Numbered from the whole stretch's first letter, positions 1 to 62,811 are shown. The stretch is 62,811 nt of DNA, filler included, from Nitrospinota bacterium (GCA_030620925.1; 11 parts of 11 records of this genome joined end to end with filler, not necessarily neighbours in it), one strand, 5' to 3'. The notes: generated by a model not told the origin, from the sequence alone. Made by a program: numbers and translations.

Positions 1-657
1 AAACTATCCGCGGGAACCGCGCACGAGATACTCAATCCGCTGAACATAATCAGCATGCAGGCTCAGATAATGGAAATGGACTGGGGTCTTGAGCCGGACC
101 GGCAAAAAGCAATAACCAATATTCTAACCCAGGTGGAGAGGATAAAAAAGATAGCCGACGGTCTGCGGACTTTTTCCAGGGAGTACAAATTAAAGGGAGA
201 AGCGATAGTAAATCTTAATGATGTAATAGAAGAATCCCTGAACCTTATCGAACACGATCTGAAGCTGAACAATATCGAGATAATTAAAAACTTCATCCCG
301 GGGCTGCCCACGATCATAGCCGACAAGGGCCAGCTGATACAAGTGATTTTAAATATCATGATGAACGCTCAGGATGCCATGCCCGAGGGTGGAAAGCTGA
401 CCATAAAATCGCGTCTTTCGAAAAAAGGAGAAAGAGACACCATCGAGCTTGAATTCTCCGATACCGGTACCGGCATACCCTCAGACGTCCTGCCCAACAT
501 ATTCGACCCCTTCTTCACCACCAAGCCTGAGGACAAAGGTACGGGCCTCGGGCTTTCCATCTGCTACGGCATAGTGGAAAGGATGGGAGGAAAGATATAC
601 GCAGAGAGCACCAATGGCGAAGGCAGCACATTCACCCTCGAGTTACCCGCACCATAA
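1..657 (+). CDS. Sensor histidine kinase, C-terminal HisKA + HATPase_c (5'-truncated)
   Basis: Frame is open from base 1: H-box AHEILNPL, N-box NIMMNAQDAM, G1 DTGTGI, F-box FDPFFTTK, G2 GTGLGL. Confidence 0.95.
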   Translation, partial: KLSAGTAHEILNPLNIISMQAQIMEMDWGLEPDRQKAITNILTQVERIKKIADGLRTFSREYKLKGEAIVNLNDVIEESLNLIEHDLKLNNIEIIKNFIPGLPTIIADKGQLIQVILNIMMNAQDAMPEGGKLTIKSRLSKKGERDTIELEFSDTGTGIPSDVLPNIFDPFFTTKPEDKGTGLGLSICYGIVERMGGKIYAESTNGEGSTFTLELPAP

Positions 658-939
658 AGGGAAACTTTTCTGGCGGCAGTATCAGCAAATTATCAAGTAT
701 CCGGCAAACCCTCATAGCCGATTTTAAAATTTTCCCCCGTCCAATGGAAAGCCGATAGCATTCCTGGAAACGACTCGACACGGTCACGTAAAAGGCATCT
801 TGACAAAGTGCTGCACAAAATGAGACAATTTTCTTAGGAGTAATATTCCCGCCTGAGGACTGCCTGTTCACAGGAAATAATGCCGGCGCTGAAGTTGTAC
901 TTTCAGCCAAAGCCTATCCTAACCGGGGAAAGGTCCAGA

Positions 940-1341
940 GTGACCAAGATATTAGTCGTGGACGATGAAACAGCGCTCTGCGAGATGATTCACATCTTTC
1001 TATCCAGATGCGGATATGAGGTTTTGAAAGCCTCCAGCGGCGATGAGGCCTTGCAAAAGGTTAAAGATGATGAACCTTCCCTTGTGCTCCTTGACATAAA
1101 GATGCCCGGGTTGGACGGTCTCGAAACACTTCGACGCATCAAACAAAAAGGCAACTCCACGACGGTTATAATGTTGACCGCAGTCGCTGATAAAAATGTT
1201 AAACAAAAAGCTTCGGACCTGGGAGCAGACGACTATATCATAAAACCCGTTGATTTAAGGGACCTTCAGCAAAGCGTTCAGGATGCTATTAACCGTATTG
1301 CCGGCCAACACCGTTTTCCTTTAAAAGAAGAGAAATTGTGA
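940..1341 (+). CDS. Single-domain response regulator (REC)
   Basis: ILVVDDE...LLDIKMPGLDG...MLTA...KP; probable GTG start at 940. Confidence 0.92.
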   Translation: MTKILVVDDETALCEMIHIFLSRCGYEVLKASSGDEALQKVKDDEPSLVLLDIKMPGLDGLETLRRIKQKGNSTTVIMLTAVADKNVKQKASDLGADDYIIKPVDLRDLQQSVQDAINRIAGQHRFPLKEEKL

Positions 1342-1557
1342 TTCCAAGACGCAAAACCGCTGTAAAGGAAACGAGAAAAATATAAACAAACTCGTGGATG
1401 GACACCTGGGGAGAGTAGGAGAAGAAATACTAAAATTACCCGCAGGGAAGACTTGTCGGACAGGATCAACCGCCGCATAAACTCACTCAAGCGTTTGGAT
1501 TACTACCAGGAATAGAAGATCGATTGATTGGTTTCTAACCGAAGGGGGGTGTCTAAA

Positions 1558-1926
1558 TTGCCAACTCTCATGGTGGTAGACGATGAATCTACGGTCTGCG
1601 AGCTGATCAAGGTATTCTTGACCAAACAGGGCTACTCGGTTCAGACAGCCCATAGCGGCGAAGAGGCGCTGCAGAAGCTGCAAGATGAAGAGCCGTCTTT
1701 AATGGTCCTCGACGTGCGGATGACGGGCATAGACGGAATCGAAGTCCTGCGCCGGATCAGAAAAAGCGGCAGCAATTTACCGGTAATTATCATGACCGCC
1801 CTCCCCGAAGAGAAGTTGTTCCAGGAAGCGTTAAGCCTGGGGGCCAATAAATGCATTAAAAAACCCTTCGATTTAAAGTACCTTGAAGACAGTATTTGCT
1901 CTGCCATCAAGCCATCCGACTCATAA
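1558..1926 (+). CDS. Single-domain response regulator (REC)
   Basis: LMVVDDE...VLDVRMTGIDG...IMTA...KKPF; TTG start after a G-rich SD (start uncertain). Confidence 0.9.
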   Translation: MPTLMVVDDESTVCELIKVFLTKQGYSVQTAHSGEEALQKLQDEEPSLMVLDVRMTGIDGIEVLRRIRKSGSNLPVIIMTALPEEKLFQEALSLGANKCIKKPFDLKYLEDSICSAIKPSDS

Positions 1927-2060
1927 AATCCATTAAAGTTAGTTCTAAACCTGCTTCCCTATACGCATCATTAACACCATACCGTAAATGCGTCATACCT
2001 TCGTCCGCGCTCCCCGGGTAATAACCATCCCCCCTGGAGGGGCAAAGACCAGGGCCTTTT

Positions 2061-3299
2061 CTACGAAGCGGTCTCTCCCGGTATCTCCCTGTAGGCCTGC
2101 AGGGTATTCCTGGCTGCCAGTTTCCAGCTGAAGGCTTCTGCGGCCCGCTTGATCCCTTCCTCCGAAAGGACGCGGACAAGTTCGCGGTCGGTCATCACCC
2201 TCTTTATTGCCTGAGCTATTGCCCTGGGTGATGCCGGCGGCACCAGCAGGCCGCTCACACCGTCCTCAATTACCTCCGGTAGCGTGCCGGCGGTGGTGGC
2301 TACCACCGGCGCGCCGCAGGCCATGGCCTCCGCAGCGGGCAGGCCGAAGCCTTCGAACAGAGAAGGAACGGCTACCACCCCGGCCGAACAGTAGAGCCGC
2401 ACAAGCTCTTCATCGCTCACCTTTCCGGTGAACACCACCCTTTCTTCAAGTCCCAGCCGCTTGACCATCCGCGGAGCGAGGGTCTTATGCGGGAGACCGT
2501 CGTCCACCACGGTAAGCTTGAGGTGTCCGTCCATGAGGCTCAAGGCCTCCAGGAGGTAACGGATGCCTTTCTTCCTGTCCTCAGCGTTACCCACGAAGAG
2601 AATGTCAACTTCACCTCTGGGGACTCCGGGCAGGGGCCTGAAGAGGTCCAGGTCGATCCCGTTTCCGACTGTTTTGATTTTTTCCGGAGGGACCTTCCAC
2701 TCCCGCATTATGGCCGCCTCGCCTTCCCCGCAGGCGGTGAGGATACCATCCAGCCGCCGGGCAACAATGCCCTGCATGAATTGTGGGTAAAAGGTGAGCG
2801 TATAGAACTTCTCCATGAACGACCGATCCGACTCCAGGTCTATGCGCTTGTCGATAGAGAGGGGGTGGTGCACAGTGGAGACCACCGGAATGCCCAGAGA
2901 TTTCATAAGCAACAAACCGTAGCCCAGGCTCTGCACATCATGTATTATGTGGAACCGGCGGGCGCGCATCAGCTCTTTGAGCTTGAGGAAAGCACGCAGG
3001 CTGAAGGTCAACATCTCAGGGAAAACCCCCAGCGCGGTTACCGCCACTTCGTAGAAGTTCAGCGGAGAGAATATCTTGAACGGCCGGGGGGAAGAGGCGA
3101 AGCTGCGCCGCCTGCCCCACAGGTTGAGGTTTTCTATAGGGTGCACTTTCGCCCATTCCATGGGGGCCGGATAGGGAGGGCCGACTATGACGTCGATATT
3201 GTGCCCCAGACGGGCCAGCTCACGTGAAAGGTCGTAGAGATATATACCTTGCCCGCCGCAATGCATGTTCCCCCGATAGCAGACAAAACAGATGTTCAT
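2061..3299 (-). CDS. Glycosyltransferase family 4 (GT-B)
   Basis: MNICFVCY...GGQGIY, RKKG, PSLFEGFGLPAAEAMACG (EX7E); start moved to ATG 3299. Confidence 0.93.
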   Translation of the reverse strand: MNICFVCYRGNMHCGGQGIYLYDLSRELARLGHNIDVIVGPPYPAPMEWAKVHPIENLNLWGRRRSFASSPRPFKIFSPLNFYEVAVTALGVFPEMLTFSLRAFLKLKELMRARRFHIIHDVQSLGYGLLLMKSLGIPVVSTVHHPLSIDKRIDLESDRSFMEKFYTLTFYPQFMQGIVARRLDGILTACGEGEAAIMREWKVPPEKIKTVGNGIDLDLFRPLPGVPRGEVDILFVGNAEDRKKGIRYLLEALSLMDGHLKLTVVDDGLPHKTLAPRMVKRLGLEERVVFTGKVSDEELVRLYCSAGVVAVPSLFEGFGLPAAEAMACGAPVVATTAGTLPEVIEDGVSGLLVPPASPRAIAQAIKRVMTDRELVRVLSEEGIKRAAEAFSWKLAARNTLQAYREIPGETAS

Positions 3300-3324
3300 C
3301 GGCGATTCCACTTCTGGTGTCCCT

Positions 3325-3834
3325 TTACGTTTGAGCGGGGCCTTTCCCCTGTGGTGAATTTTCCTGCCCCTGCATGAATGTCTTCCACATATTAACCACG
3401 AAAATGACCCCGGAAGCCAGCAGAAAGGCCCCGAAAATAACGCCGGCATGAAAGTAGAGGGATGAGACTCTGAACCGGGAGAGGTACTCGAAAAGAAAAA
3501 GCCCGCTCAGGCCCACCATTGCCATCCAGAAATGGACTTCGGCCATCCTGAGACTGTGGACTCTGGTCTTGTTGGCGAAGGCCGAGGGGAGGAGTTTGTA
3601 AGCAACTCCGAAAATGAGGAGGGTTATCCATCCGTAAACGCCAACGTGGGCGTGGACGAAGGAGGGCGCGGAAGGTATCAACCTGGAAAGCATCAGGTAC
3701 CCCATGATGGTGCTGATGAGGAAAAAAATGAAGCTGGCCAGTATGAACCGCCTGCAGATGGTATTGATCCTTTTCAGCTCATCTCTATCAGGGACGATGC
3801 TTGAGATCGGGGGTATCCCGGTGTTTGCGGACAT
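3325..3834 (-). CDS. Small 4-TM membrane protein resembling part of heme-copper oxidase (cbb3) subunit I
   Basis: Four hydrophobic segments, HAHVGVYGW...GVAYKLLP...HFW; GGAGG SD before ATG 3834. Confidence 0.65.
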   Translation of the reverse strand: MSANTGIPPISSIVPDRDELKRINTICRRFILASFIFFLISTIMGYLMLSRLIPSAPSFVHAHVGVYGWITLLIFGVAYKLLPSAFANKTRVHSLRMAEVHFWMAMVGLSGLFLFEYLSRFRVSSLYFHAGVIFGAFLLASGVIFVVNMWKTFMQGQENSPQGKGPAQT

Positions 3835-3908
3835 AATAGGCCCCTCCATGAATGCGGTTTAGCAGTGTGGCCCACTCCGGGTTCCGCAGGCTACAGGCCA
3901 CAATCTGA

Positions 3909-3936
3909 TTGACATCGGGTGTGCACGAACTATAAT
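3909..3936 (+). promoter_or_regulatory. Sigma70-type promoter for the MaoC pair
   Basis: Perfect TTGACA-16 nt-TATAAT. Confidence 0.75.
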
Positions 3937-4045
3937 CAAGTCCCTAAAATAAAATAGAATGGATATACAGTCAAACCTAAAAAGGGCCCGGGCAATTCAG
4001 GGGAAATTATCTGAAGGGCCATGTTTCGATGAAGGAGGTGCAGGT

Positions 4046-4483
4046 ATGGTCGAGTATGACAAGAGCGTTTTAGGTGTGGACTCGGAGCCCGCCGCCGATG
4101 AGGTGGAAAAGGGCGCCATCAGAAAGTTCGCCGCCGCCATCGGCGACGACAACCCTATCTACAACGAGGAGGACTACTGCGAAAAAACCGGCTTCGGCTC
4201 ACTGGTCGCTCCTCCAACCTTCCTTACGACGTTTCGCGCATCTCCCGTCCCGGACATCAAGCTGCAGTTCGGCAAGGTGGGCCTGCACGGCGGCCAGGCT
4301 TACGAGTTTTACAAGCCTATCAAAGCGGGGGACAAGATCACATACTCCAACAAGGTATCCGACGTCACCGAGCGTGACGGCCGCACGGGAAAGATGGTGT
4401 TCACCGTGATTGAGACCACCTTCACCAATCAGGACGGAGAGAAGGTCGCCGTAGCCCGCAGCACCGGAATCAGGCGAGAATAG
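4046..4483 (+). CDS. MaoC/FAS1-like dehydratase N-terminal-type subunit (HadA-like hotdog fold)
   Basis: VEKGAIRKFAAAIGDDNP...APPTF...LHGGQAYEFYKPIKAGD; AAGGAGGT SD before ATG 4046. Confidence 0.88.
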   Translation: MVEYDKSVLGVDSEPAADEVEKGAIRKFAAAIGDDNPIYNEEDYCEKTGFGSLVAPPTFLTTFRASPVPDIKLQFGKVGLHGGQAYEFYKPIKAGDKITYSNKVSDVTERDGRTGKMVFTVIETTFTNQDGEKVAVARSTGIRRE

Positions 4484-4522
4484 CGGAGCATGCAGACAGG
4501 AAATCAGTGAGGAGGAAGAACG

Positions 4523-4954
4523 ATGGGAAAAGAGCTTTATTTCGAAGACGTCAACGTGGGAGATGATATACCCTCCCTGGCTAAAGAACCCACCACGCAA
4601 CAACTGGTGATGTATGCCGGGGCGTCGGGAGATTTCTACCAGATACATTACGACCACCATTTCGCAGTAAACGCAGGGCTAAACGACGGTGTCATCGTTC
4701 ACGGCATGCTGAGCATGGGCTGGGTGGCTCAGATGCTCACCGACTGGCTGCCCGACTGGGGTCTGCGAAAGATCGACGTGCGCTTCTCGGCTATGGCCAT
4801 ACCGGGGAATACCATCACCTGCAAAGGGAAAATAACCGAAAAGTATCAGGAAAACGGGAAGAACTATATAAACTGCGACATATCATGCGAGAACCAGGAG
4901 GGAACGAAGACAGTCATGGGCACCGCCACCGCCGAGCTCCCCTCTAAAGGATAA
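4523..4954 (+). CDS. MaoC-family (R)-enoyl-CoA hydratase/dehydratase catalytic subunit (HadB-like)
   Basis: YAGASGDFYQIHYD hydratase-2 motif, IVHGM. Confidence 0.9.
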   Translation: MGKELYFEDVNVGDDIPSLAKEPTTQQLVMYAGASGDFYQIHYDHHFAVNAGLNDGVIVHGMLSMGWVAQMLTDWLPDWGLRKIDVRFSAMAIPGNTITCKGKITEKYQENGKNYINCDISCENQEGTKTVMGTATAELPSKG

Positions 4955-5342
4955 AGGCCGCAATATCCAGGGGGAAAGCTTAAAGAAACTATGAGGGGGC
5001 CTTCTCAAAAATGCCCCCTCACGCTCCCCCCATAACTTTTGTGTATGTCCTTCCAATTTCCACGCCCGTATAGCTTAATTACCGGTCAAAAAATACCAAA
5101 TCGTATGAATTACCCTAATTAATACCAGAAAATACTTGACAAAAAGAGTAATTTTTCCTAAATATCATTAATAGCACCGAAATTATCAAGTATTGACCGA
5201 AACAAATGATCGAATGCGTAAATCAATTTAAAACTAACTGAAGACCGAATGCCCGGGCTTGGAAGACCCATAAATTGCAGCGATGTACATTCAGGCGCCG
5301 GGTCTATTGAGTTACCCTTCAAATAGAGGAAATAGTGCACCA

Positions 5343-5442
5343 NNNNNNNNNNNNNNNNNNNNNNNNNNNNNNNNNNNNNNNNNNNNTTAATTAATTAANN
5401 NNNNNNNNNNNNNNNNNNNNNNNNNNNNNNNNNNNNNNNNNN
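5343..5442. other. Artificial contig spacer; identical spacers at 9568-9667, 14900-14999, 18690-18789, 22150-22249, 29177-29276, 36925-37024, 39612-39711, 50592-50691, 55830-55929
   Basis: 100-nt N run with a central TTAATTAATTAA (stops in all six frames); genes are cut at these junctions. Confidence 0.99.
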
Positions 5443-6417
5443 ATGGGCCTCAACCTCAAGAACGAAGAAGCCCGAAAAATTTTTCATAAACTGGCCGAAA
5501 CTACGGACGTGGTGGTGGAAGAGTTCCGGCCCGGCGTCACCAAACGTTTGGGAATAGACTACGACACCCTGAGCAAAATCAACCCCCGCATCATCTACTG
5601 CGCCGTTACCGGCTACGGCCAGGACGGACCATACAGGGATTTGGTGGGGCACGATATCAACTACATCTCACACGCGGGCGCCCTGGGAATTATCGGCCCT
5701 GAGGACGGCCCGCCGTCCATCCCCCACAACATCCTGGCGGATTTCGCAGGGGGCGGGATGCACGGCGCGGTGGGAGTCCTGGCGGCGCTGATGGCAAGGG
5801 AAAGAACCGGCCGGGGCCAGATCGTAGATATAGCCATGGCCGACGGTGTGGTTTCACTTCAGGTGGCCCTGTTTTCAATGCATTACGCAGGCAAGGGGAC
5901 GGCCCGCCGCGGAGGCACCATGCTCTCCGGCAAGTCCCCTTTTTATAACGTATACCAGACCAAGGACGGCAAATACCTGAGCATAGGTTCAATAGAGCCA
6001 TGGTTTTTCGCCAATCTCTGCAAGGCGCTGGGGCATGAGGAATTTATCCCCCACGAGCATACCAGCGAAAAATACCCGGAAATGCAGAAAGCCTTCGCCG
6101 AAACCTTCAAGACCAAGAACAGGGACGAATGGTTCGACATCCTGAGCCAGACGGACATCTGTGTGGGGAGAATATACGACTACGAAGAGGTCGAGGACGA
6201 CCCTCAGCTCAAGCACCGCAAGATGATTATCGAGATCGACCATCCGACCGAGGGTAAAGTGAAGCAGGTGGGCATACCCATGAAGCTGTCTGAGACACCG
6301 GGTACCGTCCGCTTTCTCGCCCCCCAGTTAGGGGAGCATACCGATGAAACCCTCGGAGGCCTGGGCTACTCCGAAAAGGACATAGAGCGTCTCCGGGGCG
6401 AAGGCGCTATAAAATAG
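5443..6417 (+). CDS. CaiB/BaiF family III CoA-transferase fold, alpha-methylacyl-CoA racemase-like (5'-truncated)
   Basis: EEFRPGV..RLGIDY, TGYGQDGPY, GHDINY and NILADFAGGG (racemase His/Asp motifs). Confidence 0.88.
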   Translation: MGLNLKNEEARKIFHKLAETTDVVVEEFRPGVTKRLGIDYDTLSKINPRIIYCAVTGYGQDGPYRDLVGHDINYISHAGALGIIGPEDGPPSIPHNILADFAGGGMHGAVGVLAALMARERTGRGQIVDIAMADGVVSLQVALFSMHYAGKGTARRGGTMLSGKSPFYNVYQTKDGKYLSIGSIEPWFFANLCKALGHEEFIPHEHTSEKYPEMQKAFAETFKTKNRDEWFDILSQTDICVGRIYDYEEVEDDPQLKHRKMIIEIDHPTEGKVKQVGIPMKLSETPGTVRFLAPQLGEHTDETLGGLGYSEKDIERLRGEGAIK

Positions 6418-6665
6418 CGAGCGCCCGCCGGCCGGTTACTCTAGCTTACTCAAATGGCAGCGAAGGGATAATTTCGCCTGAAAGCCGGTAATTTCTTTTC
6501 CGACATATAATATTTGTCTGATAAAGCTTATTCGCCGGTTTTCTGATTTACATCGATTAAGCGTAAATGCCTGAGAAGTAAAGAAGTAGCAACTTACGCA
6601 AAGACCGTGCCCTGCCGACCAATTTTGGATAGGTTTAAGCCAACATTCGAGAGAGGGGAAACAAC

Positions 6666-9035
6666 ATGAAACAATTCAAGGGCAAGGGACACGTCACCGG
6701 ATATTTTCTCATCCTATTTCTCTCCCTTACCTTTTTTGCAAACACTGCTCCCGCCCAAAAGGGTAAAGACGCAAGCAAATCGTTTAACACTGTAAGCAAA
6801 AAACTGGCGGAAGAAAAAGGATGTCTGAGCTGCCACGAAGGTATAGAGCCAATCCGCGAGGAAGGAAGCGTGATGCAGGCCATGGTAGACGCCATGGGAG
6901 GATGCGTGGTCTGCCATGGCGGGACACCGAACGCCACCTCAAAAGAGAAAGCACATTCAGGCGCCCCTGATGAAATCCCCGTCGAAGATTTCTACCCGGA
7001 CCCTGGCAGCATCTGGATAGCGGATAAAACCTGCGGCAGCGCGCCCTGCCATCGCGACAAGCCGTATCAATTGCATCGCGCCCTTATGCAGACCGAAGCG
7101 GGCAAAATACAGGGCAACTTATGGGCATGGGGCATGGGCACGGCAGACCGCAAGGTCCGCTACGGCAACTACGACATAGAGGACACCGACGGCCCCGTAC
7201 CCAGGGTGGGAAGCGAGGTCTACAAAAAGTATATGGCTAACTTGATAGCAAATAACCCCTCGGTGTTTCCCAGGAACCTGGAACAGCTTCCCGCAGTGGA
7301 CGACCCCAAAAAAGTCGAAGAAAACCCTGCCCTGGCGGCCATCACCTACCAGCGGCACGAATGCCAGCGATGCCACGTCGGCGTCCGGGGTCGTGAGAAA
7401 CGGGGCGACTGGCGAGGCATGGGCTGTTCCGCCTGCCACATACTCTATAGCAACGATGGCTTCTACGAAGGGAACGACCCCACGATACCCAAAGACCAGC
7501 CGGGCCACATGCTGAAGCACCGTATCAGGGGCAGCCGCAAAGCCGGCGGCGGTATTCCCGTCGAGGTCTGCAACTCCTGCCACAACAGAGGCAAGCGCAT
7601 CGGCATGACATATCAGGGTCTCATGGAATTCCCCTATGGAAGCCCTTTCACCGAGGAGGGTGGAACGCAGCCAAAGCTGCACACAAAGCGCTACCTCTAC
7701 ATCAGGGAAGACCTCCATCACCGTCTCGAAAGCAGACCCGAAAACCCCAAAGGCAGACTGTTCTGCCAGGACTGCCATACCAGCATAGACATGCACGGTG
7801 ACGGCAACATCCCCGGCACCACCCTGGCCCAGGTAGAGATAGAATGTCAGGACTGCCACGGAACGCCGGATAAATACCCCTGGCAACTACCCATAGGTTA
7901 CGGCGAGGAATTCGGCAAGGAAACCCTCAGCGCACCGAGAGGCACCACAAAAAATCTTCTCCCCTTCCAGGCGATGGCCAAGGCGTATCCTTCCGAAGAC
8001 GGTTATCTTCTCACCGCCCGGGGAAATCCCTTCGGCAACGTGGTGCGGCGCGGCGACAAGGCCGTCCTGCATTCGGCCGCGGGGAAGGATTTCTTCATCC
8101 CACTGCTCAAAAAGCTCCAGTTGACTAAAACCTGGAAGAGCCCTAACGCCGAAGTTGCCATGAGCACCGTCAGCCGCCACATGGAGCGTTTGGAGTGTTA
8201 CGCCTGCCACGCCAACTGGGCGCCCCAGTGTTACGGGTGTCATGTGAAGGTGGACTACTCCAAAGATAAAAAGGGTACCGACTGGATTCTTACCGGCAAC
8301 AAGCGCGGCCCTGACGGCCGGACCGCTGAAGCGGCTCTGGGAGTGGATGGCGTCAAATCCCCGGGCGAGGTGACAGAGCTTCGGGGTTACCTGCGATGGG
8401 AGGAGCCCATCCTGGGCATAAACGGTGAGGGGAGAGTGTCGCCGCTGGTCCCCGGATGCCAGGTAGTCACAACGGTGATAGGCCCCGACGGCAAAACCAT
8501 CGTCCGCAACAAGATATGGCGCACGCCGCCCAACACCGAGGGCGGAGGCTCGGAAGGTCAGCGGGGTCTGGACATGGCCCCATTGCAGCCCCATTCAACG
8601 CTGCTGAAGGCGCGCCGCTGCGAAAGCTGCCACTCAAACCCCAAGGCACTGGGCTACGGCATGGAAGACGGCATCTACCAGGCCCGCTACACCGAAAATA
8701 TCGTGGTGGACCTGGAGACCGGCGACGGCGAGATCATCCCTCAAAACACCAGCGTCCAGATAACCGCAGTCCCCGATCTTATGATGGATTGGAGCCGCAT
8801 CGTGACCAGGGAGGGCGAACAGCTTCAGACGGTGGGCTCGCACTGGCCACTCTCACGTCCCCTGAACAACGAGGAAAGGGCCGTTATGGAGCGGACCGGT
8901 GTGTGCATGGGTTGCCATAAGGAAATGGCCGACGTCGAATTCTGGAAAAGCGTCTCCACCCCCGATCGCCTTGACAATGCCGAACACGACGAACATATGA
9001 ACCTTATACTGAAGAAGGGCGGCAATCGCAACTAA
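6666..9035 (+). CDS. Periplasmic multiheme cytochrome c (11 CxxCH + 1 CX4CH)
   Basis: N-terminal signal peptide; CLSCH, CVVCH, CGSAPCH, CQRCH, CSACH, CNSCH, CQDCH x2, CYACH, CYGCH, CESCH, CMGCH. Confidence 0.93.
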   Translation: MKQFKGKGHVTGYFLILFLSLTFFANTAPAQKGKDASKSFNTVSKKLAEEKGCLSCHEGIEPIREEGSVMQAMVDAMGGCVVCHGGTPNATSKEKAHSGAPDEIPVEDFYPDPGSIWIADKTCGSAPCHRDKPYQLHRALMQTEAGKIQGNLWAWGMGTADRKVRYGNYDIEDTDGPVPRVGSEVYKKYMANLIANNPSVFPRNLEQLPAVDDPKKVEENPALAAITYQRHECQRCHVGVRGREKRGDWRGMGCSACHILYSNDGFYEGNDPTIPKDQPGHMLKHRIRGSRKAGGGIPVEVCNSCHNRGKRIGMTYQGLMEFPYGSPFTEEGGTQPKLHTKRYLYIREDLHHRLESRPENPKGRLFCQDCHTSIDMHGDGNIPGTTLAQVEIECQDCHGTPDKYPWQLPIGYGEEFGKETLSAPRGTTKNLLPFQAMAKAYPSEDGYLLTARGNPFGNVVRRGDKAVLHSAAGKDFFIPLLKKLQLTKTWKSPNAEVAMSTVSRHMERLECYACHANWAPQCYGCHVKVDYSKDKKGTDWILTGNKRGPDGRTAEAALGVDGVKSPGEVTELRGYLRWEEPILGINGEGRVSPLVPGCQVVTTVIGPDGKTIVRNKIWRTPPNTEGGGSEGQRGLDMAPLQPHSTLLKARRCESCHSNPKALGYGMEDGIYQARYTENIVVDLETGDGEIIPQNTSVQITAVPDLMMDWSRIVTREGEQLQTVGSHWPLSRPLNNEERAVMERTGVCMGCHKEMADVEFWKSVSTPDRLDNAEHDEHMNLILKKGGNRN

Positions 9036-9050
9036 CTTTCATTCACGAAC

Positions 9051-9084
9051 AACAAAAGGCGGGTCGTTTGGCCCGCCTTTTGTT
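9051..9084. terminator. Bidirectional intrinsic terminator
   Basis: aacaaaaggcggg-tcgtttgg-cccgccttttgtt inverted repeat between convergent genes. Confidence 0.88.
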
Positions 9085-9132
9085 CCTTATATCGCTATCT
9101 CGTTCAGTCAGTAATTCGGGCTACTGAGCAAT

Positions 9133-9567
9133 TCAACTTACAACCGCGAACAGTCGCCATTCGTCCGGGATGCCTTTGAGGGCGTGAGTGTCTCTGTCCT
9201 CGAAACGGATGTCCGAACCGGCTACCATGTCTTTTACCGTGCTGGAGACAAGTACCTCTCCGGGACCCGCTTTCTCCGCCACCCGCGCCCCGATGTGCAC
9301 CGCGATGCCCCGCACGGCCTCCCCCGCCGCCTCGCATTCGCCCATGTGCAGCCCGGCCCTGATCTCTATTCCCAGCTCCCTCACCGAATCACTTATGGCG
9401 CGGGCGCACTGTATGGCCTGGTTCGGTTTATCGAAGGTGGCCAGGAAACCATCTCCTGTGGCGTCCATCTCGCGGCCTTGAAACTTGATGAGCTCTGTGC
9501 GCACCATGGCCCGATGATCCTCCAGAAGCTCTTTCCACCGGCTGTCTCCCAATTCGGCAGCTTTTTC
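9133..9567 (-). CDS. Class III adenylate/guanylate cyclase domain, Rv1900c/LipJ-like (5'-truncated)
   Basis: TGDGFLATF, IRAGLHMGE, GIAVHIGARV, EVLVSSTV, LKGIP. Confidence 0.9.
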   Translation of the reverse strand, partial: EKAAELGDSRWKELLEDHRAMVRTELIKFQGREMDATGDGFLATFDKPNQAIQCARAISDSVRELGIEIRAGLHMGECEAAGEAVRGIAVHIGARVAEKAGPGEVLVSSTVKDMVAGSDIRFEDRDTHALKGIPDEWRLFAVVS

Positions 9568-9668
9568 NNNNNNNNNNNNNNNNNNNNNNNNNNNNNNNNN
9601 NNNNNNNNNNNTTAATTAATTAANNNNNNNNNNNNNNNNNNNNNNNNNNNNNNNNNNNNNNNNNNNNC

Positions 9669-9989
9669 TCCGATGAAGAAACGCATCGCCGGCACATCAG
9701 CCAATACGTGGGAAGAGAATCCATAGTGATCAGCGAAACCAGGAAAGGCAAAGTCAAAGAACGTGAAATTCGGCCCCTCATAGAAAGCATCTCCCTTGGG
9801 CGGGCGGACGGAGACGGCTACCGACTGGAGGTAGTCATAGACCAGGGCGAAGGCAAATCGCTCAACCCCTGGACTTTGCTCAAAGATCTTTATAACCTTA
9901 ATGAAAATGAAGTAAGGGCGTTTCGCGTAGTCAAGACGGACGCCCAAATTATAGAGGCAGGTGAATATGCCCTCAGAAATCGTGATTAA
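9669..9989 (+). CDS. C-terminus of radical SAM-linked protein (DUF2344/TIGR03936-like), 5'-truncated
   Basis: RKGKVKEREIRPLI motif; typical position just upstream of rng. Confidence 0.65.
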   Translation, partial: SDEETHRRHISQYVGRESIVISETRKGKVKEREIRPLIESISLGRADGDGYRLEVVIDQGEGKSLNPWTLLKDLYNLNENEVRAFRVVKTDAQIIEAGEYALRNRD

Positions 9990-11508
9990 CGCCAATGCCC
10001 TGGAAACCAGAATGGCCATTATTGAGAACGATGTGGTCACCGAGCTTTACATCGAGCGCGCCAGGGATAGAAGCATCGTAGGTAATATCTACAAGGGAGT
10101 GGTAACCAAAGTACTTCCCGGCATGCAGGCCTCGTTCGTGGATATCGGCCTGGAAAAGGCAGGGTTCCTCTACGTCTCCGATGTAGACGTGATGGACATC
10201 ATGGAAGAATACGAGAAGATGAAGACCGGGGAGAACGCTTTGGGGGTGCAGGAAGAACTTGAGCTTAAAAAGAAACCCAGATCATCGAGGAAACGACGCC
10301 AATCGAAGGCCATAGAGGAGATGCTGCAGGAAGGCCAGGAAGTGATGGTGCAGGTATCCAAGGAACCCATCGGCTCCAAGGGTTGCCGTATAACATCCTA
10401 CAGCACCCTCCCCGGCCGTTATCTGGTCTACATGCCCACCATAGACAATGTGGGAATTTCTCGCAGGATAGAAGCCGAAGCAGAACGCAAAAGACTCAGG
10501 GACATGATAAAGAGCCTCAAAAAGCAGGGGGCCGGATACATCGTGAGAACGGTGAGCGAAGGGACCAGAAAGGAAGAATTTGTCACGGATATAAAATATC
10601 TCAACAAGCTCTGGAACGACGTTCAGGAAAAAGCGGAAAAAGTATCAGCCCCCGCCCTGCTGCATTCGGATTTGAATCTCATTCTCCGCTCCTTTAGAGA
10701 CGCCTACACTAAGGACGTAGAGAAAATCATCATGGATTCCGAAGAAGAGTACAAAAACTGCATCGAATTCGTCCGCGCATACATGCCTCATGTGGAACCC
10801 AAAATCAAGCTGTACACCGAAAAAGAGCCCATCTTCGACGTCTACGGCATCGAGATGGAGATCGAGCGCGCACTGGGCAGGAAGATATGGCTCAAATCGG
10901 GAGGATACATAGTTATCGATCAAACCGAGGCCCTGGTGACCATAGACGTCAATACGGGCCGCTACGTGGGCAAAAGAAACCCTGAAGAGACCATCCTGAA
11001 AACCAACCTGGAAGCTATCAAGGAAATAGTGTACCAGCTCAAACTGCGCAACATCGGGGGAATAATCATAATCGATTTTATAGACATGGCCAAGGACGAA
11101 AGCAAAGAAAAAGTCTACTCCACCCTCGATGCCGCGCTGAAAACCGACAAGGCCAAGGCTAACATTCTCGAAGTATCCGAGTTGGGCTTGGTGGAGATGA
11201 CCCGGGAGAGGGTTCGGGAAAGCCTGAGCCGGGTGCTATGCGAACCCTGCCCCTACTGCGAAGGGAAGGGGAGAGTAAAATCGGCCGCCACCGCCTGCTA
11301 CGAAGTGTTCCGTGAAGTGAAGAGGGTAGCCAACTCATTCAAACGCTCACAGAAGATAATGGTCAACGTCCATCCCAAAGTATCGGACATGATCCTGGAA
11401 GAGGAGAGGCAATTCCTCGACAGGCTTGAAAAAGATCTGAAAAAGAGGATAATAATAAAAGCGGATTACGATCTGCATCTGGAACAATACGAAGTCATAA
11501 ACCTCTGA
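9967..11508 (+). CDS. rng: Ribonuclease G (Rne/Rng family)
   Basis: GNIYKGVVTKVLPGMQASFVDIG S1 domain, IDVNTG, IIIDFIDM, CPYCEG Zn-link. Confidence 0.96.
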   Translation: MPSEIVINANALETRMAIIENDVVTELYIERARDRSIVGNIYKGVVTKVLPGMQASFVDIGLEKAGFLYVSDVDVMDIMEEYEKMKTGENALGVQEELELKKKPRSSRKRRQSKAIEEMLQEGQEVMVQVSKEPIGSKGCRITSYSTLPGRYLVYMPTIDNVGISRRIEAEAERKRLRDMIKSLKKQGAGYIVRTVSEGTRKEEFVTDIKYLNKLWNDVQEKAEKVSAPALLHSDLNLILRSFRDAYTKDVEKIIMDSEEEYKNCIEFVRAYMPHVEPKIKLYTEKEPIFDVYGIEMEIERALGRKIWLKSGGYIVIDQTEALVTIDVNTGRYVGKRNPEETILKTNLEAIKEIVYQLKLRNIGGIIIIDFIDMAKDESKEKVYSTLDAALKTDKAKANILEVSELGLVEMTRERVRESLSRVLCEPCPYCEGKGRVKSAATACYEVFREVKRVANSFKRSQKIMVNVHPKVSDMILEEERQFLDRLEKDLKKRIIIKADYDLHLEQYEVINL

Positions 11509-11527
11509 TCGAGGCGCAGGGCACACC

Positions 11528-12316
11528 ATGAAAAAATCGCTAATCGTAAAAAGCGCAGCGTTGTTGGGGTCGGTAATCCTTTCAGCCGCGGGGTGCGTGG
11601 GAACGGCCCCCGTTATTGTGGCGGACTCTACTCCTGGTGCCGCAGCCGCCAATAATCGCCAGTTCCAGAGATTAGCCAGAAATATCGATTCCGTGGCAAG
11701 ACAGTTGCACAAGCTTGAGAAACGACTGGAATCCCTGGAGAAATTAGAAAATAGTCTGGAGTATATGGCGAAATTTGACGCGCGCATGGAAGCACTGGAA
11801 GAAACCGCGGAGCAATCCGAACAGATGGCTTTGCGTAACCAATCGATCATCAGCGAGTTGAAGGACAGCCTTTCCATCATGGAAGAACAGCGCGTCGCCA
11901 CCGCGGAGATAAAGAAAAAAGTGAGGATTTCCGCCAAGGGATTAAGCCAGGAAAAACTCTATCTTACCGCCTACCAGGAACATCTCTCCGGGAACTATAT
12001 CCAGGCTATTGAGCTGTTTTCCAGTTATCTGGCCGGCTACCCTGAAAGCCGCCTGGCCGACAACGCCCTTTACTGGATCGGTGAGGCATACTACAAGCTG
12101 GAAGACTTCTCCAGGGCCGTTAAACACCTGAAAAAAGTGGCCAAGGAATACCCCCGGGCCAACAAGGCGCCCTACGCCCTCTATAGCCTCGGGCTGGTCT
12201 ATCAGCAACTGGGAGATAGTTCATCGGCGGAAGACCATTTTAAAATGCTCACGGAAAACTACCCCGGAAGTGAGCTCGCCGAATTAGCCCGGATGAAGAT
12301 AGAAAAACTCCAGTAA
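11528..12316 (+). CDS. cpoB: Tol-Pal coordinator CpoB/YbgF-like lipoprotein (coiled coil + TPR)
   Basis: Lipobox LSAAGC, coiled coil, YPESRLADNALYWIGEAYY, KAPYALY. Confidence 0.82.
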   Translation: MKKSLIVKSAALLGSVILSAAGCVGTAPVIVADSTPGAAAANNRQFQRLARNIDSVARQLHKLEKRLESLEKLENSLEYMAKFDARMEALEETAEQSEQMALRNQSIISELKDSLSIMEEQRVATAEIKKKVRISAKGLSQEKLYLTAYQEHLSGNYIQAIELFSSYLAGYPESRLADNALYWIGEAYYKLEDFSRAVKHLKKVAKEYPRANKAPYALYSLGLVYQQLGDSSSAEDHFKMLTENYPGSELAELARMKIEKLQ

Positions 12317-12473
12317 AAACAGGCACTAGCGCGATAGGGAATACTCCAAAAACGCGAAACGTCTTGACTACTCTTCGCAACGACGTATATATTATCCCAG
12401 ATTTTCGCTCCGAATAGCGGGCGAATACAGCACTCGTTTCAATTTACCCCTATCCATCTCGGCAAGTGATCCC

Positions 12474-13577
12474 ATGAGTGAAGACATAAAATTGTGGATT
12501 GCCCTGAACCTGGTCCCCGGGGTGGGTAAAGTGACCTACCGCAAGCTCATAGAACGGTTCGGCGACCCGGCCGAAGTTTTCAGGGCGCAAAGGGTTGAGC
12601 TTAAAGAAATACCGGGTCTGACCGATAATACCATTAATGAGATTCTTAATTATAAAATCGGGGATCAACTCCAGCGAGAGCTTCAGAGCATAGAGGAGAA
12701 GCAGGTAACCATAGTCACCATGCGGGACTCTGCGTACCCTTTCAACCTGAAGCATATACACGATCCCCCGCCGCTGCTTTACGTCGAAGGGGAATTAAAG
12801 GAGGAAGACACCCTGGCCATATCCGTAGTAGGCACCCGGAGCCCGACCTGGTACGGGAAGGAAATAACCACCAGGCTGAGCGAAGGCCTGGCCAGAAGAG
12901 GGATAACCGTGGTAAGCGGTATGGCGAGAGGCATAGACAGCCTGGCGCATACCGCCGCCCTGGATGCGGGAGGGAGGTCCATCGCCGTTTTGGGCAACGG
13001 GTTGAAAGTTGTCTATCCCCCCGAAAACCGGGGATTGAAAGAGAGGATGAAGGAACAGGGTGCAGTCATCTCCGAGTTCATGATGGACGCCAAACCTGAC
13101 AGGCTCAACTTCCCCATACGCAACCGGATAATCAGCGGGCTTTCGCTGGGCACCGTGGTGGTCGAAGCACCGGCCAAGAGCGGAGCGCTTATCACCGCCC
13201 GCATCGCCCTGGAACAGAACCGGGAGGTATTCGCCGTGCCGGGCAGCGTGAGCTCGGCCAATAGCAAGGGCACCAACTCGCTCATCAAAAAAGGAGCCAA
13301 GCTGGTAGAAAACGTGGAAGACATAATGGAAGAGCTGCCCGGAGAGTTGGGCGGCCTCACCAATGGGTCTCCCGGTGAAGAGAAAACGCCCGAGCCCGAA
13401 CTTTCTCCCGAACATGCGGCGGTTTTTTCCTTGCTCCACCATGAAGCGCAACATATAGATATATTAACAGAACAGAGCGGTTTTCCCGCAGGTAAGGTGG
13501 CAGGCATACTCGCCAGCCTGGAGCTGGAAGGATTGATAAAGCAGCTTCCCGGTAAAACATTCATACGCAGCAGATAG
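12474..13577 (+). CDS. dprA: DNA-processing protein DprA/Smf
   Basis: DPPPLLY, VVGTR, VSGMARGID, FPIRNRIISGLS, SGALITA; C-terminal winged helix. Confidence 0.97.
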   Translation: MSEDIKLWIALNLVPGVGKVTYRKLIERFGDPAEVFRAQRVELKEIPGLTDNTINEILNYKIGDQLQRELQSIEEKQVTIVTMRDSAYPFNLKHIHDPPPLLYVEGELKEEDTLAISVVGTRSPTWYGKEITTRLSEGLARRGITVVSGMARGIDSLAHTAALDAGGRSIAVLGNGLKVVYPPENRGLKERMKEQGAVISEFMMDAKPDRLNFPIRNRIISGLSLGTVVVEAPAKSGALITARIALEQNREVFAVPGSVSSANSKGTNSLIKKGAKLVENVEDIMEELPGELGGLTNGSPGEEKTPEPELSPEHAAVFSLLHHEAQHIDILTEQSGFPAGKVAGILASLELEGLIKQLPGKTFIRSR

Positions 13578-13593
13578 GACGACGGAAGGAATC

Positions 13594-14899
13594 ATGGCTA
13601 AATCATTGGTAGTGGTCGAATCTCCGGCGAAAGTGCGCACCATTAAAAGGTACATAGGGAAAGATTACGAAGTCAAAGCCTCTATGGGCCACGTAAAAGA
13701 CCTGCCCAAAAATGAGCTGGGTGTGGACGTGGATGATGGGTTCAAACCCAAATACGTCGCCGTAAAGTCCAAGAACAATGTGCTCAAAGAGATAAAAGAC
13801 GCAGCAGGAAAGAGCGACACTATTTACCTGGCCCTTGACCCCGACCGCGAAGGAGAAGCCATAGCCTGGCACATCTCCAGCGAGATAGAGTCCGGCCACA
13901 AGGGACAGGATGTATATCGCGTGTTGTTCAACGAGATAACCCGCAGCGCCGTCACCCAGGCCCTGGCAAACCCCGGCCGAATAGACCAGAATAAAGTCGA
14001 TGCCCAGCAAGCGCGCAGGATACTGGACCGCCTGGTGGGCTATAAGCTGAGTCCCCTGTTGTGGTCCAAGGTTCGCCGCGGCCTGAGCGCCGGTCGTGTG
14101 CAGTCCGTGGCCCTGCGCCTGATCTGCGATAGGGAAAAAGAGATAAACGACTTCGTTTCCGAGGAGTACTGGAGCATAACCGCATCGCTGGAGGCCGAAG
14201 AGCCACCAGCTTTCGAGGCCAAGCTGAACAAGATCGATGGCAAAAAGGCCAACGTCAAAAACCAGGAGACGGCCCAGGCCATCGTCGACCAGGCGCAGGG
14301 ATCACCCTTCAAGGTATCCAAACTCCAGCGCAAGGAACGGAGGAGGAACCCCTCGGCCCCCTTCATCACCAGCACCCTTCAGCAGGAAGCCTTCAAACAG
14401 TTGCGTTTTTCGGCCAGGAAAACCATGACACTGGCCCAGAAGCTATACGAAGGGTTAGACGTCGGAGATGAGGGCACAATGGGGCTCATTACCTACATGC
14501 GGACCGATTCCAGACGGGTTTCAGAAGAGGCGCGAAGCCAGGCCAGAGACTACATAGCCGCCAATTACGGCAAGGAGTTCATACCCAAGAAAGCCAGGGA
14601 ATACAAAAATAAAAGCACCGCCCAGGAAGCCCACGAAGCCATACGGCCCACCATACCCGGGCGCAGCCCCGAAGACGTGAAGTCCTTCTTGCAGGGCGAC
14701 GAATACGCGCTCTACCGGCTCATCTGGAACCGTTTCACGGCCTCTCAGATGTCCTCCGCCGTCTACGATACCACCACCGTGGACATCCAGTCGGGCAAAT
14801 ACGAATTCCGGGCCACGGGCTCCATCGTAAAATTTCAGGGGTTCACTATCCTGTATGAGGAAGCGGAAGAAGCCGATGAAAAGAAGACCCCCGAAAGCC
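13594..14899 (+). CDS. topA: DNA topoisomerase I (3'-truncated)
   Basis: VVESPAK, DPDREGEAI, SAGRVQS, LITYMRTDS, AQEAHEAIRPT. Confidence 0.98.
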
Positions 14900-15000
14900 N
14901 NNNNNNNNNNNNNNNNNNNNNNNNNNNNNNNNNNNNNNNNNNNTTAATTAATTAANNNNNNNNNNNNNNNNNNNNNNNNNNNNNNNNNNNNNNNNNNNNC

Positions 15001-15219
15001 CTGTTCGGTGTTGCAAGAGACACCGCAACAGTGATATTCTCGTGCTCTCAGGGTTTGGGCCTGGACATGGGGAATCTCATGGCTTCGGCCGCTGAGTTAG
15101 TGGGCGGCAAGGGCGGCGGCAAGCCGACCCTGGCCCAGGGAGGCGGGCCTCGGGTTGACCGCCTTCAGGAGGCAATCGATAAAGCGGAGGAGAGTGTCAC
15201 TAAGTTCATCGAGGCATGA
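15001..15219 (+). CDS. DHHA1 domain, C-terminus of AlaRS or an AlaX editing protein (5'-truncated)
   Basis: GGKGGGKPTLAQGGG. Confidence 0.8.
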   Translation: MFGVARDTATVIFSCSQGLGLDMGNLMASAAELVGGKGGGKPTLAQGGGPRVDRLQEAIDKAEESVTKFIEA

Positions 15220-15287
15220 CCGGGTATTAAAGGGTAAGAGATCCTCAGTTCATCCTATGAAGCACTGAAAACATGGAGGACATCGAG

Positions 15288-16628
15288 ATGGCGTCCAAGG
15301 TTTGGTATGCAGGCAACAGAAGCTACTCCCCGGCAACCAGCTACGTGGCAGACATGCTGGAGGTATTCGAAGCGGCGGAGTTGGATAAGCTGATTAAGCC
15401 AAACGATGTAGTGGCCATAAAATTACACTGCGGCGAGTGGAACAACACCGCTTATCTCAGACCGGTATACGCCCGGACGCTGGCGGACAAGATCAAGAGC
15501 CTGGGCGGTCGCCCCTTCGTCACCGATACCACCACCCTCAACTACAACCCCTATCCTGCACGGGTAACGGAGCTGGACATGAGGTTTACCGCCGAGCGCA
15601 ACGGTTACACCTCGGAAGCCCTGGGGTGTCCCTTCATAGTAGCAGACGGCTGGATGGGCACAGACGATGTCCATATCGACCTGCCTGAAGGCTATATCCT
15701 TAAGGAGGCTTTTATAGCCAAGGCCGTCGCTCACGCCGACGTCCTCATCACCCTCACCCATTTCAAAGGCCACCCCATGGGGGTTATCGGAGGCGCCTTG
15801 AAGAACCTGGGCATAGGGGCGCAGTCCAAACGGGGCAAGTATAACGTACACCTGGGCGGCCACCCCGCTTACGGGATGGGGGCCACCACGGAGTTTCACC
15901 CGGAGCGCTGCAAGGGCAAGAATGAATGCCCCACCTGGAAGCTTTGCCGGGACTGCTGCCCTTACGGACTGTTCAATGTCAAGGACGACACCATCGAGTG
16001 GAAGAGGGAGAAATGCGTGGGCTGCCTGGCACACCTGGGAGCGACCGTGGGCTGCGGCGTAATGGACATCCCCCGGGAACCCCTGGAAGGACTGCACGCG
16101 GCCATAGCCGATGCCTGCATGGCAACCGTCAAGGCGGTGGGAAAAGACAAGGTGGGATTTATCAACATGGGCATCGACGTCTCGCCCTATTGCGACTGCG
16201 TGATGTACGCCGACATGCCCCTGGTCCCTCATATCGGAATTTTCGCCAGTAAAGACCCGGTGGCCATAGACATGGCTTGTGTGGATAAAGTCACCGAATC
16301 GGAGGGCACTCCGGGATCAGCGGCCGAAGATCACGACGTCGCCGGCTCAGGCGCTAAAAAGTTCGAGAACGCCGCCGCCCTTATACACGGCCTCAGCGAG
16401 CAGGCGCAGATAAACACCGGGGCCATCATAGGGCTGGGAAGCAAGGAGTACGAGCTTATCAAAGTCAAGCCCTCGGCTACCAAGTATTACGGCTTCACCG
16501 AGGATACACGCCCCGGCGGCGCACGGTTCAAGAAACTGTTCAGCAAGGAAGACCCCTTCCCCAGGGATAGGTTCAACGGCCAGGGCTTCAAGCGCGAGGA
16601 AAAGATCGATTTCGAAAAGATAAGATAG
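15288..16628 (+). CDS. DUF362-domain Fe-S protein (COG2768-like)
   Basis: VAIKLHCGE, PFVTDTTT, LTHFKGH...GGALKNLGIG, inserted Cys-rich ferredoxin, DVSPYCDC, SKDPVAID. Confidence 0.88.
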   Translation: MASKVWYAGNRSYSPATSYVADMLEVFEAAELDKLIKPNDVVAIKLHCGEWNNTAYLRPVYARTLADKIKSLGGRPFVTDTTTLNYNPYPARVTELDMRFTAERNGYTSEALGCPFIVADGWMGTDDVHIDLPEGYILKEAFIAKAVAHADVLITLTHFKGHPMGVIGGALKNLGIGAQSKRGKYNVHLGGHPAYGMGATTEFHPERCKGKNECPTWKLCRDCCPYGLFNVKDDTIEWKREKCVGCLAHLGATVGCGVMDIPREPLEGLHAAIADACMATVKAVGKDKVGFINMGIDVSPYCDCVMYADMPLVPHIGIFASKDPVAIDMACVDKVTESEGTPGSAAEDHDVAGSGAKKFENAAALIHGLSEQAQINTGAIIGLGSKEYELIKVKPSATKYYGFTEDTRPGGARFKKLFSKEDPFPRDRFNGQGFKREEKIDFEKIR

Positions 16629-16640
16629 AGGAGGTCTCCC

Positions 16641-16979
16641 GTGTCTAAAGGATTGGTTAATCTTGACCTGATAATTGAAGGCTGCCGCCGCACCATTGAG
16701 GAACTGAAGAAAATGGAAGGCGGCGACCTCTCCGAAGAGCTGCAGACACTGGAGCGGATGGAGGGGGAGTTGGAGGGACTCAAGGATAAGTTTTTCATGA
16801 AGACGGTGGCGGCGGTTCCCGCCACCAAAACGTGTGTGGATGAAGTGGAAAAGGTTAATCAGGCCCTGGCCGGGAACAAAGACAACCCGGCAGCCCTTAA
16901 GCAGAAGCTGAACAATGTGACGGATGCCGTGGAGGTGCTTCTGAGCAAGGCACAGATGCGAGGGACAACTTTAACCTGA
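16641..16979 (+). CDS. Hypothetical all-helical protein, coupled to the DUF362 gene
   Basis: GAGGAGG SD, GTG start 12 nt after the upstream stop; heptad-like composition. Confidence 0.75.
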   Translation: MSKGLVNLDLIIEGCRRTIEELKKMEGGDLSEELQTLERMEGELEGLKDKFFMKTVAAVPATKTCVDEVEKVNQALAGNKDNPAALKQKLNNVTDAVEVLLSKAQMRGTTLT

Positions 16980-17105
16980 CAACTCCCGATACACTATTGC
17001 GGGGCTGAAAGCCCCGCCAATGAACAGGTTTAACAGTACCGAAAGTTAAGAGGGGCGGTATTTTACCGCACCGCGAAGCTGGCTGGCAGCGGGATATCAT
17101 GGATC

Positions 17106-17984
17106 ATGAATACTGAACCATTGGTGCTCATAACCGGCGGAGGAGGCAGCCTGGGGGCGGAGCTTACATTGCTGCTCAGCGGTATGGGCCGCAAGGTGCG
17201 GGTTTTTGATCTGCCCGGGCTGGATTACGACCTGCTGGAGGAGACCGCGGGGATTGAGGTTTTCCCCGGCGACATCACGGACAGGGCCTCTCTCAGCGAG
17301 GCCGCTGCCGACGTCGATTCGGTCATCCACCTCGCCGCCCTGCTTCCACCCGCCACCGAGGAAGACTGGACCCGGACGGAAGCGGTCAACGTGGGGGGAA
17401 CGGGAAGCTTGCTGGACGCCGTCCGGCAGCGGAACAGCGAGGCGCATTTTATTTTCAGCTCGTCGGTGGCCGCATACGGGGATACCACCGATGAAAACGA
17501 GCCGCTGACCGTGGAGCGCGAGTTCAGACCCAACGATTTCTATTCCCGCAGTAAGGCGCTGGCCGAAAAACTGGTCGTGGAGTCGGGATTACCCTATACC
17601 GTGCTGCGAATTTCGGGCATCGCCATACCGGCCTTCCTGGAACCTCCCGCCGTCTGGCCTTTCATGCGGGATCAGAGGATGGAGTTCGTCTGCCGGGGAG
17701 ACGTAGTCGCCGCCCTCTTCCACAGCGTCGGAAACGGGGAGGCGCGGGGCAGGGTGTTCAACGTAGCCGGTGGGCCCACCTGGCAGATGCTGGGGCATCA
17801 ATACGTGGAGGCGCTGTTCGAGCTGATGGGCGTCCTCCCCGAGGAAGCCCGCTACATGGACCAACCGGGGTGGTTCGACTGGTATCAGACCTCCGATTCC
17901 CAGGCCGCACTCGACTTTCAGCAGACCTCCTTCCAGGACTTTCTGATCATGGTAAAGAAGGCGGTTGAGGAATTGCTGGGATGA
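17106..17984 (+). CDS. NAD-dependent epimerase/dehydratase (extended SDR)
   Basis: ITGGGGSLG, IHLAA, VNVGGT, FSSS, YSRSK. Confidence 0.92.
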   Translation: MNTEPLVLITGGGGSLGAELTLLLSGMGRKVRVFDLPGLDYDLLEETAGIEVFPGDITDRASLSEAAADVDSVIHLAALLPPATEEDWTRTEAVNVGGTGSLLDAVRQRNSEAHFIFSSSVAAYGDTTDENEPLTVEREFRPNDFYSRSKALAEKLVVESGLPYTVLRISGIAIPAFLEPPAVWPFMRDQRMEFVCRGDVVAALFHSVGNGEARGRVFNVAGGPTWQMLGHQYVEALFELMGVLPEEARYMDQPGWFDWYQTSDSQAALDFQQTSFQDFLIMVKKAVEELLG

Positions 17985-18176
17985 GCGCGGATATTATGGC
18001 AGGGGGGGAAATTTTCGTTGCAATATACTGCCGCCCTGATATATTGGACGCCTAATGTTGCCTGTTTATGTAACTTCCGGTTTTTAGCCAGAACTAAGAT
18101 GTCAGCCTGAAAGCTTGTTGACGGACAGTAACCTTCGGGCGAGCACCTTGATGCTGAATAAAGGGGGGAAAAGGCC

Positions 18177-18659
18177 ATGGCTAAGACTCTTCTCATCAAA
18201 CCGGAGACCTGCACAGCCTGTAAGCGCTGTGAACTGGCATGCTCTTTTAAATTCTCCGGAGAGTTCAATCCAACGCTCTCCAGGATCACCGCCTTCATTT
18301 ACGACCAGGAAGCTTTTTACATCCCGGTGACCTGTACCCAGTGCGACGACCCATGGTGCGGAAGGGCCTGCCCGGCGGCGGCCATCTCCAAGGACCCGGA
18401 TACCGGCACGGTACACGTGGACGAGGCACGCTGCGTGGGCTGCAAGATGTGCACGCTGGCCTGCCCCTTCGGGGTGATCTCCTACAATCCGACCGAGGGG
18501 ATAGTGAACAAGTGTGAGCTGTGCGAAGGCGACCCGGAGTGCATCAAATTCGGCCCCACCGACTGCCTCACCATGGTGGAAGAAGAAGTGGCCACCACCA
18601 CCAAAAAGAAGGCGCTCTCTCAAAAACTCCTGGACTCCTACCGGGAAGCGAAGTTTTAA
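18177..18659 (+). CDS. 4Fe-4S electron-transfer subunit (DmsB/AorA/CooF-like)
   Basis: CTACKRCELAC, CTQCDDPWCGRAC, CVGCKMCTLAC, KCELC. Confidence 0.93.
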   Translation: MAKTLLIKPETCTACKRCELACSFKFSGEFNPTLSRITAFIYDQEAFYIPVTCTQCDDPWCGRACPAAAISKDPDTGTVHVDEARCVGCKMCTLACPFGVISYNPTEGIVNKCELCEGDPECIKFGPTDCLTMVEEEVATTTKKKALSQKLLDSYREAKF

Positions 18660-18789
18660 CGGATAGGGGCTAATTACAATTAAATTATANNNNNNNNNNN
18701 NNNNNNNNNNNNNNNNNNNNNNNNNNNNNNNNNTTAATTAATTAANNNNNNNNNNNNNNNNNNNNNNNNNNNNNNNNNNNNNNNNNNNN

Positions 18790-18952
18790 CCCCGTCGCGC
18801 AGCTCCCAGCCCTTAATTTCATGCAGCAGCTCGACTGCTGCTTCCACTCCCAGCGGCTCCGCCCCACCCTCGCAGGGCACGCATTTCCGTTGAGCGAGGT
18901 CTCCCCTGCGGCCGACTTTTTTCTCTGCGTCCATCGATCTCCTTTCCTCCAT
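18790..18952 (-). CDS. phhB: Pterin-4-alpha-carbinolamine dehydratase N-terminus (3'-truncated)
   Basis: DLAQRKCVPCEGG.EPL...LL..I.GW. Confidence 0.75.
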
Positions 18953-19081
18953 TGCTTTTTAATTCCCAGGATCATCGACATGTTATATATAATATATAAG
19001 CTCAGAAGGCCGTGACCGAGAAGTTGCGGCGGAAAGAAGCTACGAATCGAAAAGCGTTTACAGTAAATTCGGAGATTCTTC

Positions 19082-20469
19082 ATGAAGCTTAAAATAATCT
19101 TCCCCGCTAACGACCGCCTGGTGAGCCAGCGATTAAAAGCCGCTCCCGCGCCGCCCCTTTCGCTCGAATATCTGGCCGGATTAGCCCCCTCAGACGCCGA
19201 GGTGGAGCTTGTGGACATGGGCCAGGGGGATGATCCCGGCTGCGATGACGCCGAAGAAGGTGAAGTGGACCTTGCGGCCCTCCACGTGCGCACGCCGGTG
19301 GCCACCACCGCCTTCCGCATCGCCGACCGGTTCAGGGCCCGGGGCATCAAGGTGGCCATGGGAGGCCCGCACCCCACGCTCCTCCCCGCAGAATGCAAGG
19401 CCCACTGCGACGCCGTCTGCATAGGCGAGGGCGAAAAGGCCTGGCCGGCGATGCTGGAAGACCTGGCTGCAGGCGATCTCAGAGACTACTACATCGGCGG
19501 GCCCTTCGCCACGGCGGGTCTCAAGGGAAGAACGCGCAAGTTCCCCTCCAGGCCGAACCTCCGCAACCTGTCGTGGCCGCGCAGGGGTCTGTTCTCTGAA
19601 GGGCGCTACGCGCTGAGCGGCGTGTTCGTCAGTCGCGGCTGTCCTTACGATTGCAAGTTCTGCTCGGTGAGAAACCTGCAGGGGGCAACCGTGCGCCTGA
19701 GGCCGGAGGAAGAGGTGCTGGAAGAGATTTCAGGGATAAAGGGCCCATATTTTTCGCCGAGGAGAACGCAACGGGCGTCCCCGCCAAAAGCGACTACTTC
19801 GTCAGCCTGTTCAAAGGAATGGCGGGGATGAGGGCGGGGCGGCACTGGGCGGGCGCCAGCACCATAGCCATGGCCGCGCAGAAGCGGGGCAGAAAAGTCC
19901 TGGAGGCGGCGGCCGAGAGCGGCTACTGCTTCGCCTTCATCGGGTTCGAGACTCTTTCCGGAGATTCGGCCCAAAGCGCGGGCGTCCTGGGGAAGCTGGG
20001 CCATTCCCGCCCTGAAACGTTCGACCTGAAGAAGATGGAAGAGCTGGTAAAAGTATACTACGACCTGGGCGTCTACGTGATGGGATATTTCATCATCGGT
20101 TTCGATGAGGACACCGCGGAGACCTACAAACGAATAATCGATTTCTGCGACCGCACCATGATCCTGCCCATGTTCACCCTGCTGGCCCCCATGCCCGGCA
20201 CCCAGCTTTATGAGGAATACAGCCGCCAGGGCCGATTCCGCCGCAATATCGAGTGGGACGACTTCGGCTGCGACTCGCTGACTTTCAAGCATCCCCGCTT
20301 CTCAGCTCCCAAACTCGAGCGGCATTACAACGAGCTGTGGGAGCAGACGTATACCCCCGACCGCCTCGTGGCCCGGCTCGATTTCGTGCGCAAAGTATCG
20401 CCTCCCTCCTTCAACATCGCCTACGAGACTCAGCTAAACATCATGCGCGCCTTCCTGCCCAGGGGATAA
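19082..20469 (+). pseudogene. B12-binding radical SAM protein interrupted by a -1 frameshift near 19740 (pseudogene, sequencing error or recoding)
   Basis: ORF1: PPLSLEYLA, MGGPHPT, IGEGE, SRGCPYDCKFC; ORF2 continues FFAEEN, IGFET, FIIGFDED, LAPMPGT. Confidence 0.85.
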
Positions 20470-20720
20470 TAGAGCAATGGCACAGGCCGCTCTGTAACCT
20501 CGCAGCCGCCCCCAAAGCAATTCCTCAGCCCAAACTGTGCCATCGGGATTCATGATACCCGTCGAGACGCTTGCTCTAGGGGTCTGTGGAATCGGCTTAC
20601 AGGAAAAACGGAAAATTTGTGCAAGACATATTGTAACAGGTTCCCTCCGTCATATTATTCAAGTTGAATGCTAAAAAACTCAAAGCACGTAATCGGATGT
20701 CGAGATAAGGGGAAATTACA

Positions 20721-21281
20721 ATGTCAGATACAAAAACCATGAACGGAGTCGATATCGACCAGTTGTTTGGCACTATCGAGGCCATAAAGCACAAGGCGGA
20801 AATTGCCAGGTTCAAATTTCGGGCCTCTAATAAATGGGTCAGTGGTGGGCATAACTGTTCGACCATCAAAGATTTTTACGGTGCCTGCGAGGAGAACACG
20901 TCGAGGACAAGTCCCTTTGTTTTAGACGCGGACGAGCCTCCCGTCCTTTTAGGGGAGGATCACGGGGCCAACCCCGTGGAATTTGTCCTGCATGCGCTGG
21001 CGGCTTGCCTGACCACGAGCTTCATCTATCATGCGGCCGCCCAGGGGGTTAAAATTGAGGAATTGGAATCACAATTAGAGGGCGATCTCGACCTTCATGG
21101 GTTCCTGGGGTTGTCGGATAATGTAAGGAACGGGTATGAAAATATTAGGGTGACGTTCAAAGTAAAGTCGGATGAACCGGAGGAGAAGCTTCAGGAACTT
21201 TGCGAGTTGGCCCAAAGGCGATCGCCTGTCTTTGACGTAGTAACCAATTCAGTGCCGGTCTCGGTTAAGCTGGAATCGTAG
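20721..21281 (+). CDS. OsmC-family protein
   Basis: ADEPPVLLGEDHGANPVEFVLHALAACL, LEGDLDLHGFLG, SPVFD. Confidence 0.92.
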   Translation: MSDTKTMNGVDIDQLFGTIEAIKHKAEIARFKFRASNKWVSGGHNCSTIKDFYGACEENTSRTSPFVLDADEPPVLLGEDHGANPVEFVLHALAACLTTSFIYHAAAQGVKIEELESQLEGDLDLHGFLGLSDNVRNGYENIRVTFKVKSDEPEEKLQELCELAQRRSPVFDVVTNSVPVSVKLES

Positions 21282-21406
21282 AAACCGAAAGCCGTCCCCG
21301 GTCGGGAACAAGGTTAAGTCGGGTTGATAAGAGCCCGCCTTTTTTAGGGGCGGCGGTGCGCGGGATGGGGATCAAACAAAGGGCAAGGTGGTGTGCCCTA
21401 ATCATT

Positions 21407-22147
21407 CTATTGCATGTGTTTGGTCAGAAACTCTTTGGTCCGAACTATCGTATCTGCGGCAGCATCCGGATCGTATTTCAACTTATGGCCCTGATATGTC
21501 ACGTCCAGCCCCTCTATGTCGAAGCCGTGGTAAGCGCCGGGATAAACTTTCAGGATGACTTCATGTGCGGTCTTTTTTTTGGGCATAACCATCTTGCAAA
21601 GAATTGCAGGCGTCCAGTCGTCCAGCTCACCGATCAGGATGAGCAGCGGCGTATCCAGGGCTGTCATCGATTTTTCGCAATAAGGATAAAAAGCGACGGC
21701 TGCCCGGAAAGGATCCCCTTCAATGGGGTTCGGCATGTTGAGCGCGTAAAGTGTCGTCCAACCCCCATGCGACCATCCCATCACTGCTATCCGGTTGTCA
21801 TCCACAAACGGAAGTCTTGCAAGGTAGGATTTAGCAGTGTGTGCATCCAGCGCGCGCATTGTTGCGTTGATGGAAAACACATTATCGCAAACGTTTGATT
21901 CACCTCGCGGGCCGAAACTGTCAACCAGCAATGCAACGTAGCCCCAGTTTATAAGCCTTTTCGCCCAGGTTTGGTGGTACTCCTTAATACCTGCGCAACC
22001 ATGCAGAAGCACGACAGCGGGGAATGGTCCGTCCCCTTTCGGTCTGGTCAACTCCCCTGCAAGTGTCAGTTCTTCATCACCCTGCGTCTTGGCCTTAAAT
22101 GTGACTTCCTCGGCGGCAACAGCAGGCGTCGCAGCTAAAATCCCCAG
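21407..22147 (-). CDS. Secreted dienelactone hydrolase-family alpha/beta hydrolase (5'-truncated)
   Basis: LHGCAG, GWSHGG, GELDDWT, YPGAYHGFD; the open upstream frame reads like the end of a signal peptide (ATPAVAAEE). Confidence 0.9.
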   Translation of the reverse strand: MGILAATPAVAAEEVTFKAKTQGDEELTLAGELTRPKGDGPFPAVVLLHGCAGIKEYHQTWAKRLINWGYVALLVDSFGPRGESNVCDNVFSINATMRALDAHTAKSYLARLPFVDDNRIAVMGWSHGGWTTLYALNMPNPIEGDPFRAAVAFYPYCEKSMTALDTPLLILIGELDDWTPAILCKMVMPKKKTAHEVILKVYPGAYHGFDIEGLDVTYQGHKLKYDPDAAADTIVRTKEFLTKHMQ

Positions 22148-22249
22148 TANNNNNNNNNNNNNNNNNNNNNNNNNNNNNNNNNNNNNNNNNNNNTTAATTA
22201 ATTAANNNNNNNNNNNNNNNNNNNNNNNNNNNNNNNNNNNNNNNNNNNN

Positions 22250-23383
22250 CAATTGGAAGAGGAAAAAAGGTTGCTCTACGTGGCCATGACCCGCGTTCGT
22301 GAGCACCTGATACTGGCGGGCTCCGGTAGATTCGACAAGGAGGTCTCAGTGCAGACCCCAGCCAGCCCCATGCAAAGCGTACTGGCGGAGCTGAGACTGA
22401 TCCCCACCGATGAAGATAAAAATCAGACTTTTCCGGCAGACCCCGTAATCGTAAATTATGGCGGCTCCGAAGTCAAAATCGAGAATGTCTCAAAGGAAAG
22501 AATACCCGGTACAGCCGACCGGTCATTCACCCTCATAGACAGGTATGAAAACGAAATCGTTTCCGGCCTTAAAATCCCCGGCATAGAAACCGATAAAAAT
22601 CTTATGGACACAGTGACCGGACGGCTCGACCATAAAGAGAGACCCCTTCCCGAAAAACCGATCCCCTTGAGCATCACCGGCCTGCTGGAATACCGGCAGT
22701 GCCCCGCTCGCTACTATTTCAAATACCGGCAGGGAGTGCCGGAAGAGGAGACCTTTTTGCCGTCTAGCAGCGGCCGAATGGGCGGAGCCGAGTTCGGCTC
22801 AAGGGTTCATGACGTGCTTAATCTTTTCGATTTCGAAAAAACCCCGGAAGAACAGTTACCCGCATTGTCCCGCGCTGCGGGTATCCACCCGGATTATCAA
22901 GACGAAGTGTTGAAGCTGTTCAGGGTCTTCACCGGCTGCAACCTGTTCACAGATTTAAGGTCGGCGGATGAACTTTATCGCGAGCTCCCCTTCTCCATGA
23001 AACTGGATGGAGCGAACCTAAGCGGCGTGATGGACGCACTGTTCAGGAAAGGTGAAAGAAGCTGGTTCATACTCGACTACAAAACAGATGACGTCGAGGG
23101 AGACGAGATAACAGCCAGGGCGGAGGCTTACTTCTTCCAGATATTTCTATACGCCCTGGCTCTTCAGAAAATTTTAGGGTTCGCTCCTCAAAATATTATG
23201 TTATATTTTCTAAGACCCGGCTCAGTACAGGAAAAAGAAGTCAGTGAGTCAACACTTAGAGCCACCGGAGAAGAGGCACAAAAACTGATAGCCGGAATCA
23301 GGGGCGATGATTTCCCGCTGGTGAAATCACCGCGATGTTTTTCGTGCGCTTATGGCAGAACATTTTGTAAAATATTGGAATGA
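22250..23383 (+). CDS. addA: AddA/RecB-like helicase-nuclease C-terminus (5'-truncated)
   Basis: Helicase motif VI EEKRLLYVAMTR; CP..YY; GVMDAL...ILDYKT; Q..LYALAL; CFSCAY...C. Confidence 0.88.
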   Translation, partial: QLEEEKRLLYVAMTRVREHLILAGSGRFDKEVSVQTPASPMQSVLAELRLIPTDEDKNQTFPADPVIVNYGGSEVKIENVSKERIPGTADRSFTLIDRYENEIVSGLKIPGIETDKNLMDTVTGRLDHKERPLPEKPIPLSITGLLEYRQCPARYYFKYRQGVPEEETFLPSSSGRMGGAEFGSRVHDVLNLFDFEKTPEEQLPALSRAAGIHPDYQDEVLKLFRVFTGCNLFTDLRSADELYRELPFSMKLDGANLSGVMDALFRKGERSWFILDYKTDDVEGDEITARAEAYFFQIFLYALALQKILGFAPQNIMLYFLRPGSVQEKEVSESTLRATGEEAQKLIAGIRGDDFPLVKSPRCFSCAYGRTFCKILE

Positions 23384-23427
23384 GATATTTTTCCTTCCGT
23401 TGAAGCGAAAAATAAGGAAAGATACTA

Positions 23428-23676
23428 ATGAAAGAAGTTAAAATATTAAAAGACCGCAGGGTAAATGACGTAAGCATGGGATTCTTCTGCCAGCACAAAA
23501 TGGCTGAAGTTAAACTCACGCTGGACGTTTCGGCGGAAACCATAGAGACCGGGGGCGAGCAGCCCGGCGAGAGGAAAAAACTAATACGAAGCAGATGCGA
23601 TCATCAGGACCAAAGCTGTGGCGGCTGCAGGGAAACAGAGAAGATTAAAGCCAAGCTGGAATTCTTCGAGTTGTAG
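23428..23676 (+). CDS. Small hypothetical protein with four Cys
   Basis: AAGGAAAG SD, co-oriented between neighbours; FFC...RCDHQDQSCGGC. Confidence 0.6.
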   Translation: MKEVKILKDRRVNDVSMGFFCQHKMAEVKLTLDVSAETIETGGEQPGERKKLIRSRCDHQDQSCGGCRETEKIKAKLEFFEL

Positions 23677-23723
23677 GCAATTTTTTCTCAATACTCAATC
23701 CAAAAAGAGGCGGTTTGCGGCTT

Positions 23724-24566
23724 ATGTTTAAAATTAACTTACTTAAGGAGTTGCGCGGCGGACAAAAGGCCAAATCCACTGACGGTGCAAAAAAAGAGAA
23801 GCCTAAGTCGCGACCGATTGTACTGATTCTGATAGCCGCGCTCGTTGCGGTGTTCGCCTGGGCTTACTTCAAGGGCGGCGTGCAGGAAAAATTGATTACG
23901 GTGATCAAGCTGGAGAAAGAAAAACCTCCGCCCCCCCCCGTAACCCCCAGGAAGAGTCCTCCTGCCCAATCCCAACAAACCACACAGGTTGTGGAAGAAA
24001 AGAAGAGGCCCGGCCCCATACCGGCTGAAACCGTTAAACAAAAACCGCCGGCTGCAAGCCCTCCTGCTGAAAAAGAAAAATCGCTCAAACTACCTGATAA
24101 CCGGACGCCTGTGGTATTGCACCTGGCTTCATTCAAGTCGGAGGAAGTTGCCGCAAAAACCGTTAATATCCTGGCTAAAAAAGGATACCATGCCTTCATG
24201 GCCGTTTACGACGTACCGAACAAGGGCAGATGGTTCAGGGTCTATTCAGGCCGTTATGGAACTGTTGCTGAAGCCGAAGCAGCAGCGGTGAAATTGAAAA
24301 ATTCTGCTCTCACAAAATACGCCATGCCCACTAAACTCCCTTACGCGCTGCAGGTAGGTGTATACGGCACCCATAAGAAGGCAGCCAAACGACAGGATAA
24401 GCTCGATCTTCTCGGATACCCGTCTGCAGTTATACAAGTACGAGGAAACGACGGGAATCTCTATTATCGCCTGCTGGTGGGGGCCTACAAAAGCGGAGGT
24501 GATTCCACCAAAATGGCGGCCAGGTTGAAAACCGACGGGTATCCGGCTGTTCTGGTAGCTCCCTAG
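23724..24566 (+). CDS. Membrane-anchored protein with two SPOR domains
   Basis: TM helix, Pro-rich linker, LHLASFK...WFRVYSGRY and LQVGVY...YYRLLVGAY. Confidence 0.88.
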   Translation: MFKINLLKELRGGQKAKSTDGAKKEKPKSRPIVLILIAALVAVFAWAYFKGGVQEKLITVIKLEKEKPPPPPVTPRKSPPAQSQQTTQVVEEKKRPGPIPAETVKQKPPAASPPAEKEKSLKLPDNRTPVVLHLASFKSEEVAAKTVNILAKKGYHAFMAVYDVPNKGRWFRVYSGRYGTVAEAEAAAVKLKNSALTKYAMPTKLPYALQVGVYGTHKKAAKRQDKLDLLGYPSAVIQVRGNDGNLYYRLLVGAYKSGGDSTKMAARLKTDGYPAVLVAP

Positions 24567-24665
24567 TGCCCGGTATTCATCTGAGGCAGAAACAATACTC
24601 ATAGTAACCATCCCAACTGCACACCTTCATAAATCTAACAACCGCCTTACAGGAGAAAAGCGTAG

Positions 24666-25928
24666 ATGAAAGAACGCGGACAGAACGGCCTATTCTACGG
24701 TTGGCGCATAGTCGGCTGGGCTTTCGCTATATACACCATCTCCTATGGGATGTCCGGCGTTTTCGGCGTATTTCTGAAGCCACTCTCGCTCGAGTTCGGC
24801 TGGACACGGGGGATGACATCTACCGCCTACTCCGTCAATCAGATAATGTTCGGCCTGTTCGCCCTGATCTCGGGATTTCTTTCAGACAGGTACGGCGTCC
24901 GCAAAGTGCTTATAGTGAACGGCGTAATATACGCCATCGGGCTGATGCTGATCAGCAAGACCTCTTCCATCTGGCACCTCTACCTCTTCTACGGAGTCAT
25001 AGCAGGGATGGGATACGGGTCGCTCGTCGTGCCCCCCGTGACGGCTGTCACCAGATGGTTCGACAAAAAACGGGGCATCGCCGTAGGCATAACACAGAGC
25101 GGGGCTGGAATCGGATGGCTCATCCTCTCCCCGCTGGCGGCATATCTTATTTACCACTACGGCTGGAGAAACTCTTACATCATCTTCGGCCTGATAGCCC
25201 TGGGCGTACTCGTCCCCTTTACCCTACTTTTCAAAGACAAGCCCTCAGACCTGGGGCTCAAAGCGTACGGTGAAGAGGCGCAGGCCGCAGCTCACATCAC
25301 GGAGCCGGACAGAGGGAACCACCTCACAGGCCGCGAGGCCATCAGGACGCGGCCCTTCTGGTTCCTCAACTCCATCCACTTCTCCGACTGTATATGCCAC
25401 TCAATAATCCTGGTACACATCGTGGCCTACCTCACTGACATCGGTTTCCATCCGGCCAGGGCCGCAAGCGTGCTGGGAGTGGTGGGTGGTGCAGCGGCGG
25501 CGGGCACCATAATCAGCGGCGCGTTGGCGGACAGAATAGGCGGCCGCGACGCATTGAGAGCCGCCCTGATGATCCAGGCGGCCATGGTCTTCCTGCTCCC
25601 CATAACCGATAATGTGTGGTTAATACATGTTACCGCTGCACTATTCGGCATGGGTATAGGCGGTCTGATCACCCCCTACCCGGTGCTCACCAGAGAATAT
25701 TTCAGTGAAGCCACGGCGGGGACCATCTACGGCGGCCTGCTAACCAGCGCTACTGCCGGCATGGCCCTGGGCGGTTACCTGGGCGGTTACCTTTTTGATA
25801 TAACCGGAGATTACGAGCTGTCATTCAAGGTAAGCCTGACTGCCGGACTGGCGGCGCTGACCCTGGGCCTGGCGCTCAGAAAACCGGCTAAAGAGCCGGA
25901 GGCATCGCCCGCTCTACAGCCCGAATAG
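24666..25928 (+). CDS. MFS transporter (OFA/MCT-like)
   Basis: FYGWRIV, GFLSDRYGVRKV, RWFDKKRGIAVG, GALADRIG. Confidence 0.93.
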   Translation: MKERGQNGLFYGWRIVGWAFAIYTISYGMSGVFGVFLKPLSLEFGWTRGMTSTAYSVNQIMFGLFALISGFLSDRYGVRKVLIVNGVIYAIGLMLISKTSSIWHLYLFYGVIAGMGYGSLVVPPVTAVTRWFDKKRGIAVGITQSGAGIGWLILSPLAAYLIYHYGWRNSYIIFGLIALGVLVPFTLLFKDKPSDLGLKAYGEEAQAAAHITEPDRGNHLTGREAIRTRPFWFLNSIHFSDCICHSIILVHIVAYLTDIGFHPARAASVLGVVGGAAAAGTIISGALADRIGGRDALRAALMIQAAMVFLLPITDNVWLIHVTAALFGMGIGGLITPYPVLTREYFSEATAGTIYGGLLTSATAGMALGGYLGGYLFDITGDYELSFKVSLTAGLAALTLGLALRKPAKEPEASPALQPE

Positions 25929-26075
25929 CTATGAGGCGTTCAATTATGAATATAAAAAGTACGACTTCCAGCGTTTCATTATATCTGCAGGGTTGAATTT
26001 CAATTGATATAATGGTATTGAACTATTTGGGAAATCAGTTTTTTTATCCGCACATTAGCCCAAAAGGAGAAAGCC

Positions 26076-27455
26076 ATGGGGGGATACGACCAGGAGTTCA
26101 TCGAATCCTTACGCGAGGGAGATTTGAACCACATCCTTCATCCATTCACTAAGCTCAAAGACCATAACCAGCAAGGCCCGCGCATCATAACCAAAGCAGA
26201 GGGCGTCAAAGTGGAAGACATCGAAGGCAACAGCTTATTCGATGGTCTTTCCGGGCTATGGAACGTGAACATCGGCCATCATCAGCTGGAGGTCGCCGAT
26301 GCCGTCAGAGAGCAGATGGGAACGCTGGAATACGCGCCCTCTTTCTTCGGCTATTCCAACATCCCCGCCATCAAGCTGGCCGAGAAAGTCGCATCGCTTC
26401 TCCCCGGCAGCCTGAACCGCGTCATGTTCACCTGCGGCGGCTCGGAATCCAACGAGAGCAATCTCAAGATGGCCCGCTACTACTTCAAACTCAAGGGGCA
26501 GCCTGAAAAGATCAAGATAGTATCCCGCAACCAGGCTTACCACGGCGTTTCCATGGGGGCGCTGAGCGCCACCGGCATACCCCTGTTCTGGGAGATGTTC
26601 GAGCCCCTTCTGCCCGGCTTCGTGCACATACCCTCCCCCTACTGCTACCGGTGCGAATTTCAGAAGGAATACCCCTCATGCGACATGGAATGCGCCCACG
26701 AGCTGGATAAAGTAATACAGGAAGAGGGGCCGGAGACGGTGGCGGCGTTCATCGCCGAGCCGGTTATAGGCGCCGGGGGCGTGATCGCACCCCCGGATGA
26801 GTATTTCCCCATCATTCGTGAAATATGCGATAAGCACGACGTGCTGTTCATAGCCGACGAGGTGATCACCGGCTTCGGACGCACGGGCAAGATGTTCGGG
26901 ATGGATAACTGGGGAGTCGTCCCCGATATGGTCTCCATCGCCAAGGGCATAACCAGCGGTTATATCCCCCTGGGGGCTGCGGTCATCAAGGATGAAATGT
27001 ACGAAACCTTCCTGGAGAAGACGCCCGAAGGGATGCCTTTCCTGCACGGCTTCACCTATAACGGCCACCCCGTGGCCTGCGCCGCAGGGCTCAAAAACAT
27101 AGAGATAATAGAGCGCGACGGCCTGGTGGAAAACGCCGCGGAAGTAGGCGCACACTTGCAGGCGCAGCTCCAGGAGCTCAGCGACGTGAGCATAGTGGGA
27201 GAAGTCAGAGGCATGGGAATGATGTCCGCCATCGAGCTGGTGGACGACAAAGAGACCAAGGAGCATTTCGAGCCCCTGGGAGCGCCCGGCCTTCAGGTGG
27301 CAAACAAGTCCTGGCAGAAAGGGCTTTTGACCAGGGCCATCGGCGATACCCTGGCCCTTGCTCCGCCCCTGACCTGTACGAAAGAGGACATCGACCAGAT
27401 TTGCAACATCTTCCGTGAATCGCTGGAAGAGACGGATAAAGAAGTGCGGGGCTGA
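26076..27455 (+). CDS. Class III PLP aminotransferase (omega-amino acid/polyamine type)
   Basis: SGLWNVNIG, GGSESNE, AYHG, FIADEVITGFGRTG, AKGITSGY, HGFTY. Confidence 0.95.
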   Translation: MGGYDQEFIESLREGDLNHILHPFTKLKDHNQQGPRIITKAEGVKVEDIEGNSLFDGLSGLWNVNIGHHQLEVADAVREQMGTLEYAPSFFGYSNIPAIKLAEKVASLLPGSLNRVMFTCGGSESNESNLKMARYYFKLKGQPEKIKIVSRNQAYHGVSMGALSATGIPLFWEMFEPLLPGFVHIPSPYCYRCEFQKEYPSCDMECAHELDKVIQEEGPETVAAFIAEPVIGAGGVIAPPDEYFPIIREICDKHDVLFIADEVITGFGRTGKMFGMDNWGVVPDMVSIAKGITSGYIPLGAAVIKDEMYETFLEKTPEGMPFLHGFTYNGHPVACAAGLKNIEIIERDGLVENAAEVGAHLQAQLQELSDVSIVGEVRGMGMMSAIELVDDKETKEHFEPLGAPGLQVANKSWQKGLLTRAIGDTLALAPPLTCTKEDIDQICNIFRESLEETDKEVRG

Positions 27456-27522
27456 TCCGGCCGGCTGCCATCTGCTCGAACTGCGCGCACAACGACAGGT
27501 CTGTGTATGGAGAGATACGTTC

Positions 27523-29115
27523 ATGTTCCGGCCCATGCTGCCCCTCGATTTCCTGAATCGCTCCAGGAGGCTTTTTCCGGATAAGACGGCGGTAGTCGAC
27601 GGCGAAACCGAACATACGTACGGTGAACTCGGTGATCGCGTGGACCGCTTCTCCAACGTCCTCCTGGACATGGGAATAAAAAAGGGGGACAAGGTTGCCA
27701 TCCTTTCCCCCAACACCCGCCACATGCTGGAATCCTTCTTCTCCGTGCCCCAGACGGGCGCCATCCTCGTCCCTCTCAACTACAGGCTCAACCCCGATGA
27801 GCTGAGCTACATCATAAACCACTCCGACAGCAAGATCGTCCTGGTGGACTACGAATACGCGCCGCTCCTGGAATCCGCGGCCGGTGAGCTTAAAAAGGTG
27901 GAAAAATATATTCTCACCGGCGACGGCGATTACGGGGGCGGACTCACCATTGTGAAATACGAAGACCTGCTCGAGGACGCATCCGCTGAGCCGCCGCCAG
28001 ACGCTGGACTGGAGGAGACGGACCTCGCCACCATCAACTATACCAGCGGCACCACGGCCAACCCCAAAGGCGTGATGCTCAGCCACAGGGCTTGCTACCT
28101 CAACGCCTGCGACTATCTCATCCACCTGCGCGTGGTCTATCAAGACGTATACCTCCACACACTGCCCATGTTCCACGCCAACGGATGGGGCGGTATCTGG
28201 GCCCTGGCAGCCATAGGCGGCACGCAGATATGCCTGCGAAAAGTTGAGGCGCAGCCCATTTACGAGTATCTGCAGAACAGAGAGGTTACCCTGGCCTGCT
28301 GCGCACCCACGGTGCTGGTCACATTGGCCAGCTACGAAGGGGCCGGGGATTACAAGCTCGCCGACGGTATCCGCATGGGCACCGGCGGCGCGGCGCCCCC
28401 GGCGGCGGTGCTAAAAAACATGGAGCAGTTTGGAGTGGAGGTCATCCACCTCTACGGCCTCACCGAAACCGGCCCCCTCCTCACCACCTGCGTCTGGAAA
28501 CCCGAATGGGACGAACTGCCCCTGGAGGAGCGCTACCGCCTCAAGGCCCGCCAGGGGGTCTCCCAGGTGCTGACGGACGTGAGGGTCATGGACGAAAACA
28601 TGGCCGAAGTCCCCAACGACGGGAAGACCATCGGCGAAATAGTTGCCCGGGGCAACACGATCATGGAGGGCTACTACAAGCAGGAGGATGAGACGGCCCG
28701 TGCCTTCGAAGGCGGCTGGTTCCACAGCGGTGACCTGGCGGTGGTGCACCCCGACAACTATATCGAAATCATGGACCGCAAGAAGGACGTCATCATCAGC
28801 GGTGGTGAGAACATATCCTCAGTGGAAGTGGAAAACATGCTCTACCAGCATCCCGCCGTCCTGGAAGCGGCGGTGGTGGGAGTTCCCGACGAGAAGTGGG
28901 GCGAGGCCCCCAGAGCGCTGGTGGTGCTGCGGGAGGGCAAGAAAGCCGGTGAGGATGAGCTGATAAAATTCTGCCACGAAAAAATGGCCCACTTCAAAGC
29001 CCCAAAGTCCGTCGTCTTCATCGACGAGCTGCCCAAGACGGCCACCGGCAAAGTCCAAAAATTCGCCCTCCGCGATAAATACTGGGAAGGCAGAGATAAA
29101 CGCGTCCACGGCTGA
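27523..29115 (+). CDS. Acyl-CoA synthetase (AMP-forming)
   Basis: YTSGTTANPKG, YGLTET, FHSGD, DRKKD..ISGGENI, PKTATGK. Confidence 0.95.
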   Translation: MFRPMLPLDFLNRSRRLFPDKTAVVDGETEHTYGELGDRVDRFSNVLLDMGIKKGDKVAILSPNTRHMLESFFSVPQTGAILVPLNYRLNPDELSYIINHSDSKIVLVDYEYAPLLESAAGELKKVEKYILTGDGDYGGGLTIVKYEDLLEDASAEPPPDAGLEETDLATINYTSGTTANPKGVMLSHRACYLNACDYLIHLRVVYQDVYLHTLPMFHANGWGGIWALAAIGGTQICLRKVEAQPIYEYLQNREVTLACCAPTVLVTLASYEGAGDYKLADGIRMGTGGAAPPAAVLKNMEQFGVEVIHLYGLTETGPLLTTCVWKPEWDELPLEERYRLKARQGVSQVLTDVRVMDENMAEVPNDGKTIGEIVARGNTIMEGYYKQEDETARAFEGGWFHSGDLAVVHPDNYIEIMDRKKDVIISGGENISSVEVENMLYQHPAVLEAAVVGVPDEKWGEAPRALVVLREGKKAGEDELIKFCHEKMAHFKAPKSVVFIDELPKTATGKVQKFALRDKYWEGRDKRVHG

Positions 29116-29298
29116 TTGCCTGAACCGGGAAGGTTTATCCTTCGGAGTGAACCCTTTCGACGTTTTTGATGACACCNNNNNNNNNNNNNNNNNNNNNNNN
29201 NNNNNNNNNNNNNNNNNNNNTTAATTAATTAANNNNNNNNNNNNNNNNNNNNNNNNNNNNNNNNNNNNNNNNNNNNACATATCGAGGAGACTGAATGA

Positions 29299-30303
29299 GT
29301 GCCCTCTTTTCAGAAAAGAATTACTATAATAGTACTGCTCCTGGTAATTATAGTTTCGGCGGGCACCATCGGCTACCGGATTATGGGATGGACTTTGCTG
29401 GATGCCGTTTTCATGACGGTCATCACCCTGACCACGGTGGGTTACGAAGAAGTGCATACCCTCTCGGAAGGAGGCAAAGTATTCACCATCTTTCTGATAT
29501 TATCCGGCCTTGGTGTCCTTTTTTACGGGATAACTAATATCACGGCGTTTATAGTAGAAGGCGAGTTGACAGATATCCTGACAAGGAGAAAGATGGAAAA
29601 GGCCGTATCGAAATTAAAAGATCACTTCATAGTTTGCGGGCTGGGCAAGACGGGGAAGCACGTCATCGAAGAGCTGATTAAGAATGAGTCTAAGTTCGTA
29701 GCCATCGAAAAGGGCATGGACAAGATAGAAGAAGCCAGGAGGATGGGAGATATCTTGTGCGTCCACGGGGATGCAACGAAAAACGAAACTTTGCTCGATG
29801 CCAACATAGAGCACGCCGGTGGCCTGGTTACCACGCTGCCCGCGGACAGTGAAAACCTGTTCGTGGTCCTCTCCGCCAGAGAGATGAATCCCGACCTGCG
29901 AATAGTTAGCAGGGTAATCGAGGAAGACGCCGAGCATAAGCTCTACAAGGTCGGCGCCAACTCGGTTGTTTCCACCGATTACATCAGCGGCCTGAGAATG
30001 GCCTCCGAGCTTATAAGGCCGTCAGTCGTCTCTTTCCTGGACTTGATGTTCAGAGACTCGAGCAGGACCCTGCGGGTGAGCGAGATGGATATCCCTGATA
30101 AATCCAAGATGTCGGGGATTACCATACAGGATGCGGAATTGAGGGAGAAGGCGGGGGTACTGGTTCTGGCTATAAGGAGGAAGGGGGAAAAAGATTTCAT
30201 TTACGGCCCCTCCGCCCGCGAAAAAATTCAGGAGGGTGATACGCTCATCCTCCTGGGGGATTTAGACCAGTTGAGAACGCTTGAAGAGCTTTTTAAGCCG
30301 TGA
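29299..30303 (+). CDS. 2-TM potassium channel with RCK domains (MthK/Kch-like)
   Basis: Selectivity filter TTVGY, HFIVCGLGKTG, TrkA_C domain. Confidence 0.93.
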   Translation: MPSFQKRITIIVLLLVIIVSAGTIGYRIMGWTLLDAVFMTVITLTTVGYEEVHTLSEGGKVFTIFLILSGLGVLFYGITNITAFIVEGELTDILTRRKMEKAVSKLKDHFIVCGLGKTGKHVIEELIKNESKFVAIEKGMDKIEEARRMGDILCVHGDATKNETLLDANIEHAGGLVTTLPADSENLFVVLSAREMNPDLRIVSRVIEEDAEHKLYKVGANSVVSTDYISGLRMASELIRPSVVSFLDLMFRDSSRTLRVSEMDIPDKSKMSGITIQDAELREKAGVLVLAIRRKGEKDFIYGPSAREKIQEGDTLILLGDLDQLRTLEELFKP

Positions 30304-30386
30304 TGGTTCTGAATGCGGTTTACCTTGATTTAGGGAGACAGCAATTCTCTGATCTTACACACCGTATTTCATAAGGAGGTATACCC

Positions 30387-32030
30387 ATGGCGGGCAAGTC
30401 GAATGAACAAGAAAAGCGAGCCCCGGTCGACGGAGCGCCCGGAAGCCTGAAGACGATTTCGGGAGTGCCTCTGAAACCGGTCTATACAGAAGAGGATTTA
30501 AAGGATTTCGATCCCGGGAAGGATTTGGGAGCTCCCGGCGAGTATCCTTACACGCGGGGTGTTCACAGGGATATGTACCGTAAACGGAACTGGACTTACA
30601 GGCTCTATGCCGGTTACGGTCAGGGCGAGGATACCAATGAGCGTTTCAAGTTCCTGCTGAACAACGGCCAGACAGGGCTGAGCATGGCCCTCGATCTGCC
30701 CACCCAGTTGGGGCTCGATTCTGATGATCCCAAATCCTACGGCGAGGTGGGGAGGGTAGGGGTGGCCATCGACTCCCTGAAGGATATGGAGCACATTTAT
30801 GAAGATATATCACTGGACGGCATCAGCACCTCCTTTACCATAAACGCTACCTCCAACATATTGCTGGCGATGTATCTGGCGGTGGCCGAAAATCAGGGTG
30901 TCCCGCAAGAAAAGGTGAGGGGAACCGTTCAGAACGACATACTCAAAGAATACCTGGCCCGGGGCACGTATATCTTTCCGCCCAAACCGTCCATTCGCCT
31001 CATCGGAGACACCGTTGAGTATTGCCTGAAGCATGTTCCCAAATTCAATGCAGTGAACGTGGCCGCCAGCCACATGCGCTCCGCCGGCGCCACCTACATT
31101 CAATCAACGGCCTACATGTTCCTTAACGCCATGGAATATACAAAGGAGGTGCTCAGACGGGGTTACTCCGTAGACGACTTTGCCAGCAACATCTCTTTTC
31201 TATCCGGTGCCAACAGCGACTTTTTCGAGACCGTCGCCAGGCTGCGGGCTTCCCGCCGGCTGTGGGCGCGGTTGATGAAGGAAAGGTTCGAGGCCAAAGA
31301 AGCCAAATCCACCATGTTCAGAGTGGCCACCGGCGGCGACTGCCTGAGTATGACAATGGAGCAGCCCATCGTAAACGTTGCCCGCATAACCCTCCAGGCC
31401 CTCTCAAACGTCTTCGGGGGGACACAATCCATGCTGCTCCCTGCATACGATGAAGCCTACGCCATACCCACCGAGGAATCCGCCCGCGTATCGCTGCGCA
31501 TCCAGCAGGTGCTTTCCAACGAAGCGGGGGTCACCAACGTGGTGGACCCGCTGGCCGGCTCCTACTTCGTGGAATCGCTGACTTCCCAGGTGGAGAAAGA
31601 GATAGTGGCCGTCATGGAGAAGATGGAGGAGAGCGGCGGAATGGTTAACGCCATCGAGAACGGGAGCATACAGCGTCAAATGGCCCGACAGGCCGTAGAG
31701 ATGCAGAGGGAGTGGGATGAGGGCCATCGGCCTCTGGTGGGGCATAACTGCTACACCGTGGAAGAGAGCATAGAAGATTACGAGGCCGAGATGTTCACCA
31801 TGGAACCGGAGGTTTACAACCGGCAGGTGGAGCGACTCAAAGAAATCCGAGCCTCACGGGACAACGCACTGGTGAATCAGAAGCTGGATGCCCTGCGCGG
31901 TGCCGCTCAGGGGACGGAGAACACCTTGCCCTATCTTATAGAGGCCATTAAAGCTTATGCCACGGTAGGCGAGATTACCACCGTTCTTAAGGAAGTCTTC
32001 GGCGAATATCGTCAGCCCACTGCGCTCTGA
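30387..32030 (+). CDS. B12-dependent acyl-CoA mutase large (substrate-binding) subunit, divergent
   Basis: PGEYPYTRG, WTYRLYAG, DLPTQLGLDSD, QNDILKEY, DEA, DPLAGSY, ATVGEI; no DxHxxG B12 domain. Confidence 0.93.
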   Translation: MAGKSNEQEKRAPVDGAPGSLKTISGVPLKPVYTEEDLKDFDPGKDLGAPGEYPYTRGVHRDMYRKRNWTYRLYAGYGQGEDTNERFKFLLNNGQTGLSMALDLPTQLGLDSDDPKSYGEVGRVGVAIDSLKDMEHIYEDISLDGISTSFTINATSNILLAMYLAVAENQGVPQEKVRGTVQNDILKEYLARGTYIFPPKPSIRLIGDTVEYCLKHVPKFNAVNVAASHMRSAGATYIQSTAYMFLNAMEYTKEVLRRGYSVDDFASNISFLSGANSDFFETVARLRASRRLWARLMKERFEAKEAKSTMFRVATGGDCLSMTMEQPIVNVARITLQALSNVFGGTQSMLLPAYDEAYAIPTEESARVSLRIQQVLSNEAGVTNVVDPLAGSYFVESLTSQVEKEIVAVMEKMEESGGMVNAIENGSIQRQMARQAVEMQREWDEGHRPLVGHNCYTVEESIEDYEAEMFTMEPEVYNRQVERLKEIRASRDNALVNQKLDALRGAAQGTENTLPYLIEAIKAYATVGEITTVLKEVFGEYRQPTAL

Positions 32031-32173
32031 CAAAAGCGGCCGATGATCCCCGTACACAGCGGGGAGTAAACTATTTTATTAAGTTAATAGGGCGCCCCGC
32101 GGCATAGGGGCAGCCGCACCGGAAGTCCCGCCTGCGGCGGAAAATAGTAGATATAGTAGATGAGGTATTGCCT

Positions 32174-33364
32174 ATGAAGGGACCATTGGCAGGAGTGAAA
32201 GTGCTGGACTTGACCCGGGCGCTGGCCGGTCCTTATGGCTCTATGATACTTGGCGATCTGGGGGCGGATATAATCAAGGTGGAGGGGCCGGATGGTGATT
32301 TCACCCGAAAGGTGCCCCCTCACTTCCATATGGGCCAGAGCATGTATTTCATATCCATGAATCGAAGCAAGAAGAGCGTAGGCATAGACCTTAAAAGCGA
32401 AGGGGGGAGGGAGGTCTTTTATCGGTTGACCGAGCACGCCGACGTAGTCTTCGATAATTTCAGAGGCGGCGTTACAGCCAAGCTGAAGCTGGACTATAAA
32501 ACCCTCAAAGCCGTTAACCCCCGGATAATAACGTGCTCACTGTCGGGCTACGGCAGCAAAGGGCCCCTTGCCGATCAGCCCGCCTACGATCTTCCAATAC
32601 AAGCCTTCAGCGGCGGAATGAGCATCACCGGCGAACCGGGGAGACCCCCCGTAAGGGCGGGCATACCCATTTCCGACCTGTGCGCCGGAATGTTCGCCGC
32701 CCACGGCATAATGGCCGCCCTCTACGCCAGGGAAAAAACGGGGGAAGGGCAGCCTGTGGAAGTTTCTCTGATGAGCGGCCAGATAGGCATGCTGGCCTAC
32801 ATGGCGGGATACTACTTCAAGTCGGGCCAGATACCCGGCCCCGTCGGTTCGGGCCATCAGACCACCGTCCCCTACGGGGCTTTTAAGACCACCGACGGAT
32901 GGATAGCCTTCTCCGGCGGCCAGGACCAGTTCTGGCCCAAGCTGTGCCGGGCGATAGGAATGGAGGAGATGGCGTCCGACGAGAAATTCCGTGATAAGAA
33001 AAACCGCCAGGAAAACCGGGACGTGCTCTACGAAATATTGAGCGAGAAGTTCGCCCAAAAGAGCACCGAGGAATGGTTGAAAATAATGATGGATTACGAT
33101 ATACCCGCCTCCCCCGTCCATAACCTTGAGCAGGCCCTTAACCATCCCCAGGTGCTGGCCAATAATATGGTGCTCGACCTCACGCCCCCCGAGGGGCCGC
33201 CCATAAAGGTTGCGGGAAACCCCATAAAGATGCCCTCGATTCCTGATAAGGATTATGCCTATCCGCCTCTTTTAGGCCAGCACACCGATGAAATCCTCAC
33301 CTCGCTGCTGGGTTATTCCTCAGAGCGGATTGCGAAACTGAGAGAAGAGGGAGTAATTTTTTAA
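32174..33364 (+). CDS. Family III CoA-transferase (CaiB/BaiF)
   Basis: VLDLTRALAGP, NRSKKS, SGYG, ISD catalytic Asp, PLLGQHT. Confidence 0.95.
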   Translation: MKGPLAGVKVLDLTRALAGPYGSMILGDLGADIIKVEGPDGDFTRKVPPHFHMGQSMYFISMNRSKKSVGIDLKSEGGREVFYRLTEHADVVFDNFRGGVTAKLKLDYKTLKAVNPRIITCSLSGYGSKGPLADQPAYDLPIQAFSGGMSITGEPGRPPVRAGIPISDLCAGMFAAHGIMAALYAREKTGEGQPVEVSLMSGQIGMLAYMAGYYFKSGQIPGPVGSGHQTTVPYGAFKTTDGWIAFSGGQDQFWPKLCRAIGMEEMASDEKFRDKKNRQENRDVLYEILSEKFAQKSTEEWLKIMMDYDIPASPVHNLEQALNHPQVLANNMVLDLTPPEGPPIKVAGNPIKMPSIPDKDYAYPPLLGQHTDEILTSLLGYSSERIAKLREEGVIF

Positions 33365-33427
33365 TACTAGACCTGATGCACGACTCTGTGCTGTCTCTCA
33401 GTCGGCATTTATTGAAATATTATAATC

Positions 33428-33563
33428 GCAGGAGCGGCATCTTGGCGCGATTGCCAGCATTATCTTAACCGTAACCCGGGTTTGTCGCTCGGTTGCGATT
33501 CGCGCCTGGAATGCGCTCCTACAGTATGAAAACGTATAATCGAGTGCGGCGGGATGCCGCTCC
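33428..33563. repeat. Cluster of GTAG-type REP-like palindromes
   Basis: gcaggagcggcatcttggcgcgat (33428), inverted tcgcgcctggaatgcgctcctaca (33500), gcggcgggatgccgctcc (33546), between convergent genes. Confidence 0.7.
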
Positions 33564-33576
33564 ATCCCGTAGTCTT

Positions 33577-35019
33577 TTACTGTCGCCAGTAGGTGGCGGT
33601 GAAGAGCACCAGGACCGTATAAATCTCAAGCCTCCCCATGAGCATGCACACAATCAGCACCCATTTCCCCAGGATCGGTATATGGGCGTAGTCGTGGGTG
33701 GGCCCTACCAGCCCGAAGCCGGGGCCTATATTCCCCAGCGTGGCCGCCACCGAGCCCAGAGAGGTGACGATGTCGTACCCTAAGCCGGCCATTATCAGGG
33801 AAGCCAGCAGGAAGGTGCCCGTATAAACGAGGAAAAACGCCATGGCGCCGTGTATGACCTCAGAGGGCACGGGTTTCCCGCTGATTTTCATGCTGATGAC
33901 CGCCTTGGGGTGCACCAGCCGGGAAAGCTCATAGTAGCTCTGCTTGATGAACATAAGCATGCGTCCCTGTTTCATGGCGCCCCCGGTGGAGCCCGCACAA
34001 CCGCCCATGAAGATCAGTATGAACAGCACCAGCCTGGATAAAAACGGCCATTGTTCGTAGTTCGCCGTCCCGTAGCCGGTGGTCGTAGTCATACTGATCA
34101 CCTGGAATATGGAATACCTGAAAGCTTTGGATAGTGAACCGTAGATGTCGATCCTCGTCTGCACGGTGATGATCAGGGTGGCCACCAAAAGCACGGTGAC
34201 ATAAAAAAGAAACTCGCTGTCCCTGAAATAAGCTGTCGGTTTTCCCCTGATGGCGCTGTAATGCAGCACGAAATTAACGCCCGCCAGGAACATGAAGACG
34301 GTGATGACTGTATCCACGTAGGCGCTATTATATGCTCCGATGCTGGTCGCCTTCGTGGAGAAGCCTCCGGTGGCCATGGTGGTGAAGGCGTGAGACACCG
34401 CCTCGTACAGCGAAACGTCGCCCAGGTAGAGGAGCACCACCTCGGCGGCGGAGAATATGAGGTAGGTCACCCACAGCAGCCTGGCGGTCTCCTTGATGCG
34501 GGGGCTGAGCCTGTCGGGGGTGGGGCCGGGGACTTCGGCCCTGAATATCTGCATCCCTCCCACACCCAGCGTGGGCAGAATAGCAAGAGAGAGGACGATG
34601 ATCCCCATCCCCCCCAGCCACTGGATAAGGCTGCGCCATAGCAGGATGCCGTGGGGTTGGGCTTCTATGTTGGTGAGTACCGTAGCCCCCGTGGTTGTGA
34701 AACCGGACATGGATTCGAAAACGGCGTCGGTAAAACCACCGAAGGAGCCGTAAAATAGAAAGGGGAGGCTCCCGAAGAACGCCGCCGAAACCCACCCCAG
34801 CGTTACCACGGCGAAAGCCTCTCTGGTGCCCATTTCGCCGGGGGATCTGGACAGCAAGACGAAGGCCAACCCGACGGAGACGGTCAGGAGAGAAGAATAG
34901 AGGAAGGAGTTGGCGTCGCCTTCTCCGAAGTAGATCGAGACTCCCAGGGGGGCCAGCATGCAAAGGCCCACGGCGGCTATGAGCGCGCCGATGATATAGA
35001 GGATGACCCTTAAGTTCAC
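33577..35019 (-). CDS. trkH: Trk K+ uptake membrane subunit
   Basis: FESMSGFTTTG, QWLGGMG, ATGGFS, TTTGY, GGCAGSTGG, LGNIGPG, GRLE. Confidence 0.96.
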   Translation of the reverse strand: MNLRVILYIIGALIAAVGLCMLAPLGVSIYFGEGDANSFLYSSLLTVSVGLAFVLLSRSPGEMGTREAFAVVTLGWVSAAFFGSLPFLFYGSFGGFTDAVFESMSGFTTTGATVLTNIEAQPHGILLWRSLIQWLGGMGIIVLSLAILPTLGVGGMQIFRAEVPGPTPDRLSPRIKETARLLWVTYLIFSAAEVVLLYLGDVSLYEAVSHAFTTMATGGFSTKATSIGAYNSAYVDTVITVFMFLAGVNFVLHYSAIRGKPTAYFRDSEFLFYVTVLLVATLIITVQTRIDIYGSLSKAFRYSIFQVISMTTTTGYGTANYEQWPFLSRLVLFILIFMGGCAGSTGGAMKQGRMLMFIKQSYYELSRLVHPKAVISMKISGKPVPSEVIHGAMAFFLVYTGTFLLASLIMAGLGYDIVTSLGSVAATLGNIGPGFGLVGPTHDYAHIPILGKWVLIVCMLMGRLEIYTVLVLFTATYWRQ

Positions 35020-35037
35020 GTTGTGCTTTCGAGGAAT

Positions 35038-36378
35038 TTAGCTATCGAATAGGTCTTCTACTTTCTTCAACTGGTCAGGCAGCGTGAGAATGATGACCCT
35101 GTCATCGGGCATAATGACATCTTCGCCATGGGGGATGATGACTTTTTCCCCCCGAACGATGGCCCCGATAAGAGAACCCCGGGGGACCTTTAAATCCTTT
35201 ATCGGCGTGCCCACGCATTTGGAAGTAGGGGATGCTGCTATCTCCACGGTTTCAGCCTTATCTTCGAGCAGCGTTGCCATGGACAATATTTTGGTTTTGC
35301 GGATCAGCTTCAGGATGAAGTCAGACGTGAGCTGCATGGGGTTAATGGGCACGTCGATCCCCAACGAAGAGGCCAGGGGGACGAACTCCTCGTCGGTGAT
35401 GAGGCAGATGGACTTTTGGACATTGTTCTGCTTGGCCAACAGCGCGGCAAGGAGGTTGACTTCGTTCTGGTCGGTGGCGGACACAAAAGTGTGTGTGTTC
35501 ATTATGCCCTCCTGCATGAGCAGTTTCCTGTCTTTGCCGTCGCCGTTGAGCACCAGCGTTTTCTTCAGATGTTCCGATAAAAAATTGCACCTCTTGAGGT
35601 CTCTTTCGATGAGGGTAACGTTGAGGTTATCTTCATCCAGCCTTTGCGCTATGTTGAAGCCCACCCTTCCTCCACCCACGATGACTATCTTCCGGGTTTC
35701 GTCCGGTTTATCCTTGTTAACCAGGCGGAGAACTTTTTTCAGCGACTCGTCCTTGGTTATCACGAACAGCTTATCACCGGCCAGCACGTGGTCCTCTCCG
35801 GAGGGAATTATAGGAGTGTCGTTTCGGATTATGGCGGCCACCCGAAAAGAGGGTATGTTGGGAATCTCGCTCAGTTTGTTATGGGCTATGGGGGCTTCAC
35901 TGGTAATCTTGAACCCCATCAGCTTTATCTTGCCTTCAGCAAACTCATACCAATCGGTCAAGCCGGGGGTTTTGGCTATCTGCGCTATTTCCTGTGCCAC
36001 GAGGCGGTTGGGGTTGATAGCGTGATCAACGCCCAGCCTTTCAAGGGGAATAGAGAAGTCTTTAGTAGTGAACTCTTGTTCACGGATGCGGGCCACGGTG
36101 ATGGGAACGCCGCACTCCTTGGCTATCAGGCAGGCCAGGATGTTCTTTTCGTCCATCTCGGTGACCGCAAGAACCATGTCTGCATCTCTTACACCCACGG
36201 CATCCAGCACGGTCAGATTTGTGCCGCTGGCCTTGAAGGTCTGAACGTCCATCTCTTCCATCGCGCGGCGAATAACCTCTTCCCGCTCGTCGACGATGAC
36301 TACCTCGACACCCTCTTTTACCAGGTTGAGGGCCAGGTTGAAGCCCACAACGCCTGCGCCTATAACGATAACCTTCAC
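35038..36378 (-). CDS. trkA: Trk K+ uptake NAD-binding subunit (tandem RCK)
   Basis: IGAGVVG and VGGGRVG Rossmann motifs, about 450 aa, upstream of trkH. Confidence 0.95.
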   Translation of the reverse strand: MKVIVIGAGVVGFNLALNLVKEGVEVVIVDEREEVIRRAMEEMDVQTFKASGTNLTVLDAVGVRDADMVLAVTEMDEKNILACLIAKECGVPITVARIREQEFTTKDFSIPLERLGVDHAINPNRLVAQEIAQIAKTPGLTDWYEFAEGKIKLMGFKITSEAPIAHNKLSEIPNIPSFRVAAIIRNDTPIIPSGEDHVLAGDKLFVITKDESLKKVLRLVNKDKPDETRKIVIVGGGRVGFNIAQRLDEDNLNVTLIERDLKRCNFLSEHLKKTLVLNGDGKDRKLLMQEGIMNTHTFVSATDQNEVNLLAALLAKQNNVQKSICLITDEEFVPLASSLGIDVPINPMQLTSDFILKLIRKTKILSMATLLEDKAETVEIAASPTSKCVGTPIKDLKVPRGSLIGAIVRGEKVIIPHGEDVIMPDDRVIILTLPDQLKKVEDLFDS

Positions 36379-36584
36379 TCTAAGGTCTCCCAAAAATATT
36401 AAAAGACTTTCGCCCTTCCGGCCAAAGTCCGATTCGTTTCATCAATTTATATATAGTTCTCTTAGTATCAATAAGCTATTATACACAATCCGGGCGGTCA
36501 AGCATAGTATGAGAGGTGTTGCGCCATGATTTTTAAGAGGGATAAAAAGTTTTCCCGGGGCGCTGTAACGCAGGGGGGAGAAAG

Positions 36585-36924
36585 ATGAAGGCGGCGGTTT
36601 TAAGGGGCTTAAGAGATATTGTATGCGAGGAAGTTCCTGATCCACAGCCGGGGCCGGGTGAAGTTCTGATTAAGGTCCGTTACTGCGGTATTTGCGGCTC
36701 CGATATACATGGTTACAGAGAAGGTCTTTTCCCGCCGGGCACGGTTATGGGGCACGAGTTTTCGGGTGATGTGGTTGAGGTGGGGTCGGGGGTGGAAAAT
36801 ATAAGCGTTGGTGAAAAAGCAACGGTGAACCCCGCGAACCCGTGCGGTGAATGCCGATGGTGCAGGAATGGGCGGTATTCACTCTGCCCCACGGGGATGG
36901 CCGCGGGGATAGGCTTGAGCGACT
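36585..36924 (+). CDS. Zn-dependent alcohol dehydrogenase (3'-truncated)
   Basis: GICGSD, GHEFSG, CGECRWC...C. Confidence 0.93.
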
Positions 36925-37024
36925 NNNNNNNNNNNNNNNNNNNNNNNNNNNNNNNNNNNNNNNNNNNNTTAATTAATTAANNNNNNNNNNNNNNNNNNNN
37001 NNNNNNNNNNNNNNNNNNNNNNNN

Positions 37025-37597
37025 AGGAAAAATATAGGTCTGGCGCTTCGTGTGGTGAGAACCCTGGCTGACATGGGGAAAGAGCCCCGCCTCGTGGTAA
37101 CCGGCCCCCCCGGAACCCATTCGCCGGGCCATGTGGACTATTTTCAGTTCCTCAAAACCGAAGTGGAGGAGCTGGGAATAGTGGATTACGTGAAATTCCT
37201 CTATGAGTTTAAGGATTTGAGCGCCCCATCGTTGCCTCTACAAGTCACTGACGGCATGGTTGCAGCTCTTTACAACATTTCGGACATCCTTTTCATGCCC
37301 AGCACTGAAGAGGGTGTCGGTATCCCGCTTCTTGAAGCGGGGGTGTTCAAGCTGCCGGTTCTCTGTTCGGATATAGGCCCTTTCCGAGAAATAGGGGGCG
37401 AAAAAGTGGAGTTTTTCGCATCGGGGCTGGCTCATGAGAAGGTGGCCGAAAAGGTCCTGTCCCTCACCGAGGGGACTAAAACCGGGCGCATGTTCAGGTC
37501 GGCCGTGAAGGAATTCAGGTGGGAGAATATCTTTCAGGAGAAGATAGAGCCTCTGATACTGGAAATTTGGGAGGAGAAGAGGGGGTTGAATGGGTAG
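37025..37597 (+). CDS. GT4 glycosyltransferase C-terminal part (5'-truncated); near-copy of 50692-51726
   Basis: RKNI, PSTEEGVGIPLLEAG; first 321 nt match the reverse complement of 50692-51012. Confidence 0.9.
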   Translation, partial: RKNIGLALRVVRTLADMGKEPRLVVTGPPGTHSPGHVDYFQFLKTEVEELGIVDYVKFLYEFKDLSAPSLPLQVTDGMVAALYNISDILFMPSTEEGVGIPLLEAGVFKLPVLCSDIGPFREIGGEKVEFFASGLAHEKVAEKVLSLTEGTKTGRMFRSAVKEFRWENIFQEKIEPLILEIWEEKRGLNG

Positions 37598-38144
37598 GTT
37601 AGGGCTCCTAAGACACGGGCAGACAGATCTTAATCTCAAGGGGGTCATGGCGGGCGGCATGGACGTCCCCCTTAATCAAGAGGGGGTCCGCCAGGCCCGG
37701 GCCGTGGTGGAGAAACTGAAAGGCAAGAAGGTGGACCATATATACACCAGCCGGCTCCAGAGAGCGTACCGAACGGCGGAGATAATAGCCGCTGAACTTG
37801 ACGTGGGAGTGACCAGATTAGCGGGCTTCAATGAGTTGTGCCAGGGAGAGTGGGAGGGGTTGTCGCTTCAGGAGATTAATAGAAAGTACCCCGGAAAGTG
37901 GGAGGAATGGCGAAAAAATCCCCTCGATTTCACTCCCCCTGGAGGGGAATCAATCCCCAGCGTATCCGAGAGGGTAGTGAAATGCCTTGATGGATTGCTG
38001 CCGGAGTTAAAGGAGAGAGACACGCTTATAGTGGCCCATCAGGTGGCCAATATTTGCCTCCGTTGCTACCTTGAAGGGATAGAGCTCAGCCGGGCCTGGG
38101 AGTTGGAAGCGGGCAATGCGACAATTAAGTGGTTGAATATTTGA
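37590..38144 (+). CDS. Histidine phosphatase (PGM/CobC/GpgP family)
   Basis: LRHGQT, SRLQRA, E..QGEWEG, GGES, VAH; overlaps the GT stop. Confidence 0.93.
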   Translation: MGRLGLLRHGQTDLNLKGVMAGGMDVPLNQEGVRQARAVVEKLKGKKVDHIYTSRLQRAYRTAEIIAAELDVGVTRLAGFNELCQGEWEGLSLQEINRKYPGKWEEWRKNPLDFTPPGGESIPSVSERVVKCLDGLLPELKERDTLIVAHQVANICLRCYLEGIELSRAWELEAGNATIKWLNI

Positions 38145-38428
38145 GGTTGTTCATATAGGATGATGTCGCTCGGTATTACATATATTTCGGTATTATATAT
38201 ATTATTGTCGTAGAGAAAATGTGGGATACCCTCTGAGTTGGCGTTTACTACCGTAGAGCATCGTCGGAGTATAAATCCATTTCTCGTTTATCAGGTTTCA
38301 GTGTATACCCTGCCCGAAGTAACGCTATATGAAATAAGAGCCACGGCTCTGAGAAATATCATGATTTTAAAGCGGTAAATTATATTAAATCAACATGCTG
38401 ATAGCTTTTGATTGCAGATTGGCCGGCT

Positions 38429-39611
38429 ATGGAATACTTGGAAGAATTGATGAAGAGGAAGGATGTGGCGGGCGCCATGGCCATGGTGGAAGAATGTATG
38501 GGTAGAATGGTTGCCGATGCTATAAAGATAAGCCAAACTCCCGCCCCTACATTCGATGAAGGGGAGAGGGCGGACCTCATGGAGGAGCTTTATAAGAGCC
38601 TGAAATTGGGGAACGTGGCCAGGGATGACGTGGGAAACGTAATCTTCTGTTTGAGTGAAGGAGCAGCGAGGCCCAATATTTATCTTGTGGCACACATGGA
38701 TACCAACTACTCCAGGGAAGAAGACCACACCGCATCGTTGGACGGCGAAAAACTATCCGGCCCCAGCGTGGCTGATAACAGTGTGGGATTGGCGGCCCTG
38801 ATTACTCTTTCCCGCATTTCGAAGAAGGCTAACCTGAAATTGGGAGCGAATGTTTATTGCGTCTCAACCGTGGGTTCACATGGGAAAGGCTACTCGGCCG
38901 GTATCAGGTCTGTAGTGGATGAGCTGGGTGAAAATATAGATGCAGTTATCGGTGTCGAAGGGGTGGAATTAGGCAGGATTGGGCATTTTTCCCAGGGGTG
39001 CAGGATTCTAGACGTCTCTTGCAAGATGAAGATGATGGAAGGTGAACCCGAGCAGGAAGCTGAGAGGCCTAATGCCGTGCGGGTGATAGCCGAAATAATC
39101 CACAAGATAGGAGGGCTTAAACTCCCTTCCGCACCTGATGCCGTTATCAATTTCGGTTTTGTGGAGGGGGGAGAGGAATACGATAAGATTCCCACATCTT
39201 CACGGTGCGGGATTGAAGTACTTTCCATGGATACAGATTCGCTGGCCCATGTGGAGAACAGGGTCAGGTTCTGGGTCAACAAGATAGCCGCAAAAATGGG
39301 TGCTGAAGCGCGGATAGAATCAGTGCGCCAGCATCCCAGCGGCAGTATATCCGAGGACCACTTTCTGGTGGAGCTGTCTAAGGACGTTAACACTTTCCTG
39401 AATTTGAAACCCCTGCCGGGGGGCGCCTCCCCCGACATCTCAGTGCCTTTGAGTCGGGGTATACCCGCCGTTGCCCTGGCGGTTACCGAGGGGGTGGCTC
39501 AAAGAGGAGAAGAGACCGCCTTCATCAGTCCCATGTCCCAGGGAATCAAGCAGCTGCTCCTCACAATCCTTGCCCTTGCCGCCAGGTGGGATGAATTCAT
39601 TACACTCCCCG
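38429..39611 (+). CDS. M20/M28-fold metallohydrolase-like protein with a degenerate active site (3' end at gap)
   Basis: PAPTFDE, DDVGNV, AHMDT, GPSVADN, GIPAV; EE and terminal His motifs altered. Confidence 0.8.
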
Positions 39612-39711
39612 NNNNNNNNNNNNNNNNNNNNNNNNNNNNNNNNNNNNNNNNNNNNTTAATTAATTAANNNNNNNNNNNNNNNNNNNNNNNNNNNNNNNNN
39701 NNNNNNNNNNN

Positions 39712-40427
39712 GCGGTGGCGTAGGCGTTGTTGGCACCTGCCTGCTTGATGTGGGGCACGGATATGTTGATAGGGTTGAATTTAGGTATGTTTTCGATGCA
39801 GTACTCGATGGTGTCACCGATGAGCTTCACCGAAGGCCGGGTGGGGAAAATCCATGTGCCCCGCGCCAGATACTCTTTGAGGATGTCGTTCTGGAGGGTG
39901 CCCCTGAGCTCTTTCACCTCAGCTCCGTTCTTTTCGGCCACGACGATGTACATGGCCAGGAGGATATTGGAGGTGGCGTTGACGGTGAATGAGGTGCTTA
40001 TGGAATTGAGGGGGATGTCCTTAAAGATGCCTTCCATATCCTCAAGGGTATCGATGGATACACCAGCCCTGCCCACTTCGCTCTGGGCCAGGTGGTTGTC
40101 CGAATCGAGCCCCACCTGGGTGGGCAGGTCCAATGCCACGCTTAGGCCTGTCTGGCCGTTTTTTATGAGGAACTTGTAGCGCTCGTTGGTATCCTCGGCG
40201 GTGGCGAAGCCGGAATACTGCCTGAACGTCCACGGTCTCCCCCGATACATGGTGGGATAGATGCCCCTGGTAAATGGGTACTGGCCCGGCTCGCCCAGGT
40301 CATTATGGTAGTCCAGGTGCTTGATATCGTCCGGGCCGTAGACGGGCTTTATCTTTATCCCCGAACAGACCTCCACCTCCTCTATCTCTTTCTGCCCCTT
40401 TTCCTGAGGTTTCTCGCCGCCGGCCAT
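39712..40427 (-). CDS. Second B12-dependent acyl-CoA mutase large subunit (3'-truncated)
   Basis: PGQYPFTRG, PWTFRQYSGF, DLPTQ, QNDILKEYLARG. Confidence 0.93.
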
Positions 40428-40547
40428 AAAATTTCCTCCCCTGTTCGGATTATATTTCCATACCTAAAAATTGAGTTATGCTTATCGCAGGCTAGCCCGT
40501 TTAGCTTTTCCGGCAGCTCTTGTTTATGCTTCCGGGTGGACGACGCC

Positions 40548-41756
40548 TCACTCGTAATCGAGTATGCCTTCCTTGCGCAGGCTCTCTATTTCGCCCTCCT
40601 GGTAGCCCAGTTCATTGAGCAGCTCGTCGTTATGCTGGCCCAGCAGGGGTGTGGGAGCCTTGGGGCCGCCGGGGGTTTTGGAGAATTTCACCGGATGCCC
40701 GATGGTCCACATCTTGCCAGCTTTGGGGTGTTCCAGAGAGCAGATGATGTCTCCCTGGCGGAGGTTGGGGTCGTTGAAGATATCGTGATAATCGTAGACC
40801 GGGCAGCAGAACACGTCCACCTCTTCCAGGGCCTCCGTCCATTCTTTTAAGGTTTTGGTTTTGAACACCTCTTCGAGCCGCGTACGGAGAAACTCCTGGT
40901 TTTCCCGCCGCCCTTCGGGCGTGTCGAACCTGGGGTCCTCGATCAGCTCGTCCAGGCCCAGGGCCTGGCAGAAGCCGGGCCAGCGTTTATCGCCCAGGCT
41001 GATGACCGCCATGTAGCTGTCCTGCGCCTGGTAGACCTGGTATAAGACGTTGCTGGCGATGCCGTGGCTCATGCCGCCTTTTTTAACCGGCTCCTTTGAG
41101 TTGAGGTAGGCGGTCATCTCCCAGGTCTGCAAGGATATCTGTCCCTCCAACAGAGAGACGAAAATCTCCTGCCCCACGCCGGACTTTTCCCTGGCGTAGA
41201 GGGCCATCATTATCCCGTAAGCTGAAAGGAATGAACCCACCTGATCGGCGATGGCCGCCCCCACGGGCATTGGCGGGCCGCCGGGCATACCGGTTGCGGC
41301 CATGACCCCTCCCATGGCCTGGGCCATCAGGTCCATGCCCGGTTTGCGGGCGTAGGGGCCGCTGGGGCCGTAGTTGGATATGGAACAGTAGATGATGTCA
41401 GGATTGATTTTGGACAGGTTGTCGTAGCCCAGTTTGAAACTGTCCATAACTCCCGGCCGGAAATTCTGGACGGCCACGTCCGCTTTCTCCGCCAGCTTGT
41501 AAATGACCTCCCGTCCTTTCTCCTCGCGGTATTCGATGGCCAGGCTCTTCTTGTTCCTGTTGAGGGCCAGGAAGTAAGGGTTTTGTCCGTTGAGGTCGGT
41601 AGGCAGTATGGATGGCGCAAGCCTGGTCATCTCCCCCGGCGGCCGCTCAATCTTGATGACCTCGGCGCCCATATCCGAGAGCATCACGGTCGCGTAAGGG
41701 CCGGCCTGGAACTGCGAAAAATCCAGGATGCGTATCCCTTCCAGCGGTAGGTTCAT
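40548..41756 (-). CDS. Family III CoA-transferase (CaiB/BaiF)
   Basis: ILDFSQFQAGP, NRNKKS, NFRPG, IAD, PLLGQHN. Confidence 0.95.
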   Translation of the reverse strand: MNLPLEGIRILDFSQFQAGPYATVMLSDMGAEVIKIERPPGEMTRLAPSILPTDLNGQNPYFLALNRNKKSLAIEYREEKGREVIYKLAEKADVAVQNFRPGVMDSFKLGYDNLSKINPDIIYCSISNYGPSGPYARKPGMDLMAQAMGGVMAATGMPGGPPMPVGAAIADQVGSFLSAYGIMMALYAREKSGVGQEIFVSLLEGQISLQTWEMTAYLNSKEPVKKGGMSHGIASNVLYQVYQAQDSYMAVISLGDKRWPGFCQALGLDELIEDPRFDTPEGRRENQEFLRTRLEEVFKTKTLKEWTEALEEVDVFCCPVYDYHDIFNDPNLRQGDIICSLEHPKAGKMWTIGHPVKFSKTPGGPKAPTPLLGQHNDELLNELGYQEGEIESLRKEGILDYE

Positions 41757-41907
41757 TTTTTCTCCCCCCAGAGCAATTGTGTGCGGTTTGGCAGGTTTAA
41801 AATCTTATCAGTTTATAGATTCCATTTTTTTGTTAGCGTTATTATAGCACCGGGGGGGAGAATTTAGAAAGGGGCTATTTTTTCGAGGCATCGGCAGGAG
41901 GGGGATA

Positions 41908-44900
41908 TCAATCCCTCTGGCGCAGCCTCCGCTCCCATTTTACGTCCCCCAGAATGGAATAGAGGGCGGGGATAAAAAAGAGGGTGAGTAAGCTGGCGAA
42001 AGCCAGTCCCCAGATGATGGAGTTGGCCATCGGCCCCCAGACGTTGGATTTACCCCCTACCCCCAGGGCCATGGGCAGGAGTCCGAAAATGGTGGTTATG
42101 GTGGTGAGCATGATGGGGCGCATCCTTATCACACCCGATTTGACGATGGCCCTCCATTTGGACGTTCCGGTGTCTCTGCGCGTGTTTATGAAGTCCACCA
42201 GGATGAGGGAATCGTTGACCACGATGCCCGTCAGCCCCACCACTGCTATGAAAGCCACCAGGCTGAAAGGGTCTCCGTTCACCAGCAGGCCTATGATGAC
42301 CCCGATAAAGGAGAAGGGCACGGTGAACATTATGACCAGCGGCTGTATGAAGGATTTGAATTGTGCGCCCAGTATCATGTAGATGACCAGTATGGCCACG
42401 AAGAACGCCCTGGTTAAGCTGGCGAACGATTCGCTGGTCTTGGTGTACTCGCCGCCCAGGGTAAAACGATAGGCCGGATATTTTACGCTCCATTTCCCCA
42501 GCTTCTTCTCCAGTATCTTATTCACCTTGCTGGAGCTGGTCACTTCTTTATCTATGTCAGCGGTAACGGAGGTGGTGCTTTCATTATCCCGCCGATAGAG
42601 ATTAGCGAATCCTCGCTCTATGTGGTAGTCGGCAAGGTTCTTGAAGTACACCAGGCTGCCGTCCATGGTGACTACTCGAAGGCGGTCCAGGTCGGAAAGG
42701 GTGTCCCTGTCACTCTCCTTGAACTTCACCACGATGTCTATTTCCTCGCCGCCTTCACGGTAGACCGAGGCCACCGCCCCGTCGAAAGCGGTGCGCAGGT
42801 TCCAGGCCAGCTCGGAATGGGTGAGGCCCCAGAGTGCGGCCTGGTCGTCTTTGAGTTTGACTCTGATTTCGTTCTTTCCCATTTCAAGGTCGTTCTTTAT
42901 GTCTTTGACGCCTTTTATCCTGCGCAGTTGAGCTTCAATTTCATGGACCGCTTCCCCTATTTTTTCGTCCGGCTCTCCCCTGACGCGCACCGCCACCGGC
43001 TTGCCCATCGGCGGCCCCTGGGCCACCTCGGCTATCTCCACCGATTTTATCCCGCTTATCCTGGCCACCTTCTTCCTCAAATCATCCATTATCTCCTGGG
43101 TGGTGCGGCTCCTTTCTTTTGCTTCCACCAGGTCTATCATGACCTCCCCTACGTTAGAGCCGCGCTCCACGCCGAAATCGCCTATGATGATTCCCGTGCG
43201 GGAGAGGACTGCGGTCACCTCACTGCGGGGGAGGTTCATGGCCAGCTCTTCTATCTTTCCGATGATCTTGTCCGTGTTTTCCAGGGAGTATCTGGCGGGG
43301 GTGTGCACCCGCACGCTGAACTGGGAGACCTCATCGAAGCGGAACAGCTCGATGCCCAGAAAGGGGATTAACAACAACCCTGAGGCGGCTATAACGGGGA
43401 CCACCGCCACCACCAGGAACCTGTGCTTGAGCACCTTGAAGATGATTCGTTTGTAAAATTTTTCCATCAGCCGTATGAATTTGTCTCCGGGCGGGGGCCT
43501 GCGGGTGACCTTTCCGAAATCCGCCATGTGGCAGGGGAGCACGATGAACGCCTCTATGAGGGAGGCGGCCAGGGCGAAAGCCACCATCATGGGGATAAAG
43601 CTGAGGTATTTCCCCACGATCCCGGTCATTAACAGCATGGGAAGGAAGGCCGCTATGGTGGTGAGCACTGTGGCGATTACCGGCAGAGTGACCTCTTCGC
43701 CGCCTTTAATGGCTGCTTTAATCGGGGAAAGCCCCTGCTCCATGTAGCGGTAAATGTTCTCCACAATGACGATGGCGTCGTCCACCACTATCCCCAGAAC
43801 AAGAACCAGGCTGAACAGGGTGACCTGGTTGAAAGTAAGGCCCACCCAGTCCATGAAAACGAAGGTGGTCAAAAAGGTAAAAGGAATGCCGATGCCCACC
43901 AGGAGAGCGCTCCTGCCCCCCAGGAACAGAAATAGTATGATGGAGACCAGGGAAACGCCGATGAGGGCGTTGCTCTTGAGGCGGTTCATTATTTCATTGA
44001 TGTGGAAGGTGGTGTCGTTGACGTAGGCGACGTCCACCCTGGTGGGAAGGGTATTCAGATATTCTCCGACGACCCTCTTGATGTCTCTGACTATGCGGAT
44101 GGATTCCCCGCCGCGCTCCTTAAGGATGAGTAGGGAAATAGCCGGTTTTTGCCCCAGCCGGGAGATAGTCTCGGGCTCTTCGAAGGTGTCCCGGACGAGG
44201 GCCAGGTCTCTCACCTTGATATGTTTTCCACCCGGGTCCGCTTTGACAATGATCTCTCTTATCTGCTCCGGTTTCTCCACCTCTCCCACCGCCCTGATCA
44301 GGTATTCGCTGCGACCCACTTCGATGTCTCCCCCGGGCACGTTCAGGTTGCGCTTGGCGATGCTGTCCACCACGTGGCGGAGCCCCATGTTGTAGCCGTA
44401 GAGCTTGCGGGAGTCCACTTCCACCCATATTTCCCTGTCTCGTATCCCGGCCAGCTCGACTTCGTCCACACCCTTGATCGCTTCGATGACGTCTTCCAGG
44501 TCTTCAGCTACTTTTTTGAGTTCTTTTTCGGAGAGCTGGTCGCTGCTTATGATGGCGTTGACGATGGGGAAATCGCTGGTGTTGAGCTCTATAACTTCGG
44601 GGTCGTCCTTTATCCCTTCGGGGAGGTCTTTCACCTTGTCCACTTCCGATTCCAGCTCGCGCACCGCTTCCTTGAAGTCCTTCAAGTCTGTCCTGAATTC
44701 CACGAAGATGGTGGATACGTTTTCGGCGGATGTGGAGATGACTCTGTTTATCCCGTCTACGTCTTTGATTTCATCCTCGATGGGGATGGTGACCAGTTTT
44801 TCGACCTCTTCGGGGGCGGCGCCGGGGTATTTGGTGATGATGACGGCTGATTCCAGGGAAACCTCAGGGTCCAACTCGGTGGGGAGGGAAAAATAGGCGT

Positions 44901-44979
44901 ACACGCCTGCCACTAGGAGGATGACGAAGAAGAGGTTGACCAGCACCGGCTGTTTTACAGAAAAACCGCAGATAGACAT
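41908..44979 (-). CDS. RND efflux permease (AcrB family)
   Basis: YPGAAPEEVE, GIVVDDAIVIVEN, GIVVND, RMRPIMLT; about 1020 aa. Confidence 0.96.
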   Translation of the reverse strand: MSICGFSVKQPVLVNLFFVILLVAGVYAYFSLPTELDPEVSLESAVIITKYPGAAPEEVEKLVTIPIEDEIKDVDGINRVISTSAENVSTIFVEFRTDLKDFKEAVRELESEVDKVKDLPEGIKDDPEVIELNTSDFPIVNAIISSDQLSEKELKKVAEDLEDVIEAIKGVDEVELAGIRDREIWVEVDSRKLYGYNMGLRHVVDSIAKRNLNVPGGDIEVGRSEYLIRAVGEVEKPEQIREIIVKADPGGKHIKVRDLALVRDTFEEPETISRLGQKPAISLLILKERGGESIRIVRDIKRVVGEYLNTLPTRVDVAYVNDTTFHINEIMNRLKSNALIGVSLVSIILFLFLGGRSALLVGIGIPFTFLTTFVFMDWVGLTFNQVTLFSLVLVLGIVVDDAIVIVENIYRYMEQGLSPIKAAIKGGEEVTLPVIATVLTTIAAFLPMLLMTGIVGKYLSFIPMMVAFALAASLIEAFIVLPCHMADFGKVTRRPPPGDKFIRLMEKFYKRIIFKVLKHRFLVVAVVPVIAASGLLLIPFLGIELFRFDEVSQFSVRVHTPARYSLENTDKIIGKIEELAMNLPRSEVTAVLSRTGIIIGDFGVERGSNVGEVMIDLVEAKERSRTTQEIMDDLRKKVARISGIKSVEIAEVAQGPPMGKPVAVRVRGEPDEKIGEAVHEIEAQLRRIKGVKDIKNDLEMGKNEIRVKLKDDQAALWGLTHSELAWNLRTAFDGAVASVYREGGEEIDIVVKFKESDRDTLSDLDRLRVVTMDGSLVYFKNLADYHIERGFANLYRRDNESTTSVTADIDKEVTSSSKVNKILEKKLGKWSVKYPAYRFTLGGEYTKTSESFASLTRAFFVAILVIYMILGAQFKSFIQPLVIMFTVPFSFIGVIIGLLVNGDPFSLVAFIAVVGLTGIVVNDSLILVDFINTRRDTGTSKWRAIVKSGVIRMRPIMLTTITTIFGLLPMALGVGGKSNVWGPMANSIIWGLAFASLLTLFFIPALYSILGDVKWERRLRQRD

Positions 44980-45077
44980 GCACATCACCAAAAAATCGGC
45001 CAGGGCGGCATCCCTGGCCTACTCAATATTTATTTCTCCGGCGTGAGCGGAGAAGGGCGCACCGCGCCGACGCAGGC

Positions 45078-46349
45078 TCACATCTCATTACCCTGCACGG
45101 TTACCCTGCTTTTGTCTTGCAGGCTCTCCTGGCCCTCAACCACCACCATCTCGCCTTCTTCCAAACCCTTCTCTACCACCACTTCCTGATCCTGCATGGC
45201 CCCCAGCACCACCTGCCTTCGACGGGCCACGCCGTCCAGCACGGTGAACACCAGGAACTCATTTCTTCTTTCCAACACGGCGTCGCGGGGCCCCACCAGT
45301 GCCCCTGCCACCGTTTGCCCGGCTATCCTGATGGTGGCGATCCTGCTGGGTCTTAATGCGCTATCGATGTTTTTCAATTCGATGATTACCGGAAAGGAAC
45401 CGCCGCTCTCGTCCGCTTTTATCCCTGCGTAGGTTATTGTGCCCGCGAACTCACGGCGGGGGTAAACGTTGACGAAGATGGAAACCGGGTCTCCCTCCCG
45501 CAGATGAACCACGTCCTCCTGCACTACCCCCACTTCGACCTCCAGCCTGCTTACGTTCACCACGTTGGCAACAGGGGTGCCGGGGACGATGGTCTCCCCC
45601 TCCTCCACCAGCATTCTGGCCACCCTGCCGGCGAAAGGCGAGGTGATCCTGCAGTCCCGGAGTTTTTTGTCCGCCAAACCGACCTTGGCCTCAGCCTGCT
45701 TCACCCGGGCCAGGGACATCTGGATATCCTCTTCCCTTGCCCCTTCAACGGCCAGCTTGTAGTTTTCCTGCGCCTCCTTGAGATTTGCTTCAGCCACTTC
45801 CATCAGGGATCGATTATGGTCGTAAATCTCTTTTGAAATGACCTGCTGGAGGTAGAGGCGCTGGATGCGCTCCCAGTCTTTCACAGCCTTCTGATAAGCC
45901 GCCCGGGCGCTTTCCAGGGAGGCTTTCCGGGCCTCGAGCTCCTGGGGGCGTACTAACTGCTTCATCTTACGCAGATCAGCCTGAGCGAAGCTGAGGGCGG
46001 CCCTGGCTTCCTCCAGTTTGTATCTGTAGGATTCCTCGTCCACGCGCGCCAATATCTGCCCCCGCTTCACGATGTCCCCCTCGTCGAGAAGAACCTCTAC
46101 CAGCACTCCTGAAACCTCGGATTTTACCACCACGTCGTCCCTGGCCCTCAGCCTGCCCGTGGCCTCGATGTAGGTGATGAAATCCTTGCGGGGCACTGAT
46201 TTCACCTTCACCGGCACCACCAGCGCCCGCTCATTTTCATCGACCGCTTCTTCGGCCTCGTTCCTGTCGCACCCGTAAGTGCCCAGGAGCAAGGAAACGA
46301 ACATGGCCGGGATGATGATTATAAGAAAGATACTTCTTGTATGTTTCAT
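45078..46349 (-). CDS. RND periplasmic adaptor (membrane fusion protein), lipoprotein
   Basis: TYGC lipobox, SEVSG...EGD.VKRGQ.LA, long helical hairpin, ITSPFAG. Confidence 0.93.
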   Translation of the reverse strand: MKHTRSIFLIIIIPAMFVSLLLGTYGCDRNEAEEAVDENERALVVPVKVKSVPRKDFITYIEATGRLRARDDVVVKSEVSGVLVEVLLDEGDIVKRGQILARVDEESYRYKLEEARAALSFAQADLRKMKQLVRPQELEARKASLESARAAYQKAVKDWERIQRLYLQQVISKEIYDHNRSLMEVAEANLKEAQENYKLAVEGAREEDIQMSLARVKQAEAKVGLADKKLRDCRITSPFAGRVARMLVEEGETIVPGTPVANVVNVSRLEVEVGVVQEDVVHLREGDPVSIFVNVYPRREFAGTITYAGIKADESGGSFPVIIELKNIDSALRPSRIATIRIAGQTVAGALVGPRDAVLERRNEFLVFTVLDGVARRRQVVLGAMQDQEVVVEKGLEEGEMVVVEGQESLQDKSRVTVQGNEM

Positions 46350-46367
46350 CTTCTTTCTCGGAGGACC

Positions 46368-46976
46368 TTAACTCCCGCGTATTACCGATTCAATGAACCA
46401 GACCCCGAAACCCACCAGGGCTATACCGCAGCCCATGAAAACGTATTGATGGGCCCTCTTGCTCCACAGGTGCTTGGTCTTGAACACACTTGTGGACACG
46501 AACAGGCCCCAGAAAAAATCGCACAGCCAGTGGAGAACGGCCATGAGGGCGAAGCCTATAAGGCCGAAGGTTATGGACTTGCTGACCAGGGCGACGCCTA
46601 CCGTAGCCCACCAGAGGAACCAGTAGGGGTTCACCACGGTGCTCAGCACGCCGGCTGTGTAGGAATTGTAGGGCAGGGATCGGCCTTCATCGCCCAACTT
46701 GTTGCGGTCTTTGATCATGCCGTATCCCATGAACACGAGCATTATCCCGCCCACGATGCCGATGGTTGCTTTCACCGGGGCGTGGGCGAAAAAGCTGCCG
46801 AAGCCGAAATATATGAGGGCCATCATGGGGAACTCCGCCACGCCGTGGCCCACCCCTATCTTTGCTCCGGCCAGGGAATCCTGATGTCCCTTGGCCACTG
46901 TTACGGCGAACACGGGTCCCGGCATCAAGACTCCTGAAAGAGAAATGACCACGACCCCGATCAGGAAAACCCACAT
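46368..46976 (-). CDS. LysE-family translocator
   Basis: SGVLMPGP, GHGVAE, NPYWFLWW. Confidence 0.9.
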   Translation of the reverse strand: MWVFLIGVVVISLSGVLMPGPVFAVTVAKGHQDSLAGAKIGVGHGVAEFPMMALIYFGFGSFFAHAPVKATIGIVGGIMLVFMGYGMIKDRNKLGDEGRSLPYNSYTAGVLSTVVNPYWFLWWATVGVALVSKSITFGLIGFALMAVLHWLCDFFWGLFVSTSVFKTKHLWSKRAHQYVFMGCGIALVGFGVWFIESVIRGS

Positions 46977-47189
46977 CTCACTGTTCCTTTTTCTTCTTGA
47001 TTTTGCCCGTAAACTGCCTCTTATAGCTCATTATACAGGCACTGACGCCCGGAGACAAGAATTCCCGTTTAACATAACTAAAAACCTTGCCTTGCGCTCA
47101 TTTTATAAATATAGTCTTAACCTGGAAAATTGTAGTGTAAAACAGGGCGTATACACGACAATTCTAATTAAATTTAAAAGGGGGCGATT

Positions 47190-48023
47190 ATGCTGCTCGA
47201 GAATAAGGTGGCGCTGGTTACCGGGGCCGCCAGGGGAATCGGCAGGGCTATTGCCCTGGTGCTGGCCGAAGAGGGAGCGGACGTGGGCGTGGCGGACGTT
47301 AAATGGAGCAGGTTCGACGGGGAGAGATATTACGCCGTCCCCCGGCGGGAGTCGGACCCTGAAGAGGAAGAAGTCCGCACCGACGAGGCGATAGAGAGAT
47401 TGGGTAGGAAGGCGCATTCGGTGGAAATGGATGTCTCCGATTCGGCTCAGGTGAAGGAAGGGGTAGAGTCGGTGCGAAACGAGCTGGGGCGGATAGACAT
47501 ACTGGTGAACAACGCGGGTATCGTGACCAACATCCGTCCCCTGGCCGACATGGAGCGGGCCTCCTGGGATCACGAGCTGGCGGTGAACCTCAGCGGGGCG
47601 TTCAACTGTTCCAAAGAGGTCCTTTCGGGCATGGTCGAGAACGGTTGGGGGAGGGTGATAAACATCTCTTCGGGCGCCGCCCTGGGGGGCATTCACAGGC
47701 AGGCGGCCTATGCGGCCAGCAAGGCGGGCGTTCTGGGTTTTACCAAGTCGGTGACCCTGGAATACGCGGCGCAGGGCATAACCTGCAACGCCGTGATGCC
47801 CGGTATGGCCGAATCACCGCTGGTCAGGGCCATGCCCAAAGAAATAAGGGAAGAGCAGATGCGGCTCATCCCCGCCGGCCGGTTCGCGGATACCAGGGAG
47901 ATAGCTTATATGGTGGCTTTTCTGGCTTCGGACAGGGCGGCCTACATCAACGGGGTTGAGATTCACGTCAACGGCGGCGGCCACCTGACCCCCGGCACGC
48001 TGGCCAGCCGCAAGGGCAAGTAG
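47190..48023 (+). CDS. Classical SDR oxidoreductase (FabG-like) with an insertion
   Basis: TGAARGIG, NNAG, NISS, YAASK, PG. Confidence 0.93.
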   Translation: MLLENKVALVTGAARGIGRAIALVLAEEGADVGVADVKWSRFDGERYYAVPRRESDPEEEEVRTDEAIERLGRKAHSVEMDVSDSAQVKEGVESVRNELGRIDILVNNAGIVTNIRPLADMERASWDHELAVNLSGAFNCSKEVLSGMVENGWGRVINISSGAALGGIHRQAAYAASKAGVLGFTKSVTLEYAAQGITCNAVMPGMAESPLVRAMPKEIREEQMRLIPAGRFADTREIAYMVAFLASDRAAYINGVEIHVNGGGHLTPGTLASRKGK

Positions 48024-48210
48024 CGCCTGCGACCCCCCGAAACACAAAGAATCCCCCCGCCACAAATGACGGGGGCCAGGGGTGGGGAGATTTAACAGCC
48101 GGCGAAATCTCTTGTTCAGGGCAACCACCCCGCAGCCTTCGGTGTTGTACCTGCCTTGTAGGAGTTCCAGCTAAACGTTTTTTCAGGAAACAACCTAATG
48201 GCTAAGATAT

Positions 48211-48352
48211 GCGAGATTCTTCGCTTCGCTCAGAATGACAGGATCTGACGTGCGTGTTTACCTTTCGAATAGCGGCAAGATGCCGCTTCTAAGCTCAAAT
48301 TGTCATTCTGAACGGAGTCCCGCTGCACGCGGGACAGAGTGAAGAATCTCGC
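48211..48352. repeat. Composite inverted repeat of GTCATTCTG-type REP-like units with nested hairpins
   Basis: 48211-48240 is the reverse complement of both ends of 48301-48352; internal REP at 48271-48291. Confidence 0.8.
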
Positions 48353-48454
48353 CTACCCTTGCAAACCCGGTTTTTTTGAGGTTTTTTGTTAACCTTTCCC
48401 GTTTTTCCCCTCTACTGGAACGCCCCGCGGGATGTCTCTACAAGGCTACCTGCC

Positions 48455-49777
48455 CTATGCCATGAGGAATATGTAGCGCAGGACGAAGAGGGCCGCGAAC
48501 AGGTGGATCATCCAGTGCACTTCTTTAACCCGCCCGCTCAGGAGCTTGAGCAGCGAATAGGAGATGAAGCCGAAGGCGATCCCCTCGGTGATGCTGAAGG
48601 TAAGGGGCATGATGATCAGTGTCAGGAAGGCGGGTATGGATTCGGTGTAATCCTTCCAATCGACGTGGATAACGTTTTTCAACATGATACTGCCCACGAT
48701 GATAAGCGCAGGGGCGGTGACCGGATAGAGGAAGACGTTTTCGCTTATCTGCATCCCGCCCCCTATCATCTTTATGAGTGGTGAGAAGAAGATGGCGGCT
48801 ATGAAAAAGAGGGCGGTCACCATGTTGGACAGCCCGCTCCTTCCCCCTTCCGCAACACCGGCGGCGCTCTCGATATAGCTGGTGACGGTGGAGGTTCCTA
48901 ACGCAGAGCCGGCAACCGTGCCCACGGCGTCCGAAAGCAGAGCCCTATGCGCACGGGGCAGCTTGCCTTTCACCATGAAACCCGCTTCCTGGCTCACCCC
49001 TATGAGGGTTCCCACGGTGTCGAAGAGGTCCAGGAAGAAGAAGATGAAGATGACCTCCAACAGCCCGAAGCGTATCGCTCCCAGGATGTCCAGCTTGAGG
49101 AAGGTGGGGGCTATGGAGGGCGGCGCGCTTATCACGCCCTGGTACTCGATCAATCCGAAGATGACTCCCACCACGGCGGTGACGATTATCCCCCACAGGA
49201 TCGCCCCCTTCACCTTCCTGGAGAGGAGGGTGGCGATGAGTATTATGCCGAAGATGGAGAGCAGCACGGGGGGACTCTTCAGGTTGCCCAGCTTTACCAG
49301 GGTGGCCGGATGGTCCACCACCAGGCCCGCCCACTCGAACCCCACCAGGGCTATAAGCAGGCCGATGCCCACGGCGATACCGTTTTTAAGGCACACGGGC
49401 ATGGCGTCGATCACCCTCTCCCGCACGCCGATAAAAGACAGTGCGATGAAGATCACCCCGGAGATAAAGACCGCGCCCAGCACCGTCTGCCAGGGGACGC
49501 CCATCACCAGCACCACGGTGTATGCGAAGAAAAAGTTGTGCCCCATGGCGGGAGCCAGGGCGATGGGGTAGTTTGCGAGAAGACCCATCAGGATGGTCGC
49601 AAATGCGCTGGAGAGGCATACCGCCATGAACACCGAGTTGAAATCCATCCCCGTTGAGGAGAGGACGACGGGCTGAACGAAGATGATGTAGGCCATGGTC
49701 ATGAAGGTGGTGGCGCCCGCTTTGACCTCGGTGCGCAGGTCGGTATTCAGCTCCTGGAGTTTGAAAAATTTTCTCAC
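48455..49777 (-). CDS. NCS2/AzgA-family purine permease
   Basis: AGATTFMTMAYI, ALAPAMG, FDTVGTL, TSYIESAAG..EGGRSG, FSITEGI; GTG start after AGGGGGTG. Confidence 0.95.
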   Translation of the reverse strand: MRKFFKLQELNTDLRTEVKAGATTFMTMAYIIFVQPVVLSSTGMDFNSVFMAVCLSSAFATILMGLLANYPIALAPAMGHNFFFAYTVVLVMGVPWQTVLGAVFISGVIFIALSFIGVRERVIDAMPVCLKNGIAVGIGLLIALVGFEWAGLVVDHPATLVKLGNLKSPPVLLSIFGIILIATLLSRKVKGAILWGIIVTAVVGVIFGLIEYQGVISAPPSIAPTFLKLDILGAIRFGLLEVIFIFFFLDLFDTVGTLIGVSQEAGFMVKGKLPRAHRALLSDAVGTVAGSALGTSTVTSYIESAAGVAEGGRSGLSNMVTALFFIAAIFFSPLIKMIGGGMQISENVFLYPVTAPALIIVGSIMLKNVIHVDWKDYTESIPAFLTLIIMPLTFSITEGIAFGFISYSLLKLLSGRVKEVHWMIHLFAALFVLRYIFLMA

Positions 49778-50115
49778 GTGCCCACCCCCTTTTAAATATA
49801 GCGGGTAGAGCATTTATAGAGCAGGAAATCGGTGCCGACAAGTAGTCGGCGAATATCCCTCCGTTACCGGATAAGATGCTCTGGTGAGAAAAAAACCGGA
49901 CGAGCCGTTCCCGTTCCAAAACCGCAGCGAACGGGCAGGGGGTTGATAATAAAGGTCGAGGTTGTTACTGAAGGAAGGTTTAATCCGTTGATGATATATC
50001 AGGTTTTTTTAAGGACAATGCCGGTCAGCGCACCTCTCTTAAGAGCGCAGGCGTTTTATTCCCGTCCCGCGTCTAACGGCTCGCTTCTTTAAATATCACC
50101 GCCTTAAGGGGGTCA

Positions 50116-50301
50116 TTATTCGTCTGAGCTGAGTTTTCCCGCGATACCCCAGTTACTCTTGGGGATGTCATAGATGACCACCTGCACACCTTCCGTCTTG
50201 GTACCGGTTTTTTCCACCATTACCTCGGTGATCGCTTTGACCAGCTCTCTCTTCTGCTGCTCCGATCTTCCTTCCCACATCTGCACTGTGACTACGGGCA
50301 T
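50116..50301 (-). CDS. 4-oxalocrotonate tautomerase family protein
   Basis: Catalytic Pro-1 (MPVV), GRSEQQK, NWGIAG; AGGAGG SD. Confidence 0.92.
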   Translation of the reverse strand: MPVVTVQMWEGRSEQQKRELVKAITEVMVEKTGTKTEGVQVVIYDIPKSNWGIAGKLSSDE

Positions 50302-50408
50302 CAGCTCCTCCTTTTTTTGAATATGGAACATTGATGAAAAACGCGCCGGAGATGGCGCCGGACACCGCTTTAAAACGCCATCGCTTGTATTTGACGCCTT
50401 CCTCTCCC

Positions 50409-50591
50409 CTACTCGGCTCCCAGGAGGATTATGTGCAGCTCCCTGGGGCCGTGCACGCCGATTGTCAGCTCAAGCTCTATGTCTCCCGTGCGGCTGGGAC
50501 CGGTTATGAAGTATAAGCAGCTTTCCATGGTCGGGATATCCCTACCTTGAGACCCGCTTGCCAGGGGCAGAAGCTCTCCCATGGAGGAGAC
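50409..50591 (-). CDS. LutC/YkgG (LUD domain) C-terminus (5'-truncated; not in the ORF track)
   Basis: Manual translation: [29 protein letters not shown]. Confidence 0.9.
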
Positions 50592-50691
50592 NNNNNNNNN
50601 NNNNNNNNNNNNNNNNNNNNNNNNNNNNNNNNNNNTTAATTAATTAANNNNNNNNNNNNNNNNNNNNNNNNNNNNNNNNNNNNNNNNNNNN

Positions 50692-51726
50692 CACTCCCGC
50701 TTCAAGAAGCGGGATACCGAAACCCTCTTCAGTGCTGGGCATGAAAAGGATATCCGAAATGTTGTAAAGAGCGGCAACCATGCCGTCAGTGACTTGTAGA
50801 GGCAACGATGGGACACTCAAATCCTTGAACTCATAGAGGAATTTCACGTAATCCGCTATTCCCAGCTCCTCCACTTCGGTTTTAAGGAACTGAAAATAGT
50901 CCACATGGCCCGGCGAATGGGTTCCGGGGGGGCCGGTTACCACAAGGCAGGGCTCTTTCCCCATGTCAGCCAGGGTTCTCACCACACGAAGCGCCAGATC
51001 AATATTTTTCCTCTCCAGCACCCTGACCGGCATGAGTATGACCGGGAAGCACTCCAGAACCCCCAGCTCTTCCAACACCCGATAATCGTCTGAATTGATG
51101 CCCAGGAGGTCTGCCGGGGAGATGCCGTTGGGTATGGCCAATAGATCAACTTCTTCTCCTCTCCAGCGAGAAGCAATCTCGCCGGCCCGGGCAGAGGAGA
51201 CGGCCGCATACCTCACCCCCGGCACAGGGCGGCTGAGTCGGCTCCAGGGCTGGGTGTCGGGGCGCCGGCCATCGTTGAACTCTTCCCTGAGGAAGACGGC
51301 GTCATGAGTCCATGCAATAAATCCCACCCCCTCCAACATACCCGCCAGCTCGCAGAGGGCGGCGGTGAGTATTATATTTTTGTCCATGGTGAAGATATTA
51401 TGTACTATGCATACATGGCAGGAGGAAAGGGCCTGGCAGAGTTCATCCACCAGGCGAGTCTTAATTTCGTTAAGCGCCTCCCACGGCTCACCCCCCTCGA
51501 GGCTTTTCAATCCCCCGGCGACGCTCTCATGTTTGGGATCCATGGCGGGAATCAGTTCAACTTCCACACCGGGGTAAAAATCCCCTCCCCGCCCCACCAC
51601 CATTTTGACGCTGTAGCCCGCGTCGGCGAAGGCTTTTCCGTGCGCGGCCATGACATTCTGTACTCCTCCAACGGTGGGCGGACCGCTGTAGTGAACCATG
51701 GCGATATTGGGCCTTTTAACCGGCAT
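50692..51726 (-). CDS. GT4 glycosyltransferase (3'-truncated), MggA/MggS-like
   Basis: HYSGPPTVGGV, HN, WTHD, PVRVLERKNI, PSTEEGFGIPLLEAG. Confidence 0.9.
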
Positions 51727-52117
51727 TTTTCCCCTCTAAAAATCTATCCTCGTTCACAGACTTTCCCATTGAATATACAATAATATAGATAATTATCCCA
51801 CCTCTTGAATCGGATTATCCCCGGATTAATGATGAATAGATGGGCATTAATAATATTGTCAAAACAGATAAAAGTTATGGAAAGGATTTTACAGCAGATA
51901 CTACTTTGAAAGGAAGATTTTTGCTATCTTGTGAACCCTGAAAAAGTAAAAGTTCATAAGGACGCCCCGCCACTTGCGGGATTGCCGTCCGGTGTCAAAC
52001 GCGGGGCTGGAAACCCCGTCTATTAACAGGAAGTGCATACAGAAACGATAACTACCATACCCTTGCAGACTTTAATGATCAGTCTCCGATTTCGACCCGG
52101 TGATGAGGCCCGATATC

Positions 52118-52408
52118 TCAGAACAGCGCGTCAAGAAAATCTTTGGGGCGCAGCATCCTCCTTTTCCAGTTGCGGATATGCGGCACGAAATAGGGAACCA
52201 GGCGCAGGGAATAGTAAGGGGGTAGAATGGGAACGCCCAGCAAATCTCCTAAAGTTATGAGGATGAACAGGTGCTCCAGGCTGGCCCGTGATTTCATGGC
52301 CAGCCTGATTGTATCATGCGCGGCCATTCCATAAAGGAACTCTCGTACCATTTTCATTAAATTCGCCAGTCGCCCTTCTTTTTCTTCTTCTGCTCCCGGT
52401 TCTACCAT
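52118..52408 (-). CDS. Small conserved-looking hypothetical protein (resembles CstA/ArsA-associated small proteins)
   Basis: LFILITLGDLLGVPILPPYYSLRLVPY; AAGGGG SD. Confidence 0.7.
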   Translation of the reverse strand: MVEPGAEEEKEGRLANLMKMVREFLYGMAAHDTIRLAMKSRASLEHLFILITLGDLLGVPILPPYYSLRLVPYFVPHIRNWKRRMLRPKDFLDALF

Positions 52409-52645
52409 AATCTTTCCCCTTCAAGCTCTGGCTCGATTAAAATTAAGCAGCGATAGAACAGCCCTTTACCCACCGGCCCTACTTTAATCAGTGGTTATAC
52501 CTGGCCAGACCTATTACCTCCGCCACACGAGAAGACGCACCGATCACCTCGAAACGGTTACAACTTCATGGCAGGTCCCGATGGGGCGCCGGTGGTCGAT
52601 TAAAACCCGGCCGATAGGGGAAAAATCTTATATCCGAGGTTAATC

Positions 52646-53764
52646 CTAAAGTTTCGCCTGCTCCTTCTCCAGAGGATGGCAGCGGGTTTGCCCCCCTGTC
52701 GCCACTTCGGATAGACACATATTGCAGGAGATGCAATCAGCCCGTTTCGTATCCCCCTCTTTCCACCTCTTCACCAGGTCCGGCTCCCTGATGAGGGGGC
52801 GGCTCAAGGCCACGAAATCGGCCTTACCTTCTTCAAGTACGCGCTCGACTACCGCGGGGCTCTTGAAACCGCCCACGGCGATGACCTTCGCCCTGTCGCC
52901 GACCAGCTTTTTGACCTCCTCGGCGTATGGTAAATAGTAGCCCTCGTCTTCTTCGGTCTTGATCCCCGTCCAGGCGGAGCGTTTGCTCCCCTCCACTATC
53001 CCACCGCTCATCTCGATTGCGTCTATGCCTTCCTCGGCCAGACGCAGCGCTATGAGCTTTGATTCATCGATGGTTATGCCTCCATCGATGTAGTCGGCGG
53101 AGTTCATCTTGATCATGACAGGGTAGTCGGGGCCCACCGCCTCCCTCACCTTTCTGTAGGCTTCCAGCACCATCCGCATCCTGTTCTCCGGGCTGCCCCC
53201 GTATTCATCCGTCCTGCGGTTGGAGAAGCCTGAATTGAAGGCGCTCAACAGGTACCCGTGGGCGGAATGGATCTGCACGGCGTCGAAACCCGCTTCTTTG
53301 GCCCTGCGCGCCGCTTCGCCGAAGCAGTCTATTACCCGGTGGATATCCTCCACGGTCATTTCCCGCGGGGTAATCCCGGTGGGGGCGAAGGTGACAAGAG
53401 AAGGCCCAATGGGAAGCTGTCCGTTCAGAAGGTCGGGGTGCGACTGCCGGCCGCAGTGGACTATCTGTGCGCAGACTTTGGCCCCTCCGGCGTGCACCCT
53501 GTCCACCATCTTTTTAACTGCGGACACCGTCTCATCGATGGCCAAGCTGGCCTGGCCTGCCGCCCCTCTCCCGTCGGGGGAAACGTAAAAGAACCCGGGC
53601 ACCACCAGGCCCACCTCGCCCATGGCAAGGTCTTCGTTCATCCTCATCAACGGCTCTGTGGGAAGCCCGATTTCATCCGCCATCCCCTCGTAGGTGGCGG
53701 AACGGACTATGCGGTTTTTCACCTCCATGCTGTTAATATTCATAGGTTCGAAAATGATGGACAT
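52646..53764 (-). CDS. NADH:flavin oxidoreductase (OYE family) with a C-terminal Fe-S motif
   Basis: KNRIVRSAT, QIVHCGR, QIHSAHGYLL, NRRTDEYGGS, SRPLIREP, CISCNMC...C. Confidence 0.95.
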   Translation of the reverse strand: MSIIFEPMNINSMEVKNRIVRSATYEGMADEIGLPTEPLMRMNEDLAMGEVGLVVPGFFYVSPDGRGAAGQASLAIDETVSAVKKMVDRVHAGGAKVCAQIVHCGRQSHPDLLNGQLPIGPSLVTFAPTGITPREMTVEDIHRVIDCFGEAARRAKEAGFDAVQIHSAHGYLLSAFNSGFSNRRTDEYGGSPENRMRMVLEAYRKVREAVGPDYPVMIKMNSADYIDGGITIDESKLIALRLAEEGIDAIEMSGGIVEGSKRSAWTGIKTEEDEGYYLPYAEEVKKLVGDRAKVIAVGGFKSPAVVERVLEEGKADFVALSRPLIREPDLVKRWKEGDTKRADCISCNMCLSEVATGGQTRCHPLEKEQAKL

Positions 53765-54020
53765 GACAATGCTCCTCTGTCAGTGCTTTACGCAAAATTC
53801 CCCCGGAAGGGGGTTTTGGGGTCCCGCCTGCGGCGGGATTCAGAAGGGTTCCCCCCAATATTGAATAAGCTGACCCGAATTTTATATCACGTTTGCAAAC
53901 CTATTCCAATATCGATCGGCGGTCGAAACAGAAACATATCTCTTGATAACAGTATGCTTATTCTGTTAATTTGAGGGCCACAAAAAAGTCTTTTTCGGCT
54001 TTTACGAGGGGGAGGAGAAT

Positions 54021-55565
54021 ATGCTGCTGAATGATGTGATAGATATGAACGCCAGGCGCTATCCGGACAAGGAGGCGGTCTGCTCTGAAGGAACGCGGCT
54101 CACCTTCGCACAATTCAGAGACCGCGTCTACAAGACCGCCAACGCACTCCGCTCAATGCTCCAGCCCGGAGACAGGGTCGCCATCCTGGGGGAAAACTGC
54201 CATCAGTACGTGGAGCTCTACTTCGCAGTGCCCACCGCAGGGATGGTGTTTGTGCCGCTGAACTACAGGCTCGTGGAGCGGGAGATAGCCTACGTCCTCA
54301 ACGACTCAGGGGCGCGCATGTTCATCGTACTGGACGACTACGCAGACCGCGTGGAAGGCCTGCTCGGCGAAATTCCTGATGTCGAGCACTTCCTGTGCAT
54401 CGGGAAAACATTTCAGGGCATGCAGGATTACGAGGAGCTGATCGCAGGCTCCCCCGCTCATAAACCTGAGATCACAGGGACCGAAGACGACGTGGCCTGG
54501 TTCATCTACACCAGCGGCACCACCGGCTTCCCCAAGGGGGCCATGCTCACCCACAAAAACGTCACCAGTAAATTCATCAACCTCTTGCTCAACGGCAACA
54601 CCGCGTCCGACGAAATATCCCTGTTCAACTTCCCTCTTTTCCACATTGCGGGCAGCGTGGCTCTATCACAGCTATACGCCGGGAGCACCGTCCACCTGAT
54701 CAAAAAATTCGAACCCGAACAGGTCCTGAGCATGATAGAGAAGGAAAAGATAACCAGCACCGGATTCGCCCCCACCATGTTCAATTTCCTGCTCCGCCAC
54801 CCGGCCATCGATAAATACTATACCGAATCCGTCAAAAGAATAAGCTACGGCGCGTCGTCAATGCCGGTGGAGCTGCTGCGTGAGGGTATAGCTCGGTTCG
54901 GAAACGTTTTCTCACAGCTCTACGGCCTCACGGAGAGCACCGGCACAGTCACCTCCCTGAAACCGGAGGAGCACGTCACCGACGGGCCGGAAAAAATCGT
55001 CCGCCGCCTCGCCTCATGCGGGAAAGAGCTTATGAACGTCCACGCAAGGGTGGTCAACTCCGAGGGGGACGACGTCCAGCCGGAAGGGGAGATGGGAGAG
55101 ATCATTCTGCGGGGCGACAACATCATGAAAGGCTACTGGAACAAGCCGGAAGCCACCGCCGAGACCATCGTGGACGGCTGGTTGTATACCGGGGATATGG
55201 CCTGGGTGGACGATGAGGGCTACATGTTCATCACCGACCGGCAGAAGGACATGATAATAAGCGGTGCGGAAAACATCTACCCCAGGGAGATAGAGGAGGT
55301 CATATACCAGCACCCGGCGGTGATGGAGGTGTCGGTCATCGGTTACCCCGACGATACGTGGGGCGAATCGGTGCTGGCGGTCATCAAGCTCAAAGATGGC
55401 GGCAGCGCCACCGAAGAAGAGATAATAGAGCTGTGCAGGGTCAACCTTGCCAGCTACAAAAAACCTCGCAGCGTGCTGTTCCTGGACGAGGAGCTGCCCA
55501 AGAACCCCAGCGGTAAAATCCTTAAAAAAGTGCTGCGGGAGAAATACGGAAAACCCTCGGTCTAA
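54021..55565 (+). CDS. Long-chain acyl-CoA ligase
   Basis: YTSGTTGFPKG, YGLTE, YTGD, DRQKD, PKNPSGK. Confidence 0.95.
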   Translation: MLLNDVIDMNARRYPDKEAVCSEGTRLTFAQFRDRVYKTANALRSMLQPGDRVAILGENCHQYVELYFAVPTAGMVFVPLNYRLVEREIAYVLNDSGARMFIVLDDYADRVEGLLGEIPDVEHFLCIGKTFQGMQDYEELIAGSPAHKPEITGTEDDVAWFIYTSGTTGFPKGAMLTHKNVTSKFINLLLNGNTASDEISLFNFPLFHIAGSVALSQLYAGSTVHLIKKFEPEQVLSMIEKEKITSTGFAPTMFNFLLRHPAIDKYYTESVKRISYGASSMPVELLREGIARFGNVFSQLYGLTESTGTVTSLKPEEHVTDGPEKIVRRLASCGKELMNVHARVVNSEGDDVQPEGEMGEIILRGDNIMKGYWNKPEATAETIVDGWLYTGDMAWVDDEGYMFITDRQKDMIISGAENIYPREIEEVIYQHPAVMEVSVIGYPDDTWGESVLAVIKLKDGGSATEEEIIELCRVNLASYKKPRSVLFLDEELPKNPSGKILKKVLREKYGKPSV

Positions 55566-55599
55566 AAACATTGAAAGGGTGGTTAGGAGGGATCAACTC

Positions 55600-55829
55600 A
55601 TGAAAGAGAAATTTTCTTATTTGGGAAAGCGCCTGCCGGTGCTGGACATCAAAGAGAAAGTTACCGGCGCCACTCAATACGCCGCCGATATCAAAATGCC
55701 CGGCATGCTGCACGGCAAAATTTTACACTGCCCCCATCCCCACGCCGAAATAGTGCGTGTCGACACTTCGAAGGCCGAAAAGCTGCTGGGAGGGAAAAAA
55801 TACGTGGCCACCGCCGAGGACGCACCGCA
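55600..55829 (+). CDS. Xanthine dehydrogenase-family Mo-binding subunit N-terminus (3'-truncated)
   Basis: KVTGATQYAADIKMPGMLHGKIL..PHPHAEI..VDTSKA. Confidence 0.9.
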
Positions 55830-55930
55830 NNNNNNNNNNNNNNNNNNNNNNNNNNNNNNNNNNNNNNNNNNNNTTAATTAATTAANNNNNNNNNNNNNNN
55901 NNNNNNNNNNNNNNNNNNNNNNNNNNNNNC

Positions 55931-56062
55931 AAAGAAGGGGGAAGCGGTCTGGGCCTGGCGGTATCCATGAACATCGTTGAGCAGCACGGGGGACGCATAA
56001 AACTGGAAAGCCGGCCCGGGGAAGGGACGGTGGTCAAGGTGTTTCTACCCCTTGGTAAATGA
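55931..56062 (+). CDS. Histidine kinase C-terminus (NtrB-like; 5'-truncated; not in the ORF track)
   Basis: [36 protein letters not shown]. Confidence 0.9.
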
Positions 56063-56091
56063 AGAGCAATAAGCGGGGATGAATAGGATAA

Positions 56092-57522
56092 ATGTCCGGA
56101 GAGCCCATTCTGATAGCCGATGATGAAGAGAGCATAAGGCTGGTCCTCGAGCGGGGCCTGGAGAAGAGAGGGTATCAGGTGTACACCGCTTCCGATGGAA
56201 ATGAGGCCCTGGCCAAAGGGCTGGAAAGAAACTATGCCCTGATCCTACTCGATATAAAGATGCCCGGGCTGAGCGGTCTGGAGGTGCTGGAAAAGATCAA
56301 AGAGCAGCGCCCGCGGGCCCTGGTGGTGATCATCACCGCCCAGAATTCCATGAACAACGCCATCAGCGCCATGAAGAAAGGCGCATACGATTACATCGTA
56401 AAACCGTTCGACATGGAGCAGATATACCTGGTTGTCGAGAAGTCGCTCCACGAGAGGTCCATCCAGAGGAAGCTTGCGGCCTATATGACCGACGCCGAGC
56501 AGCCGAAGGAGGAGATAATAGGGAAAAGTCCGGCTATGCAGGAAGTGTTCCTGAGTATAGGGAAGGTGGCCGACAGCGATACCACCGTCCTTATACTTGG
56601 CGAAAGCGGCACAGGCAAAGAGATGGTGGCGAGGACCATCCATCGGAACAGCCACCGCGCCGGCAACCCCTTCGTGGCCGTTAACTGCGCCGCCATACCC
56701 AGGGACCTGCTGGAGAGCGAGCTTTTCGGACATGAGAAGGGCGCCTTCACCGGCGCAGACTCCGCCAAAACGGGAAAATTCGAGCTGGCGGAGGGAGGCA
56801 CCATTTTCCTCGATGAGGTGGGAGATCTCGACCTCTCCCTGCAGACCAAGGTGCTCAGGGTGCTCCAGGAAAGAGAGATCGACAGGGTGGGCGGCCGATA
56901 CCCCATCAAGGTGGATGTGAGGGTTGTCGCGGCCACCGACCGCGACCTGGAGCAGGCCATGAGCGAGAAAAAATTCCGCGAGGGGTTATATTACAGGCTG
57001 AACGTTGTGCAGATAAAACTGCCCGCCCTGAGGGAGCGAGTGGAAGACATTCCGCCCTTGGCCGATTTCTTCCTCAACAAGTTCAACGAGGAATTGGGTA
57101 GCGGGCCAAAGTATCTCACCAACGAAGCAATGGACATTCTGATGGAATACCATTGGCCGGGTAACGTTCGGGAATTGGAGAACATGGTGAAACGCTCCAT
57201 AATTCTCTCCACGGGGGAAAGCATCACCACCGAACACTTCCGTTCTTTCATCGGAGAGGGACAACCGGGCCGCGAAGGGGAGTTTTCCATAGACGGGATG
57301 CTGGAAGAGAAACTAAGCTATTTTATATCAAAAATGTGCCGTGCCGGTCAGGGCAATCTCTATCAAATGGTGATGGAGCACATGGAGAAACCTCTCCTGG
57401 AGGGGGTATTGGCTGAGTGCAAGGGGAATCAACTGAAGGCGTCCAAAATATTGGGCATTAACCGCAACACCTTGCGGAAGAAGATAATGTCTCTGGGTAT
57501 AGAAGTACGTAAGGAATATTAA
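56092..57522 (+). CDS. ntrC: Sigma54 enhancer-binding response regulator (NtrC-like)
   Basis: REC domain, GESGTGKE, GAFTGA, FLDEV, WPGNVRELEN, GNQLKASKILGINRNTLRKK. Confidence 0.88.
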   Translation: MSGEPILIADDEESIRLVLERGLEKRGYQVYTASDGNEALAKGLERNYALILLDIKMPGLSGLEVLEKIKEQRPRALVVIITAQNSMNNAISAMKKGAYDYIVKPFDMEQIYLVVEKSLHERSIQRKLAAYMTDAEQPKEEIIGKSPAMQEVFLSIGKVADSDTTVLILGESGTGKEMVARTIHRNSHRAGNPFVAVNCAAIPRDLLESELFGHEKGAFTGADSAKTGKFELAEGGTIFLDEVGDLDLSLQTKVLRVLQEREIDRVGGRYPIKVDVRVVAATDRDLEQAMSEKKFREGLYYRLNVVQIKLPALRERVEDIPPLADFFLNKFNEELGSGPKYLTNEAMDILMEYHWPGNVRELENMVKRSIILSTGESITTEHFRSFIGEGQPGREGEFSIDGMLEEKLSYFISKMCRAGQGNLYQMVMEHMEKPLLEGVLAECKGNQLKASKILGINRNTLRKKIMSLGIEVRKEY

Positions 57523-57525
57523 GTG

Positions 57526-59934
57526 ATGGTGAAGGGTCTCTGGGCGAAACTTGATAAAGGGGTGCTGATTTTCGACGGCGCCATGGGGAGCATGCTGCAG
57601 AGCAGGGTGAGCGGGCCCGGGGTCTGCCTCGAGGAGCTGAATCTCACGGAGCCCGGGATGCTGCGCGATATTCACCGGGCTTACGTAGACCAGGGGGTGG
57701 ACGTAATAGAGACCAATACCCTGGGCGGGAACAGAATAAAACTGGGTGAGCAGGGTCTGGGCCGCAAGGCCGAGGAGATTAACGGACAGGCGGTGAAAAT
57801 CGCCAGGGAAGCCGCTTCGGACAGGTGCCTGGTCGCGCTGTCGGTGGGGTCCACAGGGAAGTTCCTGGAACCCGTGGGGACCCTCACTTTTGATGAAGCA
57901 ACCGATATTTTCAGGGAGCAGATAGGGGCCGCCGCCAGAGAGGGGATCGACCTGGTGGTGGTGGAGACCATCTCCGATCTCAAGGAGATGAGGGCGGCCG
58001 TAGTGGCGGCCAGAGAGGTAACTTCCGTTCCCATCATGGCCACCATGACTTTTCAGGAGGATGGTCGCACACTTTTGGGAACCAGCCCCGAGGCGGCGGC
58101 GGTCTGCCTGGAGTCGCTGGGGGTGGATATAATCGGGGCCAACTGCGGCACCGGCCCTGAGTCCATGCAGCAGGTGTTGAGGGAACTGAGGCGCTCTACA
58201 AGCACCCCGGTGGTGGTGCAACCCAACGCCGGGATACCCAGGCTGGAAGGGGAGCGAACCGTTTTTCCCATGTCACCCGACGAAATGGCCTCCTTCTACG
58301 TTGGATTTGTAAGAGAGGGAGCGAACGCCATCGGCGGCTGCTGCGGGACCACGCCACAGCACATGCGAGCCGCCATAAAGGCCGTCGAAGGTTTGAAGCC
58401 GACGACGGTTGAGCCTGTTAAAGCGGGCACTGCCGTCTCCAGCCGCAGCAGGGTGGTGAAATTGGGGTCGGGTTTTCCACTGGTTGTAATCGGGGAAAGA
58501 ATAAACCCCACGGGCCGGAAAAAGCTGTCCGGCGAGTTGGTGGAGGGTAAGCTGGACGAGGTCTTAAAAGAGGCCCGGGAACAAGTCGAGGCGGGGGCGG
58601 ACCTTCTGGATGTGAACGTGGGGGCACCCGGCGCTGACGAGGCAGGCCTCATGGCCGGGGCGGTGCTCGCAGTGCAGCGCAGCGTGGCGGCCCCTCTGGT
58701 GCTGGATTCGGCCGATCCTGATGTTCTGGAAGCCGGTCTCAGGGCGGCGGACGGGAAAGTCCTCATCAACTCGGTTAACGGCGAACAAGAAATAATGGAT
58801 AAAATCCTTCCCCTGGCGGTAAAGTATGGTGCGGCGGTTATCGGCCTCACCCTCGACAACAGGGGGATACCGCAGAAAGCGGGCGATCGGTTGAAAATTG
58901 CCGAGAGGATTCTGGACAGTGCGCTGGGCCATGGTCTGTCCGGGAACGACCTGGTCATAGACCCCCTGACCCTATCTGTGAGCACCGATCAGGAATTGGC
59001 CCTGGAGACATTGAGCGCCATAGAGCTAATCAAGCGGAAATTGGGCCTTGCCGTGACGCTGGGAGTAAGCAATATTTCTTTTGGGCTTCCCGAAAGGGGC
59101 CTCCTCAATTCGGCATTCCTGGCCATGGCCGTTGCTGCCGGACTGGACGGCGCCATCATGAACCCTAAATATAGGCGGATGTCGGAAACCTTCCACGCTT
59201 CGGCGGTGATCAAGGGGCGAGACGAAAAAGCGCTGCGATACATCAAGCTCTATGGCGGGCAGCAGGAAGAGGTGAGGCCCGGGGAGAGCCCGGCACAAAC
59301 GACTCCTGCCGACAGGCTGTTCAGAGCGGTTTTTGAGGGCCACAAGGAAAGCATTCTCTCTCTCGTGGAAGAGTCTTTTCAGCAGGGTATGGACCCCCTC
59401 GAGATGAGCAACTCAATCCTCATCCCCGCCCTGGAAAAAGTAGGCCGGCGGTTCGAGAGCAAGGACTTTTTTCTCCCCCAGGTGATGTTATCCGCGGAAG
59501 CGGCCAAGATCGCTTTCGGGCGCATCAAAGAAGCCCTGAAGGGGAGGGAGACAGTATCCAGGGGGAAGATCATCATGGCCACCGTGCAGGGTGACATCCA
59601 TGACATCGGTAAAAATATCGTTACCATGCTCCTCGAGAACCACGGTTTCGAGGTGCTGGACCTGGGAATCAACGTATCCCCGGAGAGGATAGCCGAGGTG
59701 GCCGTGGCCGATAAGGTGGATTCAATCGGCCTGAGTGCCCTCATGACAACCACCATGCTGGAAATGGGTAAAACGGTCGAGCATCTCAGGGAAACGGGTA
59801 TTACCTGTCCTGTAATGGTGGGGGGAGCGGCGGTGACAGCCGAGTTTGCCGCTGAAATAGGCGCAAACGCATACGGTAAAAATGCCGTGGAAGCGGTGAA
59901 CATCGCCAAGAAGCTTATTGACCGGAAGAAGTGA
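57526..59934 (+). CDS. metH: Cobalamin-dependent methionine synthase without the SAM-reactivation domain
   Basis: DGAMGS, GANC, GGCCGTTP; IGERINPTG pterin domain; GDIHDIGKNIV, LSALMTTT. Confidence 0.92.
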   Translation: MVKGLWAKLDKGVLIFDGAMGSMLQSRVSGPGVCLEELNLTEPGMLRDIHRAYVDQGVDVIETNTLGGNRIKLGEQGLGRKAEEINGQAVKIAREAASDRCLVALSVGSTGKFLEPVGTLTFDEATDIFREQIGAAAREGIDLVVVETISDLKEMRAAVVAAREVTSVPIMATMTFQEDGRTLLGTSPEAAAVCLESLGVDIIGANCGTGPESMQQVLRELRRSTSTPVVVQPNAGIPRLEGERTVFPMSPDEMASFYVGFVREGANAIGGCCGTTPQHMRAAIKAVEGLKPTTVEPVKAGTAVSSRSRVVKLGSGFPLVVIGERINPTGRKKLSGELVEGKLDEVLKEAREQVEAGADLLDVNVGAPGADEAGLMAGAVLAVQRSVAAPLVLDSADPDVLEAGLRAADGKVLINSVNGEQEIMDKILPLAVKYGAAVIGLTLDNRGIPQKAGDRLKIAERILDSALGHGLSGNDLVIDPLTLSVSTDQELALETLSAIELIKRKLGLAVTLGVSNISFGLPERGLLNSAFLAMAVAAGLDGAIMNPKYRRMSETFHASAVIKGRDEKALRYIKLYGGQQEEVRPGESPAQTTPADRLFRAVFEGHKESILSLVEESFQQGMDPLEMSNSILIPALEKVGRRFESKDFFLPQVMLSAEAAKIAFGRIKEALKGRETVSRGKIIMATVQGDIHDIGKNIVTMLLENHGFEVLDLGINVSPERIAEVAVADKVDSIGLSALMTTTMLEMGKTVEHLRETGITCPVMVGGAAVTAEFAAEIGANAYGKNAVEAVNIAKKLIDRKK

Positions 59935-59944
59935 GAGAAGGGTA

Positions 59945-60967
59945 ATGGGAAAAGAGACCGCCGCCGTAATACTGGCTGCAGGCAAGGGAGTCAGGATGGT
60001 TTCCAGGAAGGCGAAAGCCCTCCACCCCTTGTGCGGGATGCCCTTGCTGGGCCATCTGTTGCGAACGGTGAGCCGATGTGAGCCGGGCAGAACACTGGTG
60101 GTGGTGGGATACCAGGCGGATGAGGTCCGGGCGGCCTTCTCGGATTGGGAGGTGGAGTTCGTCCTCCAGGAGGAACAACGGGGCACCGGACACGCCCTCA
60201 TGCAGGTGGAGAGATACCTGGCGGACCACGGGGGTGAAATTATGGTCCTGCCGGTAGACACGCCCCTGCTGAAGCCATACACGCTTCAGGGCCTTATGAG
60301 AGAGCACAGGGAAAAAGGGGCGGCGGCAAGCGTTTTGACTTCCTTCCGCTCTGATCCTTCAGGGTATGGGAGGGTGATCCGCAGGCAGGACGGGTCGGTG
60401 GAGAAGATAGTGGAGGATAAGGACGCCACCGCTGAGCAGGCGGCGGTCAAAGAGATAAACGCCGGAGTTTATTGCTTCGCGTCGTCAGTCCTATTCAGTG
60501 CCCTGAAGGAAATTAAGGACGATAACGTTCAGAAGGAACTATATCTTACCGATGTAATAGAAGAGGCGACTAAACGGTCTGAGAAGGTGGTGGCTCTGGA
60601 AGCTGATGCCGAAGAGGTTCTGGGGATTAACGACAGGGTGGAGCTGGCTCGGGCCGAAAAGGTTCTGCGAGAGGAGATTAACCGCAGTTGGATGCTCCGG
60701 GGTGTCACGCTGATTGATCCTGAAACAACTTATATCGATTGTGAGGCGCAGATAGGGGAGGATACCGTGATTCACCCCGGCTGCCACATAGGGGGGACCA
60801 CCGTCCTGGGTAAGGGGTGCACGGTCATGCCGGGGGCAGTGGTCACGGACAGCCGGGTGGGGCAGGGGGCGCGCCTGGGGCCCTATTGCATTGTCCATGG
60901 CATCTGTCTCCCGTATGGGGGCGAGGTGGGGGCGTTTGAGACGAAGAAAAATGCTCTCCAGCCATGA
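59945..60967 (+). CDS. glmU: Bacterial-type GlmU: uridyltransferase domain plus a truncated left-handed beta-helix
   Basis: LAAGKGVRM..K.K.LH, QEEQRGTGHA, GYGRVIR, IVEDKDA, EINAGVY, DNVQKELYLTD, GINDR. Confidence 0.85.
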   Translation: MGKETAAVILAAGKGVRMVSRKAKALHPLCGMPLLGHLLRTVSRCEPGRTLVVVGYQADEVRAAFSDWEVEFVLQEEQRGTGHALMQVERYLADHGGEIMVLPVDTPLLKPYTLQGLMREHREKGAAASVLTSFRSDPSGYGRVIRRQDGSVEKIVEDKDATAEQAAVKEINAGVYCFASSVLFSALKEIKDDNVQKELYLTDVIEEATKRSEKVVALEADAEEVLGINDRVELARAEKVLREEINRSWMLRGVTLIDPETTYIDCEAQIGEDTVIHPGCHIGGTTVLGKGCTVMPGAVVTDSRVGQGARLGPYCIVHGICLPYGGEVGAFETKKNALQP

Positions 60968-61007
60968 ATCTGTGCCTATAATATAGATGTAAAAGGATGG
61001 TGGAAAG

Positions 61008-62222
61008 ATGAAAGCTGTAATTTTAACCGGCGGTAGAGCCAGCAAACTGGACCCGTTTACGGCCACCAGGCCGGCGGTGATGATAAACTTCAGCGGCAGA
61101 TACATTCTGGAAAATATTGTAGAACAACTGCGGGCGGCGGGTATCGTGGACATAGTGCTGGTGGTGGGTCATGAGCGTGATAAAGTAATGGACCATTTTA
61201 AAGGGGGGGCGGAGCAAGGGGTTAACATTACATACGCCATCCAGGACGAGCCGGTGGGAATAGGCGATGCTGTCCTGCACATGAAAGAAAAAGTCTTGCG
61301 CGGCGAATACTTCATGCTGGTTTACGGCGATACGGTTACCTCTTCAAATATATACAACAGTACCATCAACTCTTTCAATTCCTTCAGGCTCCCCATAGCC
61401 TCCGTCTGCCTCACGCCTGCCACCGAGCAATATGGCAACATTTTCATGGACCAGGAGATGAATATCCTCCGGATAATCGAGAAACCACAGGAGGAGGGAC
61501 TCGGCAATTACGTCCTGGCCGGAGCGTTCATACTGCCCAGCGTTTACTTCGACCTGCTGGAAAAGAATGGCTGCATTATGGAGAAAGCCCTGGAAGCCCT
61601 CATCGAGGACCAGGGGTTGAAAGCTTCCATCTGGGAGGAAGACTGGGTGGATGTAGGCTATCCCTGGGATATTCTGCGGGGCAACAAAATGATTATGGAT
61701 TCCTGGGAGCACGCTTTCATTTCCAAGAAGGCCCAGCTCATGGGCGATGTGAGTATACAGGGTTCCGTGGTCATAGCAGATGACGTAACGGTGGAAAAGG
61801 GCACCCTCATCAAGGGCCCCTGCAGCATCGGACCCGGCTCTTTTATCGGTCATAACGCTTTGATCAGGGAATATACCTCCATAGGGGCAAACTCGGAGAT
61901 CGGATTTGGAGTGGAGCTTAAGAATTGCGTCCTTTTTGGCCGATCTAAAGTAGGGAGGCTCTCCTTCGTGGGAGACAGCGTGATCGGCGAAGGGGTATAC
62001 ATCGGTTCGGGGACCATGACCGTAAACGGGCGCCTGGACGGGGGCACCATAAGCGTAAAAACCAACGGGATAGATATGGATACCGGCCTGCATAAAATCG
62101 GGTCTTTCATAGGCGACGGGGCAATGGTGGGATCGGGAAACACCCTGGCCGCGGGCTGCGTGATTCAGCCTGAGGAGCGCATTCCCCACCACTTTACTTT
62201 CCCTAAACAGGGAGAACTGTAA
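61008..62222 (+). CDS. Archaeal-type GlmU-like nucleotidyltransferase/acetyltransferase-fold protein, divergent
   Basis: MKAVIL, YGD, IEKP, WVDVGYPWDIL, GVELKNC, VGDSVIG, TGLHKIG..IGD. Confidence 0.85.
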   Translation: MKAVILTGGRASKLDPFTATRPAVMINFSGRYILENIVEQLRAAGIVDIVLVVGHERDKVMDHFKGGAEQGVNITYAIQDEPVGIGDAVLHMKEKVLRGEYFMLVYGDTVTSSNIYNSTINSFNSFRLPIASVCLTPATEQYGNIFMDQEMNILRIIEKPQEEGLGNYVLAGAFILPSVYFDLLEKNGCIMEKALEALIEDQGLKASIWEEDWVDVGYPWDILRGNKMIMDSWEHAFISKKAQLMGDVSIQGSVVIADDVTVEKGTLIKGPCSIGPGSFIGHNALIREYTSIGANSEIGFGVELKNCVLFGRSKVGRLSFVGDSVIGEGVYIGSGTMTVNGRLDGGTISVKTNGIDMDTGLHKIGSFIGDGAMVGSGNTLAAGCVIQPEERIPHHFTFPKQGEL

Positions 62223-62224
62223 AA

Positions 62225-62811
62225 TTGTGTGGAATTATCGGTATCGCAAGCTTTCATAATGTCGCCCATCAACTGGTCAGCGGCCTCAAGAACCTCCAAT
62301 ATCGGGGTTACGATTCGTGCGGTGTGGCGGTTATTAACGACCTGGAAATAGACGTGCGGAAAAACATCGGGACCATTGAAGAGGTTGAAATCAAGGAGAG
62401 GCTATCCGAACCTCCGGGCAGCGCGGGGATCGGCCACACGCGATGGGCCACCCACGGGCAGGTGGCCAAGGAGAATTCCCATCCCCATACCAGCGCTAAA
62501 AAAGATTTCGCAGTGGTGCACAACGGCATCATCTCCAATTATACCGAGCTTAAGGAAGGACTGGAAAAGGAAGGCTACAAGTTCGTTTCTCAAACTGATT
62601 CCGAAGTATTAGCCCATCTCATGGAGAAAAACTACTCGCTCACCGGCAGCGTCGAGGATGCTTTCCTTCAGACTCTCCACTCCCTGGAGGGAGCATACGC
62701 CGCCGCCGCGGTCTCCATCTATGAACCCCATAAAATTTTCTGCGCCAAGATGGAAAGCCCTCTCATACTGGGTATAGGCCAGCGGGCTAACTACGTGGGT
62801 TCAGACTTCAG
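62225..62811 (+). CDS. glmS: Glutamine-fructose-6-phosphate aminotransferase (3'-truncated; not in the ORF track)
   Basis: TTG start then CGIIG; YRGYDSCG, GIGHTRWATHG, NSHPH, VHNGII, SQTDSEV. Confidence 0.96.
   Translation, partial: MCGIIGIASFHNVAHQLVSGLKNLQYRGYDSCGVAVINDLEIDVRKNIGTIEEVEIKERLSEPPGSAGIGHTRWATHGQVAKENSHPHTSAKKDFAVVHNGIISNYTELKEGLEKEGYKFVSQTDSEVLAHLMEKNYSLTGSVEDAFLQTLHSLEGAYAAAAVSIYEPHKIFCAKMESPLILGIGQRANYVGSDF

Follow-up and report, generated by a model that had tools for sequence, protein, structure and literature searches.

A probable split B12-dependent acyl-CoA mutase with an altered pocket signature and its putative partner family III CoA-transferase in an uncultured marine-sediment bacterium

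Results

Gene layout of the mutase and CoA-transferase locus

The window, that is, the whole 62.8-kb stretch of DNA that was analyzed, derives from an uncultured bacterium of marine sediment and consists of 11 contigs chained by spacers of N44, 12 nt, and N44. The acyl-CoA mutase and CoA-transferase genes (Table 1) are carried on the contig at 29277-36924 (7648 bp), and because the window is made of joined contigs, genes outside this interval are unlinked to the pair. The genuine neighbors on this 7.6-kb contig are a K+ channel gene and TrkH/TrkA only; these K+ transport genes say nothing about a pathway, and the contig offers no clue to the substrate. Both ORFs of the pair were intact, and each had a good ribosome-binding site. 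The longest transferase ORF opens at TTG 32168, but translation likely starts at ATG 32174, because a GAGG is located 8 nt upstream and the database gene call has 396 aa. A consensus scan called no terminator-like site in the spacer between the two genes, and the terminator-like sites of the region did not outnumber the shuffle expectation. Among the contigs searched with the pair, none spanned both genes with at least 31 nt per side. Near-identical copies were present in runs from several studies, and their habitats included cold-seep and marine-sediment metagenomes.

Table 1. Positions of the features discussed, counted from the first letter of the window
Feature	Position	Strand	Remark
Ribosome-binding site AAGGAGG	30373..30379	+	7 nt 5' of mutase ATG; read from sequence
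Acyl-CoA mutase large subunit (P0001), 547 aa	30387..32030	+	PF01642, TIGR00641; B12 domain absent
Codon of Tyr74 (P. shermanii Tyr89)	30606..30608	+	Carboxylate clamp retained; 1REQ_A alignment
Codon of Arg192 (Arg207)	30960..30962	+	Carboxylate clamp retained; 1REQ_A alignment
AASHMRS, residues 226-232	31062..31082	+	Y243S, Q246R, E247S; His244 retained; 1REQ_A alignment
SFL, residues 270-272	31194..31202	+	F287L; 1REQ_A alignment
ATGGDC, residues 314-319	31326..31343	+	H328A, Q330G, new Asp at 318; 1REQ_A alignment
MLLPAYDE, residues 349-356	31431..31454	+	N366P; Glu370 retained; 1REQ_A alignment
Spacer from mutase to CoA-transferase, 143 nt	32031..32173	+	Genes on same strand
Family III (CaiB/BaiF/Frc-type) CoA-transferase (P0131), 396 aa	32174..33364	+	PF02515
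Terminator-like hairpin between CaiB and convergent trkH	33549..33570	+	Consensus scan only
Second altered-pocket mutase ("type D"), N-terminal 238 aa, SVPHIKQ	39712..40427	-	58% identical to P0001
Second family III CoA-transferase, same bin, other contig	40548..41756	-	39% identical to P0131

The mutase, P0001, matched the PF01642 profile over its entire length (1-512/512; E 3.7e-189; 630 bits, cut-off 22.1) and scored 633.9 bits with TIGR00641 (cut-off 303.8), and on these profile matches it is a full member of the acyl-CoA mutase large-subunit superfamily. The transferase, P0131, likewise covered all of PF02515 (1-366/366; E 3.5e-131). The sequence-only reading of a stand-alone mutase large subunit without a B12 domain, followed by a CaiB/BaiF gene, was confirmed. 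The nearest solved relative of P0001 was HcmA (4r3u; E 1e-145), with human and bacterial methylmalonyl-CoA mutase (MCM) next. The nearest solved relatives of P0131 were formyl-CoA transferase (10uh) and succinate-hydroxymethylglutarate CoA-transferase (SUGCT); the Asp of its GIPISD motif, which we take to be the catalytic one, has aligned Asp counterparts in both 10uh and SUGCT 9br6. Against the NCBIfam family III equivalogs, among them the succinate-glutarate, succinyl-CoA:mesaconate, oxalate, formyl-CoA, and carnitine transferases, all seven matches of P0131 were below the cut-off, the best being NF052585 with 316.7 versus 750 bits.

P0001 keeps the catalytic residues of MCM but not its pocket signature

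Residues were called from a HMMER alignment to P. shermanii MCM (1REQ_A), in which the literature numbering is the chain index +1, and every residue that the sequence-only reading had called by eye was found to be correct. P0001 retains the four residues of MCM proper (EC 5.4.99.2), Tyr89, Arg207, His244, and Glu370, as Y74, R192, H229, and E356. Glu370 of MCM binds ribose, and Tyr89 and Arg207 clamp the free carboxylate. None of the six other canonical positions (Tyr243, Glu247, Phe287, His328, Gln330, and Asn366) is kept; they read S, S, L, A, G, and P, giving the ten-position pocket signature YRSHSLAGPE. Four of these six changes lead to smaller residues (Y243S, F287L, H328A, and Q330G), the others being E247S and N366P; in addition, Asp318 and, through Q246R, Arg231 are introduced. 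Judging from MCM structures, the changed residues presumably wall the substrate cavity, and we take positions 243, 247, 287, 328, 330, and 366 to define specificity.

YRSHSLAGPE was found in 4 of the 312 sequences examined and was identical in P0001 and all three of its full-length close homologs (96%, 81%, and 80% identity). The AASHMRS segment was identical in P0003-P0005 and in the fragment P0009, and S270, F271, and L272 were invariant in alignment A1. Across the nine type A/B sequences, which are 55-58% identical to P0001, S232, L272, G316, G317, D318, and P352 were invariant; at positions 330-332, types A and B both conserve Gly-Gly-Asp instead of Gln-Thr-Ser, and type A also has Arg at 246. 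Other pocket types are equally fixed, as seen in YRTHEHSGPE, common to 82 sequences; in all, no fewer than 20 pocket types came to light, and a single genome held as many as 16-18 mutase copies. Unconserved decay, which the sequence-only reading had considered, was not borne out: judged by these alignments, the substitutions of P0001 are conserved in close homologs and across types A and B, rather than decay or chance. The rarity of YRSHSLAGPE probably reflects a poorly sampled lineage; TrkA, encoded on this contig too, behaves alike, with two relatives at 78% and 75% and the next at only 42%.

Tree position of P0001 among the mutase classes

P0001 was placed within a 50-row clade (SH-aLRT 99) that consists exclusively of altered-pocket mutases keeping Tyr/Arg, and its clade is one of split mutases. 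Canonical MCM-type and Phe/Gln-type mutases, HcmA, and Xaut_5043 lay on the opposite side of the tree. The earlier statement that the pocket combination matches none of the types compared with it held for canonical MCM, HcmA, Xaut_5043, the ICM type, a presumptive ethylmalonyl-CoA mutase, and the iaa-context mutases, all of which have signatures unlike that of P0001. The canonical signature, YRYHEFHQNE, occurred in 113 of the 312 sequences, from Archaea to Bacillota, and also in the MCMs of P. shermanii, human, and M. tuberculosis. With NF006944, the MCM equivalog, P0001 scored 537 bits, below the cut-off of 876, a shortfall that is partly architectural since the model describes the fused form.

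We take the Phe/Gln type to be isobutyryl-CoA mutase (ICM) and Xaut_5043 of X. autotrophicus to be pivalyl-CoA mutase. An isobutyryl-, 2-hydroxyisobutyryl-, or pivalyl-CoA mutase was rejected for P0001, which keeps Tyr89/Arg207 and does not carry Phe/Gln, Ile/Gln, or Leu/Asn. HcmA (4r3u; M. petroleiphilum locus L221; IQYHEFHQNE) and Xaut_5043 (LNQHQFHQDE) share with P0001 the split architecture and the length of the large subunit. However, their clamp is changed (Ile/Gln and Leu/Asn, respectively) and His328 and Gln330 are kept, the opposite of P0001; at position 366, HcmA retains Asn and Xaut_5043 has Asp, whereas P0001 has Pro. Their loci, moreover, carry an AMP ligase and MeaB, not CaiB.

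Ethylmalonyl-CoA mutase (ECM), reportedly described by Erb et al. in 2008, was represented by locus L256 of Methylobacterium bullatum, a presumptive ECM. We infer this identity because L256 is the third mutase homolog in a Methylobacterium that also has an MCM alpha-like copy and a divergent one; the latter, without the catalytic residues and the DxHxxG motif, is probably MCM beta. Like P0001, the presumptive ECM retains Tyr89, Arg207, His244, and Glu370 and combines a small residue at 328 (H328G) with N366P in an "LP" motif, the two positions that the sequence-only reading had named for ECM. Its changes are only these two, whereas P0001 has both positions changed and four more; Y243, E247, F287, and Q330, lost in P0001, are retained. 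An assignment of P0001 as ECM was rejected, given that this stand-in has the signature YRYHEFGQPE, a fused B12 domain, and 37% identity.

Altered-pocket mutases recur with CaiB partners

A CaiB gene on the same strand within 600 nt was found for 9 of 31 altered-pocket mutases, compared with 0 of 78 exact canonical mutases and 0 of 16 mutases of non-Tyr/Arg types, counts that ignore kinship and in which some of the altered-pocket loci had been picked for resemblance to P0001. For the close homologs of P0001, the contigs are short and differ in length from those of the CaiB homologs, and the related loci examined for pairing were at most 55% identical to the query. Within five genomes, CaiB was in the locus for 12 of 29 mutase copies versus 0 of 4 canonical copies, and in four genomes (G319, G343, G176, and G391), the CaiB proteins clustered by the pocket signature of their partner with supports of 96-100. 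As far as sequence comparison can tell, P0001 and P0131 are a cognate module, because CaiB often accompanies an altered pocket, was never found next to the canonical signature, and groups by pocket type. The pairing, whose conservation across genomes had been proposed as a check, recurs, with CaiB co-diversifying with the pocket type of its partner. A second pair was present in the same bin, formed by the mutase at 39712..40427, which is truncated where the contig ends and has the full-length relatives P0012, P0018, and P0019, and the transferase at 40548..41756.

The possibility that the two genes are neighbors without a common pathway, or that the mutase subunit has become an orphan relic of an enzyme no longer active, would fit the 143-nt spacer, which implies that the genes are not translationally coupled, the unrelated flanking K+ transport genes, and the lack of a nearby small subunit. 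Indeed, no B12 small subunit, MeaB, epimerase, or carboxyl transferase was detected on the contig or in the 62.8-kb window, where only a MetH B12 domain matched. We consider this possibility very improbable, because each ORF is uninterrupted and has a good ribosome-binding site, the catalytic residues are retained in both proteins, like pairs recur with a CaiB tree that follows the mutase type, and runs from several studies contain near-identical copies. Furthermore, the pairs at L198-L200 and L204 likewise have no adjacent small subunit, so supply of this subunit in trans seems normal for such pairs.

The neighbors of the sister types include a B12 small subunit, an epimerase-like glyoxalase protein, a carboxyl transferase, MmgE/PrpD, an acyl-CoA dehydrogenase, and MeaB, which is the gene set expected for converting a substituted succinate via a substituted malonyl-CoA to an acyl-CoA. 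Type E clusters have the order CaiB, mutase, B12, carboxyl transferase, and epimerase beside a PrpR-type regulator; given that these are the exact partners of the methylmalonyl-CoA pathway, an altered pocket need not mean a new substrate. P0001 could then be an ordinary MCM of an unusual lineage (succinyl-CoA to methylmalonyl-CoA), with P0131 as the succinate/propionate CoA-transferase of that pathway. This is consistent with the retained Tyr89, Arg207, His244, and Glu370, with the gene set of the related type E, with SUGCT among the solved relatives of P0131, and with a deep, poorly sampled lineage in which odd residues could be drift. Nevertheless, we regard an ordinary MCM as improbable: P0001 departs at 6 of 10 positions from the signature common to 113 of 312 sequences, the altered positions are fixed within types rather than drifting, and canonical mutases with an adjacent CaiB numbered 0 of 78 and 0 of 4. 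Of the five type E genomes, four also carry a canonical copy.

Comparison with published mutase systems

Among the closest described systems is the iaa operon for anaerobic indoleacetate degradation in Aromatoleum aromaticum, in which, according to PMC8360864, IaaL is a phenylsuccinyl-CoA transferase and IaaGH a B12 mutase interconverting (2-aminophenyl)succinyl-CoA and (2-aminobenzyl)malonyl-CoA. The pair studied here has the same combination of a split B12 mutase and a family III CoA-transferase, the substrate of IaaL/IaaGH being a bulky 2-substituted succinate. Of the iaa genes, however, an IaaF-type dehydrogenase, a hydantoinase-like protein, a Mo enzyme, and a CoA ligase were sought and found neither on the 7.6-kb contig nor in the window. 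The comparison was made through iaa-like loci. L046 (hydantoinase A/B, a three-subunit Mo enzyme, CaiB, and a B12 subunit) and L201 (acyl-CoA dehydrogenase, MaoC, SDR, thiolase, and a B12 subunit; CaiB not found in this locus) carry YRYHEN[LI]GCE, against YRSHSLAGPE in P0001, and form a branch separate from it. The YRYHEN[LI]GCE mutases of L170 and L046 nevertheless belong to the same altered-pocket clade, and the CaiB of L046 is just 28% identical to P0131.

In the ass loci of Desulfatibacillum AK-01 and Smithella, an hcmAB-like split mutase is found with argK/MeaB and is, according to PMC13685792, a candidate for alkylsuccinyl-CoA rearrangement, an activity reportedly never demonstrated in biochemical work. 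This mutase is of the same general kind as P0001 and is proposed there for substituted succinyl-CoA, and the sister types of P0001 share the partners MmgE/PrpD, carboxyl transferase, and MeaB. The partner genes of ass loci are absent from the P0001 contig, though; alkylsuccinate synthase, MmgE/PrpD, carboxyl transferase, and argK/MeaB were detected neither there nor elsewhere in the window. The ass-island-like locus L194 uses an AMP ligase instead of CaiB and differs in signature. A further comparison is with ActD and MatB+MatQ of actinonin and matlystatin biosynthesis, which PMC5719088 proposes, from genetics and labeling only, to convert (2R)-hexylmalonyl-CoA to 2-pentylsuccinyl-CoA. These are split, HCM-subclass mutases proposed for long-chain alkylmalonyl/alkylsuccinyl-CoA, and the actinonin cluster, like the P0001 contig, encodes the large subunit only, with the small subunit elsewhere. 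In contrast to P0001, they are biosynthetic and actinomycete, and the genes linked to them encode a crotonyl-CoA carboxylase/reductase and an epimerase instead of a CoA-transferase (PMC5719088).

These likenesses raise the question of whether P0001 is simply an ortholog of a published mutase (IaaGH, the ass/mas alkylsuccinyl-CoA mutase, ECM, or the hexylmalonyl-CoA mutase MatB/ActD) with the same mechanism. The module type of IaaL plus IaaGH (PMC8360864), the split HCM-like mutases reported for ass loci (PMC13685792) and for ActD/MatB (PMC5719088), and the N366P and small residue at 328 in common with the presumptive ECM all point in this direction, and the cold-seep and marine-sediment habitat makes hydrocarbon adducts plausible. 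Such orthology is still unlikely, since the iaa-context stand-ins for IaaG and the ass-island-like L194 (MeaB, MmgE/PrpD, AMP ligase; YRGHGLFVCE) are on separate branches, the presumptive ECM is fused, 37% identical, and unchanged at Y243, E247, F287, and Q330, and iaa, ass, MmgE/PrpD, and crotonyl-CoA carboxylase/reductase genes are absent from the contig and the window.

Discussion

We favor, with a probability of roughly 0.58, the reading that P0001 is a mutase for a bulky substituted succinyl- or malonyl-CoA that is fed by its own transferase. P0001 would supply the large, catalytic part of an acyl-CoA mutase that is split and depends on adenosylcobalamin; a B12-binding subunit of ~135 aa, encoded by a separate gene, would be required, as would probably a chaperone of the MeaB type. 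Given the retained Tyr89/Arg207 clamp, His244, and Glu370, it is predicted to perform an MCM-type 1,2 shift on a malonyl/succinyl-type dicarboxyl-CoA. A 2-substituted succinyl-CoA, or else its substituted malonyl-CoA counterpart, is the most likely substrate, and it would be bulkier than ethylmalonyl-CoA because six signature residues are changed, four of them to smaller ones, and Asp318 and Arg231 are new. P0131 would load CoA on the free substituted succinate, with succinyl-CoA as the probable donor, and, as IaaL does, may shift CoA from one carboxyl group to the other, producing the isomer on which the mutase can act. The substrate class, the CoA donor, co-transcription of the two genes, and a pocket-lining role of the changed residues are what we infer from these comparisons. 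More tentatively, types A and B may form a subfamily for a class of substituted succinyl-CoA as yet undescribed among B12 mutases, maybe with a polar or charged substituent, and the locus would be the tip of a large set of modules.

The sequence-only reading had proposed that the transferase activates a bulky dicarboxylate that the mutase then rearranges. This division of labor is supported because the pairing recurs and CaiB co-diversifies with its partner, but its novelty did not stand: a scheme in which aryl- or alkyl-succinates are handled by a family III transferase together with a B12 mutase is already in print (PMC8360864 for the iaa operon; proposed in PMC13685792 for alkylsuccinate loci). 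To call the locus a candidate new rearrangement was an overstatement, given that the pair is one module of many and its 7.6-kb contig holds no substrate clue. CoA-transferase/B12-mutase pairs are common and diverse in anaerobes. On the more tentative reading of types A and B, anaerobic sediment bacteria would possess many unrecognized cognate modules of this kind, each for a different branched or adduct-type dicarboxylate.

The mutase and CoA-transferase genes share one short contig

The window is made up of 11 pieces divided by ten spacers, and several of its genes are cut at contig joints, so that adjacency of genes across a spacer carries no meaning. Both P0001, the query mutase large subunit, and P0131, the adjoining family III CoA-transferase, are recorded from the same 7648-bp contig, where they lie on one strand with 143 nt between them. 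The ORFs and the matches to PF01642 and PF02515 confirmed what had been read from the sequence alone, namely a stand-alone mutase without a B12-binding domain followed by a CaiB/BaiF gene. A strong ribosome-binding site (AAGGAGG) was located 7 nt 5′ of the P0001 ATG, and the likely P0131 start codon is preceded by GAGG 8 nt upstream and agrees in protein length with the database gene call. The pair's contig gave no pointer to the compound acted on. The Rfam search of the window was negative, so that no cobalamin riboswitch was detected either, and the promoter and terminator scan returned site counts equal to the shuffle expectation.

The genes for an MFS transporter, an aminotransferase and an acyl-CoA synthetase upstream of the pair were considered as pathway genes and rejected, because they belong to another contig and are therefore not evidence for a pathway. 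In their own right, these genes, the final two of which overlap by 41 nt, may form a catabolic operon of the omega-amino-acid or beta-alanine type.

Features of the window, in window coordinates
Feature	Position	Strand	Remarks
Mutase P0001	30387-32030	+	547 aa; ORF; PF01642 1-512/512, E 3.7e-189; TIGR00641 634 bits
CoA-transferase P0131	32174-33364	+	396 aa; likely start ATG 32174; PF02515 1-366/366
Contig of the pair	29277-36924		7648 bp
K+ channel gene	29299-30303		pair's contig
trkH			pair's contig, convergent with pair
trkA	35038-36393		pair's contig, convergent with pair
Alcohol dehydrogenase			pair's contig, truncated
Contig of the MFS transporter set	22250-29176
MFS transporter (lactate/oxalate-formate type), class III aminotransferase, acyl-CoA synthetase	24666-29115		all on one strand
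HlyD-type adaptor	45078-46349	-	contig of type D pair
AcrB-type RND pump	41908-44991	-	contig of type D pair
CaiB of type D pair	40548-41756	-
Type D mutase fragment	39712-40427	-	N-terminal 238 aa, cut by contig end
Third family III CoA-transferase	5443-6417		cut at contig start; profile positions 66-366
Multihaem cytochrome c motif protein	6666-9035		789 aa
Spacers 1-5	5343-5442, 9568-9667, 14900-14999, 18690-18789, 22150-22249		N44 + 12 nt + N44
Spacers 6-10	29177-29276, 36925-37024, 39612-39711, 50592-50691, 55830-55929		N44 + 12 nt + N44

Altered pocket residues are fixed within a rare mutase type

P0001 was aligned by HMMER to the P. shermanii methylmalonyl-CoA mutase (MCM; 1REQ_A, chain index +1 giving the literature numbering). 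Tyr89, Arg207, His244 and Glu370 were retained (Y74, R192, H229 and E356 of P0001), and the changes were Y243S, Q246R, E247S, F287L, H328A, Q330G and N366P; the residue calls made by eye in the sequence-only reading were all correct. The changed residues presumably wall the substrate cavity. Positions 89, 207, 243, 244, 247, 287, 328, 330, 366 and 370 were combined into a ten-column signature, which reads YRSHSLAGPE in the query (type A) and YRYHEFHQNE in P. shermanii and human MCM. Among 312 sequences surveyed (193 distinct ones from fetched loci and 119 of the best 120 database matches, which biases the set towards the query), 49 signatures occurred: the canonical one in 113 sequences, type E (YRTHEHSGPE), the commonest altered-pocket type, in 82, and type A in 4. 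The nearest type, B (YRAHSL[FH]GPE), is 55-58% identical to the query and has E247S, F287L, Q330G and N366P in common with it, and S232, L272, G316, G317, D318 and P352 (P0001 numbering) were invariant when nine sequences of these two types were aligned. Since the substitutions are fixed within types, they are a product of selection and not the unconserved decay that would have refuted the sequence-only reading.

A collection of 5.8 billion proteins held only three full-length close relatives of P0001 (96, 81 and 80% identity) and one fragment (80%), all with the query motifs, and the next match fell to 57%. A similar gap was found for the trkA product of the same contig (two relatives at 78 and 75%, then 42%, in that collection) and for P0131 (82, 80, 75 and 74%, then 56%), indicating that the organism comes from a poorly sampled lineage. 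Judged from these sequence identities, type A may be that lineage's own version of the A/B subfamily. The ESM Atlas search returned generic "methylmalonyl-CoA mutase family" clusters only. A further locus of type A or type B was not detected in genome contigs scanned with an A/B alignment profile (ordinary split MCMs, at most 55% identity), in metagenome contigs scanned with P0001 (at most 50%), or in 401 sampled genomes from the phylum of genome G001 (at most 56%, top three candidates scored per genome). The sizes of the source contigs of mutase and CaiB homologues did not agree.

Parts of the 2978-bp stretch spanning both genes (30387-33364) were present, near-identical, in 20 sequencing runs from 12 studies, the labelled ones being marine sediment, sediment, marine or cold-seep metagenomes; no RNA run was among them. 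Run contigs from four runs of four studies covered the pair's contig piecewise with few differences (for example, 7 in 779 nt and 1 in 251 nt), and one of those runs may be the source sample. None of these short run contigs bridges both genes with at least 31 nt on each side, record 4 of X1 reaching 8 nt into the CaiB gene. The lineage is thus widespread but hardly sampled.

Comparison with characterised mutases and phylogeny

Reference mutase genes were taken from a plasmid collection. The signature of 2-hydroxyisobutyryl-CoA mutase HcmA of Methylibium petroleiphilum is IQYHEFHQNE, identical in the X. autotrophicus homologue, that of Xaut_5043, which we take to be the pivalyl-CoA mutase, is LNQHQFHQDE, and a plasmid-borne mutase copy of Streptomyces canus is canonical. 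HcmA and Xaut_5043 have a changed carboxylate clamp and keep His328 and Gln330, whereas the query shows the reverse. As a stand-in for ethylmalonyl-CoA mutase (ECM), the third mutase homologue of Methylobacterium bullatum was used, a presumptive ECM that carries a fused DxHxxG domain and is distinct from both the alpha-like and the beta-like MCM copy. The signature of this protein, YRYHEFGQPE, agrees with the statement of the sequence-only reading that ECM is changed at His328 and has N366P. The query is changed at both positions and at four more, is split, and is 37% identical to this protein. The M. bullatum record (NZ_LR743510.1) is 2.8 Mb long and filed as "plasmid 1" with a single annotated feature, and it carries chromosomal-type genes, including MCM alpha, MCM beta and the presumptive ECM.

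Maximum-likelihood trees were built from 85 and 86 representatives (quick search, LG+G4, SH-aLRT support), with at most 3-8 rows per signature and three very long rows dropped from the 86-row tree. In these trees, which contain long branches and are arbitrarily rooted, the query lay within a 50-row clade (support 99) whose members all keep Tyr89 and Arg207 and are altered at 328/330, and all canonical, Phe/Gln-type, HcmA and Xaut_5043 rows stood on the other side; the phylogeny suggested earlier, in the part run here, therefore sets the query clade apart from them. The four type A rows (support 99-100) grouped with type B and the protein P0047 (10 rows, support 95-98). That P0001 is a plain MCM is quite improbable.

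Altered-pocket mutases recur beside cognate CoA-transferases

A CaiB-like gene was found within 10 kb at 8 of the 159 loci fetched first, most of them canonical split MCMs. Adjacency was then counted as a same-strand CaiB gene within 600 nt, at loci flanked on either side by at least 1.3 kb. Of 31 altered-pocket mutases, 9 had such a neighbour, compared with none of 93 mutases keeping His328 and Gln330 (among them 78 whose signature is exactly canonical) and none of 16 lacking the Tyr/Arg clamp (Fisher's exact test, p = 1.4e-6, kinship being ignored and the altered loci partly selected by resemblance to the query). The YRYHEIHQCE type, whose CaiB lies slightly beyond 600 nt, is unpaired in this count and paired in the two analyses that follow. 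In five genomes searched in full, CaiB occurred in the locus of 12 of 29 mutase copies versus 0 of 4 canonical copies. Furthermore, a tree of 28 mutase-adjacent CaiB proteins, some rows being the same gene fetched twice, grouped them by the pocket signature of the partner and not by genome, with genomes G319, G343, G176 and G391 each present in several clades (supports 96-100). This indicates that the pairs are old, cognate units; the pairing, whose occurrence across genomes the earlier reading had left to be checked, recurs, and the CaiB tree follows the partner type. That P0001 is a relic, or a gene unlinked to its neighbour, is highly improbable.

A second pair, with a type D mutase, was found on another contig of the same bin; the mutases of the two pairs are 58% identical and the transferases 39%. 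On its minus strand, that contig reads HlyD-type adaptor, AcrB-type RND pump, CaiB and mutase fragment. A third family III CoA-transferase in the window is followed by a multihaem cytochrome c motif protein.

Sister modules and mutase copy number

Type E loci (for example, L191, L192 and L193 in genomes G354, G378 and G319, respectively) carry CaiB, the mutase, a B12 small subunit, a carboxyl transferase and a glyoxalase-family, epimerase-like protein, with a PrpR-type regulator alongside in one case. A canonical MCM was also present in four of five genomes with type E, which is either a second, odd MCM or an unknown, widespread rearrangement in sediment bacteria. Type F loci have the type E gene set plus MmgE/PrpD and acyl-CoA dehydrogenase. 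At L198-L200 and L204, as in the query pair, no small subunit is adjacent. Mutase copies were numerous: G343 had 16 PF01642 matches, 12 with open frames of at least 500 aa, G001 had 18 matches to P0001, and first-look candidate counts reached 35 in G245 and G273.

Mutases with the signature YRYHEN[LI]GCE (L170, L046) fall inside the query's 50-row clade, and those of L046 and L201 have gene contexts like the indoleacetate (iaa) operon. L046, from an uncultured Eubacteriales MAG (Bacillota), holds at 1363-15454 hydantoinase A and B, a three-subunit Mo hydroxylase, CaiB, an epimerase-like protein, a B12 subunit and an old-yellow-enzyme-type reductase around a YRYHENIGCE mutase; hydantoinase-like and Mo enzymes are part of the iaa pathway. 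L201 holds acyl-CoA dehydrogenase, MaoC, SDR, a DUF35-type protein, thiolase and a B12 subunit, and no CaiB was found there. Among the proteins of the iaa system, IaaL, IaaGH, IaaF, IaaB and IaaM have been named (PMC8360864). At L194, the mutase and its B12 subunit are accompanied by MeaB, two MmgE/PrpD genes and an AMP ligase, a combination matching the one reported for alkylsuccinate synthase (ass) islands (PMC13685792). It is unlikely that P0001 is orthologous to one of the aryl-, alkyl- or ethyl-type mutases proposed earlier.

A predicted mutase for substituted succinyl- or malonyl-CoA

We favor, with a probability of roughly 0.58, a split AdoCbl-dependent mutase for a substituted succinyl- or malonyl-CoA that acts with a cognate CoA-loading transferase and a small subunit in trans. 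P0001 would be the catalytic subunit, performing an MCM-type shift on a substituted succinyl- or malonyl-CoA bulkier than ethylmalonyl-CoA, P0131 would load CoA for P0001 and possibly also reposition it, and the B12 small subunit would be supplied from elsewhere in the genome. In P0131, an Asp is kept at the position where solved relatives have their active-site Asp. Of these relatives, a formyl-CoA transferase entry (10uh, E 2e-89) comes nearest, followed by human succinate-hydroxymethylglutarate CoA-transferase (9br6, E 4e-86), with a benzylsuccinate CoA-transferase subunit farther away (E 1e-45). P0131 scored under every NCBIfam equivalog cut-off. In the iaa system, IaaL uses succinyl-CoA to activate phenylsuccinate and also moves CoA from one carboxyl group to the other (PMC8360864); by analogy, either IaaL-type activation or a CoA shift would fit P0131.

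The mechanism put forward in the sequence-only reading, dicarboxylate activation followed by rearrangement, is partly supported, but its novelty does not stand, as the iaa pathway has already been described as working in this way, and the same has been proposed for organisms that degrade alkanes. A literature search for the pairing as a general phenomenon returned the iaa, ass and actinonin cases only, and no report of many cognate mutase-CaiB types was found. Within a large, almost unstudied radiation of mutase-CaiB modules, this locus represents one distinct and conserved pocket variant, and the radiation as a whole is of more interest than this single locus.

B12-dependent acyl-CoA mutases are prized for carbon-skeleton rearrangements barely achievable by chemistry, and to our knowledge about seven substrate specificities are known. 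Anaerobes require such a rearrangement to break down substituted succinates, such as hydrocarbon-fumarate adducts and aromatic ring-opening products. Together with its many sister modules, this locus suggests that sediment bacteria are capable of far more rearrangements than are known, each served by a CoA-loading enzyme of its own. Identifying the substrate of this type would add one more reaction to those known and would yield a marker gene, also new, for a route of degradation in marine sediments and cold seeps.
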